NCBI RefSeq assembly: GCF_024223415.1
Contig: NZ_CP100500.1
Origin: Escherichia coli
GTDB taxonomy: Bacteria; Pseudomonadota; Gammaproteobacteria; Enterobacterales; Enterobacteriaceae
DNA length: 64,000 nt
Reading direction: 5' to 3' (one strand)
Part shown: positions 1-64,000 of the stretch, piece after piece
Layout: every line of letters begins with the position of its first letter
Position numbering within the stretch: the first letter of the stretch is position 1
Translations under genes and position numbers: made by a program
The notes under the pieces: model-generated
The model's database searches: none
What the model saw: the letters and a program-made list of their open reading frames with translations, nothing else
What the model was told of the DNA's origin: nothing

Positions 1-1
1 G

Positions 2-379
<378 letters not shown>

Positions 380-406
380 TTTTACAAATCAGTAACAAAA
401 GTAAAG

Positions 407-446
407 AAGGCGACACCATGCGACTATGGGTCGCCTTTATTTTTTC
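407..446 (+). terminator. rho-independent terminator downstream of trxB
   Basis: 8-bp stem AAGGCGAC / GTCGCCTT (407-414 and 430-437) followed by TATTTTTT. Confidence 0.6.
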
Positions 447-501
447 CCCGTTGTAACATTGCTCTGCAAATAATTCTGATAACTCACCTGCTAAGCGTGC
501 A

Positions 502-2268
502 ATGAATAAATCTCGTCAAAAAGAGTTAACCCGCTGGTTAAAACAGCAAAGCGTCATCTCCCAACGTTGGCTGAATATTTCTCGTCTGCTGGGCTTTGTG
601 AGCGGCATATTGATCATTGCCCAGGCATGGTTCATGGCGCGAATTCTGCAACATATGATTATGGAGAATATTCCCCGTGAAGCCCTGCTGCTTCCCTTTA
701 CGTTACTGGTTCTGACCTTTGTACTGCGCGCATGGGTGGTCTGGTTACGCGAACGGGTGGGTTATCACGCCGGGCAGCATATCCGCTTTGCCATCCGCCG
801 TCAGGTTCTCGACCGTCTGCAACAAGCAGGGCCAGCGTGGATTCAGGGTAAACCTGCGGGGAGCTGGGCGACGCTGGTACTCGAGCAAATTGACGATATG
901 CATGATTACTATGCACGCTATCTGCCGCAAATGGCGCTGGCAGTGTCGGTGCCGTTGCTGATTGTGGTGGCGATCTTCCCCTCTAACTGGGCTGCGGCGC
1001 TCATTCTGCTGGGCACAGCACCGCTAATTCCGTTGTTTATGGCGCTGGTTGGAATGGGGGGTGCCGATGCTAACCGACGTAACTTTCTCGCTCTTGCTCG
1101 CTTAAGTGGGCATTTCCTCGATCGCCTGCGCGGCATGGAAACATTGCGTATTTTTGGTCGTGGTGAAGCTGAAATTGAAAGTATTCGTTCTGCTTCGGAA
1201 GATTTCCGCCAACGGACAATGGAAGTGCTACGGCTGGCGTTTTTATCCTCCGGCATTCTCGAATTTTTTACCTCGCTGTCAATTGCTCTGGTGGCGGTCT
1301 ACTTTGGTTTTTCCTATCTCGGCGAGCTGGATTTTGGTCACTACGATACTGGCGTGACGCTGGCTGCGGGTTTTCTGGCCCTGATCCTTGCGCCAGAGTT
1401 TTTCCAGCCATTACGCGATCTCGGTACGTTTTATCATGCTAAAGCCCAGGCTGTTGGCGCAGCTGACAGTCTGAAAACGTTTATGGAAACCCCGCTCGCC
1501 CATCCGCAGCGCGGTGAGGCGGAATTAGCATCGACCGATCCGGTGACCATTGAGGCCGAGGATCTGTTTATCACGTCGCCGGAAGGTAAAACGCTGGCCG
1601 GACCGCTGAACTTTACTTTGCCAGCAGGCCAACGTGCAGTGTTGGTTGGTCGCAGCGGTTCAGGTAAAAGCTCACTGCTGAACGTGCTTTCTGGTTTTCT
1701 CTCATATCAGGGATCATTACGAATCAACGGGATAGAATTACGTGATTTATCACCAGAATCATGGCGTAAACATCTCTCCTGGGTTGGGCAAAACCCACAA
1801 TTACCGGCAGCAACATTGCGGGATAACGTACTACTGGCGCGACCTGATGCCAGCGAACAAGAATTACAAGCAGCGCTGGATAACGCCTGGGTCAGCGAGT
1901 TTCTACCGCTCCTGCCACAAGGCGTTGATACACCTGTTGGCGACCAGGCTGCCCGCCTTTCCGTGGGGCAGGCGCAGCGCGTGGCGGTGGCCCGTGCGTT
2001 ACTAAATCCCTGTTCGCTATTACTGTTGGATGAACCCGCTGCCAGCCTTGATGCTCACAGTGAACAGCGCGTAATGGAGGCGCTGAATGCCGCCTCTCTG
2101 CGTCAGACAACGTTAATGGTCACCCACCAGTTAGAAGATCTTGCTGACTGGGATGTCATTTGGGTTATGCAGGATGGCCGGATTATTGAGCAAGGACGTT
2201 ACGCGGAATTAAGTGTGGCTGGTGGCCCATTCGCCACATTACTTGCCCATCGTCAGGAGGAGATTTAA
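502..2268 (+). CDS. cydD: ABC transporter ATP-binding/permease CydD (cysteine/glutathione export for cytochrome bd assembly)
   Basis: 588-aa ORF with N-terminal transmembrane domain and C-terminal ABC ATPase (Walker A GRSGSGKSS, signature LSVGQAQR, Walker B LLLLDEP); conserved position before cydC. Confidence 0.93.
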   Translation: MNKSRQKELTRWLKQQSVISQRWLNISRLLGFVSGILIIAQAWFMARILQHMIMENIPREALLLPFTLLVLTFVLRAWVVWLRERVGYHAGQHIRFAIRRQVLDRLQQAGPAWIQGKPAGSWATLVLEQIDDMHDYYARYLPQMALAVSVPLLIVVAIFPSNWAAALILLGTAPLIPLFMALVGMGGADANRRNFLALARLSGHFLDRLRGMETLRIFGRGEAEIESIRSASEDFRQRTMEVLRLAFLSSGILEFFTSLSIALVAVYFGFSYLGELDFGHYDTGVTLAAGFLALILAPEFFQPLRDLGTFYHAKAQAVGAADSLKTFMETPLAHPQRGEAELASTDPVTIEAEDLFITSPEGKTLAGPLNFTLPAGQRAVLVGRSGSGKSSLLNVLSGFLSYQGSLRINGIELRDLSPESWRKHLSWVGQNPQLPAATLRDNVLLARPDASEQELQAALDNAWVSEFLPLLPQGVDTPVGDQAARLSVGQAQRVAVARALLNPCSLLLLDEPAASLDAHSEQRVMEALNAASLRQTTLMVTHQLEDLADWDVIWVMQDGRIIEQGRYAELSVAGGPFATLLAHRQEEI

Positions 2269-3990
2269 ATGCGCGCTTTGCTACCCTATCTGGCACTGTA
2301 TAAACGTCATAAATGGATGTTAAGTCTTGGTATTGTGCTGGCAATTGTGACGCTGCTCGCCAGTATCGGTCTGTTGACACTTTCCGGCTGGTTCCTCTCG
2401 GCCTCAGCGGTTGCGGGGGTTGCCGGACTGTACAGCTTCAACTATATGCTACCCGCTGCGGGCGTGCGTGGTGCAGCAATCACCCGTACTGCCGGGCGTT
2501 ATTTTGAACGTCTGGTAAGTCACGACGCGACTTTCCGCGTGTTGCAGCATCTGCGCATTTACACCTTCAGCAAATTGTTGCCCCTCTCCCCTGCCGGACT
2601 GGCGCGCTATCGTCAGGGCGAATTGCTCAACCGCGTGGTGGCGGATGTTGATACGCTCGATCATCTTTACCTGCGCGTTATCTCGCCGCTGGTGGGCGCT
2701 TTTGTGGTGATTATGGTGGTGACAATCGGGTTAAGTTTCCTTGATTTCACCCTCGCCTTTACGCTGGGCGGCATTATGTTACTGACGCTTTTCCTGATGC
2801 CACCGCTGTTTTATCGTGCGGGAAAAAGCACCGGGCAAAATCTGACTCATCTTCGCGGACAGTATCGCCAACAACTGACGGCCTGGCTGCAAGGGCAAGC
2901 TGAGCTGACCATTTTTGGTGCCAGCGATCGTTATCGCACGCAACTAGAGAATACAGAAATTCAATGGCTGGAAGCGCAACGCCGTCAATCTGAACTGACC
3001 GCATTGTCGCAAGCGATAATGCTGCTCATTGGCGCGTTAGCGGTGATCCTGATGCTGTGGATGGCGTCTGGCGGCGTTGGCGGCAATGCTCAACCCGGCG
3101 CGTTAATTGCCCTGTTTGTCTTCTGCGCGTTAGCCGCGTTTGAAGCACTGGCACCAGTAACGGGTGCATTTCAGCATCTGGGGCAAGTCATTGCCTCTGC
3201 CGTTCGGATCACTGATTTAACGGATCAAAAACCGGAGGTCACCTTCCCTGATACCCAAACTCGTGTTGCCGATCGCGTTTCGCTGACGTTACGGGATGTT
3301 CAGTTCACTTATCCGGAGCAATCTCAACAGGCACTTAAAGGGATTTCTCTTCAGGTAAACGCCGGGGAACATATAGCGATTCTCGGGCGAACCGGATGCG
3401 GCAAATCAACACTGTTACAACTGCTGACCCGCGCATGGGACCCGCAACAGGGCGAGATTTTGCTTAACGATAGCCCCATATCCAGCCTGAATGAAGCGGC
3501 TCTACGACAGACCATCAGCGTTGTTCCTCAGCGAGTGCATCTGTTTAGCGCCACGCTGCGTGATAATCTGTTACTCGCCTCGCCTGGCAGTAGTGATGAG
3601 GCTCTGTCGGAGATCTTGCGTCGCGTTGGTCTGGAGAAGCTGCTCGAGGATGCAGGTCTCAACAGTTGGTTAGGTGAAGGCGGACGCCAGCTCTCCGGTG
3701 GTGAACTGCGCCGTCTGGCTATCGCCCGTGCGCTGTTACATGATGCGCCACTGGTGTTGCTGGATGAACCTACCGAAGGCTTAGATGCCACAACCGAAAG
3801 CCAGATCCTTGAATTGCTTGCAGAAATGATGCGTGAGAAAACGGTGTTAATGGTCACCCATCGACTTCGCGGACTCTCTCGTTTCCAACAAATAATAGTG
3901 ATGGACAACGGGCAAATTATTGAGCAAGGTACTCACGCAGAACTGCTTGCCAGACAGGGGCGTTATTACCAGTTCAAGCAGGGTTTGTAA
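2269..3990 (+). CDS. cydC: ABC transporter ATP-binding/permease CydC
   Basis: 573-aa ORF, start abuts cydD stop (TAAATG); Walker A GRTGCGKST, signature LSGGELRR, Walker B LVLLDEP. Confidence 0.93.
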   Translation: MRALLPYLALYKRHKWMLSLGIVLAIVTLLASIGLLTLSGWFLSASAVAGVAGLYSFNYMLPAAGVRGAAITRTAGRYFERLVSHDATFRVLQHLRIYTFSKLLPLSPAGLARYRQGELLNRVVADVDTLDHLYLRVISPLVGAFVVIMVVTIGLSFLDFTLAFTLGGIMLLTLFLMPPLFYRAGKSTGQNLTHLRGQYRQQLTAWLQGQAELTIFGASDRYRTQLENTEIQWLEAQRRQSELTALSQAIMLLIGALAVILMLWMASGGVGGNAQPGALIALFVFCALAAFEALAPVTGAFQHLGQVIASAVRITDLTDQKPEVTFPDTQTRVADRVSLTLRDVQFTYPEQSQQALKGISLQVNAGEHIAILGRTGCGKSTLLQLLTRAWDPQQGEILLNDSPISSLNEAALRQTISVVPQRVHLFSATLRDNLLLASPGSSDEALSEILRRVGLEKLLEDAGLNSWLGEGGRQLSGGELRRLAIARALLHDAPLVLLDEPTEGLDATTESQILELLAEMMREKTVLMVTHRLRGLSRFQQIIVMDNGQIIEQGTHAELLARQGRYYQFKQGL

Positions 3991-4031
3991 GCTATTATTG
4001 AACGATCCGACTTGCGTGGAGTTTTGCGGTC

Positions 4032-4736
4032 ATGCGCCTGGTTCAGCTTTCTCGCCATTCAATAGCCTTCCCTTCCCCGGAAGGCGCATTACGTGAGCCT
4101 AACGGCCTGCTGGCACTTGGGGGCGATCTTAGCCCTGCGCGCCTGTTAATGGCTTACCAGCGTGGTATTTTTCCGTGGTTTTCTCCAGGCGACCCCATCC
4201 TCTGGTGGTCGCCAGATCCCCGCGCGGTGCTATGGCCAGAATCACTGCATATCAGCCGTAGTATGAAGCGATTTCATAAACGCTCGCCCTATCGTGTCAC
4301 GATGAATTACGCTTTTGGTCAGGTCATTGAAGGCTGTGCCAGCGATCGCGAAGAAGGAACCTGGATCACGCGTGGCGTGGTCGAAGCCTACCATCGCCTT
4401 CACGAACTCGGTCATGCCCACTCCATTGAAGTCTGGCGTGAAGATGAGCTTGTCGGCGGTATGTACGGCGTGGCCCAGGGAACGCTATTTTGTGGCGAGT
4501 CCATGTTCAGCCGGATGGAAAATGCGTCTAAAACGGCGCTTCTGGTATTCTGTGAGGAATTTATCGGTCATGGCGGTAAGCTTATCGACTGCCAGGTCCT
4601 TAACGATCACACAGCATCGCTTGGTGCCTGCGAAATTCCCCGCCGGGATTACCTTAATTATCTCAATCAAATGCGCCTCGGACGATTGCCGAATAATTTC
4701 TGGGTACCACGATGCTTGTTTTCACCACAAGAATGA
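4032..4736 (+). CDS. aat: leucyl/phenylalanyl-tRNA--protein transferase
   Basis: 234-aa ORF in the conserved cydC-aat-infA context; sequence recognisable as Aat. Confidence 0.9.
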
Positions 4737-5017
4737 ATGTTTTCGGCACATTTCTCCCCAGAGTGTTATAATTGCGGTCGCAGAGTTGGTTACGCTCATT
4801 ACCCCGCTGCCGATAAGGAATTTTTCGCGTCAGGTAACGCCCATCGTTTATCTCACCGCTCCCTTATACGTTGCGCTTTTGGTGCGGCTTAGCCGTGTGT
4901 TTTCGGAGTAATGTGCCGAACCTGTTTGTTGCGATTTAGCGCGCAAATCTTTACTTATTTACAGAACTTCGGCATTATCTTGCCGGTTCAAATTACGGTA
5001 GTGATACCCCAGAGGAT

Positions 5018-5239
<222 letters not shown>

Positions 5240-5281
5240 TTGTTTTACCGCCTGATGGGCGAAGAGAAAGAACGAGTAAAA

Positions 5282-5303
5282 GGTCGGTTTAACCGGCCTT
5301 TTT
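5282..5303 (+). terminator. rho-independent terminator downstream of infA
   Basis: GGTCGG / CCGGCC stem with TTTAA loop followed by TTTTT. Confidence 0.6.
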
Positions 5304-5492
5304 ATTTTGTGATATGTAGGAAGTACTTTGGAAGTATAAGTCCATAACTTGTCTCGATGTAGATATACTGCACAACTTGTTTACAGTATGAGCAAACAAT
5401 AATTATCATTAAAATTCTTCTTGACCGTTTTACTCCAACTCCCTATAGTAGCGCCCCGTTGCCCCCCATGAGGTCAGGCAACAAAACAATTT

Positions 5493-5580
5493 GGTGAGGT
5501 GTCCGAGTGGCTGAAGGAGCACGCCTGGAAAGTGTGTATACGGCAACGTATCGGGGGTTCGAATCCCCCCCTCACCGCCA
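5493..5580 (+). tRNA. serW: tRNA-Ser (anticodon GGA), long variable arm
   Basis: GGTGAGG...CCTCACC acceptor stem, anticodon loop CCTGGAAAG, GGTTCGAATCC T-arm, encoded CCA end; 88 nt; lies after infA as in the conserved core order. Confidence 0.95.
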
Positions 5581-5588
5581 GATATTGA

Positions 5589-5620
5589 GCGCATGTTATT
5601 GTTTAACATGCGCTTTTTTT
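5589..5620 (+). terminator. rho-independent terminator downstream of tRNA-Ser
   Basis: Perfect 10-bp stem GCGCATGTTA / TAACATGCGC with TTGTT loop followed by seven T. Confidence 0.8.
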
Positions 5621-5731
5621 ATTTTTCCTTCCAGGCAGTATGCCACAGGGTATGCCATCTGAAACCGGTTTGTATGAGCCTCGATCACATCTTATCAGAC
5701 AATTTCCGATCTTTGAGCATACAGGGCAAAG

Positions 5732-6574
5732 CTATACTGCCAGCATGTCAGGATAGTGTCTGACGATAATATCATTCAGTCTGTCAACCAGTTCCGGTTT
5801 CCTGAACGTGATATGCGCGGAGCCTTTCCTGAAGTATCTGATGCTGAACATCTCATCCTCATAGCATGCTTCACCCTGAACGGACCGGATGTGCTCATCC
5901 AGACGAATGAGGATATTGTCCCGGTCAGTGGGTATGGGTTTACCGCTGAACAGATACAGTATCCTTTCCAGGTCGGCAAGCCGCCCGGCCTGCGGACCAT
6001 GGTTCAGACCAAATACCCACCAGTCCCATTTCACCAGGTTGTTGAGGATAATCTTACTGCCGAATTTACAGGGTGACCCGCTGTTGTGCGTCCGGCTCAG
6101 TCCTCTGAAGAGGTTGATGACGCCCCGTTCAGCCATTTCATCCCTGTTACGGTGCAGTTGTTCAGACGTACTCAGGATATTCGCTTCGCTGATTTCCGGA
6201 AAATTATCCTCCTCCAGTGAACGGTACCATTCATCACGCGCCTGTGCATCCATCAGACTCAGCATCCCGGAGCGTTGCATCAGGTCACGCCAGATTTCAC
6301 GGTCAAGGTTCCGGGTGATGGCTTTCATTGCGGTTTCCGGTTTTTCCATCAGCCAGCAGCCACAGCGAAAATCCTGTTTCACGGCCCAGTCCCGGGCCGT
6401 TTTACCTCCGATGCTTTCTGTCATTACTGAGATTTCTGCCAGTTGCCGGATAAGCCTTTCGGTTTGTTGCAGTGCTTCATTCCGTACCGTCACAACGTGC
6501 CGGATACTGGTTGAGCAGATAACGTCCGTATGTCCGTTAAGCGTTTCCGGACGGGAGACTGTGATATCAGACAT
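5732..6574 (-). CDS. hypothetical protein, island-borne (possibly a DUF4942-type protein that often follows cbtA/yeeW modules)
   Basis: 280-aa ORF, first gene after the serW terminator, same strand as the downstream end of the toxin-antitoxin module; family assignment is from memory only. Confidence 0.55.
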   Translation of the reverse strand: MSDITVSRPETLNGHTDVICSTSIRHVVTVRNEALQQTERLIRQLAEISVMTESIGGKTARDWAVKQDFRCGCWLMEKPETAMKAITRNLDREIWRDLMQRSGMLSLMDAQARDEWYRSLEEDNFPEISEANILSTSEQLHRNRDEMAERGVINLFRGLSRTHNSGSPCKFGSKIILNNLVKWDWWVFGLNHGPQAGRLADLERILYLFSGKPIPTDRDNILIRLDEHIRSVQGEACYEDEMFSIRYFRKGSAHITFRKPELVDRLNDIIVRHYPDMLAV

Positions 6575-6887
6575 AACCGATATTCCTTTTTGCAGATAAA
6601 TGAAAACGCCAGCCGTATTCGGACTGGCGTCAGTGGAATGAATCGTGGTGAGTGAGATGATGAGTGAGACTCACAGGTTCTGGTGCTGAAGCTGCAGCTG
6701 GCGCAGGGTGCGGATATCCTCCCTGGCCTGTTCGATACAGGGCAACAGTGCTGCCGAATCCGTTTTATCCTCATCGTTGTCGAAGATAATGCAGGAGCCG
6801 CAGTCGATATTGTCCTGCAGCCACGCAATCAGAATATCCGGTGCTGTTTCTGTGGTTAATGATTTCATACGGTGTCTTTTGTCCCGG

Positions 6888-7376
6888 TTACCAGTCGAAA
6901 GTGGGAAAACCCGGCAGACATTCAGCGCCGGCATCCAGATGAATGAGACTGACGCCATAACGCCGGATGAGAGTGACAACCAGACGACGAAACGTTTTTG
7001 ACAGACCCAGGCGTTTAAGCCGCAGAGCCGGGTACGACCACGCATCAGTACGTAACAGATATCCGCTGCCTGTAAAATGAATCCATTCTGATTCGCCGTT
7101 GTCATTCGTCTGATGCGACAGCGAGTACAGCCAGGCATTGTCCTGCTCCGTGATATGTGCGGTACTGCAGCGTATGCCGGTAAGGGCCGCAAATGGTGGC
7201 ATGCAGTCTGCTGAGGTCCGGTCAGATTCATCAGCAACACGAAGGGAACAGCCATTATCGCAGACCACGTTAATCAGTTCAGCGAGATTAACACCATCGA
7301 CGTCAGCGACAATGCGCCCCATGTTCAGTGCCTGTACGTTAACGCTGTCGGCTTCCAGTGTCAGGGACAGTTTCAT
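6888..7376 (-). CDS. YeeW-like protein (DUF5983-type) downstream of cbtA
   Basis: 162-aa ORF whose start overlaps the cbtA stop by 4 nt (ATGA coupling); position matches yeeW in CP4-44-type modules. Confidence 0.6.
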
Positions 7377-7750
7377 GGTTTCACCTCACAGTGTTTACCC
7401 AGGGTGATGTTGTTCACCATTCTGTAGTGGCTGCGGGTCATCAGGCCGGTCGCCCGGCGGGCCCGGAGAATATCAATGCTGCTGATTAACTGCGATGAAG
7501 CTCCTGCGCTGAATCCCGGCTGGTCGGTACGCACCAGCGCGTATTTTTCCACAAGAAAGTTCACCGCATCACACAGTGAAATACCCGCCTCAATATGCTG
7601 CTCAATCACACGTTCATCGGCGAACGGTGTGTCATTCAGCGTGAGGCCGTAGTGCTGGTCCAGCAGCCGGGTGAGCAGTGTCTGCCAGATTTCAACCGGA
7701 GACGGGCAGCGCGATGTTGCCCGTACGTGTGTGTCGGGGAATGTTTTCAT
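7373..7750 (-). CDS. cbtA: type IV toxin-antitoxin system toxin CbtA (YeeV/YkfI/YpjF family)
   Basis: Internal Met of the 7373..7876 ORF gives [80 protein letters not shown]..., closely matching CbtA. Confidence 0.85.
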
Positions 7751-7808
7751 CTTAAGTACTCTGTAACAGGTGATGATAAAGAAGTGCTGTCCGGGGTTAT
7801 GCGGTGGT

Positions 7809-8174
7809 TCAGGGTGTTGCCGGTGTCGGATAAATGGCGATATACACGTAACCACAACTGCCGAGGGTGTCGGCATCGCAGGTCAGCCCTTTCGCATACA
7901 GTGTCACGGTATGCTGATGGCGGGGACTGAGTTCACCGCTGGTGAGCATGAGTTCCAGCTGTTTCATCAGCAGCGGAAAGGCCTGGTCCAGGTGGTACGC
8001 ATCTGCGTCGCTGAACCGGCCTCTGATACCGGCGCGGTCTGCAAGGTAATGCAGGCGGTTACCCTCCTGCACCAGACGGGCACCAAAACAGGGTGTCACG
8101 GTGCAGGGCAGTCCCCACTAGGGGCGGTCGCTGTTGTCGTCAGGATGCGTTGTCCCGGTGAGTGTGTCTGACAT
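7809..8174 (-). pseudogene. cbeA: cbeA (yeeU-family antitoxin) interrupted by an in-frame amber stop at codon 19
   Basis: Minus-strand translation from ATG at 8174 reads MSDTLTGTTHPDDNSDRP-TAG-WGLPCTVTPCFGARLVQEGNRLHYLADRAGIRG...; the stop is the reverse complement of 8118-8120; the rest of the frame is intact (track ORF 7809..8099 from a GTG). Confidence 0.8.
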
Positions 8175-8224
8175 GATAAAGTCCTCACTGATAATCGGTT
8201 AAGAATGGTTTTAACAATGACGGG

Positions 8225-8869
8225 TCAGCCGGTGCGCAGACCGGCTTCGGTGAAGGTGTATCCGTTGATGAGAAGGGCCTCATCCACGGCGTCGTCTGAG
8301 GTCAGCCAGTCGTACTCGTTTTCCAGTTGACTGTATAACCAGAAGGCAAGGTCCCGCAGGGCGTCACAGACAACGGTTTCCGCGCTGGCTGTCATTGCCT
8401 GTCCGGTCGGACTGTCCCGGGTGACGGTGATATCCATGCTGTACGGATGGCAGTAGTGTCCCCGGTGGCGGATTTCAGCCTGAAGCTGCCGGAAGTTACG
8501 CTTCTGCACCGCCTGCAGGGCATCCGCGATACGATGAAGCTCACGGTCCTGCGGGGCATATTCCCTGATTTTCCGGGGTGCCGCTGGCTGCCAGCGCCAG
8601 CGTCCTTCAAAACAGGCTCCGTCCCCCTGGCTGCAGAATCCGCTGAACCAGATGCACGGCTCTTCCATAAACCTGCCGTTGCTGAGCCGGATAACACGCT
8701 GGCGGAGGGCAATCCCGACAATCTCACAGACCGTCCTGAAGTCCTCATACACGTTTTCATACCAGTTGCTGTCAGCATGATGCTGACGGTACCATTCACG
8801 GGCCTTCTCCCGTGCTGTGGCGGAAAGTTCATCCGGCGTATACACGGTGGTGATGATAATTCTGCTCAT
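8225..8869 (-). CDS. hypothetical protein inserted between the DUF987 gene and cbeA
   Basis: 214 aa from MSRIIITTVYTPDELS; GGAG Shine-Dalgarno 8 nt upstream; tightly packed between the yeeT-like stop (8886) and the cbeA start (8174); no family recognised. Confidence 0.6.
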   Translation of the reverse strand: MSRIIITTVYTPDELSATAREKAREWYRQHHADSNWYENVYEDFRTVCEIVGIALRQRVIRLSNGRFMEEPCIWFSGFCSQGDGACFEGRWRWQPAAPRKIREYAPQDRELHRIADALQAVQKRNFRQLQAEIRHRGHYCHPYSMDITVTRDSPTGQAMTASAETVVCDALRDLAFWLYSQLENEYDWLTSDDAVDEALLINGYTFTEAGLRTG

Positions 8870-8885
8870 CCGCATCTCCACTGAC

Positions 8886-9107
8886 TCAGTTCAGGGTGAC
8901 GCTCATCAGCCGGACATACGGGCCAAAACTGTCCTTCCGGCGTTCGGCAAACACGGCAAGCACACCGGGGATATCCTGCACTTCACGACCGGTATACGCT
9001 TCAGCACTGCCGTGCCAGCGGTATTTACCGGTACAGAACGGAAAAAGACGGGATGACGGATACTGACGGTGAACGCGCATGGCTTCACCACGGGTGATGA
9101 TTTTCAT
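8886..9107 (-). CDS. DUF987 family protein (YeeT/YpjJ-like)
   Basis: 73-aa ORF MKIITRGEAMRVHRQYPSSRLFPFCTGKYRWHGSAEAYTGREVQDIPGVLAVFAERRKDSFGPYVRLMSVTLN. Confidence 0.85.
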   Translation of the reverse strand: MKIITRGEAMRVHRQYPSSRLFPFCTGKYRWHGSAEAYTGREVQDIPGVLAVFAERRKDSFGPYVRLMSVTLN

Positions 9108-9196
9108 GAGAACAGTCCTCCTGAATGTGAAAGTGAGAAACAGCTGAGAAAGAGAAACTGAAGTGACAATATGAAGGTGGCTGTGACGGTGACGGA

Positions 9197-9673
9197 TTAA
9201 AGCAGACCGTGTTCCGCAAAGGAGAACACCCGGCTGCCACCGACTATCAGATGGTCCGGTACCCGGATATCCACCAGGGCCAGTGCCTGTACCAGACGTT
9301 CAGTGATAAGGCGGTCTGCCTTACCGGGTGTGACCTCACCGGACGGATGATTGTGCGCCAGCACCACGGCAGCGGCATTGTGGTACAGGGCGCGTTTAAC
9401 CACCTCCCGGGGATGCACTTCCGTGCGGTTGATGGTACCGGTGAAGAGGGTTTCACCGGCAATCAGCTGATTCTGGTTGTTCAGGTACAGCACCCGGAAC
9501 TCTTCCCGCTCCAGTCCCGCCATGTGCAGAATCAGCCATTCCCGTGCCGCATGCGTGGAGGTGAAGGCCACGCCGGGTTCATGAAGATGGCGGTCCAGGG
9601 TTTTCAGGGCCCGCTGAATGAGGCTGCGCTCGCCGGGCGTCATCGCGCCGGGCAGAAAGGAAATCTGTTGCAT
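9197..9673 (-). CDS. RadC-like JAB-domain protein (YeeS/YfjY family)
   Basis: MQQISFLPGAMTPGERSLIQRALKTLDRHLHEPGVAFTS...HNHPSGEVTPGKADRLITERL; JAMM-type HNHPSG motif. Confidence 0.85.
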   Translation of the reverse strand: MQQISFLPGAMTPGERSLIQRALKTLDRHLHEPGVAFTSTHAAREWLILHMAGLEREEFRVLYLNNQNQLIAGETLFTGTINRTEVHPREVVKRALYHNAAAVVLAHNHPSGEVTPGKADRLITERLVQALALVDIRVPDHLIVGGSRVFSFAEHGLL

Positions 9674-9684
9674 AACCTCACCCC

Positions 9685-10158
9685 TCAGTCGATGATGCGC
9701 ATAATGGCGCTGCATTCCGGATGCTGCAGGGCGTAATCCCGCAGCCGGTAATAATGGACCGTCATGGCATAATGCTCCGTACGGCAGGCGTGATGACTGT
9801 AGGCCATCAGGCAGGCGGCAATGCCGGCGGCTTCAGGGCTCATTTCCGCGCGGTTGCCGTTCATGGTGTTAAACAGTGCCCATGTTTCGTCATCATCGTC
9901 ACCCGGTTCGGGAGCCATAAATGCGCCGCCGTTGTTCAGGGTGTACATATTCCAGATACCCCCACTGTAGTCTTCACACAGACGGTCCATCCAGCCGAAG
10001 ATTCGGGGCTCAAGGGTCACCCACTGCGGAATGAGGCCAAAGTGCTGCGGCCAGAAGCTGATGCGCTGTTCGTCAGGCACTGGGCTGGCAACCAGCTGAG
10101 GTGGATTATTCCCGGATGCAGTGGTTGCGGAAACAGAGTCATGCGAAACCGTTTTCAT
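9685..10158 (-). CDS. antirestriction protein (KlcA/ArdB-like, YfjX family)
   Basis: 157-aa ORF with conserved PDEQRISFWPQHFGLIPQWVTLEPRIFGWMDRLCEDYSGGIWNMYTLNNGGAFMAPEP. Confidence 0.85.
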   Translation of the reverse strand: MKTVSHDSVSATTASGNNPPQLVASPVPDEQRISFWPQHFGLIPQWVTLEPRIFGWMDRLCEDYSGGIWNMYTLNNGGAFMAPEPGDDDDETWALFNTMNGNRAEMSPEAAGIAACLMAYSHHACRTEHYAMTVHYYRLRDYALQHPECSAIMRIID

Positions 10159-10160
10159 AA

Positions 10161-10226
10161 GTGAAATCCTTAAGTGAATAAGTGAACAAGTGAATTAAGG
10201 AAATAAGTGAATGAATAAGTGAATAA
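10161..10226. repeat. short tandem GTGAAYAA (TTCAC on the coding strand) repeat tract in the 5' leader of the antirestriction gene
   Basis: Six or seven copies of GTGAA(T/C)AA within 66 bp directly upstream of the start codon at 10158. Confidence 0.6.
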
Positions 10227-20403: not shown

Positions 20404-21453
20404 ATGAAACTTTTCAGTTCAAAACAGCGGACAAAAATTTATTTCAAACGGACTGTAATACCAGCAACTTTTCTTTTCGCATCATTTCCCGCTTTTTCAC
20501 AGGATATTGTCACCCTTTATACAACCAGAGAGCCCGGCCTGATTAAGCCACTTCTGGACAGCTGGACAAAAAGCAGCGGTATAAATGTTAATACGGTTTA
20601 TATCAAGGACGGTATGCTGGAGCGGATTAAAGCTGAAGGAAAAAATTCTCCAGCCGATCTACTGATGACCGTCGATGCCGGAAATCTCATTGATTTAGTC
20701 GAAGCGGGAGTCACTCAGCCTGTTGAATCTGAAATACTGAAAACGGCCATTCCGGCAAATCTTCGTGGAGAAAATAACCACTGGTTTGCTTTATCCATGC
20801 GGGCCCGGGTACTGTATGCAGAAAAAAACTTCCCCATTGACAGCCTGCATTATGAACAACTCGCCAGCCCTGAATACAAAGGCAGGGTCTGCATGCGTTC
20901 AGGGCAGCACCCTTATAATACAGCATTGATTGCTGCCATGATCGCCCACCACGGAGAAGAAAAAGCAGAGGAGTGGTTACACGGTCTTAAAACCAACCTG
21001 TCACGAAAAGCAACGGGGGGCGATCGCGACATAGCCCGCGATATTTTAGGAGGGATATGTGACATCGGACTTGCGAATTCTTATTACGTCGGTCATATGA
21101 AAAATGCCAAAGAAGGGACAGATGCACGCAAATGGGGAGATGCAATTAAAGTAATCAAACCAGCCTTCGTGCAGGGAGGGACCCATGTCAACATAACCGG
21201 CGCAGCCGTTGCTCGTTATGCACCGAACAAAGAAAATGCAATAAAACTGATGGAGTATCTCATATCTGTTCCGGCGCAGCAGCAATATGCCAAAGCTAAC
21301 TTTGAGTACCCGGTACTCAAAGGCGTTGATCTTGACCCTGTCATCAGAACCACTATTGGTGAAATAGATGTCGATAAAATTCCGTTAACTGACATCGTAA
21401 AGAACCGCAAACAGGCAAGCTTACTGGTAGATAAAGTTGGGTTCGATCAATAA
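20404..21453 (+). CDS. afuA: ferric iron ABC transporter periplasmic binding protein (AfuA/FbpA family)
   Basis: 349-aa ORF with signal peptide, first gene of a binding protein-permease-ATPase operon. Confidence 0.8.
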   Translation: MKLFSSKQRTKIYFKRTVIPATFLFASFPAFSQDIVTLYTTREPGLIKPLLDSWTKSSGINVNTVYIKDGMLERIKAEGKNSPADLLMTVDAGNLIDLVEAGVTQPVESEILKTAIPANLRGENNHWFALSMRARVLYAEKNFPIDSLHYEQLASPEYKGRVCMRSGQHPYNTALIAAMIAHHGEEKAEEWLHGLKTNLSRKATGGDRDIARDILGGICDIGLANSYYVGHMKNAKEGTDARKWGDAIKVIKPAFVQGGTHVNITGAAVARYAPNKENAIKLMEYLISVPAQQQYAKANFEYPVLKGVDLDPVIRTTIGEIDVDKIPLTDIVKNRKQASLLVDKVGFDQ

Positions 21454-23125
21454 ATCATTTTGGGCTTTAGTGTGGCGTTATCTTTTTTCTGCATTACGTT
21501 CCACGCTAAAGCCTTTACATCTGTGCTCGCTGTGTATCGCACTGGGTGTTCTTACACCTGTCATAACGTTATTCTGGCTGGCAACAGATGCAGACAGTTC
21601 GCAATGGAGCGGTTTTTTAACGTTTGTGCTACCTTCCGCTCTGCAGAATACCGTTATTCTGTTAACGGGTGTTGCTGTAATGACATGCGTTCTTGGTGTG
21701 GGGTGCGCCTGGGCAGTGACTGTCTGGGATTTTCCCGGCCGAAAAATGCTCAGCTGGGCATTAGTGTTACCTCTGGCCATGCCTGCCTATATTGTTGCTT
21801 TTGCATGGCTCGATCTCCTGCATCCCCTGGGGCCTCTGCAAAATTTTATCCGTCTTTTATCGGGATTTGACAGTCCCCGTCAGTTTCGTCTGCCGGATTT
21901 GCGCTCCCTTCCCGGAGCGATAATATTACTCGGTCTTGTACTGTATCCTTATGTCTACCTGACCTGCCGACCGGTGTTTATCAATCAGTCCGCTCACTTA
22001 CTGGAGGCAGCACGAACATTAGGTTGTGGCCCTGTCTCTGCTTTTTTCCGGGTAACGCTACCTCTGGCACGCCCAGCAATAGTGACAGGTATGAGTCTGG
22101 CCCTTCTGGAAACCCTGAACGACATTGGTGCATCTGAATTTCTCGGTATCCGGACAATCACAGTAACAGTCTACACCACATGGATATCACGCTCTGATCT
22201 TGCCGGTGCTGCACAAATTGCCGGCATAGTTCTGACATTTGTCTTCATGATTCTGGGTCTTGAATTTTTGTTCCGGAGAAAACAGGTATTCAGTAGTCGC
22301 AGTATGCGGGGAATACAACAAATCAGGATTTATGGCTGGCGTGGATGGTTGCTGTGCAGCATTACAGCACTGCCCGTTATTCTGGGATTTTGCGCACCTG
22401 TATTATTCCTGGGATGGGAAAGTGCAAAGCGTCTCGGAGAAGGGATTACGATATCTTCATCATTGCTGTCAGCACTGAAAAATACATTGTTTCTCGCATC
22501 CGGTACGACCCTGATTGTATCAGGGGTCAGTTTACTGGTGGTCTGGAGCGCACGGCACAGTGTACTGAACAGCCGTTTCATCGAATTCCGACGAACGGTC
22601 ATGCACCTGGCATCTTCAGGATATGCTGTTCCCGGTACTATTCTTGCTATCGGCTTTCTGCCGCCTGCAATGCTGGTTGATCACTGGCTCGCTGGTCTTC
22701 TTAATATCAGCGGCCTTCCCCTCATGTCTGCAGGTATACTGTTAGTTATTTGCTGTGCGATTCGTTTCCTGGCCATTTCAACCGGAGCGCTTGATTCAGC
22801 CCTTGGTCGCATACCGCCGTCACTGGAACAGGCATCACGATTACTGGGAGAAAATGGCGCAGGGACTTTTGTCAGAGTTCATTTGCCATTACTTCGCCCT
22901 GCTCTGATCAGCAGTGCGCTGCTGGTTTTCTCCGACGTGATGAAAGAACTGCCGACCACCTTACTGCTACGACCTGTTAACTTTGAGACCCTGTCCACAC
23001 TCCTGTATGCGGAAGCGGCACGTGGAACCTACGAACAGGGCGCAATTGCTGCACTGTTAATCGTACTTGCCGGCATACTCCCTGTGATTTTATTAGTACG
23101 CAGGCAAATGAACAGTCACCACTAA
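21437..23125 (+). CDS. afuB: ferric iron ABC transporter permease (AfuB/FbpB family)
   Basis: 562-aa polytopic membrane protein with duplicated permease halves; overlaps afuA stop. Confidence 0.8.
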   Translation: MGSINKSFWALVWRYLFSALRSTLKPLHLCSLCIALGVLTPVITLFWLATDADSSQWSGFLTFVLPSALQNTVILLTGVAVMTCVLGVGCAWAVTVWDFPGRKMLSWALVLPLAMPAYIVAFAWLDLLHPLGPLQNFIRLLSGFDSPRQFRLPDLRSLPGAIILLGLVLYPYVYLTCRPVFINQSAHLLEAARTLGCGPVSAFFRVTLPLARPAIVTGMSLALLETLNDIGASEFLGIRTITVTVYTTWISRSDLAGAAQIAGIVLTFVFMILGLEFLFRRKQVFSSRSMRGIQQIRIYGWRGWLLCSITALPVILGFCAPVLFLGWESAKRLGEGITISSSLLSALKNTLFLASGTTLIVSGVSLLVVWSARHSVLNSRFIEFRRTVMHLASSGYAVPGTILAIGFLPPAMLVDHWLAGLLNISGLPLMSAGILLVICCAIRFLAISTGALDSALGRIPPSLEQASRLLGENGAGTFVRVHLPLLRPALISSALLVFSDVMKELPTTLLLRPVNFETLSTLLYAEAARGTYEQGAIAALLIVLAGILPVILLVRRQMNSHH

Positions 23126-23140
23126 AGGAACCCAACCACC

Positions 23141-23818
23141 ATGTCAGAAATTGCCCTGAGTCTTAATGATGTTCATGTTGTTTATACCAGAAGCAGACAG
23201 GTCGTGTTACAGGGTTTTTCAATGTCCGTTCATAAAGGTGAACTTGTATGTCTGCTTGGCGTTTCAGGTTGTGGAAAAACAACCGTATTACGAACTGTAG
23301 CAGGCCTGGAACGATTACAACAAGGTGAAATATTCATATCACAACGCTGTGTAGCCGGAGCCGGAATTCATCTCCCCCCGGAAAAGCGCAGGGTCGGAAT
23401 GGTCTTTCAGGAATATGCTCTGTTTCCCCACCTGACAGTAACACAAAATGTAGCCTTTGGTCTGCGCCATCTGCCTTATGAACTACAGCATGCCAGAGTC
23501 ACTGAACTTCTGAAAATGGTTGAATTATTATCCTGTGCAAAGCGCTATCCTCATGAACTCTCAGGTGGACAGCAACAACGTATTGCACTTGCCAGAGCAC
23601 TGGCCCCGGCCCCTGATATTTTGTTACTGGATGAGCCATTTTCCAGTCTGGATAAACAAACCAGTGAATACCTAGTGAAAGAAGTACGGGACCTGTTACG
23701 TAGTTCAGGTCAGACAGCCCTGATCGTTACTCATAATGAATCAGAAGCACTCGAAATATCAAACCGTATTTGTATCATGACGGAGGGTAATATAAGTTCG
23801 GTTCAGTCTGTGGTCTGA
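23141..23818 (+). CDS. afuC: ferric iron ABC transporter ATP-binding protein, short form (ATPase core only)
   Basis: Walker A GVSGCGKTT, signature LSGGQQQRIALARAL, Walker B ILLLDEP, H-loop VTHNESEA; 225 aa, no C-terminal extension. Confidence 0.8.
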   Translation: MSEIALSLNDVHVVYTRSRQVVLQGFSMSVHKGELVCLLGVSGCGKTTVLRTVAGLERLQQGEIFISQRCVAGAGIHLPPEKRRVGMVFQEYALFPHLTVTQNVAFGLRHLPYELQHARVTELLKMVELLSCAKRYPHELSGGQQQRIALARALAPAPDILLLDEPFSSLDKQTSEYLVKEVRDLLRSSGQTALIVTHNESEALEISNRICIMTEGNISSVQSVV

Positions 23819-24625
23819 GACGTAACCGCACATTCAGGATCCCCTGTTCGTCATGGAAGCTGTATTATGTAACTATATGGAGGCATAGCAGATATTGTTG
23901 AAGAAATACATCAAAAACACTCACATTTCTGGTACAACAGGAGTTGTAGATTTAATGATTATTGGGACGAAGTTACTACAGAAAAGCTGTACCGGGAACA
24001 GGTATGGTAGTTCCTTGTCACGTGTGGATTAAATGAGCATAATGCAGATCAATTACAAAAGGCATTTCGTAATAGCTCTGTTGTTGATTCGGTTACCATG
24101 ATGGCTGTGGCAAGAGCCACCATGTGACTATACATGATATAATTATTTGTGTGATGTTGTTATACCTGAACAACAGGCATGAGATAATGGAAAAAATTAT
24201 ACATATAACTCGGCTTTCCCATACTCCACTACAGAACAGTATATGATTCTGAACATTTCAATCTAGGCGCATTACATAACTATATTACATGTAACTATCT
24301 GGCCCTCAAATCATCGAGAGAATTGTTTAAAGTCAGCAGTCATAATCTGAATATAGATCATTATCACATAATTTAATTCTTAATTCACTACATTTTCCCT
24401 TGAATCCGGTATAATAAGACAGAGCACATGGCTGATGCTTTGTTTCGGTGTGGATAATCTGGTGGCGTCGGCTATGTGCTCTCAACAGTTAACTTATTAT
24501 GAATACTATTATCAATACAGGTTTTACATAAAAAATAAAAAGCATCTCCTGATATCAGCCCAGTCTCTTTGGGCTAACCAGAATTATACATAAGCTATGC
24601 AGATATTAATTTGCATACAAAACCA

Positions 24626-25108
24626 TTATTTTCTTGAGCACACTATACTAATGTATCCCAGAAGAGGTCCTGTGCATAATCCTGTTGCTGCCCATAATAC
24701 AGCAAGTGAAATATCAGGACCATCTGTATCCGGATAAAATCCTCCATAATAAACAGCAAATACAGTAGAGTATGCATTGAATGCAGGTAAACTACTGTTC
24801 ATGCACGGTATCTGAAGGAGTAAAAGAAGAACATACACTGTTATTATTACTGATATAATGATTGCCAACATGGCAGAAATGTGCAGGGATATCATGTAAT
24901 TTATAGCAGCAATACATAACACAGACGTTGCTATACCGGGAAGTAATGAAGCATAAATTTTCTTTAATATGTCAGGCGTCGCTCCCAGAGCATAGTACCA
25001 TGCCCAGCCAATAAATATAGCCCACACAGGAATATTAATCCCCGGCCATGAAGCCAGGCATGACAGCCCTGCTAACAGGGCTATGGTAAGATTCATCGGT
25101 AATTTCAT
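24626..25108 (-). CDS. hypothetical integral membrane protein (last gene of the carboxylase operon)
   Basis: 160-aa ORF, four or five hydrophobic helices, 15 nt downstream of the PxpC-like gene. Confidence 0.6.
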   Translation of the reverse strand: MKLPMNLTIALLAGLSCLASWPGINIPVWAIFIGWAWYYALGATPDILKKIYASLLPGIATSVLCIAAINYMISLHISAMLAIIISVIITVYVLLLLLQIPCMNSSLPAFNAYSTVFAVYYGGFYPDTDGPDISLAVLWAATGLCTGPLLGYISIVCSRK

Positions 25109-25122
25109 TTCAGACGCACCTG

Positions 25123-26109
25123 TTATGAGCCATAAGATAATGAATTAATGAGAAGGTTGAGTCTTTCATTAAATTCTTTACGGATTTCCAGAGCTTTATC
25201 CATACTGACTTGTGAAAATGTCACACTGGAGCCGGGTGCAAGTTGAGCCAGAATATCGAGATCAGTACTCACTACTGTCCCCACTGTCATATATCCCCCT
25301 CCTGATACAGCATCCCTGTGCAAAACTATTGGTGTGCTTCCAGAGGGAACCTGAATTGATCCCACGGGATAACAGGCATCAACGATATTTGATGGATCTG
25401 AACCAGCACCAAATGGCGGGTGCCGATCAACAAAATTAAGTGAGCGCCCTCCCTGAAACCTGAAACCTGTTCTGTCTGAATCCTTACTGATCTTCCATAC
25501 ATCATCAAAAAAACTTTCAACTGATTCCTGTTTCAGGCGATGGATATACATTCCGGGTACAACACGTAATTCATTTTCTTTAGTAAAAACTGGACGTAAC
25601 TCATCTGGCAGAGTGTAATTTATACGCCCTTTATTACATATTGCTTCCTGTACGGGTAATTCATCTCCGGCCTGTAACCGACGTCCTTTATAACCACCAA
25701 GACTGCCAAGGAGGTAAGTAGAACGACTTCCGGCAATAACAGGGACATTAATACCTCCCGCGATGGCAAGGTAACAGCGTACACCCACCGTGGTGTATGC
25801 GATTTTTAATATCTGTCCTTTCCGGGCTAACAGGGATGTATTCACCGGAACACTCTGATTATCCAGGGTCACCGTAAAAGGGGCACCGCTGACTGCAAAA
25901 AGAGTATCCTGCTCAAACAAGAGTTCGGGCCCCAGTAATGTGCATTCCAGCGCTGCATCAAACGGGTGATTACCGACAAGCAAATTGGCGGTAACTAACC
26001 CTGTACGATCTAATGCACCGGATGGCGGGATCCCGAGATGATAAAAGCCTTCTCGTCCTCCGTCCTGAACGGACGTGGATAATCCGGGCGTCAATACTTT
26101 AATTCCCAT
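25123..26109 (-). CDS. biotin-dependent carboxyltransferase family protein (allophanate hydrolase subunit 2 / PxpC-like)
   Basis: Start placed at MGIKVLTPGLSTSVQDGGREG; overlaps upstream gene by 11 nt. Confidence 0.8.
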   Translation of the reverse strand: MGIKVLTPGLSTSVQDGGREGFYHLGIPPSGALDRTGLVTANLLVGNHPFDAALECTLLGPELLFEQDTLFAVSGAPFTVTLDNQSVPVNTSLLARKGQILKIAYTTVGVRCYLAIAGGINVPVIAGSRSTYLLGSLGGYKGRRLQAGDELPVQEAICNKGRINYTLPDELRPVFTKENELRVVPGMYIHRLKQESVESFFDDVWKISKDSDRTGFRFQGGRSLNFVDRHPPFGAGSDPSNIVDACYPVGSIQVPSGSTPIVLHRDAVSGGGYMTVGTVVSTDLDILAQLAPGSSVTFSQVSMDKALEIRKEFNERLNLLINSLSYGS

Positions 26110-26983
26110 ACAGTTCTCCCAGTAAATTTTTAGTATAATCTTCAGGATTTTCTTCAAATGCGTTCAAATCAAAATTTACAGGCCTGATAAGTAATTCAAA
26201 ATTACCAGATTCCACATCACTTATACATTGATTATATTGTTCAGTATTGATCGCCCTGAACTTAATGATGTCCCCTGCCCGGAAAAACACCATAGAGTCT
26301 TTGAAATATGATAATTTCTGTTCTGTGTCATAAATCGGAGCTGGTGTTATACCGAACAATTGATACCCACCTGCCCCCCGGACTGGATATATAGCCCCGA
26401 AGCACCCGCCATGACCAACAGAATGTTTTGGTGTATCAGTTCTGGGAACAAGATATTTTGGAACCTGGATTTGCTTTTTCCGGTCAACCATCTGATACAT
26501 AAAAGGCAGCCCGGCAACGAAGCCAACCATAGAAACAAACCAGGGACTTGAATGATGGGCCTCAATAAACGTCTGAACATCCGGATATCCGTTTATTTCA
26601 GCAGCATACTCAAGATCGGTTAATGCCGGGTTTTGATGATTATTCCGGAACCGCATCAGGGTTTCATGAGTCCATGGATCATTATACAATACAGGAATTT
26701 CAATTATACGTGTCTGTAGTGTCATTTCTCCATTCCCGGAGAGCACATTAACATTTCGTATCTGTTGTAACAAATCATCAGGGTGTATAATGTCGGGATT
26801 AAATCTTATCTGACATGATGCATTTGCAAGGCAAATATCGAGCACACCATTAATATTTAATGATTCTATTTTTCTCGTAAGAGACAAGCTGTGAAAAAAT
26901 GCTTTAAGAGACATTTCCTCACTGACTTCGATGAAAAGATGCTCATCAGCACCAAATGTATAGCGCAAATTTATATCAGTCAT
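26099..26983 (-). CDS. allophanate hydrolase subunit 1 / PxpB-like (KipI family)
   Basis: 294-aa ORF in the conserved position between the biotin carboxylase and the PxpC-like gene. Confidence 0.75.
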   Translation of the reverse strand: MTDINLRYTFGADEHLFIEVSEEMSLKAFFHSLSLTRKIESLNINGVLDICLANASCQIRFNPDIIHPDDLLQQIRNVNVLSGNGEMTLQTRIIEIPVLYNDPWTHETLMRFRNNHQNPALTDLEYAAEINGYPDVQTFIEAHHSSPWFVSMVGFVAGLPFMYQMVDRKKQIQVPKYLVPRTDTPKHSVGHGGCFGAIYPVRGAGGYQLFGITPAPIYDTEQKLSYFKDSMVFFRAGDIIKFRAINTEQYNQCISDVESGNFELLIRPVNFDLNAFEENPEDYTKNLLGELYGN

Positions 26984-26992
26984 ACAGGTTCC

Positions 26993-28354
26993 TCATTTAA
27001 ATGCACCGGTATTCAGCCAGTCTTCAAGCGTTTTATTATGAAACTGAGCATTTCTGAAAAACTCAGCTGATAATAATGCTTCATGAAGAGGTATAGTTGT
27101 ATGAACGCCTTCTATTTGCATATTACCAAGGGTCTCCCGGGCAAGACTTATCGTTTTTTCTCTGCTGTCAGTATGAATAATAAGTTTTGCCAGTAAAGAA
27201 TCATACCAGAGAGGCATCTTATACCCTTCAAACATGTGAGTATCGACTCTTATTCCCTGCCCTTCAGGTATCTGCAATACCGATATTGTTCCGGGACTGG
27301 GCATAAAACCATTGTAAGGATTTTCTGCATTAATCCTCATTTCAATTGCAGCTCCCTGTAACGTAATCTCATCCTGTCCAAACGACAGAGAGTCGCCCCC
27401 GGCAATTCTCAGCATCCAGTCGATAATATCAATGCCTGTGACCATTTCTGTAACCGGATGTTCAACCTGAATCCGCGTATTCATTTCAATAAAAAAGAAT
27501 TCCCCGCTCCGGTCATCGACCAGGTACTCAATAGTTCCTGCGCTTGAATAATTCAGCATTCTGGCGAGATTCAGTGCACTCTGACATAAGGCCTCACGTA
27601 GTGACGCTGAAACAGAAGGCGATGGCGCTTCTTCTGTCACTTTTTGTCTTTTTCTCTGCAGAGAACACTCTCGTTCAAACAGGTGAACGATGTTTTTTCC
27701 GTCTCCAAGGATCTGAACTTCAACATGACGGGCTTCCGGTATATAACGTTCCAGATATACACCATCGTGCCCGAAAGCTGCTTTTGCTTCAGCACGCGCT
27801 ACTGTATATTCATGCACCAGCTGTTCCGGAGAATGTACAATCCGTATCCCCTTCCCGCCTCCCCCGGCCGAGGCCTTTATCAATAAAGGATATCCGGTAA
27901 TATCCGATGCTACTGATAATGCCTCCTCAGGGCTTATAACCTCGCCATTTGAGCCTGGTACAACCGGGACACCTGCCTTTATCGCGCAATCTCTCGCGAT
28001 TGCTTTATCCCCCATTTGCTCAATAATCTGAGGAGATGGCCCAACAAAAATAAGCCCTGCATCGAGCACCGCACGGGCAAAAGACGCATTCTCCGACAGA
28101 AAACCATATCCGGGATGAATGGCCTGAGCGCCAGACTGAAGGGCTGCATCAATTATCTTCTTTCCGTCCAGATAACTGTCATCGGCACGGGATTTACCTA
28201 TGACAATAACTTCATCGGCGCTCTTTGCCGGAAGAGAATTGATGTCTGATTCGCTACATGCCAGCACCGTTTTTATATTCAGCTTCTTTGCACTTCGTAT
28301 AATTCGTAATGCAATCTCACCTCTGTTGGCAATAAGCAGTTTTTGAATACTCAT
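26993..28354 (-). CDS. biotin carboxylase (AccC paralogue, ATP-grasp)
   Basis: 453 aa MSIQKLLIANRGEIALRIIRSAK...; ATP-grasp motifs; ...EMNTRIQVEHPVTE. Confidence 0.9.
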   Translation of the reverse strand: MSIQKLLIANRGEIALRIIRSAKKLNIKTVLACSESDINSLPAKSADEVIVIGKSRADDSYLDGKKIIDAALQSGAQAIHPGYGFLSENASFARAVLDAGLIFVGPSPQIIEQMGDKAIARDCAIKAGVPVVPGSNGEVISPEEALSVASDITGYPLLIKASAGGGGKGIRIVHSPEQLVHEYTVARAEAKAAFGHDGVYLERYIPEARHVEVQILGDGKNIVHLFERECSLQRKRQKVTEEAPSPSVSASLREALCQSALNLARMLNYSSAGTIEYLVDDRSGEFFFIEMNTRIQVEHPVTEMVTGIDIIDWMLRIAGGDSLSFGQDEITLQGAAIEMRINAENPYNGFMPSPGTISVLQIPEGQGIRVDTHMFEGYKMPLWYDSLLAKLIIHTDSREKTISLARETLGNMQIEGVHTTIPLHEALLSAEFFRNAQFHNKTLEDWLNTGAFK

Positions 28355-28364
28355 GCTCAGTTCC

Positions 28365-28622
28365 TTATATTATTTCTATGGTAGCCAGTACCTGACCAGG
28401 TTCCACTTCCTCCCCATTCTCCACCTTAAACTGGATATTAGTCCCGGTTGTTTCAGCATGAATTTCGTTAAACTGCTTCATTATTTCAATCAACCCAATG
28501 ACGGTACTCTCCTGAACAGTGTCACCATTCTCCAGAAACGGGGCACTATCAGGTGCTGGTTTCCGATAAAATACACCAGGTAAAGGTGAAAGAATTTCTG
28601 TAACAGCCATAACATCCTCCAT
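28365..28622 (-). CDS. biotin carboxyl carrier protein (biotinyl domain)
   Basis: 85-aa ORF with biotin-attachment-like EIMKQ motif. Confidence 0.75.
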   Translation of the reverse strand: MEDVMAVTEILSPLPGVFYRKPAPDSAPFLENGDTVQESTVIGLIEIMKQFNEIHAETTGTNIQFKVENGEEVEPGQVLATIEII

Positions 28623-28627
28623 GTATA

Positions 28628-29389
28628 TCAGTTTTGAGAATTTACACTTATGTCTGCCTCACGTAAGGCTTTATTTATTGCAATCAGAAGAGATAAGGCA
28701 CCGGGCGTATCACTATGGACACAGACAGAAGAGAAATGAATGTCAATATCCTGATCTTCTACAGTACGAACTTTTCCCTCCAGACAGGCACGCAGCACTT
28801 TTTTTGCGACATCATCAGGATTAAGAGGTTCAGTTCTCCGTATAAATACAATGGAACCGCTTTGATCATAATCCCTGTCGGCATAAAACTCACAAATAAC
28901 AGGATGTCCGATTTGCGTCGCTTCTTTCCAGATGGCACTACCATACATGCAATATATTCTCAATTCAGGCGCATAACTATGAAGCGTTGAGACAAAATGC
29001 TTTGCAGCATCCCGATCATGAGCAAGATGCATATACAACGCGCCATGAGGCTTAACATGGTTTACAGGCACATTGTGTAATGTGGCAAATTCACGCAAGG
29101 CCCCCAGCTGATAAATCATGTCATTGGTGATTTCCTCTGCGGTGCAGTGAATATGACGCCGGCCAAAACCAGCCAGATCACGATAACCGGGATGAGCACC
29201 GACAGACACACCACTGTCACGGGCGCTGATTATTGTACGGTGCATAATCCCCGGATCACCTGCATGAAAACCTGTCGCTATATTCGCTGAGGAGATGTAT
29301 GGCATAATATCAATATCCCGGATATCTCCGAGAGTCCATGCTCCAAAGCTTTCCCCCATATCAGAGCTGATATCAATACTGCGAAGCAT
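28628..29389 (-). CDS. LamB/YcsF family protein (5-oxoprolinase subunit A / PxpA-like)
   Basis: Start at MLRSIDISSDMGESFGAW with GGAGG Shine-Dalgarno; track ORF extends to 29437. Confidence 0.8.
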   Translation of the reverse strand: MLRSIDISSDMGESFGAWTLGDIRDIDIMPYISSANIATGFHAGDPGIMHRTIISARDSGVSVGAHPGYRDLAGFGRRHIHCTAEEITNDMIYQLGALREFATLHNVPVNHVKPHGALYMHLAHDRDAAKHFVSTLHSYAPELRIYCMYGSAIWKEATQIGHPVICEFYADRDYDQSGSIVFIRRTEPLNPDDVAKKVLRACLEGKVRTVEDQDIDIHFSSVCVHSDTPGALSLLIAINKALREADISVNSQN

Positions 29390-29531
29390 TAAAACCTCCG
29401 TCTGACAAATACGGTAACAGTATGTCATGTAGCACATTTGTTTCTTTATTGTAAATTATTATTTTTCTATGGTAATATATTAAATTTATTTATAATTACT
29501 GTTGCAAAAATATCTTTATCAGGAAAATTTG

Positions 29532-30467
29532 ATGAACATCACACTCAGACAGATAAAATATTTCGTATCAACAGCGGAGTCCGGATCGTTATCAACTGCA
29601 GCCAAATCACTCAATATTTCACAGTCTGCGATAACAACAGCAATTCAGGGGCTTGAAAGGGACATCGGTTATAAATTACTGATTCGCTCAAAATCTGGCG
29701 TTGATTTAACAGATGAGGGAAGACTGTTCTTATACAATGCCTACAATATTATCCGGACATATGATGAGGCAATAAATACAGTGCATGTTCAGAAGCCTTT
29801 GCATGGAACAGTTTCCATTGCGGCGACTTATACAATAATGGGATATTTTTTACCTGTTCATCTGAAACAATTTTCAAGAATTTATCCACATATAAAGCTG
29901 GAGCTTTTTGAAAATCAAAGAAGCATTATTGAAACCGGACTTCTCAGCGGAAAATATGATATTGGGATTGTAATCAATGATAATCTGACATGTCCCGATA
30001 TTGTATCAGAAACACTGTTACGGTCGGAGCGCCGTATATGGTTACCATCCGGCCACCCTCTGCTGGAAAAAGAAATTCTCTCCCTGAATGATATTGTCTC
30101 AGAGCCTTTTATTATCCTTGATGTGGATGAAGCATGGGAAACAGCAAAACGTTACTGGAATACGGCCAGTACCATGCCAGATGTAATTTTACATACGCAT
30201 TCTATTGAAGCTGTACGAAGTATGGTTGCGAATGATATGGGTATAACCATTCTTTCTGACATGGTTTATCGCCCATGGTCGCTTGAAGGGAAACGTATAG
30301 AAACACGCGCATTATCTAAATCAGAAGTTTTCCCAATGAGTATTGGCCTGGCATGGCGTAATAATGTTGAGTTTACGCCTGCAATGCAGGCTTTCATCAA
30401 TTATTTCAGAAAGATTTTTATGTGTTCTCCCGGTTATCAAAACCGGAATGTTGACCACTTTATCTGA
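29532..30467 (+). CDS. LysR-family transcriptional regulator, divergent from the carboxylase operon
   Basis: MNITLRQIKYFVSTAESGSLSTAAKSLNISQSAITTAIQGLE... (helix-turn-helix); track ORF begins 30 nt upstream. Confidence 0.85.
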   Translation: MNITLRQIKYFVSTAESGSLSTAAKSLNISQSAITTAIQGLERDIGYKLLIRSKSGVDLTDEGRLFLYNAYNIIRTYDEAINTVHVQKPLHGTVSIAATYTIMGYFLPVHLKQFSRIYPHIKLELFENQRSIIETGLLSGKYDIGIVINDNLTCPDIVSETLLRSERRIWLPSGHPLLEKEILSLNDIVSEPFIILDVDEAWETAKRYWNTASTMPDVILHTHSIEAVRSMVANDMGITILSDMVYRPWSLEGKRIETRALSKSEVFPMSIGLAWRNNVEFTPAMQAFINYFRKIFMCSPGYQNRNVDHFI

Positions 30468-30608
30468 TGTGTTAAAGACATCACTTTATTATTACCACTA
30501 TAGCTGAACTCATTGAAGATGATTAACTACTGTCTGCTCAGAGAAACGATGTAAAGTGAAATGTGAATACTCCTGACCAGAGTGTTGTTCCCTCTGTTAC
30601 CAGCCACC

Positions 30609-32102
30609 TCAGACCTTTACCAGCACCTGAGGGCAGTGATGGCGCAAACAGGTCAGAAGCGTGGCGAAAGCCTCTTCCATCTGCGCTTCCGGCAGACTCG
30701 CAAATCCCATCAACAGTCCTCTTTTACGCTGTGCTGTCAGGTAGTAAAGCGACAGCGGACGCACCAGTATATTTTGTGCATTGGCGCTGGCCGCAACCGC
30801 AACATCATCAACATCGTCCGGTAAATTTAATATCAGATGCAGCCCGGCATTATCGCTGAAATCTGACAGTGCCTGTGTTCCACAGTGACGTTCAATCAGT
30901 TCACCAAGAAAGGCGCGACGGCGACTGTACAGTAACCGCATACGGCGAATATGAGCAGAATAATGCCCTCCGTTGATAAACTCAGCCAGTGCCATCTGGA
31001 TCAGTGTATGCCCGCCACGATAAAGCTCAGCATGGGCACGTTTTAAAGCCTCTTTCAGCGGGCGCGGTAATACCAGATAACCCAGCCTCAGTCCGGGATA
31101 CACTGTCTTGCTGAAAGTACCAATATACACCACTGGTGCATCGTCAATAAGCCCCTGTAGTGCCGGAACTGGTTGACCGGAAAAGCGAAATTCACTGTCA
31201 TAATCATCTTCCACAATCCAGCTTCCATGCTGTCTGGCAAGGGCCAGCAAGCGTTGCCGTCGCTCAAGACTCATCACCACGCCCAGAGGGTATTGATGGG
31301 ATGGCGTGACGAAAATCAGCCTGGGAGGTGGCATCAGGCGTTCGGGAGGTACCAGACCACTGGCATCAACGGCAACAGGGGTGATCTGCACAGCATTCAT
31401 TGCCAGTACATGGCGTATTCCCCAGTAAGACGGCTCTTCCACCCATGCCATATCACCGGCATCTGCCAGCATGCGTGCAACAAGATCGATCGCCTGATGG
31501 ATACCTTCGGTGATAAGTATCTGATCAGCCTGACAGCGTACGCCACGCGCAATCCGTAAATAATCAACCAGTGCATGCTGTAATTCCGGTGTCCCTCCGG
31601 TACAGCTATAGCTCAGCCGCTCCGGCTCAGGACGGCGACTGATACGCGCCTGAATCCTGCTGAACAGGGGGTGGGGAAAGGCACTGACATCCGGGACGCC
31701 GGGAATAAATGCCCCCCACTGGCACGGACTGGCGCTGACATGCCGGAGCAGATAATCCCCGCGGTGAGAAACAGCAGAACTCAGCCTGGCATCTTCACTT
31801 TTTTCCGTGTTACTGAACGCCATTAAGAAGGTATCAGGAGCCGTCTGTGCGACGAATGTTCCGCTTCCACGACGTGATACCACATATCCTTCCGCCTGTA
31901 ATTGTTCATAAGTTGTTAATACTGTGTTTCTTGAGATTCCAAGTTCAACTGCAAGTTCCCTGGAGGCAGGGAGACGGCTGTGCGGCGGTAAAGAGCCATC
32001 GAGAATAGCATAGCGAAGCGCATTATAGAGCCGTTTGTGCAGAAGTTTATCCTGCTCCTGACCCATTCTGAACAGCAGCAGATCGCCTATGAATGCCCTC
32101 AA
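30609..32102 (-). CDS. MocR/GntR-family regulator with PLP-dependent aminotransferase-like domain
   Basis: N-terminal GntR helix-turn-helix (RLPASRELAVELGISRNTVLTTYEQLQAEGY) plus a long aminotransferase-fold domain; start may be the internal Met at 32066. Confidence 0.8.
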   Translation of the reverse strand: MRAFIGDLLLFRMGQEQDKLLHKRLYNALRYAILDGSLPPHSRLPASRELAVELGISRNTVLTTYEQLQAEGYVVSRRGSGTFVAQTAPDTFLMAFSNTEKSEDARLSSAVSHRGDYLLRHVSASPCQWGAFIPGVPDVSAFPHPLFSRIQARISRRPEPERLSYSCTGGTPELQHALVDYLRIARGVRCQADQILITEGIHQAIDLVARMLADAGDMAWVEEPSYWGIRHVLAMNAVQITPVAVDASGLVPPERLMPPPRLIFVTPSHQYPLGVVMSLERRQRLLALARQHGSWIVEDDYDSEFRFSGQPVPALQGLIDDAPVVYIGTFSKTVYPGLRLGYLVLPRPLKEALKRAHAELYRGGHTLIQMALAEFINGGHYSAHIRRMRLLYSRRRAFLGELIERHCGTQALSDFSDNAGLHLILNLPDDVDDVAVAASANAQNILVRPLSLYYLTAQRKRGLLMGFASLPEAQMEEAFATLLTCLRHHCPQVLVKV

Positions 32103-32220
32103 CTGGATCCCTCAGATAATCAAAATTGGTACTCGATTATAGTGCCATCGCCTGCCTAAATAAACAACACAGCGTCTCATTTGTTGCAGTTAAGTGACAT
32201 ATTTAACAGGAGAGTCGGGA

Positions 32221-33486
32221 ATGAAAAATTCTGAACTGAATCATCGTCGCCAGCAGGCGACTCCCCGTGGTGTGGGGGTAATGTGTGACTACTTTGTCGG
32301 GAAAGCGGAGAACGCCACGCTGTGGGATGTGGAAGGCAATGAAGTTATCGACTTTGCCGCCGGTATTGCCGTACTGAACACCGGCCATCGGCATCCAAAA
32401 ATTGTGGCGGCGGTAGAGCAGCAGTTGCAGTCGTTTACCCATACCGCTTATCAGATTGTCCCTTATGAGAGTTACGTTTCGCTTGCAGAACGTATTAATG
32501 CTGTCGCCCCTGTCGATGGACCTGCCAAAACGGCATTTTTTACCACCGGTGCCGAAGCAGTTGAAAATGCGGTGAAAATTGCGCGCGCATACACCGGTCG
32601 TCCGGGGATTATTACTTTTGGCGGTGGGTTCCATGGTCGTACATTCATGACCATGGCACTCACGGGCAAAGTCGCTCCCTACAAAACAGGGTTTGGCCCG
32701 TTCCCGGGCTCAGTTTACCACGCCGTCTATCCTAATGATGCCCATGGCATTTCCGTTGATGATGCTCTCAGGAGTCTTGATCGTATCTTTAAAGCAGATA
32801 TTCCTGCTGATCAGGTCGCCGCGATTGTACTGGAGCCCGTTCAGGGAGAAGGCGGGTTCAATGTCGCTCCGGCCGCTTTTATGCAGGCATTGCGTGAGTT
32901 GTGCGATACACACGGGATCCTGCTGGTTGCCGACGAAGTACAGACCGGTTTTGCCCGTACTGGCAGGCTATTTGCGATGCAGCACTACGCTGTGAAAGCC
33001 GATCTGATAACAATGGCGAAAAGTCTGGCTGGCGGCTTCCCGTTATCGGGGGTTGTGGGGCGTGCCGAAGTCATGGATGCCCCGGCTCCGGGAGGACTGG
33101 GAGGTACTTATGCCGGTAATCCGCTGGCAGTAGCTGCTGCGCATGCGGTGCTGGATATCATTGAAGAAGAACAGCTCTGCCAGCGTGCCGATCAACTTGG
33201 CGAACATCTGAAAGAGGTGCTCAGTCAGGCCCGGGCAGGATGTCCGGCAATTGCGGATGTGCGTGGACTGGGTTCAATGGTGGCAGTGGAGTTTAACAAT
33301 CCGCAAAGCGGTGAGCCGTCGGCGGAATATGCACGACAGGTACAGCACAAAGCCCGGGAAAACGGCCTGCTGCTGTTGAACTGTGGTATCTACGGTAACG
33401 TTATCCGTTTTCTCTACCCTTTAACAATCCCGGATGCTCAGTTCAGCAAAGCGCTGAATATTCTGACCCGAATTCTGCGTACCTGA
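32221..33486 (+). CDS. class III aminotransferase (4-aminobutyrate aminotransferase GabT-like)
   Basis: Start MKNSELNHRRQQATPRGV with AGGAGAG Shine-Dalgarno; strongly GabT-like throughout. Confidence 0.85.
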   Translation: MKNSELNHRRQQATPRGVGVMCDYFVGKAENATLWDVEGNEVIDFAAGIAVLNTGHRHPKIVAAVEQQLQSFTHTAYQIVPYESYVSLAERINAVAPVDGPAKTAFFTTGAEAVENAVKIARAYTGRPGIITFGGGFHGRTFMTMALTGKVAPYKTGFGPFPGSVYHAVYPNDAHGISVDDALRSLDRIFKADIPADQVAAIVLEPVQGEGGFNVAPAAFMQALRELCDTHGILLVADEVQTGFARTGRLFAMQHYAVKADLITMAKSLAGGFPLSGVVGRAEVMDAPAPGGLGGTYAGNPLAVAAAHAVLDIIEEEQLCQRADQLGEHLKEVLSQARAGCPAIADVRGLGSMVAVEFNNPQSGEPSAEYARQVQHKARENGLLLLNCGIYGNVIRFLYPLTIPDAQFSKALNILTRILRT

Positions 33487-33620
33487 TATGCACGGAAAAT
33501 TGCCACAACGGCAGGGAAGCCTTTCTTTCCCACGTGTCGTTTGTGCCAGGCGTGAGTGATTTATTCCTGATATCACCTTTTTCCGGCGGCAATAGTCGCC
33601 GGTGTAATACGGAATCTGTT

Positions 33621-34865
33621 ATGTCTGAAAATGCCACCTTTTCCCCTGAACAGTCATGCCGCAAACATACCGCTGCGCCGGCGAAATCCCTGAGTTTCGT
33701 TGAAGGTGTGTCGATGATTGTCGGCACGAACATTGGCGCAGGTGTACTGTCTGTGGCCTACGCCTCCGGTAAAGCCGGTTTTCTGCCGCTGTTATTCTGG
33801 CTCGTGCTGGTCGGGAGCCTGACCACCATAACCATGCTGTATGTGGCTGAATCGACTTTACGTACCCGTAAACATTTGCAGTTAAGCGGATTGTCACATC
33901 GTTATGTCGGACGCTGTGGCGCGCTGATAATGTTCCTTTCCGTCTGTGTGAACAGCGTTGGCGCTCTGATTGCATATATGAGCGGAAGCGGTAAGCTGCT
34001 GCACTCACTGCTGGGCATTTCTCCAGCTCTGGGTAGCATGTTATTTTTCATTCCCGCCGCAGGAGTGCTTTATCTCGGCCTGAAAGCGATAGGTCGCGGG
34101 GAAAAATTTATAAGTATCGGTATGGTGGTGATGCTCACTATCCTTATCGTCGCCACAATGCTGAAAGACACAACACAAATGCGTTACCTGCTGGATGGCA
34201 ACTGGCTGTATATGGTGCCGGTCTTTAACGTTGTGGCATTTTGTTTCTCGGCACAATATATTGTTCCGGAAATGGCGCGCGGTTTTTCTGATAAACCAGA
34301 AAAATTGCCGAAGGCAATTATGGTCGGGATGGGAATTACCTTCATTCTGCTGGCTCTGGTGCCTATGTCTGTCATAGCACTCAACGGGCTGGACAATATT
34401 TCTGATGTGGCGACCATTTCCTGGGGACGTGCGCTGGGTGAGTGGGCCTTTTTCTCTGCGAATCTGTTTGCTCTTTGCGCGATGCTGACTTCTTACTGGG
34501 GACTTGGTGGCAGTTTTCTGACCAATATCGTTGACCAGTTCAGTCCGGGCGATGACAGCCAGCCTCTAAGACGCTTTCTGTTACTGCTGATCGTTGTCAT
34601 ACCACCGTTTATTCTTGCTTATAGCGGCATGGTATCGTTTGTAAATGCGCTTTATTTTGCGGGGGTCTTCAGTGGCGTGGTCCTGTCTGTTATGCCCATT
34701 CTGATACTGAAAGGGGCGCGCCAGCACGGTGACCTGACACCTGGCTGGACGTGTCCTGCACTCATTATTCATCCGCTACTCCAGAGCTTTATTGTGTTGT
34801 TATATCTCTGTAGCGCTGCGTATGCAATTGCTTCTGCGCTGGGCCATCTCCCGGCAGGCTGGTAA
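33621..34865 (+). CDS. amino-acid permease (HAAAP-type)
   Basis: About 11 predicted transmembrane helices; start placed at MSENATFSPEQ; family assignment moderate. Confidence 0.65.
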   Translation: MSENATFSPEQSCRKHTAAPAKSLSFVEGVSMIVGTNIGAGVLSVAYASGKAGFLPLLFWLVLVGSLTTITMLYVAESTLRTRKHLQLSGLSHRYVGRCGALIMFLSVCVNSVGALIAYMSGSGKLLHSLLGISPALGSMLFFIPAAGVLYLGLKAIGRGEKFISIGMVVMLTILIVATMLKDTTQMRYLLDGNWLYMVPVFNVVAFCFSAQYIVPEMARGFSDKPEKLPKAIMVGMGITFILLALVPMSVIALNGLDNISDVATISWGRALGEWAFFSANLFALCAMLTSYWGLGGSFLTNIVDQFSPGDDSQPLRRFLLLLIVVIPPFILAYSGMVSFVNALYFAGVFSGVVLSVMPILILKGARQHGDLTPGWTCPALIIHPLLQSFIVLLYLCSAAYAIASALGHLPAGW

Positions 34866-35175
34866 ACATAAAGGAAAAGTATTATCGACCTCCTGTATAT
34901 TAAAATTGAGTTAGCATAGTGACGAACAGATTTGGCAGGGCATATGTAGCCTGCTCCCCTCCGGGGTTTAAAGCTCTTTTTGTAAGCAACGGGCGCATGT
35001 GCTGACCCACTCATTTGACATCATGACGGTTTATCTGTACGTCACCATAACGCATTTTATAAGAATGTTTTTTGTCCCATAACAGGTGTCCACTGGTTAA
35101 AAAGGTGGGCACCTGTCGTTACCAGTACTGGCTTAATTGCTACATACGGCTGTCGGTTTACGCTTACTTTCAACT

Positions 35176-35251
35176 TGTGGGTAAGGGGATGGAGTGCGAA
35201 TAAATGATCGAGCTTCGTGCGAATCACTGATCGAATACATCGGAATGCGCA
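35176..35251 (+). repeat. interspersed repeat copy A1 (TGTGGGTAAGGGGATG terminus followed by GATC-containing subrepeats)
   Basis: Closely similar to 59539..59591; subunits of form GTGCGAAT-N-GATCG. Confidence 0.6.
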
Positions 35252-35424
35252 CTCTGAAGCAAACTTAAAACATCTCTGCACCATTCCATGCACGCATAAA
35301 AGTCATTCCGGCATTTCATTTTACATAACATAAACAGAACAATAATAATTACAACAACATTCACACCAGCATTACAGAACACACTCTGTCTGTTGTTATC
35401 ACCAGAAATATCAGGAGTATTTAA

Positions 35425-36591
35425 ATGATTATTTCCTCACCTGCAGATTACAGGGACGCCGCAAAACACAGACTGCCACGCTTTCTTTTTGATTACATAG
35501 ACGGCGGGGCTGTTACTGAAAAAACCATGCATGAAAATATGACCTCTTTATCTTCGGTCAGCCTCCGGCAGCAGGTGCTTTGTGGCGCCGGAGCCCCCGA
35601 ACTGAACACCACCATCCTTGATTCAGAATGGGCCATGCCTGTTGCTCTGGGCCCCGTCGGTGCCACTGGCATGTACGCCCGTCGTGGAGAGGTGCAGGCA
35701 GCCAGAGCGGCCTCAGCAATGAACATCCCTTATACTCTCTCAACCGTCTCCGTCTGCCCGATCGAAGAGGTCGCCGGACACGCTGACGGGCAACTGTGGT
35801 CCCAGTTATACGTCCTTCGGGATCGTGGTTATATGCAAAACGCACTTGAACGCGCCTGGACTGCAGGTATGAAAACCCTGGTATTTACCGTCGACATGCC
35901 TGTGCCGGGCTCCCGGTACAGGGATAACCATTCAGGGATGTCAGGTCCCCACGCCACACTGCGTCAGTATCTTCAGGCCGTTCTTCATCCCCGCTGGGCG
36001 CTGGATGTGGGAATTGCCGGTCGTCCTCTGTCATTTGGTAACATCGAAACGTACACCGGGCATAAAATGTCGATGGATGACTATATGGGCTTTATCAGCA
36101 AAAACTTTGATCCCTCTATTGCATGGAACGATCTCGAATGGATCCGTGATGGCTGGAAAGGTAAACTGATAATAAAAGGGATCCTTGTTCCGGAAGATGC
36201 AAAAAATGCTGTACGGCTTGGCGCGGATGGCATCATTGTCTCCAATCATGGCGGACGTCAGCTTGATGGTGCCATCCCCACGGCCAGGGCATTACCGGCG
36301 ATAGCAGATGCAGTGGGTGATGACATCACGGTACTGGCGGATTCAGGTATTCGTTCCGGTGTGGATGTGGTCCGGATGCTTGCTCTGGGGGCAAAAGGTG
36401 TGCTGCTGGGAAGAGCGTATATTTACGCACTTGCCGCTGCGGGAAAAAAAGGCGTTGAGCACCTGCTCAGACTTTATGCTGAAGATATGAAAGTCACCAT
36501 GACGCTGATCGGCGCTTCTTCTCCCGCTGATATCAGCAGCAGAAATCTTGAATATCTGGAAAAAGAATTCTCCCGACATTCATCATCCTGA
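35425..36591 (+). CDS. FMN-dependent L-lactate dehydrogenase (LldD paralogue)
   Basis: 388 aa [29 protein letters not shown]...; alpha-hydroxy-acid oxidase fold motifs. Confidence 0.88.
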
Positions 36592-36667
36592 CCAAAGTAA
36601 ACCAGGCACATATCCTCCATGCTCCCGGGACAACAGAGCGCAGTTCGGGCACTACAGCCTTACTGGT

Positions 36668-36958
36668 TTACCAGTATGGTCTGCATTCAGAAGGGACCGA
36701 CAACAACTCAGCCAGCTCCGCCACAAGGCGGTTGGTTTCCAGTAATTTCCGCAGTCTCACCGAAAAATAGCCTTGTGCCACATCGTGATTTTCACAGGCT
36801 TCCCTGCGCGTCAGCCCCAGAACAAAATAATCCCTCAGCGCCAGGATAACCTTTTTACTGTTAACGGGAGAAAGCGCTGCAAGTATTTCAAAATGTGCAT
36901 CTGACATGCTTCCGGGCGTGTCATATATCCCGGCAACACGACTGTGATATATCCCCAC
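36668..36958 (-). CDS. PapB/FocB-family fimbrial-type transcriptional regulator (orphan)
   Basis: 96-aa ORF with PGSMSDAHFEILAALSPVNSKKVILALRDYFVLGLTRREACENHDVAQGYFSVRLRKL, resembling PapB. Confidence 0.55.
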   Translation of the reverse strand: MGIYHSRVAGIYDTPGSMSDAHFEILAALSPVNSKKVILALRDYFVLGLTRREACENHDVAQGYFSVRLRKLLETNRLVAELAELLSVPSECRPYW

Positions 36959-37839
36959 GGATACCCCCTGATTACCGCCTGCCCTTATTCCCCGGGAGAC
37001 TGAGAACAGGCTGAGATATAAGTATATTTATATAATATTATATTTCGGATTATTCGCAGAATACTGAAAAAACCGGTCGGGTCAACCGCAGGAAAACAGA
37101 AAGAGCCTGTAATAACGCATAGAAACGATATTTAAAACCAGAACAACCATCAAAAACAGAACATAAAGTCACAAAAACCGTCAAAAACGACCAGGTACTG
37201 CATTTTTAACACCTTTTTTAAATTTTGGTATCTTTACAAAAAACACCACCTGAAAATCATTTATTTAATTAAATAAAGTAAATTGCTTAGCCTGATAAAT
37301 ATTGTTCTGCAACACTCCGGTTCAGGCAGAATGTATTTTCATGGCTTACCCATTCAGGCGTAAATGCGATATTCCGCACATGACAGAGACCACACAAAGA
37401 AAAACAGGCGCAGACAGCCGGATACAGGATAAATTAACACTTCACAATCCGGCATTATTACGCTACAACATTCACGGGCAACTGCCCTTGTAACGAAAAC
37501 TTCCTTAATTTGGGTATTTGTGTGCCGTACGTCTGTGGTGTACGGCTTTTTTTCATTTTTTTATAATTTCTATAAATAAAGATATAATCAATACGTATAT
37601 ACCGTCGTATAAGATCCTTCTTCACCTTTCATTAAAAAGATCCGGAACAAAACAGACGATGAGATTGTGGTACTACCAGATTTACACCCTTACTCCGGAT
37701 AATTCACAAATCCTGAAATTACGACCTTCCTCCCGTTGCCGGACTGAAACAATATGCAGACACTCTGACGGACATGTCAGCAATGCACTCGCTCTCTGCT
37801 GTACAGGTATTACACCATACTTCACCAGGAGGTCTGTTC

Positions 37840-39483
37840 ATGGATATCTGGTCACAGGACTATGATCCCGTCGGAAATATCTGGCTGTCCAGCCTGACAG
37901 CATCGCTTCCCATTCTGTTTTTTTTCTTTGCCCTGATTAAGCTGAAGCTTAAAGGCCATGTTGCTGCCACATGGACTGTCATTATCGCGCTCATCGTGGC
38001 CCTTCTTTTTTATAAGATGCCTCTCACAGCCGCACTCGCTTCCGTGCTCTATGGTTTCTTCTATGGCCTGTGGCCCATTGCCTGGATAATTATTGCCGCA
38101 GTTTTTGTTTATAAAATTTCTGTAAAAACCGGACAGTTCGATATCATTCGCGCTTCAGTGCTGTCCGTTACGCCTGATCAGCGTATTCAGATGCTGATTG
38201 TGGGGTTTGCCTTTGGTGCCTTTCTCGAAGGGGCCGCCGGTTTTGGAGCACCTGTGGCCATAACAGCAGCACTGCTCGTGGTGCTTGGGTTCAGACCACT
38301 TTACGCGGCCGGGTTGTGTCTGATCGTCAATACAGCTCCCGTGGCCTTTGGTGCGATGGGGATCCCCATTCTCGTCGCAGGCCAGGTTACCGGGCTGGAC
38401 AGCTTTGAAATCGGTCAGATGGTTGGTCGTCAGTTACCCTTCCTGACCATTATTGTGTTGTTCTGGATCATGGCAATTATGGATGGCCTGCGTGGCATTA
38501 AGGAAACCTGGCCCGCCGTTCTGGTTGCCGGAGGTTCCTTCGCCATAGCCCAGTTTCTCAGTTCCAACTTTCTGGGCCCGGAGCTCCCGGACATCATATC
38601 ATCACTGGTGTCGCTGGTTTGTCTGACGCTTTTCCTGAAACGCTGGCAGCCTGTACATATTTTTCGCTTTGACAACACCCCGTACCAGAATACGGACTCA
38701 TCACCACTGAGCCGTTCACAGGTGATACGGGCATGGTCGCCATTTCTGTTTCTGACTGCCACGGTGACACTCTGGAGTCTTCCTCCCTTTAAAACACTGT
38801 TCGCACCGGGCGGTACACTGCATGACCTGGTGATTACTGTTCCTGTGCCGTATCTTGATAAACTCATTGCACGTATGCCTCCGGTAGTCAGCGAAGCCAC
38901 TGCTTATGCCGCGGTGTTTAAGTTTGACTGGTTCTCTGCCACCGGTACCGCCATCCTGTTTGCAGCATTGCTCTCTGTGATCTGGCTGAAGATGAAACCG
39001 TCAGATGCTGTCAGCACCTTTGGCAGTACACTGAAAGAACTTGCCCTGCCCGTCTATTCCATCGGCATGGTGCTGGCTTTCGCCTTTATCTCTAATTATT
39101 CGGGGCTTTCATCCACACTTGCCCTGGCTCTGGCACAGACAGGCAGCGCCTTTACGTTCTTCTCACCGTTTCTGGGCTGGCTGGGCGTATTTCTGACGGG
39201 ATCAGATACCTCATCCAATGCATTATTTGCATCACTCCAGGCAACGGCAGCTCATCAGATCGGGGTCTCCGATATTCTGATGGTTGCCGCCAACACCACA
39301 GGGGGAGTAACCGGCAAAATGATTTCTCCACAGTCCATTGCCATCGCCTGCGCAGCAACCGGACTTGTTGGCAAAGAATCAGAACTCTTTCGTTTTACTG
39401 TTAAACACAGCCTGATCTTCACCTGTATTGTGGGAGTCATCACCTCTCTCCAGGCATGGGTATTCACCTGGATGATCCCATGA
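37840..39483 (+). CDS. L-lactate permease (LldP/GlcA family paralogue)
   Basis: Start [39 protein letters not shown]...; LldP-like over full length; track ORF begins 66 nt upstream. Confidence 0.9.
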
Positions 39484-39658
39484 AATATTTGTTGTGCCGG
39501 ATCTTTTCCGGCATGATGATGTGTGTTACAGCCTCTGGCTTATAACACTCTGCAGTAGTGCTGGCTGACGTGACTGCCGGATATTCTGGTTTTCTTAAGT
39601 CACGGATATACTGACGACAGGGTTTCACATTCAATATTCAACTGACAGGTATGTTTAT

Positions 39659-40951
39659 ATGGCACACCGCTACCTGACACGACAGGATCACAGGACCTTA
39701 TCTCTGGCTGCGCTCGGAGGCGCACTTGAATTCTATGACTTCATCATTTTTGTTTTTTTCGCCGCCGTCATTGCTGAGCTCTTTTTCCCGCCGGATATAC
39801 CGGAATGGCTCCGTCAGCTCCAGGCATTTGGTATATTTGCTGCCGGGTACCTGGCACGACCTCTCGGCGGAATAATTCTGGCCCATTTTGGCGATATACT
39901 TGGGCGAAAGAAAATGTTCACCCTGAGTATTTTGCTTATGGCAGTACCGACACTTGTTATCGGTATTTTGCCAACCTACAGCTCTGTGGGTACCCTGGCT
40001 CCTGTGCTGCTTCTTCTGATGCGTCTGCTTCAGGGCGCAGCGATTGGCGGTGAAGTGCCCGGTGCCTGGGTTTTTGTTGCTGAGCATGTACCGGAGCGCC
40101 GAACCGGTATTGCATGCGGAACACTGACAGCAGGTTTAACCGCCGGGATCCTGCTTGGTTCAGTGGTTGCCACACTTGTCAATTCAGTATTGTCTCAGGA
40201 TATTGTTTACGATTACGGCTGGCGATTCCCCTTCCTTCTTGGTGGTGTTTTTGGCCTGGCAGCAATGTACCTGCGCCGCTGGCTGGAGGAAACTCCGGTA
40301 TTTCTGGAAATGAAAGCCAGAAAAAAACTGGCTCAGGAATTACCGGTAAAAGCTGTCGTTTTAAGACATAAAAAAGCTGTTGTGATTTCCATGCTGTTGA
40401 CATGGCTGATATCCGCAGGGATTATTGTGGTGATACTGATGGCACCGGTCTGGTTACAGAAACAGTATGACTTTTCGCCGACAGTCACCTTACAGGCTAA
40501 CAGCATTGCAACTATTATGCTGAGTCTGGGATGCCTGCTGGCCGGTATGGCCATTGATTCTTTTGGTGCCGGAAAAACCTTTATATCAGGCAGTATTCTG
40601 CTTGGATGTTCAGGATGGCTGTTCTATCACACTGTCGGTGAGTATCCTGAAATGTTGTTCTGGCTGTATGGGCTAGCGGGATTCAGTGTGGGCATTGTCG
40701 GGGCCGTCCCTTATGTTCTCGTGCGTATTTTCCCCGCAGAGGTCAGGTTTACCGGCATTTCATTCTCTTACAATGTCGCTTATGCAGTGGTGGGGGGACT
40801 GACTCCTGTTGTGGTCACGATGTTAACGGAAATCTCCCCGATGGCTCCAGCATGGTATGTTATGCTGTTATCACTTGTGGGATCAGGACTGGGAATATGG
40901 TTCTGCAGGGATCCCCGTCTTTTTATCTGTCACGCAGACAAAGACAAATAA
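39659..40951 (+). CDS. MFS transporter (metabolite:H+ symporter family)
   Basis: 430 aa, 12 predicted helices, MFS motif GDILGRKK. Confidence 0.8.
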   Translation: MAHRYLTRQDHRTLSLAALGGALEFYDFIIFVFFAAVIAELFFPPDIPEWLRQLQAFGIFAAGYLARPLGGIILAHFGDILGRKKMFTLSILLMAVPTLVIGILPTYSSVGTLAPVLLLLMRLLQGAAIGGEVPGAWVFVAEHVPERRTGIACGTLTAGLTAGILLGSVVATLVNSVLSQDIVYDYGWRFPFLLGGVFGLAAMYLRRWLEETPVFLEMKARKKLAQELPVKAVVLRHKKAVVISMLLTWLISAGIIVVILMAPVWLQKQYDFSPTVTLQANSIATIMLSLGCLLAGMAIDSFGAGKTFISGSILLGCSGWLFYHTVGEYPEMLFWLYGLAGFSVGIVGAVPYVLVRIFPAEVRFTGISFSYNVAYAVVGGLTPVVVTMLTEISPMAPAWYVMLLSLVGSGLGIWFCRDPRLFICHADKDK

Positions 40952-41260
40952 TGTTTCACCGTTATATAACGGTATCATTCAGTTTTTAAAAATGGCGACA
41001 GGTTAACCTGTCGCCATCCGGTCAGATGCTCACCAGACCGCGCCCCCCATCAGTCTCCATATCCTCCCCCTTGCCCTGCCGGATGATAGCGCCACGCGAC
41101 ATCACCAGGTAGTGGTCCGCCGTAATGTTCCGGTGAAATCGTCCTGACACGTTTCCGGGCTCGTTATCAGCGGTTTTTGCGAATGATCGCCGCCCTGCGA
41201 TGGTTGATTTATTTTATTGCGCCCCGGCGTCTGCCTTGCCAGGTACCGGAGGCGGGCTCT

Positions 41261-41360
41261 GAAGTACTGAGTAGGGTGAGCGCGTCAGGCCACGAAGTAC
41301 TGACACGGGAGTTTGTGGCAGGCAGTGAAGTCCTGACCAGGGTAAGGGAGGGGCTGACGT
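41261..41360. repeat. three degenerate 33-bp tandem direct repeats beginning GAAGT(A/C)CTGA
   Basis: Units start at 41261, 41294 and 41327. Confidence 0.6.
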
Positions 41361-41580
41361 GCATGCCCTGACTGTCAGCCAGGGCGCGTGGTGACTGACT
41401 TTCTCAATAACCCGCTGTCAGGCGCTCAACGCCCGACAGCAGGCCATGGCCCGGTGTGCAAAGACCTGACGGCAGGCCTTGTGTCACCCGGATAAGGTAA
41501 ATCCCTCAAGAGGCAGCAACTCAGCCAGTCGGTCCTCAGGCCACTCCGGCAGGCGCGTCAGTACGTCCGTCAGCCAGGCA

Positions 41581-41692
41581 TGTTGCAAAATCGCATCGTG
41601 TTCGATCGCCGATTCGCATCGTACTCGATCGCTGATTCGCATTGTCCGATCATTGATTCGCATCCTGCAGTCACTCCTGGAATTAACTTTTC
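41581..41692 (+). repeat. repeat copy B1: putative IS21-family left terminal region with three GATC-containing about 21-bp subrepeats
   Basis: Starts TGTTGCAAAATCGCATCG; subunits GATTCGCATCG-N-GATCGC; lies about 150 bp upstream of istA. Confidence 0.5.
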
Positions 41693-41733
41693 TGCATAGT
41701 CTCTACTGCTGAATTTTCTTCTCAGTAGAGGTC

Positions 41734-43269
41734 TTGATGGCTAAAAAGAAAATCTCCCGGAGTTCTATGGAAACCTGTTTAAAAATTCTCCAACTTAAGT
41801 TCGAGCAGCATCAGACAAACCGGACTATCGCACTTACACTGAACATCAGTCCCTCGACTGTTTCCGATGTATTGTCCCGCTTTAAGAACACGTCAATATC
41901 GTGGCCTTTGCCTGAATCGATGACAACTCAACGTCTTGAGGTGCTTATCTTTCCTGGCAAGCAAGCCCCGGAAATGACGCCGGCACTGCCTGACTGGCTC
42001 TACATTGATACCGAACTACGTCGTGTGGGAGTCACTCGTCAGCTCTTATGGATGGAATACAAACATCAGGCTGGTGAATATGCTCTGGGATACTCACAGT
42101 TCTGTCGTCGTTATCTGCACTGGAAAAAAAGCGTGCGTTACTCCATGCGGCAGGAACATCGTGCTGGTGAAAAACTCTTTATCGACTTCTGTGGTCCTAC
42201 AGTCCCTGTTGTTAATCCGGAAACCGGAGAAGAACGCAGAGTGGCCATCTTTGTAGCCGTGATGGGAGCATCTAACTATACCTATGTTGAAGCGTGCGAA
42301 GGTCAGGATCTGATGTCGTGGCTAAACGCCAACAGCCGATGTCTGACCTTCCTTGGTGGTGTACCAAAACTGCTGATCCCGGATAACCTTAAAAGTGCTG
42401 TCAAAAAAGTCGATCGCTACGAACCGGTCATCAATGAGAGTTACCAAGCATTCGCAGAGCACTACAATACAGTGATACTCCCAGCAAGACCAAGAAAACC
42501 AAAGGATAAAGCGAAAGCCGAAACGGCTGTACTTATCGTCGAACGATGGCTGCTTGCCCGCATTCGCAACGAGACCTTCTTTACACTCAGGAGCCTGAAC
42601 AGTCGTCTACGCGAGTTGTTGGTAGAGCTGAATAACCGTCCCATGAAAGGATACGGCAACCAGACGCGTGCAGAGCGTTTTGCCCTGCTGGATGCCCCTG
42701 CATTATCAGCCCTGCCAGTATCAGAGTATGAGTTCGCTGAATACAAAACGGTGAAAGTTGCACCTGATTACCATGTTGAATACGCCCACCACTGGTACTC
42801 AGTACCTCATGAACTGATCGGACAACGGTTATCCCTGAAAGCCACTCAGACAGTGATCCAACTCTGGCATCAGGGGCAATGCGTGGCACAACATCCGCGC
42901 AGCCTCCATGAGTACAAGCACACGACCAACCCTCTACACATGCCTGCAGCACATCAGGCACACAGCAGATGGACACCGGAAAGTCTTCAGGAAGCAGCCA
43001 GAAAGATAGATCCTTATACAGCAATGACAGTGGATAGCATGCTGAACAGTAAACGTCATCCTGAACAGGCTTACCGGACAGTCCTGGGGCTGCTGAGCCT
43101 GAAAAAACACTATGGTCGTGAGCGTCTGGAAAAAGCCTGTCATGTTGCCCGGGAGTGCAGAACGTCGGAAAGAAGGTTCATCGAAAACCTTCTGCGTAAT
43201 AACAGGGAAAACCTTTCCCTCCGGAAAAAGAGAGGCAGACGGAGGGAAACGTATCAAAAATCCAGTTAA
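41734..43269 (+). CDS. istA: IS21-family transposase IstA (orphan; no istB downstream)
   Basis: 511 aa with N-terminal helix-turn-helix and DDE integrase core; sequence typical of IstA. Confidence 0.85.
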   Translation: MMAKKKISRSSMETCLKILQLKFEQHQTNRTIALTLNISPSTVSDVLSRFKNTSISWPLPESMTTQRLEVLIFPGKQAPEMTPALPDWLYIDTELRRVGVTRQLLWMEYKHQAGEYALGYSQFCRRYLHWKKSVRYSMRQEHRAGEKLFIDFCGPTVPVVNPETGEERRVAIFVAVMGASNYTYVEACEGQDLMSWLNANSRCLTFLGGVPKLLIPDNLKSAVKKVDRYEPVINESYQAFAEHYNTVILPARPRKPKDKAKAETAVLIVERWLLARIRNETFFTLRSLNSRLRELLVELNNRPMKGYGNQTRAERFALLDAPALSALPVSEYEFAEYKTVKVAPDYHVEYAHHWYSVPHELIGQRLSLKATQTVIQLWHQGQCVAQHPRSLHEYKHTTNPLHMPAAHQAHSRWTPESLQEAARKIDPYTAMTVDSMLNSKRHPEQAYRTVLGLLSLKKHYGRERLEKACHVARECRTSERRFIENLLRNNRENLSLRKKRGRRRETYQKSS

Positions 43270-43395
43270 TACGCGTGATGACTGCCTGCATCACGTTTTC
43301 ACCCGTCATGATTTTCTTTTTCACGGCCTCTCCGTCATCTTCAGTTCACACCTTTGTATAAAAAACAGGGCGTGATACACATCACGCCCTGCGCT

Positions 43396-44391
43396 TCAGT
43401 GGCTGATTTTTTTCAGCTGTTCTTCACTCAGCCCCGTAATTTTCATGATTGTCTGGAAACCCATCCCTTCAGCCAGCATATTACGCGCGGTTTCCAGTTT
43501 GCCTTCCAGTTGTCCTTCGAGTCGACCTTCGGCACGGCCTTCCATTCTGCCTTCCATTCTGCCTTCCAGCTTACCACGCTCCATACCCTGCGCCATGCCC
43601 AGCGCAATGCCTTCCTCGCGTCCGCTCTGCTTCAGTTGTTCAGCCAGTGTCATTATGTTGCCCTCGTGCTGTGGCAGCCGCTCCGCCAGCGTCTGCAAAA
43701 ACCTTACCGTCACATGTTCACTGCCGTTCAGCAGATAGTGGAACAGAACCTGCGCCAGCTCTTCATTCAGCGAAGTCTGTATCAGCTGAACCAGCCTGTC
43801 CATCTGCAGCATGATGTCGCGGCTGCGGCTGTGTTTCATCAGCAGCGTCAGTGCCCCCATACGACGGTGCTGCATTATTTCATCGTCATCCAGTACCGTC
43901 ACGTCCACCAGGTGGAACGGTCTGGTGTAGATTTTAGCAGCAAGTTCCGGATTTCTGAAACACTCCAGCCAGTTCATGCTGTACGGGTACGGACTCCGCT
44001 CACCGTGGTAGAATAACAGCGGGATCACCAGCGGCAGCTCATGGTGCTGTTCAAAGTGACGCTGCATCGCCGCCACCGCATATCTGAGCATCCTGAACGC
44101 CATAAACGCGTTTTCCGTGCTCTGGTGTTCCGCGAGGCAATAAATATACCCCTCCTCACCGCTGACGGTCTTCATGCTGAACAGCGCATCGCACGCATAC
44201 TGTTTCAGATCCTGGTCCACAAAGGTACAGGGCTCCAGCCGCAGCGTTGACAGATCACACAGCTGCCGGTATTCCGCCGGAAGATGCAGTTCAACAAAAT
44301 CACGGGCCACCTCTGCGGAGGCCATAAACGCCCTGAAGGCAGCATCATGCGGCGTGGGGGTATTTTTCTCTTTCCTGCTGCTCACCGTCAT
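43396..44391 (-). CDS. Rpn-family recombination-promoting nuclease / putative transposase (YhgA-like)
   Basis: 331 aa; PD-(D/E)xK-like N-terminal region; C-terminal tandem GRMEG/GRAEG/GRLEG/GQLEG repeats. Confidence 0.75.
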   Translation of the reverse strand: MTVSSRKEKNTPTPHDAAFRAFMASAEVARDFVELHLPAEYRQLCDLSTLRLEPCTFVDQDLKQYACDALFSMKTVSGEEGYIYCLAEHQSTENAFMAFRMLRYAVAAMQRHFEQHHELPLVIPLLFYHGERSPYPYSMNWLECFRNPELAAKIYTRPFHLVDVTVLDDDEIMQHRRMGALTLLMKHSRSRDIMLQMDRLVQLIQTSLNEELAQVLFHYLLNGSEHVTVRFLQTLAERLPQHEGNIMTLAEQLKQSGREEGIALGMAQGMERGKLEGRMEGRMEGRAEGRLEGQLEGKLETARNMLAEGMGFQTIMKITGLSEEQLKKISH

Positions 44392-44506
44392 CCACTCAAC
44401 TGTCCGGTATCACTCTTTTTTGCAATCATACCAGCCGTAACCATTTCAGTCACCGGTGCAGCCTCCGCCTGAAACCTGTACCGGAGAGAATAACATCGCG
44501 AATGGC

Positions 44507-45061
44507 TTAGCGGATGATGCCGGCCATCACAGGCCAGGATAACGAAAGGCACGCGTTTCTGAATGCCCTGAGTGGCTCAGCGCCTTCAGGTGTGGCTGCA
44601 CGCACCACCCTGTAACAGCATACCACCGTACACTGCCCTTCTGGTGTGAGTGTGGTGCCGGCCTGTTGCAGTAACGCCACCAGGAGCGAATCAGCTGTTA
44701 GGCCGGATCCCGGTGGGCAAATGAGATCCTGGCTGATCAGCAACAGACAACGTATCCCGGTGCTGTCTGTCGTTTCCCGCAGCCAGCGTAACACCACCGG
44801 CAGTAACGGATATCCGGCATGGCTTCGCTGATTCAGCTGTCTGTAAAATGCCCGGTAAAACGCATGAATCTGCCCCCCGTCACGATTTCCTCCTGTTGAA
44901 TGAAGTGTGAACTGAACGGCCAGCAGACGCGGCCAGTGATCCACCGCCTGCTGAATAAAACGCCGGATTTCCACCGGCTCTGAAAGTACGGTTTCGGTTA
45001 TCTGCACGATTTGCTCTCTTTGAATGTTTCTGAACCGGTGTCGGTGCACAGGGAAACGCAT
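44507..45061 (-). CDS. YagK/YfjJ-family (inovirus Gp2-like) protein, divergent copy lacking the His-hydrophobic-His motif
   Basis: HWPRLLAVQFTLHSTG resembles the family N-terminal motif, but the HxH position reads IRCLLLISQD. Confidence 0.45.
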   Translation of the reverse strand: MRFPVHRHRFRNIQREQIVQITETVLSEPVEIRRFIQQAVDHWPRLLAVQFTLHSTGGNRDGGQIHAFYRAFYRQLNQRSHAGYPLLPVVLRWLRETTDSTGIRCLLLISQDLICPPGSGLTADSLLVALLQQAGTTLTPEGQCTVVCCYRVVRAATPEGAEPLRAFRNACLSLSWPVMAGIIR

Positions 45062-45125
45062 ACCCACACCACCACGCATACCCGGTCACAGCGTCACCGC
45101 CGTAAACTGCGACCGGGAACGCGCA

Positions 45126-45548
45126 TTACAGCAACGAATTGTCCGTCCCGGTATCTTCCATCAGGGGCTCCCGGCGTTCCCTGCTGTACAGCCCGCTTCC
45201 ACACCCCGGGCAGACCTTTTCTCCTTCATAGCTTTCATCACACATCACACAAAACCACCTTCTTACCTTCACCGCATAATCAGGCACCAGCATGCCCTGC
45301 AGATACACACGACGGGATTCTTTCTCTGCCGGGTCAAGCCAGGTACATCGCAGGAGAACTTTCTCAGAGACCGTCATCTGGTCATGTTCAAACCACGGTG
45401 GTTGTCCGTCCGTGCCCCGCTTAAGCGTTAACGGGCAACCACAGGACACACAGCACAAAACGTCCTGGCGGTTGTGCTCCGCAGCTTCTTTCGCGGTGAC
45501 AAAATGGCCCTTGCTGTCATTCGCCATATAGCAGTTCAGAATTCGCAT
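45126..45548 (-). CDS. zinc-ribbon protein, paralogue B
   Basis: CCVSCGCPLTLKRGTDGQPPWFEH and C-terminal CVMCDESYEGEKVCPGCG; start placed at MRILNCY. Confidence 0.5.
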   Translation of the reverse strand: MRILNCYMANDSKGHFVTAKEAAEHNRQDVLCCVSCGCPLTLKRGTDGQPPWFEHDQMTVSEKVLLRCTWLDPAEKESRRVYLQGMLVPDYAVKVRRWFCVMCDESYEGEKVCPGCGSGLYSRERREPLMEDTGTDNSLL

Positions 45549-45562
45549 ATCCCCCCCTGAGC

Positions 45563-45949
45563 TTAAGCTGTCCGGGAAATACTGAAGCGCCCGGTCCGGC
45601 AGTGTGTGCAGTACTGCTCCCCATAATAATCGTGGTGACATTGTCTGCAGTGCCGGCTGGCTTTACGCACCACGGGTAAGGCATCCGGTACAAACTGCCG
45701 TAAGCGTTTAATCAGTTGCACCTCCCTGCGCTCAGGCTGTACGTAAGGACACTGCTGACCGTGCTCCGTCAGCCCTTCGTCAGTGTGTTCAAACCAGGGG
45801 CGTTCAGTGTTGTATTGCGGGTGGTATCTGAGCGCACTGCCGCAAAGGTGGCAGGTGTAGCGGTCGTAAGGTGCAGTCTGTGCGGTACGGGCACCGGTCA
45901 GACGTCCGTTGCCATCAAACGCGAGAAAAGATTTTGCGTACATCGTCAT
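45563..45949 (-). CDS. zinc-ribbon protein, paralogue A
   Basis: CHLCGSALRYHPQYNTERPWFEH and C-terminal CRQCHHDYYGEQYCTHC. Confidence 0.5.
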   Translation of the reverse strand: MTMYAKSFLAFDGNGRLTGARTAQTAPYDRYTCHLCGSALRYHPQYNTERPWFEHTDEGLTEHGQQCPYVQPERREVQLIKRLRQFVPDALPVVRKASRHCRQCHHDYYGEQYCTHCRTGRFSISRTA

Positions 45950-46154
45950 ACTCCGGGGCCGCCAGACGACACGCAGGCGTCAGCCGTCCCTTTACGGGCA
46001 GCGTGGACAGAGTGTGAATGGCGGTACAGTTAAGGGTGGAAAATGGGTGGGCTGTTGTTACAGCACTGTGGGTGTCACATCATGGTGTACCAACGTAAAA
46101 AATAATCAGCAGGATGTCGCCGGACATCAGCCCGTCCTGCTGGTTTTGCCGGGC

Positions 46155-46724
46155 TCAGCCCCGACTGCAGCCGAAATTACGTTCACCGGTGCCACAGGCT
46201 TTGGTATGCTCCTTCGCCAGATAGTCAGCCCGTTCCAGTAGCTGCTGAAAGCCGGCGTCATCATCACGCGTCAGCCACAGTGCGGGATGTTCCGGAAAGG
46301 TCGCCAGCGTGGCATGGTATCCGGCATCCACACCCAGGGCACTGCACCACGCCTGTTTAATCATCCCGGCCAGTGACCCCGGAACGCGGTAATCGCCGGC
46401 ACGGCACCAGGTATCCCGGTTGACCAGCAACAGCAGGTGATAATGTTTTTTACCTTTACGCTCCCCGAACTCCCGGGCCCAGGCGTAATGCAGGGTTGTG
46501 GGATGTACGCGTTTACCTTCACGGCGCCTGCGTTTCTGGTAAGCGTAAATTCGGGCTTTCAGGGCATTGACGAAGCGGGATATCACCGCAGCATCGGTCT
46601 CTGCGGGGTGCTCCGGCAGACGCAGATCCACCTGGAGCGCTGTCAGGCGGGGATGCACCGCCAGTGCCTGCTGCACCGTCTCACGGATACGCTTCTGCCA
46701 GAAGCTGTTGTACTTGTGTATCAT
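46155..46724 (-). CDS. YagK/YfjJ-family (inovirus Gp2-like, putative HUH-type) protein
   Basis: Motifs HPRLTALQVDLRLPEH and KKHYHLLLLVNRD. Confidence 0.65.
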   Translation of the reverse strand: MIHKYNSFWQKRIRETVQQALAVHPRLTALQVDLRLPEHPAETDAAVISRFVNALKARIYAYQKRRRREGKRVHPTTLHYAWAREFGERKGKKHYHLLLLVNRDTWCRAGDYRVPGSLAGMIKQAWCSALGVDAGYHATLATFPEHPALWLTRDDDAGFQQLLERADYLAKEHTKACGTGERNFGCSRG

Positions 46725-47167
46725 GGTTGAATCTCCTCCGTGACTCACAGACGTTACTTAAGGAAGAAGATGAGCAACAGGCTACACGTACGATAAAAGA
46801 CATTTGGGTCATGAATACACGATCTGGATGGACGACATAAAGGTGATGATCTGCTCAAACCAACCAGCGTTTATGATCGATGCGACAGACAGAAGGAATG
46901 AACTACTACAATAAATAAAATCTGTCGCTGTGTGGCAAGGAAGATTTTCTTCAGGAGTGCTGGCTTATTGGGATTTTTAACACAATTTAGAGTGAGTTCA
47001 ATCAGCCACAAATCTGGATTCCTATGTCCGGATTTTTACCACAATCCCCTTATTGATTTTTATTAATCATTCACAATCTGTGATCTAGCTCGATTGCGAT
47101 TTGTATTTGACTTAATATAATCACCATGATTGTATTAAATCAAATTATAACAACAGGCGTAAAAACC

Positions 47168-48121
47168 ATGAACATTAAAAAATCAATAGAACGAGTACCC
47201 GGCGGTATGATGGTTGTACCACTGGTGATTGGCGCCATTATCAATACCTTTTCACCACAAGTGCTGGAGATCGGCGGGTTCACCACCGCGTTGTTCAAAA
47301 ACGGCGCTGCTCCTCTGATTGGTGCCTTCCTGCTCTGTATGGGAGCAGGGATCAGCGTGAAAGCCGCACCTCGGGCGTTGTTTCAGGGGGGGGCAATAAC
47401 CCTGACCAAACTGCTTGTCGCCATTGCGATTGGCCTAGGTGTTGAGCATCTGTTCGGTCAGGAAGGTATCTTCGGATTGAGCGGCGTGGCAATCATTGCG
47501 GCAATGAGTAACTCAAACGGCGGACTTTACGCGGCGCTAGTGGGAGAGTTTGGCAACGAACGCGATGTCGGCGCTATTTCAATTCTATCTCTGAATGATG
47601 GACCGTTCTTTACAATGATCGCGCTGGGAGCTGCTGGTATGGCGAACATACCAATCATAGCGCTGGTCGCAGTGCTGATTCCGCTGGTGATAGGGATGCT
47701 CCTCGGTAACCTTGATCCCAACATGCGTGACTTCCTGACCAAAGGTGGACCACTATTGATCCCGTTCTTCGCGTTTGCGCTGGGTGCGGGGATCAACCTT
47801 GAAATGCTTCTGCAGGGTGGGCTGGCTGGGATTCTGCTTGGCGTACTGACCACCTTTATCGGCGGTTTCTTTAACATTCGCGCCGACCGTCTGGCTGGGG
47901 GAACCGGTATTGCCGGCGCGGCGGCTTCCAGCACAGCCGGAAATGCGGTAGCGACGCCGCTGGCGATTGCTCAGGCAGACCCTTCGCTGGCTGAAGTGGT
48001 TACCTCTGCCGCACCGCTGATTGCCGCATCGGTGATCACAACCGCAATTCTGACGCCAGTCCTAACCTCTCGGGTCGCCAAAAATCGGGCGCGTCAGATC
48101 TCTGAGGAGAAAAAAGTATGA
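47168..48121 (+). CDS. 2-keto-3-deoxygluconate permease (KdgT family)
   Basis: MNIKKSIERVPGGMMVVPLVIGAIINTF...; polytopic membrane protein. Confidence 0.8.
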   Translation: MNIKKSIERVPGGMMVVPLVIGAIINTFSPQVLEIGGFTTALFKNGAAPLIGAFLLCMGAGISVKAAPRALFQGGAITLTKLLVAIAIGLGVEHLFGQEGIFGLSGVAIIAAMSNSNGGLYAALVGEFGNERDVGAISILSLNDGPFFTMIALGAAGMANIPIIALVAVLIPLVIGMLLGNLDPNMRDFLTKGGPLLIPFFAFALGAGINLEMLLQGGLAGILLGVLTTFIGGFFNIRADRLAGGTGIAGAAASSTAGNAVATPLAIAQADPSLAEVVTSAAPLIAASVITTAILTPVLTSRVAKNRARQISEEKKV

Positions 48122-49389
48122 AGATGATCGTTATCGCCGACGACTTTACGGGTTCTAACGATACTGGCGTGCAGTTGGCGAAGAAAGGAGCTCGCACGGA
48201 AGTTTTGCTAACGCCGGAGCAAAAGCCTTCGCGTCGCACGGATGTACTGGTGCTCAACACTGAAAGTCGTGCGGTGCCGGCCGCACAGGCAGCGAAAGCG
48301 GTAACGCATGCTCTGGCTCCCTGGTGCAAAGGAGAGATGCTCCCGCTGGTATACAAGAAAATCGACTCCACATTTCGCGGCAACGTCGGCGCGGAAGTGA
48401 CGGCAGCGATGCGAGCCGCTAAACGGACTCTGGCAGTGATCGCTGCGGCGATCCCAGCTGCAGGACGCACAACCCGTAACGGATTATGCCTGGTCAACGG
48501 TACGCCTCTACTGGAAACCGAGTTTGCCAGCGATCCGAAAACGCCGGTTTTCTCCTCGCGCATTGCGGAACTGATCGCGCTACAAAGCGATATCCCGGTA
48601 CATGACGTGTCGCTTGATGACGTGCGACGCGGACAGCTCAGCGCCCTTCTTAAAGCTTTTGCAGCCCAGGGGGAATGCATGGTGGTAGTCGATGCGGTGG
48701 AAGATCACGACCTGTCTCTGATTACCCAGGCTATTTGTGAACAGGCTACATTTCCTCTACTGGTCGGTGCGGCAGGACTGGCGAATGCGCTACCGGTCAG
48801 AATGTTCATGCAGGAGAAGAAGGCTCTGCCAGTGCTAGTAGTTGCAGGATCGATGAGCGAAGCCACCCGGCGGCAGGTTGAAAAAGCGCTCACCCAGGCA
48901 CACGCCAACGTGGTGGACATTGATGTCTCACGACTGATTTCCTCGAAGGCCGAACAGGAAATAGCCTCTGTGGTGGAACAGGCCAGCGTGTTGCTCAGTC
49001 ACCAGAAACACACGATTCTTCGCACCAGCCGTAGTGCGGATGACCGACTGATGATCGATGCTCTGTGTACTGAAGCAGGCGTAGGCCGCCAACAGCTTGG
49101 CGAGATGCTCAGCCAATGTCTAGGGATCATTACACTGCGCATTATCGAACAGGCGCGTATTGGCGGCCTGTTCCTGACCGGAGGAGATATTGCCACTGCT
49201 GTTGCCAGTGCGCTTGGTGCTGAAGGCTATCGCATCCAGAACGAGGTCGCCCCATGCATTCCCTGCGGGATGTTTGTGAACAGCGAAATCGACGATCTTC
49301 CGGTGATCACGAAAGCTGGCGGATTCGGTTCAGACAGCACCCTTTGTGATGCACTTTATTTTATTGAGGAGATGTACAGTGGTAACTAA
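48118..49389 (+). CDS. four-carbon acid sugar kinase family protein (YgbK/OtnK-like)
   Basis: MKMIVIADDFTGSNDTGVQLAKKGARTEVLL N-terminus. Confidence 0.8.
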   Translation: MKMIVIADDFTGSNDTGVQLAKKGARTEVLLTPEQKPSRRTDVLVLNTESRAVPAAQAAKAVTHALAPWCKGEMLPLVYKKIDSTFRGNVGAEVTAAMRAAKRTLAVIAAAIPAAGRTTRNGLCLVNGTPLLETEFASDPKTPVFSSRIAELIALQSDIPVHDVSLDDVRRGQLSALLKAFAAQGECMVVVDAVEDHDLSLITQAICEQATFPLLVGAAGLANALPVRMFMQEKKALPVLVVAGSMSEATRRQVEKALTQAHANVVDIDVSRLISSKAEQEIASVVEQASVLLSHQKHTILRTSRSADDRLMIDALCTEAGVGRQQLGEMLSQCLGIITLRIIEQARIGGLFLTGGDIATAVASALGAEGYRIQNEVAPCIPCGMFVNSEIDDLPVITKAGGFGSDSTLCDALYFIEEMYSGN

Positions 49390-50362
49390 AACAATAGCGA
49401 TTACGATGGGCGATCCGGCAGGTATCGGTCCAGAAATAATTGTCAAGGCACTTTGTGAAAATGAACTTAGCGGCGCACCGCTGGTAGTGGTGGGATGCCT
49501 ACAGACCCTACAACGTTTGCAAACCAAAGGACTGGCAGAAGGAGTGACTTTTCGCGCAATTGACAATGTCACGCAGGCGCGATTTTCACAGGGCGTGATT
49601 CACGTAATCGATGAGCCGCTGGCACAGCCCCAAGCGCTGGAGCCAGGTAAAGTGCAGGCCGAGGCGGGAGATCTGGCCTACCGTTGCGTAAAACGTGCGA
49701 CGGAGTTGGCACTGAAAGGTGATGTACACGCCATCGCCACTGCGCCGCTGAATAAAGAAGCACTACATCAGGCGGGACATTATTATCCGGGACATACCGA
49801 ACTGCTGGCGACGTTGACCGGAAGCCGTGACTATGCGATGGTGCTTTACACCGACAAGCTGAAGGTGATTCACGTTTCGACCCATATTGCGTTACGCAAG
49901 TTTCTCGACACTCTCAACAGGCAACGCGTGGAGACTGTTATAGGCATCGCGGATCACTTCCTTAAGCGTATTGGCTTAGCCCAACCGCGCATCGCCGTAG
50001 CCGGGATCAATCCCCATGCAGGCGAAAACGGTCTGTTTGGCGATGAAGAAATTCGCATTGTATCGCCAGCCATTGAAAACATGAGGGCGAAAGGAACAGA
50101 CGTTTTCGGACCATGTCCACCGGATACCGTGTTTTTGCAGGCATACGAGGGTCATTATGACATGGTGGTGGCGATGTACCACGATCAGGGACATATTCCG
50201 CTCAAACTGCTTGGATTCTATGATGGCGTGAATATCACCGCCGGTCTGCCGTTTATTCGTACCTCTGCTGATCACGGGACTGCGTTTGATATTGCCTGGA
50301 CGGGCAAAGCAAAATCTGAGAGCATGGTCATATCGATTAAACTGGCAATGCAACTGGCATAA
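49379..50362 (+). CDS. PdxA-family NAD-dependent dehydrogenase (4-hydroxythreonine-4-phosphate dehydrogenase-like)
   Basis: KTIAITMGDPAGIGPEI...HTELLA...DHGTAFDIAWTGKA; GTG start with GAGGAG Shine-Dalgarno assumed. Confidence 0.8.
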   Translation: MVTKTIAITMGDPAGIGPEIIVKALCENELSGAPLVVVGCLQTLQRLQTKGLAEGVTFRAIDNVTQARFSQGVIHVIDEPLAQPQALEPGKVQAEAGDLAYRCVKRATELALKGDVHAIATAPLNKEALHQAGHYYPGHTELLATLTGSRDYAMVLYTDKLKVIHVSTHIALRKFLDTLNRQRVETVIGIADHFLKRIGLAQPRIAVAGINPHAGENGLFGDEEIRIVSPAIENMRAKGTDVFGPCPPDTVFLQAYEGHYDMVVAMYHDQGHIPLKLLGFYDGVNITAGLPFIRTSADHGTAFDIAWTGKAKSESMVISIKLAMQLA

Positions 50363-50371
50363 TTTCCTGTT

Positions 50372-51142
50372 ATGAAAGGACAACACCGTCTGGATAAAAT
50401 AGTGGCGTATTTGAAAAATCATACGCTGGCGACCGTGGAACAACTTGTAGATGTGGTAGAAGCATCGCCCGCGACGATCCGACGTGATCTGATCAAACTG
50501 AATAAACAGGGTGTGATCAGCCGCAGCCACGGAGGTGTTGCCCTGCGGCGTTTTGAACCCGCGCAACCCACAACCAATGAAAAGCAATTACGATCGCCTG
50601 CGGAAAAGCGGGCGATCGCGCGTTTTGCAGCCTCAATAGTACAGGCCGGCGACGCAGTGGTTTTGGACGCCGGCACCACCATGCTGGAGTTGGCTAAATG
50701 CCTGACTCATTTGCCACTCAGGGTGATCACGGTCGATCTGCATATCGCCCTGTTTTTGTCCGAATTTCCCCAGATTGAAGTCACCATTGTGGGTGGTCGT
50801 ATTGATGAAAGCAGTCAGTCCTGTATCGGCGACTTTGGTCGCAAAATGTTACGTAGCGTCTACCCTGATATCGCATTCATGAGCTGTAACACCTGGAGTA
50901 TGGAAAAAGGTGTCACAACTCCGACGGAGGACAAAGCAGGACTCAAGCAGGAGATTATCGCTAACGCCCAACGTAAGGTTCTACTGGCCGACAGCAGCAA
51001 ATATGGCGCGCATTCGCTGTTCAACGTAACGCCGCTGAGCAGTTTTACCGATGTTGTGACCGATGTGCATCTGCCACGCCCTGTCCAGGCAGAGCTGGAA
51101 GCCCACTCCATTGCCCTTACGCTAGTCCAGCCTGGATTTTAA
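50372..51142 (+). CDS. DeoR-family transcriptional regulator
   Basis: N-terminal helix-turn-helix ([34 protein letters not shown]) plus sugar-phosphate-binding domain. Confidence 0.85.
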
Positions 51143-51429
51143 AGGGACCGTTCACAGTTATCAGGACGGACGGCATGTTGCGCCAACAGTCTTACCTGTG
51201 AACTGTATAGTGAACGTCTTTATGCTTATGGCAGTAAATCCACCAGTTGCAAACATCCCCCGCTGACCGGGGGAAAGTATTCATGTACCTGTTGTTGATT
51301 TACTGATGTCCATATCGGACATTCAGCATGATACGCGTTGTCATCCGGAACACGACTCTCTGTCGTATAAATATACCCCCGGATGAACGCTGTTTCGGAT
51401 GTGCGTACCTGGGGGCCTCAGGTGACAGC

Positions 51430-52449
51430 TCAGACGGTGGTCATATCAATAACGATTCTGCCGTTGATTTTTCCTGCGCGCATGCGGCCGAATACAGAGT
51501 TGATATTTTCCAGTGGCTCCGTGGTGACCTCTGCATGAACCTTGTGCTGACCGGTAAAGAAGAGAGCTTCCTGCAAATCCTTACGGGTCCCTACAATAGA
51601 ACCCCTCACAGTTATACCATCAAGCACCATATCGAATATCGACAAATCAAATTTCCCCGGCGGCAGACCGTTCAGTACCATCGTTCCGCCACGACGCATC
51701 ATACCTGTGGCCTGAGAAAATGCGGCTGGTGACACTGCCGTGACCAGTACACCATGTGCACCACCAGTTTCTGCATGAATGCGCTGTACCGGATTTTCAC
51801 GCACGGCGTTCACCACAACAGAGGCTCCAAGTCTGCAGGCCAGCTCCAGTTTACTGTCATCCACATCAACAGCCGCAACATTCATCCCCATCGCGGCGGC
51901 ATACTGAACGGCCAGATGTCCCAGTCCTCCGACACCGGAAATCACCACCCATTCCCCCGGGCGGGCTTCCGTCATTTTCAGTCCTTTGTAAACAGTCACG
52001 CCGGCGCAAAGCACGGGGGCTATATGGTGAAAATCAACATTATCCGGAAGAAGTCCGACATAATTCGCATCCGCAAGACAGTATTCCGCAAACGTGCCAT
52101 TCACCGAATAACCAGCATTTTGTTGGGAATGACACAGGGTTTCCCAGCCCCCCAGGCAATGCTCACAGTAGCCGCATGCAGAATACAGCCAGGGAACCCC
52201 TACCCGATCGCCTTCCCTGATATGTTTTACGCCGGCACCCACGGCCACCACGTGACCTACCCCTTCATGTCCCGGAATAAACGGCGGACGTGGTTTGACT
52301 GGCCAGTCACCATCTGCAGCATGAAGATCGGTATGGCATACCCCCGTGGCTGCTATTCTGACCAGAATTTTTCCGGGTTCAATGGCCGGCACGGTAACTT
52401 CATCAATAACCAGCGGTTTTCCAAATTCTGTGACAATAGCGGCTTTCAT
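51430..52449 (-). CDS. zinc-dependent alcohol dehydrogenase (AdhP-like)
   Basis: [21 protein letters not shown]...GHEGVGHV...; zinc and GxGxxG motifs. Confidence 0.88.
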
Positions 52450-52494
52450 GGTTTTGAGTTGCATTTTTGATTCCTCTGTTAGCGAAAGACAAAA

Positions 52495-54015
52495 TCAGAA
52501 CAGACCAGCCGGTGATGTGTCATAACTGACCAGAATATTTTTAACCTGCTGATAGTGGCTGAGAGCCAGCTTATGTGTTTCCCTGCCAATACCAGAATTT
52601 TTATACCCTCCGAATGCGGCATGTGCCGGGTAATAATGGTAACAGTTTGTCCATATACGCCCGGCCTGGATCCCTTTTCCCATTCTCCATGCCCGGTTTA
52701 TATCTGTCGTCCACACACCCGCGCCAAGTCCGTATTCCGTATCGTTGGCGATACTGAGCGCCTCTTCTTCTGTCCTGAACGTGGTTATGCCAATGACAGG
52801 TCCGAAGATTTCCTCCCTGAAACATCGCATCTGATTATGGCCTTTGATCAGGGTCGGCTGAATGTAGAAGCCATTCTGTAAATGTCCCTCGTGGATGACA
52901 GGTGCACCACCGGTGAGTATTTCTCCGCCCTCATCCCTTGCTATGCGGATCCAGGAAAGGATCCTGTCATACTGTTCCCGGGAAGCCTGTGCACCTATCA
53001 TTGTGTCTGTATCAAACGGATCTCCACGGCGGATATTTTCGATTTTATGCAGAACCCGCTCCACAAAAGCCTGAAAGATCGTTTCCTGAACCAGGATACG
53101 TGAGGGACAGGTACAGACCTCCCCCTGATTAAAGAAGCCAAGTACAGCACCTTCAACCGCCTTTTCAAGGTAGCTGTCATCTCCGTTCATCACATCGTCA
53201 AAGAAAATATTGGGGGATTTACCGCCCAGTTCGACTGTACTGGGGATAATATTTTCAGCTGCGCAGGAGAGAATATGCCGCCCGACGGGCGTGGAGCCTG
53301 TGAATGCAATTTTATCGATACGACGGCTGCGGGCCAGAGCTTCACCAGCTTCCTGCCCGAAACCATGAACAACGTTAAGCACACCCGGCGGTAAAAGATC
53401 ACCGATTAATTCCAGCAGTACGCAAATACCCAGAGGGGTCTGTTCTGCGGGCTTCAGTACCACACAGTTTCCTGCCGCAAGTGCCGGTGCCAGTTTCCAG
53501 GCCGCCATCAGCAAAGGAAAATTCCATGGAATAATCTGACCGACCACTCCCACAGGTTCATAGATGTGCCATGCCATCATATCCCTGCCCACCTCTGCTG
53601 CACTGCCTTCCTGCGCCCGGAGACAGCCCGCAAAATAACGGAAGTGGTCAACTGCCAGTGGAATATCGGCCGCGAGTGTTTCGCGTACCGGCTTGCCGTT
53701 ATCCCAGGTTTCTGTCAGTGCCAGGATTTCTGTGTTCGCTTCAATACGATCGGCAATGGCAAGCAGTATATTCGCCCGCTCCGTGACCGGTGTTGCCCCC
53801 CATCGGGCTCTGGCCTCATGTGCCGCAGTGAGCGCGCTTTCAATATCCATCTCACCCGAACGTGGGAATTCAGCAATATTTTCTCCGGTAACAGGAGTGG
53901 TGCTGGTGAACCATCGCCCGCCGACAGGATCAACAAACTGACCGTTGATAAAGTTACCGTAGCGTTTTTTGAATGACACTTTTGAGCCGGGTAATCCCGG
54001 ATGTATGTATTTCAT
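52495..54015 (-). CDS. NAD-dependent aldehyde dehydrogenase (AldB/AcoD-like)
   Basis: 506 aa with catalytic ELGGKSP and GQ...C motifs. Confidence 0.88.
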   Translation of the reverse strand: MKYIHPGLPGSKVSFKKRYGNFINGQFVDPVGGRWFTSTTPVTGENIAEFPRSGEMDIESALTAAHEARARWGATPVTERANILLAIADRIEANTEILALTETWDNGKPVRETLAADIPLAVDHFRYFAGCLRAQEGSAAEVGRDMMAWHIYEPVGVVGQIIPWNFPLLMAAWKLAPALAAGNCVVLKPAEQTPLGICVLLELIGDLLPPGVLNVVHGFGQEAGEALARSRRIDKIAFTGSTPVGRHILSCAAENIIPSTVELGGKSPNIFFDDVMNGDDSYLEKAVEGAVLGFFNQGEVCTCPSRILVQETIFQAFVERVLHKIENIRRGDPFDTDTMIGAQASREQYDRILSWIRIARDEGGEILTGGAPVIHEGHLQNGFYIQPTLIKGHNQMRCFREEIFGPVIGITTFRTEEEALSIANDTEYGLGAGVWTTDINRAWRMGKGIQAGRIWTNCYHYYPAHAAFGGYKNSGIGRETHKLALSHYQQVKNILVSYDTSPAGLF

Positions 54016-54081
54016 GACATTCTCCCTGAGCGAAATTCAGTGTACGTTCATGCAGGAACAAAACTGTTGCAGATAACCTTA

Positions 54082-54097
54082 AGCAACACCCATGCCA
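54082..54097 (-). promoter_or_regulatory. sigma-54 (-24/-12) promoter upstream of the aldB-adhP operon
   Basis: Minus strand reads TGGCATGGGTGTTGCT (GG and GC spaced as in TGGCAC-N5-TTGCA), about 65 nt upstream of the aldB start. Confidence 0.7.
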
Positions 54098-54256
54098 CCA
54101 AGTTGTTACACACAGTTAACAACAACAAAAACAGCCTGTTAGCCCAAAAAACAGACAACCGAAAAAGAATCACCACAGGAAAATGTGAAGCAAATAAAAC
54201 ATTTTCGATACACAAATGATACAATCATGCAACACAACTGTTGCAAGGATTGAATT

Positions 54257-56017
54257 ATGTTACGTAAGAGATCTGCAACTGAGTATCAGAAAGAAAAAGC
54301 CACGCTTCCGGTACTCCTGAGTGCATCATGGCAACGATGTACCGGCTATCATCTCGAAAGAGACAGTGCGCCCTCAGTATGTGTTGAGCATGACCAGTTA
54401 CGGGATCTCCGGTCGCACAACGGCTGGTCAGATATCCTTAAACAACAGTTCCCTGAATCAGGCTCTGATTTTTTCAGTAAATCACTGGTACTGGTTATTG
54501 CTGATGCATCAGGCGTGATCCTTGACACCTGCGGTAACAGGAAATTTCTGAATAAAGCCGAAGGTTTTTTCCTTTCCCCCGGTCATATCTGGACCGAACA
54601 ACACTACGGCACAAATGCCATAGGTACAGCGCTGGCTGTACAGCAGGCATGTGAAGTGAGGGGGAGTGAACACTGGCTCAACAGAAATTCAGGACTCTGT
54701 TGTTCGGCATACCCGCTATTTTCACCTGAAGGTTATCTTGCCGGTATCCTGGATTTATCGTCACCGGCAGATTTACCATTCCGTGATGCACCGGTGATTA
54801 TCAGGCGGTTTGTTCAGCAAACCGAATATCTCTGGACAACAAAACGACTCAATGCAGAGAGATATCTGTTGCATCTCCGCCGGGAAAACAACGCAGACAT
54901 CAGTGACAGTAGTGAATTTTTACTGGTCATTGAAGGTGATGTGATTGTTGGTGCCAACAGGCTCGCTGTGAATGAATTTGGCCTTCTTCCACCTTATGAT
55001 TCCGTCACTCTGGATACTCTCTTTACCGGGGGTAACAGACAGTCTGATTTTCTGGAATCGTGCAGCGGACAACGTTATCTGCAGCGACGCACCCGCCCCC
55101 ACAGAGCTGCCGTGAATCTGTCACCCCGCCTCCGTTTTCCATCGCGGCGTGAAGCGGACAACGAAAAAAAGGAAAAAGCACAGCAGTTAATCAACCACGG
55201 AATATCGGTCTGTATTACAGGAGAAACCGGAACGGGGAAAGAATATCTGGCGCGGGAGCTTCACCGTAACAGTTGCCGGAAAAACGGCAACTTTGTTGCA
55301 ATTAACTGTGCTGCCCTGCCGGAACACCTGACAGAATCAGAGCTTTTCGGATACGCTCCGGGAGCATTTACCGGCGCGAATTCCAGAGGTTATCCCGGGA
55401 AAATCAGGGAAGCCAGTGGCGGGATCCTGTATCTTGATGAAATCGGCGATATGCCGGCAACACTTCAGACACGGTTATTACGTGTACTGCAGGACAAAAA
55501 AGTGATTCCTCTGGGTTCAAACACGCCTGTGGACGTTGACTTCGTACTGATATCAGCCACGCACCGTGATCTGGATAAGATGTGTGCAGAAGGGACTTTT
55601 CGGGATGATCTGTTATACCGAATACGGGAATTTCACCTGCATCTTCAGCCACTTCGGGAAAGAAGCGACCTGGGTAAACTGATAGTTAAACTCTGGGAAG
55701 AATCTGAACAGGAGATGAAAAAAACCGTCATGCTGGGCAGTGAAATTATTGAAGATTTAAAACGACATTCATGGCCGGGGAATGTACGTCAGTTGCTGAA
55801 TGTGCTCAGAGTTCTGATGGCGCTGGCACGACCTGGAGGAAGAATCACTCCAGGTGATCTCAGCGTAGTGTCTGAAGATATTTGTCATATCCATAATACC
55901 GTAAAGATAGTGACCGAAAGAAAAATAGTGGATGAGGCCGGAGGAAACATCAGCAGAGCGGCAAAAATGCTGGGTATTTCCCGAAGCACATTATACAGAC
56001 GACTGAAAAGTCTGTAA
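54257..56017 (+). CDS. sigma-54-dependent transcriptional activator (AcoR-like)
   Basis: AAA+ Walker A GETGTGKE, GAFTGA motif (YAPGAFTGA), C-terminal helix-turn-helix. Confidence 0.88.
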   Translation: MLRKRSATEYQKEKATLPVLLSASWQRCTGYHLERDSAPSVCVEHDQLRDLRSHNGWSDILKQQFPESGSDFFSKSLVLVIADASGVILDTCGNRKFLNKAEGFFLSPGHIWTEQHYGTNAIGTALAVQQACEVRGSEHWLNRNSGLCCSAYPLFSPEGYLAGILDLSSPADLPFRDAPVIIRRFVQQTEYLWTTKRLNAERYLLHLRRENNADISDSSEFLLVIEGDVIVGANRLAVNEFGLLPPYDSVTLDTLFTGGNRQSDFLESCSGQRYLQRRTRPHRAAVNLSPRLRFPSRREADNEKKEKAQQLINHGISVCITGETGTGKEYLARELHRNSCRKNGNFVAINCAALPEHLTESELFGYAPGAFTGANSRGYPGKIREASGGILYLDEIGDMPATLQTRLLRVLQDKKVIPLGSNTPVDVDFVLISATHRDLDKMCAEGTFRDDLLYRIREFHLHLQPLRERSDLGKLIVKLWEESEQEMKKTVMLGSEIIEDLKRHSWPGNVRQLLNVLRVLMALARPGGRITPGDLSVVSEDICHIHNTVKIVTERKIVDEAGGNISRAAKMLGISRSTLYRRLKSL

Positions 56018-56337
56018 GAACAACGTGCTGCCGGATACGTTATTTGCGGGAAATTCCTGTTCTGTAAAATATATCTCAGGTTGTTAAAACCCTGTCATTC
56101 TTCCATGTGAACAGTATGAGAAACATCACACGGGTATATTCACGGCCGGCACAACCACAGACATAAATGATATCCTGCGCATCATTTCCTGATGCTCTGA
56201 TACTGAGTTAACCACTTATTTACATCTGACGATAAATTGTTTATTCATTCTTCAGGGTAAATAAAGCCATAAGGAGTGTGATATTCACGATACGCTGAAA
56301 ATCGGTGAACTGAAAAATGGCAGTTACAGGGGGAAAT

Positions 56338-57822
56338 ATGAGTGATTTAATTAATTTTATTAATGGCATAATATGGAGCCCGGCACTGGTCTGGCTTTGT
56401 CTTGGAACAGGCCTCTGGTTTTCTGTCAGGGGACGCTTCCTGCAGCTCCGGCATATTAAAGAAATGCGCCGTCTGATATTCCGGAGTAAACAGAATGATG
56501 CGGGCGTTTCCTCTTTTCAGGCACTCACGATGACACTGGCCGGACGGGTCGGAACCGGTAATATTGCCGGTGTTGCCACGGCTATCACCTTTGGTGGTCC
56601 CGGTGCATTATTCTGGATGTGGGTGGTGGCATTTCTCGGCGCAAGCTCAGCCTTTGTCGAATCCACACTGGGGCAAATTTATAAGGAAAAAATTAACGGA
56701 GAATACCGGGGCGGACCCGCTTTTTACATAGAAAAAGGGCTTGGGTTACGATGGTACGCATGGCTGTTTGCTGTGGTGACGGTGCTTTCCTGTGGGCTGT
56801 TATTACCCGGTGTCCAGGCGAATTCGATAGGAAGCAGCCTGAACCTTGCATTCGGGATTAGCCCCAATGTGACGGCAGCATTTATCGCCCTCCTTCTTGG
56901 ATTCATCATCTTTGGTGGTGTAAAACGGATTGCTGTATTTACCAGTACTGTCGTGCCTTTCATGGCTCTCGGCTATATCATTGTCGCGTGTGTCATTGTT
57001 GCACTTCATATTGAAAAACTTCCCGGCGTGCTCCTCCTTGTCTGGCGCTCTGCTTTTGGACTGGATGCAGGTTTTGGTGCCATTGTCGGGCTTGCCATTT
57101 CATGGGGGGTCAAACGTGGTGTCTATTCCAATGAAGCCGCTCAGGGAACCGGACCTCACGCCTCTTCCGCTGCGGCAGTGACACATCCGGTTAAACAGGG
57201 ACTGGTGCAGGCCTTTTCTGTATATATCGACACGCTTTTTGTCTGTTCAGCTACGGGATTTATGCTTCTTGTTACCGGTCTGTATAATGTTCAGGGCCCC
57301 GGTGATGTTGCCTTATATACCGGTATCGCCGGTGTGGCAGCCGGGCCCGGCTATGTGCAGACAGCCATGGAAAGTATGATGCCGGGGTTTGGTAATTATT
57401 TTGTCGCAATCGCACTGTTCTTTTTCGCATTCACCACGATTGTTGCTTACTATTATATCGCAGAAACTAACATTGCCTGGATTTGCCGTAAAACAGCACG
57501 CCCCTGGCTTATGATTGTACTGAAGATTATGCTGATGGTTTCTGCGGTATACGGTACGGTCAAAACCGCAGATATGGCATGGGGACTGGGTGATATAGGG
57601 GTTGGTATGATGGCATGGCTTAATATCATCGCTATATTGCTTATGGGAGGGACTGCGTTTAATTGCCTCAGGGACTACGAAAAACAGATGTCACAGAATG
57701 CTGACCCGGTATTTGATCCCGAACGCCTCAGTCTGCAAAATGCTGATTACTGGACAGAACACCGTGATGAAGTTAAAAAATTGAGTGAGCCCGGGCCCAC
57801 ATTCCGGACAACGTCGTCGTAA
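56338..57822 (+). CDS. alanine/glycine:cation symporter (AGCS family)
   Basis: MSDLINFINGIIWSPALVWLCLGTGLWFS...; polytopic. Confidence 0.85.
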   Translation: MSDLINFINGIIWSPALVWLCLGTGLWFSVRGRFLQLRHIKEMRRLIFRSKQNDAGVSSFQALTMTLAGRVGTGNIAGVATAITFGGPGALFWMWVVAFLGASSAFVESTLGQIYKEKINGEYRGGPAFYIEKGLGLRWYAWLFAVVTVLSCGLLLPGVQANSIGSSLNLAFGISPNVTAAFIALLLGFIIFGGVKRIAVFTSTVVPFMALGYIIVACVIVALHIEKLPGVLLLVWRSAFGLDAGFGAIVGLAISWGVKRGVYSNEAAQGTGPHASSAAAVTHPVKQGLVQAFSVYIDTLFVCSATGFMLLVTGLYNVQGPGDVALYTGIAGVAAGPGYVQTAMESMMPGFGNYFVAIALFFFAFTTIVAYYYIAETNIAWICRKTARPWLMIVLKIMLMVSAVYGTVKTADMAWGLGDIGVGMMAWLNIIAILLMGGTAFNCLRDYEKQMSQNADPVFDPERLSLQNADYWTEHRDEVKKLSEPGPTFRTTSS

Positions 57823-58096
57823 ATCAGAAACATTTTCCCGTCAGATGCCCGACGTATTCTGACGGTTAAGGGGCTGCAGGAGACGATATGCTCATTCCTG
57901 CAGCCCTGATTATTTCCCCTCCCTCCACAGGAAAAACATGCTCCCCTGTATTTTATACCAGATATTTTTATCTTTATCGTCCGGCCACCTTATGGTATAA
58001 AATCCGCAAACGGCAAGGCTGAACAGTACCTCGTTCCGGGTGGTTTGAGACTTTTCTGCCTTAGCCGTTTTCTGATCTTCAACCGTGGTATCAAAA

Positions 58097-58303
58097 ATGA
58101 AAACAAAACAGGACTGGTTATTTCAGTTACGGCGATGCTCCAGTATTGAAACCCTGGAAAAAGTTATTGAGAAAAATCATTACTGCCTGACCCCATCAGA
58201 AATGGAAACATTCAATTCAGCGGCAGATCACCGGCTTGCAGAACTTAAAATGAATAAGCTTTATGACAAAATTCCGCCGTCAGTCTGGAAATATGTTTAT
58301 TAA
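58097..58303 (+). CDS. Hha/YmoA-family nucleoid-associated modulator
   Basis: [68 protein letters not shown], closely similar to Hha. Confidence 0.85.
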
Positions 58304-58745
58304 GTCTGCGCCACATACGGGACAAATTCCCGGGGATACGTGACATATGCCGGTAACACAATCACAAATATCGCGGTTGTATCAGCAATTGTTGATACAA
58401 CGAAAAATTTGCACCTGACAGCGGGCAGAAATGAACAGGAAGAATCAAAGCACAACAACTTATTACAAAACTCCGCACTGCCATATCCTGCTTTCAGGAC
58501 CATGCTGATTTTCATGACTGTTCCGGCAGGAACAGTCATTACGCAAAAAACTCCCCGGTAAAACCATTATCTGCCCTCCTGAAAATCACTTCTTCGCAAG
58601 AGTACAACTGAGTTCAGGTATTTTGAGCTGAACACGCACTTTTTTCTGCGCCGGAAAAAATTTACGGTATTCCTCTTCCTTCAGCACTTCACCGGTATTG
58701 CGCCGCCAGATAAATGGTATGCCATCACTTTTCTGAATAACTGCA

Positions 58746-59195
58746 TTAATCTGATAACAGCTCATTTTTCTCACTTTGTTCCGGCGGCATTTCTCCTGCC
58801 CGACGCGAACACATCCAGCGACGCAGAGCCGTCAGCGTGTCTTCTTCCTGAACGCTGCAGGATTTTGGTGTGGCTGGCTGTGGAGCGGGTTGCCGGTAAC
58901 GTATCCCTGAGGCTGGCACAGACGTCACGCCCGGAGATACTGACAGGATCCGGATGGCACGGATTTTCTGACGGTGCGCATCAATCAGGTTAAGTACTTC
59001 GCTGTCAATGAACTCCCGCGCATCGCGGGTAATGAAAAGCAGAATATCGTGTGCCTCTGCCTGGCTGATGCCGAATGCACGCGCAACACAGATTTCGGTC
59101 AGCAATACTTTTTCTCTCAATCCCCACATGGCAACAGCGACATGCAGCGGAGCATGCTCAAAATCACAGACAATTCCCGGTAACATTTTTCTCAT
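58746..59195 (-). CDS. putative CaiF/GrlA-family transcriptional regulator
   Basis: 149 aa; N-terminal region PLHVAVAMWGLREKVLLTEICVARAFGISQAEAHDILLFI resembles CaiF/GrlA winged-helix proteins. Confidence 0.4.
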   Translation of the reverse strand: MRKMLPGIVCDFEHAPLHVAVAMWGLREKVLLTEICVARAFGISQAEAHDILLFITRDAREFIDSEVLNLIDAHRQKIRAIRILSVSPGVTSVPASGIRYRQPAPQPATPKSCSVQEEDTLTALRRWMCSRRAGEMPPEQSEKNELLSD

Positions 59196-59263
59196 GCCAT
59201 CATCACCACACTAATCCCGCATGACTGGTAATACTTTAACTTCACACGCCATGGACGACAATA

Positions 59264-59327
59264 TGCTGTAAAATCGCATCGTGCCGATCACTGATTCGCA
59301 TCGCATCATCCAGCACATTTACTTTTC
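59264..59327 (+). repeat. repeat copy B2 (TGCTGTAAAATCGCATCGTG...GATC...GATTCGCATCG)
   Basis: Similar to 41581..41692. Confidence 0.55.
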
Positions 59328-59538
59328 CCGGTGTTGAAAGGAAGTATTTGTGGCAGCTTGTTGAAAATACAACTCCACCGGTCAATCCCCAGGATATAAA
59401 GACAGCAACGATAATGCAGGCCAGCCCCGGAGAATAACCTGCAAGAAAAAATGATCCCCCACCCGGTATTAAGGCTGTATGGGCAGGTTAACACGGTGAT
59501 TACTGTCAGTTAATACCATCACGCCGGCCCCAAAAACC

Positions 59539-59591
59539 TGTGGGCAAGGGGATGTCGTGCGGATCACTGAGCAAATTCATCGGAATGCGCA
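59539..59591 (+). repeat. repeat copy A2 (TGTGGGCAAGGGGATG...)
   Basis: Similar to 35176..35251 but lacking one 23-bp subunit; abuts the helicase stop codon. Confidence 0.55.
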
Positions 59592-59603
59592 GCAAAGCAC
59601 TCC

Positions 59604-61955
59604 TCAGAATAACCCCCCTTCACCATCAGCCACAATCCTGTATCCCATCGCCTTATAACCCCGCTGGCGTTTATCCCACATTCTGAGCAGCACAGGATAC
59701 GCTTTATCCACAAAATCAATGATCCTGACATCGCTTTTACCGGTATACTGTCTGTGCAGACGCCCTGCATACTGCTGTAACGTCCCTTTCCATGACACCG
59801 GCATCGCCAGAATCAGCGTATCCAGCGGTGGGTGGTCAAATCCCTCACCAATAAGTTTACCGGTTGACAACAGAATGCGGGGAGAATCCTGAGGAAGCGC
59901 ATTTAACTCAGAAATCAGCATTGTACGCTTTTTTTTCGATAACCGGCCATGAAGCACAAAGGGTGACAGGTTCAGTGAATGCATTACTGATGCTATATCA
60001 TCCAGATGCTCTTTTCGTTCAGTCAGTACCAGAACTTTACGTCCCTGCGCGAATGCCTTCATGGCTTCTTCAGCTATCGCCACAGTCCTGTCATGATCAA
60101 GCGCAATTTCTCTGAAAATATCCTGGATCCCCGCATCCGATGGTAAATGTCCGGATGTAAAACGGAAACGGAGCTGCACTTCCAGATTATGCGGACTTTC
60201 CTTCGGGCTGGCCGCTGTGTGACGAAGGGCACCACAGTACATAAAAATGATGGGATGCAGACCATCCCGTCGGACAGGCGTTGCCGTCAGTCCCAAAAGA
60301 TATCTGGCATTCGTTTCCTTCAGAACAGCAGAAAATGAAAACGCTCCAGCATGATGGCACTCATCAACTATGACTTGCCCGTAATTCCTGACCACAGGTG
60401 CAACTTTGCCATGCCTGAACAGAGACTGCACAACAGCAATATCAATATTGCCAGAGGGGTTATGTTTGCCCCCTCCGATAATACCAATACCGTCACTGGT
60501 CTGCAGAAATACCCCAAGCCGCTCCTGCCATTGCTTTAATAACTCAGTCCGGTGTACCAGTACAAGTGTATTAACTCTCCGTCGTGCAATCACAGCCGCG
60601 GCGGTAACCGTCTTACCAAAAGCCGTTGGCGCACAAAGTACACCAGAATCATAACGGAGCAATACCGAAACAGCCTCTTCCTGATCCGCTCTGAGGTTTC
60701 CCGTGAACACAGCATGACATTCTGTACCTGCAAATCGTTCATCGATGATTTCTGCAGCAATATTGTTGTCACTGAGGAAGGATAATGCGCTGTCCAGACA
60801 TCCACGGGGTAACGCAATGTGTTGCGGATAATTTTCCGCACAACCTGTAACCCGGGGTTTATTCCAGACAGACATTCTCATGGCCTGAGCCTTATAAAAC
60901 ACAGGATTAGGAAACGCAGCCAGTCGAATAAGCCGGTTGGCCAGCGGCTGAGGTAATTGCGCTTTTTCGAAATAGATCTGGTTTGCCAGCGTGATTCTCA
61001 GCGGCTCAGCAACAGAAACCGTCAGTTTGTTTTCTGATGATGTTTTCCACGGCGTGCTCAGGTCTTCGTCGGTAAAGTTCACATCCAGTGGATGAATACT
61101 TCCTGTAGCCCGTAATATTGTCGGTTCTATATCCTGCACATTCATCGGGATCACCGATGCCAGGAATGCCCACTGATCAGGATAAGGCTGAAAATTCATA
61201 TCAACAAAAACACTGCCTCCCGATTCACGCGGTCTTTTTTGCAGAGGTAACGCGATGAGATTGCCGAATCCCCCTTTTGGCATGGTATCCTGATTAGGAA
61301 ATAATCGGTCATAAGAACTCAACCGCAGTTGCCGGGAACGGCTACACGTATGGCTGATAACGGCTGTCCCCAGTCGGCGTGCATCACGGGCCGAAACCCG
61401 GGAAGCAAAAAATATCCAGACATGCGCCCCCTGACGTGAGCGGGATATTTCCAGCGCTGCGGGTATCCCCAGCTCATCACAGGATCGCATGAATGCGGAT
61501 GCATCCTTCTGCCATTCAGCATCATCAAAATCAACAGCCAGAAAATAACAGGAATCGTCTTCCAGCAGCGGATATACCCCGACTGTATGGTAGCCTGCGA
61601 GATGACGGTAAATGACAGGATCGGATACAGGTAGCAACTGACGGTGTGCGCAGTCACCGCATTTTATCCCGGGCTTACCGCAGATTCCCGGCTTCCATTC
61701 GTTAGCACAGGCCGGCGAATACCCTGATTTACCACTGACCTGACTTTCCCAGCGAAGGGCCCATACATCATCACGCCCACGAAACAACCGACGAAATAAT
61801 GAAACCTTCTGTTCAGCAGATAATGCGGAAACATGATGTACAGAACGCTGCGGTTTACGTCGCCATTCAATCCCGTGAGCTTCAAGTAATGAGGCCAGAC
61901 GGGCATTTTCTGCCCTCAGTGCAGCTAATTCGTCGTTATCAGATTGACACACCAT
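59604..61955 (-). CDS. fusion protein: N-terminal archaeo-eukaryotic primase (primase-polymerase)-like domain plus C-terminal SF2 DExH helicase
   Basis: N-terminal coiled coil, Cys cluster CGKPGIKCGDCAH, AEP-like motifs FLAVDFDD and GAHVWIFF; helicase motifs APTAFGKT, VIVDECHH, GLTATP, QYAGRLHRQ. Confidence 0.8.
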   Translation of the reverse strand: MVCQSDNDELAALRAENARLASLLEAHGIEWRRKPQRSVHHVSALSAEQKVSLFRRLFRGRDDVWALRWESQVSGKSGYSPACANEWKPGICGKPGIKCGDCAHRQLLPVSDPVIYRHLAGYHTVGVYPLLEDDSCYFLAVDFDDAEWQKDASAFMRSCDELGIPAALEISRSRQGAHVWIFFASRVSARDARRLGTAVISHTCSRSRQLRLSSYDRLFPNQDTMPKGGFGNLIALPLQKRPRESGGSVFVDMNFQPYPDQWAFLASVIPMNVQDIEPTILRATGSIHPLDVNFTDEDLSTPWKTSSENKLTVSVAEPLRITLANQIYFEKAQLPQPLANRLIRLAAFPNPVFYKAQAMRMSVWNKPRVTGCAENYPQHIALPRGCLDSALSFLSDNNIAAEIIDERFAGTECHAVFTGNLRADQEEAVSVLLRYDSGVLCAPTAFGKTVTAAAVIARRRVNTLVLVHRTELLKQWQERLGVFLQTSDGIGIIGGGKHNPSGNIDIAVVQSLFRHGKVAPVVRNYGQVIVDECHHAGAFSFSAVLKETNARYLLGLTATPVRRDGLHPIIFMYCGALRHTAASPKESPHNLEVQLRFRFTSGHLPSDAGIQDIFREIALDHDRTVAIAEEAMKAFAQGRKVLVLTERKEHLDDIASVMHSLNLSPFVLHGRLSKKKRTMLISELNALPQDSPRILLSTGKLIGEGFDHPPLDTLILAMPVSWKGTLQQYAGRLHRQYTGKSDVRIIDFVDKAYPVLLRMWDKRQRGYKAMGYRIVADGEGGLF

Positions 61956-62115
61956 ACCCTGAATCCATATTTCTTATAACCTGCCCCGGGATACTGCGCT
62001 GCACACGACAGAAACTCGTGTCGTCCCCCGGCACTGACAGCTCCCCGTACCTTACGATACATTAACGTTATCCCCTCACGATCCCTTACGGCAATCTTGC
62101 TTTATTCTCCCCCTT

Positions 62116-62679
62116 TCAGTTGTGTCGCGGTCGGCCGCGGTTACTTTTTTCAGGTAGTCTGCTACGCATCAGAATAATACCGTGTTCTTTCTGATCCTGT
62201 TTAGCCAGGTAGCTAAGGGCGTAACGTAAGTCATCTACCGCAGATTTATTACTATAGCGAATTACGTGATCAATACGCACCGGGTATTTATCTTTAGCCC
62301 GGCACAGGTGAAAATAACCATCCCCTTCCGTGATCCGCCTCCAGATATCTCCCAGCAGCCTGGATATCCGGTAAGATTTCTTGTGCCGTTGTCCATCCAG
62401 ATAGCCGATAAAATGAATATGAAGTCCCTTGTTTTGTGTATATTCCATAACCCAGTAATATCCTGCCAGAATCGTTTGGGTTTCGCTAAGTAAGCGCTGC
62501 ATCTCAATACACATACTGTGCTTACAGGAATGACCGAAACTGGGCGTGTCTTTCCTGTAGGCAAAATCAATTCTGAAAGGTAACAGTTTAGAAAAACGTT
62601 GAAACATACCTTCCATGTGTTTATTCACGTCTTTCAGAATCGTGAAATTCATTTCGTAATTGGGATTGGCATTGTACAT
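62116..62679 (-). CDS. YagK/YfjJ-family (inovirus Gp2-like, putative HUH-type) protein
   Basis: 187 aa with LLPFRIDFAYRKD and GLHIHFIGYLDG motifs. Confidence 0.65.
   Translation of the reverse strand: MYNANPNYEMNFTILKDVNKHMEGMFQRFSKLLPFRIDFAYRKDTPSFGHSCKHSMCIEMQRLLSETQTILAGYYWVMEYTQNKGLHIHFIGYLDGQRHKKSYRISRLLGDIWRRITEGDGYFHLCRAKDKYPVRIDHVIRYSNKSAVDDLRYALSYLAKQDQKEHGIILMRSRLPEKSNRGRPRHN

Positions 62680-64000: not shown

Follow-up and report, generated by a model that had tools for sequence, protein, structure and literature searches.

An Hha paralogue and a CaiF/GrlA-family regulator whose genes converge on a rare genomic island of Escherichia coli are probably two separate and quite ordinary regulatory units, which stand next to each other in the variable region of this island, a P4-type element linked to serW. 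The window that we analysed is a 64,000-nucleotide stretch of E. coli DNA (contig NZ_CP100500.1), and all positions given below refer to it. The initial annotation of this DNA had described two short genes and had suggested that an Hha-like modulator and a GrlA-like regulator might work as a functional pair on the cargo of the island. Between positions 58000 and 59700 we find three short genes instead of two. The hha paralogue occupies 58097–58303 on the + strand and encodes 68 aa. The regulator gene lies on the − strand at 58746–59195 (149 aa, or 146 aa when the second ATG, at 59186, is taken as the start), and a gene for a DUF1187 small protein is present on the same strand at 58586–58765 (59 aa, or 62 aa from a GTG at 58774). 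The spacing of about 450 bp and the convergent orientation that had been reported agree with the 442 bp that we measure between the hha and regulator stop codons. The space between the two genes is not empty, however, as the DUF1187 gene had been overlooked; because this gene fills part of the 442 bp, the true intergenic gap between it and hha is 282 bp (58304–58585).

The intergenic regions were examined for signals that delimit these units. A hairpin with a GC-rich stem of 13 bp and a U-rich tract behind it (57870–57906, + strand; folding energy −24.4 kcal/mol, z −2.5) is located just 3′ of the Na+/alanine symporter gene, which ends at 57822, and has the appearance of a terminator. Because this strong hairpin follows the symporter gene, hha is seen as a transcription unit of its own, and the arrangement suggests that it is monocistronic. 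Two further terminator-like hairpins lie in the 282-bp gap and thus stand between the hha unit and the regulator unit: an inverted repeat at 58376–58401, contained in a segment (58355–58425) whose RNA fold on the + strand has a z of −3.96, and an 11-bp stem on the − strand at about 58515–58540, which was also detected by RNA folding. Both are possible terminators. The promoter of the regulator gene is presumed to lie in the 408-bp region upstream of it on the − strand (59196–59603), and a simple scan detected no sigma-70 consensus promoter. Searches of Rfam found no RNA family between 57000 and 60500, and searches of PHROGs and PADLOC found no match for any of the three small genes. Antisense ORFs of 79 and 73 aa in the 282-bp gap were considered as genes and rejected, as neither has a Pfam family match.

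The product of the first unit belongs to the Hha family. Over profile positions 2–57 of 57, the 68-aa protein matches Pfam HHA (PF05321; E 9.8e-31, 106.2 bits with a cut-off of 25), and it also matches the Hha subfamily of NCBIfam (E 1.3e-35, 121.5 bits with a cut-off of 90). Both profiles support the earlier identification of an Hha/YmoA paralogue, with the correction that the start moves from 58085, an upstream in-frame GTG that would yield 72 aa, to the ATG 12 nt further on at 58097. The 68-aa start is the one used by public annotation and agrees with the N-terminus of the plasmid homologue. The protein shares 68% identity with K-12 Hha, 75% with a paralogue from a chromosomal island and 82% with a plasmid Hha. 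The gene for that plasmid Hha adjoins a gene for a type IA topoisomerase and a fragment of an H-NS gene, a neighbouring gene set that we take to be IncX-like. The locus of the closest Hha relative, with 79% nucleotide identity, has different neighbours and lies beside an Afa-type fimbrial operon; an overlapping pair of ORFs at that locus (147 and 59 aa) looks like the regulator/DUF1187 cassette by size, yet is unrelated to it. The hha allele of the window is absent from the complete RefSeq E. coli genomes, where nucleotide identity reaches 77% at best.

The paralogue retains an intact AADHRLAEL motif, and residue D44, the equivalent of D48 of Hha, is invariant when the protein is aligned with K-12 Hha and two further paralogues. 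D48 of Hha is essential for H-NS binding (PMC4519777). Based on family membership and on the conservation of this residue, we infer that D44 most likely mediates binding of the paralogue to the N-terminal domain of H-NS/StpA, and that the paralogue would strengthen the silencing of AT-rich acquired DNA in the manner of plasmid Hha and of Hha2/Hha3. As had been noted in the initial annotation, the gene has no tomB partner. A tblastn search with K-12 TomB gave no meaningful TomB-like sequence either near hha or across the window (best E 3.9). In K-12, tomB is positioned upstream of hha and ends 25 bp before it, a canonical arrangement that the hha gene of the window does not share.

Island-borne Hha paralogues, namely Hha2/Hha3, have already been described (PMC4864382, PMC6480617). 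Hha2/Hha3 of enteroaggregative E. coli 042 and plasmid Hha resemble the case studied here, in that each is an extra Hha/YmoA gene for a protein of about 68–70 aa on acquired DNA. Further points of likeness are the lack of tomB, an island that also carries flu (Ag43), and the conserved equivalent of D48. The hha gene of the window is nevertheless a distinct allele with neighbours of its own, the Na+/alanine symporter gene on one side and the operon of DUF1187 and the GrlA-like gene on the other.

The regulator was more difficult to place. It had been proposed that the N-terminal region of the 149-aa protein resembles CaiF/GrlA-type regulators, and for the single sequence this resemblance is weak. 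PF07180.17 gave 16.9 bits (E 0.0067) against a cut-off of 25, and the best match in a phmmer search of the PDB was GrlA, with an E of 0.0054; a precomputed listing gives PF07180.19 for the exact 149-aa protein with an E of at most 1e-5. A word-indexed protein search with the regulator returned the query's own cluster only. An exhaustive HMMER search gave 51 homologues, mostly 140–175 aa in length and mostly aligned over nearly their full length, and StdE-like relatives fall in this same family. The resemblance becomes strong with a family profile, which was built from 36 aligned homologues. PF07180 is matched by 34 of these 36 (best 4.8e-17), the profile reaches GrlA (4KT5 chain C) at 4.5e-17, and hhalign of the profile against K-12 CaiF gives a probability of 96.4% with an E of 1.3e-9.

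The structural prediction leads to the same family. An AlphaFold (AF2) model of the regulator, computed from the alignment of these homologues, has a mean pLDDT of 84.9, with values of at least 93 across residues 11–90, and its predicted structure comprises three helices and a β-hairpin wing. The best PDB match of the model in Foldseek is GrlA (4KT5_C; TM 0.91 on the target, rmsd 1.1 Å over 87 columns), and the next matches are TFE-alpha and MarR-type winged helices. The protein thus has a family match as well as a predicted DNA-binding fold, and the earlier proposal, which would have fallen had both been lacking, is supported on this point. The predicted winged helix-turn-helix covers residues ~15–87 and is followed by a low-complexity Pro/Ser linker at ~88–118 and by a conserved C-terminal helix, LRRWMCSRRAGE, at ~120–135. 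Both the linker and the helix are common to the family; the helix has the motif LRxWMxSRR, and profile methods do not align it with GrlA or CaiF. The regulator keeps the nearly invariant residues of the family, which are P6, P16, L17, A22, W24, F41, A48 and I55 together with R125, W127 and R131 of the C-terminal helix. The profile comparisons and the model identify the 149-aa protein as a divergent member of the CaiF/GrlA family with a predicted winged helix. By analogy with characterised members, it is most likely a transcription factor that recognises specific promoter DNA.

Comparison with the two regulators that give the family its name shows what the protein is not. GrlA, the LEE regulator whose structure was determined with GrlR (4KT5), is similar in size, has an N-terminal winged helix-turn-helix (predicted in our protein), lies on a horizontally acquired island and is encoded together with a small partner protein. 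Identity between the two is about 25%, however, and the LRxWMxSRR helix of our regulator is left unaligned. The partner of GrlA is encoded by the upstream grlR, whereas the partner here is DUF1187, whose gene is downstream and overlapping. Neither grlR nor the LEE nor ler is present in the window, the scanned ORFs of which show no LEE-type families, and no second CaiF/GrlA-family ORF was found in it. Because the regulator gene is flanked by those for an AEP-TOTE helicase and DUF1187, it is not part of a GrlR-GrlA system. CaiF, which activates the carnitine operon of E. coli K-12, is likewise a single-domain protein of ~130–150 aa with a homologous winged helix-turn-helix. The regulator is not a CaiF orthologue, as it scores 13.8 bits against a cut-off of 140 with the NCBIfam CaiF equivalog, and no cai or fix genes are located nearby.

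A further likeness is found in StdE/StdF of the Salmonella std fimbrial operon, where a CaiF/GrlA-family protein is again accompanied by an adjacent second small regulator on acquired DNA. StdE is a DNA-binding regulator that resembles GrlA/CaiF and whose regulon is pleiotropic (PMC3264584, PMC6173445). The Salmonella partner is a protein of the LuxR/GerE type encoded where a fimbrial operon ends, whereas the partner here is DUF1187 and no adhesin operon lies alongside. We also observed that most of the regulator relatives examined outside IncI2 plasmids flank surface-adhesin loci.

The DUF1187 ORF matches its Pfam family with 23.9 bits against a cut-off of 20.7 (PF06688; E 5.4e-5). Its start overlaps the 3′ end of the regulator gene by 20 nt, and because of this overlap the two genes are probably co-transcribed and translationally coupled. 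DUF1187 is not mentioned in the literature that we searched. A tblastn search detected regulator homologues on 535 plasmids, 529 of which are typed as conjugative, and those examined are IncI2. The regulator gene is directly followed by a DUF1187 gene in two IncI2 lineages, with an overlap of 8 nt in one and a separation of 11 nt in the other; between these lineages, identity is 51% for the regulator and 72% for the DUF1187 protein. The plasmid pair, represented by orf00039 of pHNSHP45 and its DUF1187 gene, has the two-gene order, the domain layout and the C-terminal RRWMCSR motif in common with the island pair. Identity between island and IncI2 proteins is 34–39% for the regulator and 34–36% for DUF1187. 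For the latter, the local alignment score is 71 as compared with 21.7±4.2 for shuffled sequences (0 of 2000 shuffles reach it), and phmmer gives 1.5e-4. A BLASTP comparison of the DUF1187 protein of the island with its IncI2 counterparts gave no match, and tblastn of the island DUF1187 against plasmids found nothing at E ≤ 0.01. These sequence comparisons are consistent with co-inheritance of the pair on the island and on IncI2 plasmids. The sites of the two pairs are different: on the plasmids the pair is located between repA and a ~30-kb same-strand block that carries EexN, a PilL-PilV type IV pilus and a VirB-type T4SS, whereas on the island it is located between the PrimPol-helicase gene and the convergent hha.

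The plasmid arrangement raises the question of whether the island pair is a plasmid-type regulator of transfer or pilus genes, which would mediate crosstalk between the island and IncI2-like conjugative plasmids, perhaps through the sensing or manipulation of a helper plasmid, and have no connection with Hha. That the IncI2 pair forms the first unit of the pilus/T4SS block, on plasmids that are nearly all conjugative, is in favour of this idea, as is the replication and mobility backbone that the island pair adjoins. We regard it as very unlikely, given that the two pairs share no more than 34–39% identity and that no T4SS, relaxase or oriT was recognised in the window. [quoted passage not shown]

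Both genes had been described as island-borne, and the surrounding DNA bears this out: they lie in a horizontally acquired island. The window represents a serW-linked island that has a tRNA-proximal CP4-type end module (DUF4942, CbtA, RadC, an antirestriction protein, DUF932 and Ag43), with several metabolic cargo blocks after it. Read in the orientation of the regulator, the gene order is P4-type integrase, an unknown protein of 608 aa, AlpA, DUF3987/YfjI, an inovirus-Gp2-like protein of 187 aa, the AEP-TOTE PrimPol-helicase, the regulator and DUF1187. Hha, the Na+/alanine symporter and a sigma-54 activator follow on the strand opposite to the regulator, and beyond these, on the regulator's strand, are aldehyde and alcohol dehydrogenases. 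DNA similarity to widespread O157-type backbones ends at about 59594, 10 bp past the helicase stop, and related backbones carry DprA, IS66 or other cargo after the helicase instead. Since the backbone similarity ends after the helicase, the three small genes are situated where the variable part begins. In 5,426 complete E. coli genomes, megablast and blastn found no copy of the hha/DUF1187/regulator segment and only the 3′ end of the helicase gene; the megablast match is limited to positions 59594–59700 of the window and occurs in 686 E. coli records. The 149-aa form of the regulator is called on 295 E. coli contigs and the 146-aa form on 210, these being two start-codon calls of one gene whose counts may overlap, and the Hha protein is found on 284 contigs.

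Whether hha and the regulator belong together can be judged from how well their adjacency is conserved. Twelve island loci were compared. A 1901-bp segment is 100% identical in seven of them, and the other five are at least 99.8% identical apart from an IS66 element. Because the loci are nearly identical, they count as a single evolutionary event and do not independently support a linkage. The IS66 element of the five loci is inserted between DUF1187 and hha, at a point that aligns to about 58463 within the 282-bp gap (one of the five contigs ends before the junction). Separation of hha from the regulator unit by 2.4–5 kb is tolerated. All 12 loci carry an intact regulator ORF of identical sequence, and hha is also present in all of the island copies examined.

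Away from this island the two genes were not found together. HMM scans detected no Hha-like ORF near 10 independent loci that carry relatives of the regulator (flanks of about 0.1 to 7 kb, and 50 kb for one plasmid) and no CaiF/GrlA-like ORF near four other Hha loci, including that of the closest Hha relative, a small sample with several short contigs in which a weak co-occurrence could be missed. A 55-kb IncI2 plasmid has no annotated hha and no Hha-like ORF in the 50 kb scanned. The nearest relatives of the two genes are also different, being a plasmid Hha for hha and IncI2 plasmid proteins for the regulator. From the loci compared, the conserved neighbour of the regulator is DUF1187, not Hha, and every line of evidence points to the proximity of hha and the regulator as a chance juxtaposition produced by mosaic assembly of the island.

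These observations bear directly on the functional pairing that had been put forward initially, in which a dedicated antagonistic pair, the Hha paralogue against the GrlA-like activator, would set the expression of island cargo. Among the genes of the island, Ag43 would be the leading candidate for a target. Several findings give the idea some appeal. Together with Ler, whose gene it activates, GrlA counteracts H-NS silencing (PMC9979310). In strain 042, one ag43 allele is modulated by Hha paralogues (PMC4864382), which also correlate with the flu-yeeR cluster (PMC6480617), and flu is carried by the island. The relative closest to the regulator, at 40% identity, is encoded 375 bp downstream of an AIDA/Ag43-like autotransporter gene, other relatives lie beside an invasin gene or beside chaperone-usher fimbriae, including a StdE/StdF-like arrangement, and hha accompanies the regulator in every island copy. 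Nevertheless, the adjacency is confined to a single clonal island, with co-occurrence at none of the 10 regulator and none of the four Hha loci, and the two genes come from different evolutionary sources and tolerate an IS66 between them. The units are, moreover, convergent and separate, and the Ag43 (flu) autotransporter gene, at 12160–15279, is about 43 kb away from them. We consider such a dedicated pair unlikely, and flu as a shared target of the Hha paralogue and the regulator would be a specific but low-probability hypothesis. A generic opposition between an H-NS co-repressor and a GrlA-like activator on island genes would be plausible.

One could also envision that the regulator/DUF1187 unit is a decaying remnant, carried by the island as a functionless passenger. 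In the IS66-bearing loci DUF1187 has a nonsense allele, E30*, and the same single mismatch is seen in all five. Furthermore, the island is clonal, so that an intact ORF says little about selection, the simple scan found no consensus promoter, and the IncI2 homologue is dispensable for fitness (PMC8053102). This explanation appears highly improbable to us, as the regulator ORF is unchanged in 12 of 12 loci, the nearly invariant residues of the family are kept, and the predicted fold is a confident one.

We therefore return to the reading that we favour, that of two ordinary units placed next to each other. The first would be the Hha paralogue, acting on silencing through H-NS as proposed above. 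The second would be the regulator/DUF1187 operon, in which the regulator, with a flexible linker between its winged helix-turn-helix and its conserved C-terminal helix, binds promoter DNA, and DUF1187, the conserved partner encoded with it, may modulate the regulator, as suggested by the analogy with GrlR-GrlA and StdF-StdE. The proximity of the two units would result from mosaic assembly, and any antagonism between them would be that of generic H-NS/Hha silencing and a specific activator.

Nothing suggests a new kind of system, since hha and the regulator belong to known families. What is mildly new is the cassette of a CaiF/GrlA-like protein and DUF1187 that is common to the island and to IncI2 plasmids. 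A bolder version holds that the regulator and DUF1187 form a portable two-protein cassette common to IncI2 conjugative plasmids and a P4-type island, with DUF1187 as a GrlR-like anti-activator or co-factor, and that it would allow crosstalk with IncI2 transfer/pilus genes or take part in a Hha-linked Ag43 switch; we view this as a long shot, quite unlikely to hold in full.

The analysis gives an identity to a protein that is annotated as hypothetical on about 500 E. coli contigs (from the two start-codon calls, whose counts may overlap), namely that of a GrlA/CaiF-family regulator with a predicted winged helix, and adds a further island-borne allele to the picture of Hha paralogues that began with Hha2/Hha3. 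IncI2 plasmids are major vectors of mcr-1. If a two-component switch were indeed common to IncI2 plasmids and islands, it would provide an experimental handle on a domain of unknown function and on the control of plasmid and island genes.

The island that holds hha, the DUF1187 gene and the gene for the 149-aa CaiF/GrlA-family regulator is linked, within the window, to a tRNA-Ser(GGA) gene (5493-5580, + strand), which we take to be serW; the 588-, 573- and 234-aa ORFs upstream of it are identified as cydD, cydC and aat. A CP4-type module (5732-19000) directly adjoins the tRNA gene and encodes DUF4942 and DUF932 proteins, a CbtA toxin, RadC, an antirestriction protein, the autotransporter Ag43 (12160-15279), an IS66 transposase and a YeeP-like GTPase. 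The island integrase is encoded past the window's right end, and the tRNA gene is therefore at the non-integrase end. CP4-6 at thrW has the same arrangement.

Toward the other end of the window, two genes on the minus strand belong to a conserved P4-type island backbone, one for a 187-aa inovirus-Gp2/YagK-like protein (62116-62679) and, following it, one for a 783-aa fusion of an AEP-TOTE PrimPol with a DEAD/ResIII helicase (59604-61955; Pfam AEP-TOTE, 5.8e-99; PADLOC "PrimPol, CAS-associated", 8.9e-134). Matches to the helicase gene's 3' end occur in 686 complete E. coli records, whose annotations call it a TOTE conflict-system protein or a helicase.

The intervening DNA includes several metabolic cargo blocks. 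The region 20404-36591 encodes an ABC transporter, biotin carboxylase and carboxyltransferase, a GntR-aminotransferase regulator and an FMN-dependent dehydrogenase, and is followed by a lactate permease gene (37774-39483). The biotin carboxylase and carboxyltransferase (urea- or 5-oxoprolinase-type) genes occupy DNA of low GC content (41-43% at 24-30 kb), and the FMN dehydrogenase gene shares 77.5% nucleotide identity with its counterpart near the closest Hha relative (locus L034). Further cargo, at 47126-57822, falls into two blocks: one comprises a KdgT-type permease, a four-carbon acid kinase-like protein (SBD_N/NBD_C), a PdxA-family dehydrogenase and a DeoR regulator, and the other a Zn-ADH, an aldehyde dehydrogenase, a sigma-54 activator (its MimR_N domain taken solely from precomputed Pfam hits) and a Na+/alanine symporter. 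Midway through the cargo as a whole, a second YagK/YfjJ (inovirus-Gp2-like) gene (46155-46748, - strand), flanked by IS21/Mu-type (41734-43269) and YhgA-like (43396-44391) transposase genes, suggests a composite island built from at least two modules.

The 282-bp convergent gap between hha and the DUF1187 gene contains two hairpins, each with an 11-bp stem, at 58376-58401 and about 58515-58540. The former is a near-perfect 26-bp palindrome, GTTGTATCAGCAATTGTTGATACAAC. Both hairpins lack a clear U tract, and they may act as terminators or as a site for protein binding. The gap is polymorphic within the island lineage, with one or two IS66 elements at a position equivalent to ~58463 (island copies L002, L003, L006 and L029); the contig of a further copy, L007, stops just short of the IS66 junction. 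The IS66-bearing loci also carry the DUF1187 nonsense mutation GAA>TAA (E30*), and the regulator is intact in loci with both changes.

Outside IncI2 plasmids, most of the regulator relatives examined (L010, L014, L020-L025) are situated at the edge of an adhesin locus, beside an Ag43-like autotransporter, an invasin, or chaperone-usher or K88-type fimbriae. At L022, the relative is accompanied by a GerE-type gene in a StdE/StdF-like pairing. These adhesin-edge positions suggest that a link to the control of surface structures is shared across the regulator's family.

Follow-up and report, generated by a model that had tools for sequence, protein, structure and literature searches.

The GATC-containing repeats at four loci of the window, which here refers to the whole 64-kb stretch of E. 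coli DNA analysed, are best explained as fossils of at least three copies of one insertion sequence (IS) of the ISSso4 group of the IS21 family, two of them with nested ISEc13-like tips. We give this reading a probability of about 0.88. None of the copies in the window is able to transpose on its own.

Recurrence at the four loci named in the original prediction was confirmed, and all four read as it had described. The loci contain seven GATC-containing units of 21-23 bp, which are confined to them in the 64-kb window. When the unit GATCRNTGATTCGCA was searched for with up to 2 mismatches, it was found 7 times in 64 kb, against 1.39 times expected from shuffles, and the matches, in tandem with a spacing of 21-23 bp, all lie within the four loci at the following positions.

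35195, 35218 and 59558, minus strand: unit GATCRNTGATTCGCA
41604, 41627, 41648 and 59286, plus strand: unit GATCRNTGATTCGCA

Two related element types had been distinguished, type A (at 35176-35251 and 59539-59591) and type B (at 41581-41692 and 59264-59327). In repeat alignments, the type B units form a single family, and the type A units are their reverse complement (35195-35238 vs 41598-41641, 44 nt, 73%). Therefore, A and B are inverted relatives, not parallel types, and the two-type description gives way to one of opposite ends, right (IRR) and left (IRL), of a single IS. Between the two loci of each kind, 59267-59303 matches the other type B copy at 95% in the repeat alignment, and 35215-35251 is 89% identical to 59555-59591.

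The left-end side comprises the following features.

41484 to 41582, minus strand: C-terminal fragment of an IS66-family transposase gene, with its N-terminus missing, ending at the IRL
41584 to 41736, plus strand: IRL (type B), with the terminal unit TGCAAAATCGCATCG, three GATC-N5-TTCGCATYG units (GATC at 41604, 41627 and 41648) and the leader to istA
41737 to 43269, plus strand: orphan istA, 73% identical to ISSso4 IstA
59267 to 59303, plus strand: IRL tip of a gutted second copy, with the terminal unit TGTAAAATCGCATCG, GATC (59286-59289), ACTGA and the 9-mer TTCGCATCG

The true IRL termini are TGCAAAATCG at 41584 and 59267. A left-end profile built only from complete relatives matches 41591-41763 (nhmmer, E 1.1e-28), and the whole of ISSso4 matches 41596-43220 (nhmmer, E 2.2e-246). 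ISSso4 (IS21 family; Shigella sonnei / E. coli) is named here as in PGAP annotation. Its complete copy, L002:2009-4646, contains istA and istB and is flanked by a 7-bp duplication, TTCTGCC; its termini are TGCAAAATGG...GGAATACGCA, and both ends are built from GATC units. The duplication fixes the ISSso4 termini as TGCAAAATGGCATC... and ...GAGCGGAATACGCA. The ISSso4 left end consists of a terminal unit and five GATC-N5-TTTGGCAT units, followed by the istA leader as in the window, and the architecture of the IRL at 41584 is identical to this duplication-fixed end. The IRL starts 153 bp upstream of istA (41584 vs 41737), as in the predicted distance of about 150 bp.

The orphan istA of the original prediction is a genuine IS21-family transposase gene, and it does lack istB. 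Its product scores 287.8 bits against the IstA model NF033546 (cut-off 160) and contains the Pfam domains rve and Mu-transpos_C_2. Homology to IstA extends to residue ~495 (nt ~43220) and no further, so that ~26 codons at the 3′ end of the gene are missing, as are istB and the IRR. No istB follows istA in the window, where an rpn gene comes instead; the complete relatives have istB. Thus, the copy at 41584 is a truncated remnant, IRL plus 3′-truncated istA (41584-43220), and not a complete IS21 member. Exact and near-exact IstA look-ups returned the same istA fossil in hundreds of assemblies, always followed by rpn and never by istB, and often further disrupted by ISEc23. The IS66-family transposase gene, cut at 41582, is the target interrupted by the IS21-like element. 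In an identical E. coli locus, 41484-41582 is annotated by PGAP as a pseudogene ‘missing N-terminus’, and it matches Pfam DDE_Tnp_IS66_C.

Several observations were made beside these features. The N-terminal helix-turn-helix (HTH) of IstA (41737-41990, residues 16-82) also matches the IS66 accessory TnpA model NF038385 at 55 bits, which may explain why PGAP places ‘IS66 TnpA, partial’ beside ISSso4-like fragments, for example in L007. Both IRL copies are preceded by ATGY (ATGT at 41580-41583 and ATGC at 59263-59266) in otherwise unrelated flanks, unlike ISSso4 copies, which have no conserved flank; ATGY could be chance, a target preference or a sign of an end that is 4 nt longer. The gene directly after the truncated istA, 43396-44391 on the minus strand, encodes a recombination-promoting nuclease of the Rpn/YhgA family. 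It contains short 12-nt periodic repeats (TTCCAGTTTGCC...) at 43492-43569, and its product varies from 304 to 331 aa across related assemblies.

The right ends are found in the tail of type A.

35192 to 35251, plus strand: IRR tip, with two GATC units and a terminal unit, ending in GGAATGCGCA at 35251
59555 to 59591, plus strand: IRR tip, with the 9-mer TCGTGCGGA, TCACT, GAGC and a terminal unit ending in GGAATGCGCA at 59591

At its inner edge, the first tip reads the 9-mer GAGTGCGAA, then TAAAT, then GATC. A right-end profile of ISSso4 and a Salmonella element matches 35193-35251 (nhmmer, E 1.6e-7), reaching the last profile position. The window IRR reads ...GATCGAATACATCGGAATGCGCA at 35251, and the ISSso4 right end reads ...GATCGAATAGAGCGGAATACGCA. 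In the second tip, GAGC is a mutated GATC; this tip is too short and degenerate to obtain a score of its own against the right-end profile. Its terminus has independent support from outside the IS, since homology of the TOTE locus to the window starts at 59592-59594, right after 59591, in 685 E. coli genomes.

By sequence comparison, a single ISSso4-like IS supplies both ends, its IRL in type B and its IRR in the tail of type A. The termini in the window are of the TG...CA type (TGCAAAATCG and GGAATGCGCA), with 1-3 phased units per end, and are homologous to the ends of ISSso4 and the Salmonella element. The pairing of A with B rests on shared unit cores and homology to relatives because no intact copy was found. 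An intact element of the window type, with istB and the native IRR, was found neither in complete genomes nor in plasmids nor by IstA look-ups. The best full-length relative in complete E. coli genomes is ISSso4 at ~75%, and the best in plasmids is at 72.8%.

Type A had been taken to start with TG, at TGTGGG, which turned out to be the wrong side, as the true terminus is the right edge, GCGCA. With TGTGGG as a terminus, followed by transposase-binding repeats of ~22 bp, type A could be the end of a Tn7-like or Mu-like transposon, and this start and these repeats do superficially resemble Tn7 ends. We give this explanation next to no weight. TGTGGG lies within a Tn5-type inverted repeat (IR) and overlaps a transposase stop codon, no tnsABC- or MuAB-like genes are nearby, and in the ISSso4 IRR, to which the units are homologous, the terminus is on the opposite side. 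Homology and terminus mapping refute a Tn7- or Mu-like end.

The neighbouring genes suggest another alternative, in which the GATC arrays are functional DNA of the host or the island, either origin iterons of the primase-helicase or a pap-like Dam/Lrp phase switch. Phased GATC sites do occur near the primase-helicase gene and near a papB-like gene (36668-36958). However, complete IS21-family elements have ends to which the units are homologous, terminus included. In 685 genomes, the repeats are missing from the locus of the ‘primase-helicase’, which is a protein of a TOTE conflict system, and the upstream region of the papB-like gene contains no repeat copy. A host or island function of the arrays is hardly credible on these grounds. 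The two copies in 59264-59591 had also been said to bracket the 3′ side of the primase-helicase gene. They do not enclose the gene, as both are located 3′ of it, and 12 nt separate the outer end (59591) from the stop codon (59604-59606).

At the head of type A, ACYTGTGGGYAAGGGGATG does not belong to the IS21-type end. It is the 19-bp right IR of an ISEc13-like element, a Tn5-type IS of the IS4 family, remnants of which are as follows.

35173 to 35191, plus strand: solo 19-bp right IR ACTTGTGGGTAAGGGGATG, ISEc13-like, with 0 mismatches to the IR pattern and the rest deleted
59304 to 59307, plus strand: CATC, a possible stub of the nested IS comprising the first 4 nt of its left IR (by the register rule described below and the IR start CATCCCC)
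59308 to 59554, plus strand: decayed 3′ end of an ISEc13-like IS, ending in the 19-bp right IR ACCTGTGGGCAAGGGGATG at 59536-59554

The sequence TGTGGGYAAGGGGATG in type A, previously taken as IS21 sequence, is accordingly the right IR of the nested IS. The 19-mer occurs in the window exactly twice, at 35173-35191 and 59536-59554, with 0 mismatches (0.07 occurrences expected at up to 3 mismatches), and is the terminus of intact 1,490-bp copies with 9-bp duplications. When 59255-59600 was used as a blastn query, 59308-59555 matched the 3′ end of annotated IS4-family transposase genes at ~72% identity; this stretch includes TGTGGGCAAGGGGATG, and homology in the alignments ends right after ...ATG. 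A nucleotide profile of the IS also matches the remnant (nhmmer, E 3.9e-21). At the protein level, 59318-59544 corresponds to residues 396-471 of the transposase, interrupted by two stops and a frameshift (tblastn, E 3e-13), so that only the last 76 transposase codons are in the window. Because its head is a Tn5-type IR and 59318-59544 is a transposase remnant, type A is a chimera of a Tn5-type right IR and an IS21-type IRR tip. The left IR of the nested IS was not found in the window, apart from the possible CATC stub, a weak assignment at a length of 4 nt. Matches to a loose left-IR pattern at 9671, 23720, 25189, 35312 and 62500 were rejected as spurious.

An intact 1,490-bp copy of the nested element, L007:1510-2999, encodes a 471-aa transposase with the domains Tnp_DNA_bind, DDE_Tnp_1 and Dimer_Tnp_Tn5, the stop codon being within the right IR. 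Its IR pair was verified as CATATCCTTACCCATAAAT and ACTTGTGGGTAAGGGTATG, and it is inserted in unit 1 of an ISSso4-like IRL with the 9-bp duplication TTGGCATTC. Sources label this transposase ‘transposase of ISEc13’ or ‘shiE’. We call the 1,490-bp element ISEc13-like, as the name ISEc13 rests on the source label. The 9-bp duplication is seen in the relatives L007, L017, L022-L026 and L043, and the window keeps single ends only.

Taken together, 59267-59591 is a shell that contains an IRL tip, a Tn5-type remnant and an IRR tip without istAB. The flanks of the shell, AATATGC and GCAAAGC, form no target duplication, and solo ends are what remains at the other loci. Target-site duplications, which measure 4-8 bp in the IS21 family and were to be checked for around the copies, survive at none of them in the window, as expected for solo ends and rearranged shells. 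The proposal that the loci other than the one upstream of istA are solo IS ends held, in that they are solo or partial ends; for example, 35173-35251 retains only the 19-bp IR and a two-unit IRR tip.

Similar shells recur in L035, where the nested IS is complete, and in L021; they have no istAB and no flanking duplication. Their layout is an IRL tip, a Tn5-type IS, and an IRR tip or an inverted IRL tip. Since the IRL and IRR tips of 59267-59591 are in the correct inverted orientation ~325 bp apart, and similar IRL-IS-IRR shells exist in L035 and L021, the shell could be viewed as a MITE derived from an IS21-like IS and mobilised in trans by IstAB, with the other loci as MITE pieces. The flanks speak against this view, as neither the window shell nor those in L021 and L035 have a target duplication. 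Moreover, no second copy exists in 5,426 complete E. coli genomes, where the interior alone matches, at 72%, IS4-family transposase genes, and this interior is a decayed piece of another IS rather than a deletion derivative of IS21. With no duplication, no other copies and a foreign interior, a MITE is quite improbable, and we rejected it.

Under the preferred reading of decayed IS copies, the simplest origin of the 59267-59591 shell would be recombination between nested IS copies in IRL and IRR, which would have deleted istAB. The recurring shells in general probably arise by such recombination. In an empty-site comparison, only the right flank of the shell is conserved elsewhere; for the left flank, 58700-59263, megablast gave no match in the 5,426 complete E. 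coli genomes.

The preferred reading gives all four loci the following history. Either end of such an IS consists of a terminal unit (5′-TGC...GCA-3′) and, behind it, phased units of 21-24 bp, in which GATC is invariant and the core is specific to the lineage (TTCGCAT in the window). If they work like the L1/L2 and R1/R2 elements of IS21 and IS5376, the units would be binding sites for the HTH domains of IstA in building the transpososome. ISEc13-like elements had inserted into unit cores at GATC-N5-[9-bp duplication]-N5-GATC. An insertion in unit 1 or unit 2 leaves IS21 tips that differ by whole units, and later deletions removed most of both elements. That copies differ by whole subunits was thus correctly predicted as far as unit counts are concerned; what varies is not the copy number within an intact end, because the nested IS truncated the ends at the same register of successive units.

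The insertion register was examined in intact relatives. The exact L007-type transposase is found at ten distinct places, seven of which directly adjoin an IS21-family istA. Its duplications are as follows.

9-bp duplication TTGGCATTC: ISSso4 unit 1
9-bp duplication TTGGCATCA and its complement: ISSso4 unit 3, in both orientations
9-bp duplication ATAACATCG: ISEc12

All these duplications have the form GATC-N5-[9 bp]-N5-GATC. The register GATC-N5-[duplication]-N5-GATC is kept by relatives of lower identity in other IS21-type ends.

L042, 86% identity: the IS, then TTCGCATCG-N5-GATC
L043, 84% identity: 9-bp duplication TGATGCCAG in an ISSso4-like IRL
L040, 62% identity: GATC-N5-TTCCATTTG, then the IS
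P0039 lineage, 57% identity: 7-bp duplication, 21-bp GATC period, one site in both orientations
L041, 55% identity: the IS, then an IRR tip ending in GGAATGCGCA

In total, the register is held at 23 distinct junction flanks of seven lineages (55-100% transposase identity), in which GATC keeps a distance of exactly 14 nt to the boundary of the IS (12 nt for the P0039 lineage). The naive binomial probability is ~1e-41 at a GATC density of 0.0032 per nt, a value that overstates independence as the flanks are homologous. ISEc13-like elements (L007, L017-L026 and L034-L043) lie almost exclusively inside IS21-family end units, and the register is seen in both orientations and in both IRLs and IRRs of ISSso4, ISEc12, the Salmonella element and an AT-rich metagenomic IS21 element. 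A search of genome contigs for ISEc13-like transposases returned relatives at up to 45% and a short fragment at 61%, with no usable junctions.

The junctions in the window fit the same register. At 35191|GAGTGCGAA-TAAAT-GATC the nested IS is in IRR unit 2, and at 59554|TCGTGCGGA-TCACT-GAGC it is in IRR unit 1, whose GATC has mutated. The junction in the IRL, GATC-ACTGA-TTCGCATCG|CATC (59286-59307), fits as well, weakly, as CATC is 4 nt long.

Incidentally, the duplication is 7 bp where the GATC period of the host IS21 units is 21 bp (L034, L036 and L037, of the P0039 lineage) and 9 bp where it is 23 bp (L007, L025, L026 and L043), and the distance from GATC to the duplication is constant at 5 nt in both cases. 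The stagger may follow the GATC spacing, or both elements may have co-evolved.

Without any target specificity, the type A modules could descend from a single ISEc13-like insertion into one IRR, followed by duplication and by loss of a unit through slippage. The two modules do have one junction type in common, and both of their IRs read GGGGATG, as opposed to GGGTATG in ISEc13-like copies. Yet the two type A copies are just 81-89% identical on alignment, and their unit counts are unequal. In addition, the register recurs independently in units 1 and 3 of ISSso4 IRLs, in both orientations, and in ISEc12, and it is also present in the Salmonella element, the AT-rich metagenomic IS21 element and IRR tips, with many duplications intact. 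Thus, we regard a single origin as unlikely and prefer separate insertions in one register.

We tentatively propose, at somewhat less than even odds, that the ISEc13-like clade is a site-specific ‘parasite’ of IS21-family ends that uses the GATC pair, with Dam-coupled IstA binding as a corollary. The ISEc13-like transposase would read the phased GATC pair, either directly or through its Dam-methylation or protein-bound state, and would cut 5 nt inside each GATC, landing in the predicted IstA-binding core of the unit. Landing in either orientation would disable the host IS and generate IRL-IS-IRR shells. As the corollary, the conserved GATC in each unit of the ISSso4/ISEc12 group would couple IstA binding to Dam methylation and replication. 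A link to Dam methylation and replication is known for IS10 and IS50. Tn5-type enzymes are otherwise known for near-random insertion. Precise targeting of IS21 end units by a Tn5-type IS clade and strict conservation of GATC in the units may be new. Neither is described in the searchable literature outside ISfinder and subscription journals, and searches on ISSso4, ISEc12, ISEc13, IS21 with GATC and Dam, and Tn5 with GATC target yielded nothing relevant beyond mentions in catalogues. The naming of ISEc12 and ISEc13 in sequence leads us to speculate that their depositors had come across one nested case or more.

The window is E. coli island DNA, of which 32194-41742 is 100% identical to a locus in TUM1886 and others. 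The H51 variant of the 35176 locus differs just by an unrelated IS3 insertion nearby. A gene for an orphan fimbrial regulator of the PapB/FocB family, 36668-36958 on the minus strand, is located between lldD and lldP. It falls within the stretch between the solo IRR (35251) and the IRL (41584), and no fimbrial operon is nearby. The TOTE gene, 59604-61955 on the minus strand, encodes a 783-aa fusion of an AEP primase and an SF2 helicase and adjoins an inovirus Gp2-like/YagK-YfjJ gene (62116-62679, minus strand). In strain C11, a convergent gene for 161 aa is located just downstream of the TOTE gene (L003:3508-3993); the window lacks it, its IS shell lying right beside the stop codon of the TOTE gene. 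In the left flank of the shell, an open reading frame of 149 aa (58746-59195, minus strand) gives a weak match to a CaiF/GrlA regulator (E 0.007).

For annotation purposes, the repeats are IS remains at the borders of old rearrangements within an E. coli genomic island: one border adjoins the IS66 fragment, another is downstream of the TOTE conflict gene, and a third is upstream of lldD. It would be an error to annotate them as regulatory GATC arrays, as iterons or as a novel family of repeats. Beyond the island, a clade of the Tn5 family apparently has a precise, symmetric target rule aimed at the predicted transposase-binding repeats of another IS family. Such targeting, if true, would be natural IS-versus-IS antagonism and a possible start for engineering target-selective Tn5-type transposases. 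Control of IstA binding by Dam methylation is a testable idea for a widespread enterobacterial IS21 group, ISEc12 alone being in 1,592 of the 5,426 complete E. coli genomes.

Among known systems, ISSso4 is the closest to the IS21-type part of the repeats. It shares with the window the termini TGCAAAAT...GGAAT(A/G)CGCA, the leader upstream of istA, and the placement of the first GATC 20-21 nt from the terminus followed by GATC units every 21-24 bp. ISSso4 has five units in IRL and three in IRR. It differs in its core, TTGGCAT vs TTCGCAT in the window, at a nucleotide identity of ~75%, and the window copies lack istB, the IstA C-terminus and the target duplications. The expectation of IS21-family ends was therefore right in substance, as the repeats are terminal multi-repeats of that family, and wrong in anatomy, as to the roles of A and B and the foreign head.

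The Salmonella plasmid relative (L008) and ISEc12 (L022) have the same end design as ISSso4. In five IS21 lineages, with IstA identity down to 48%, the first GATC is 20-21 nt in and the next ones follow every 21-24 bp, and the core between GATCs varies by lineage. ISEc12 resembles the window elements in its TGCG terminus and its 23-bp GATC spacing, and the ISEc13-like IS inserts into it as well. On the other hand, its IstA is 48% identical and its unit core is ATAACAT; older annotation calls the window IstA ‘transposase for ISEc12’, a label that reflects loose similarity.

ISEc13/‘shiE’ (IS4 family, Tn5/IS50-type) matches the 19-mers in the window with its right IR at 17-18 of 19 positions, and the 3′ remnant at ~72% DNA and 53-58% protein identity. 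Relatives of this type combine Tnp_DNA_bind, DDE_Tnp_1 and Dimer_Tnp_Tn5 and make a 9-bp duplication as IS50 does. The IR sublineage in the window, present as fragments only, has diverged from ISEc13 in its terminus, CATCCCC vs CATACCC.

The terminal inverted repeats of IS21 typically contain repeated elements (L1/L2 and R1/R2) engaged by the HTH domains of IstA and a catalytic CA tip, and binding of the IS21/IS5376 units by IstA HTH was seen in cryo-EM structures (PMC11208146). These ends are like those in the window in being multi-unit and terminating in CA (PMC11208146). They have two units, whereas the ISSso4 group has up to 5-6, each with GATC. No statement on GATC or Dam was found in PMC11208146 or elsewhere in the searched literature. 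At the IS100 end in strain C11 (L003:3440-3510), two GATC sites (GGATCT and GGATCA) are spaced by ~30 bp, so that GATC may be a feature of IstA-binding repeats outside the ISSso4/ISEc12 group too.

Insertion of one IS into the ends of another mobile element has precedents, as IS231 inserts into the IRs of Tn4430, and IS4321/IS5075 into those of the Tn21 family. The ISEc13-like IS is like them in site-specific insertion into terminal repeats of another mobile element, and unlike them in being a Tn5-type IS that inserts midway between two phased GATCs in either orientation; the families and the targets also differ. The repeats of the window thus belong to a known kind, decayed IS21-family ends nested with ISEc13-like debris.
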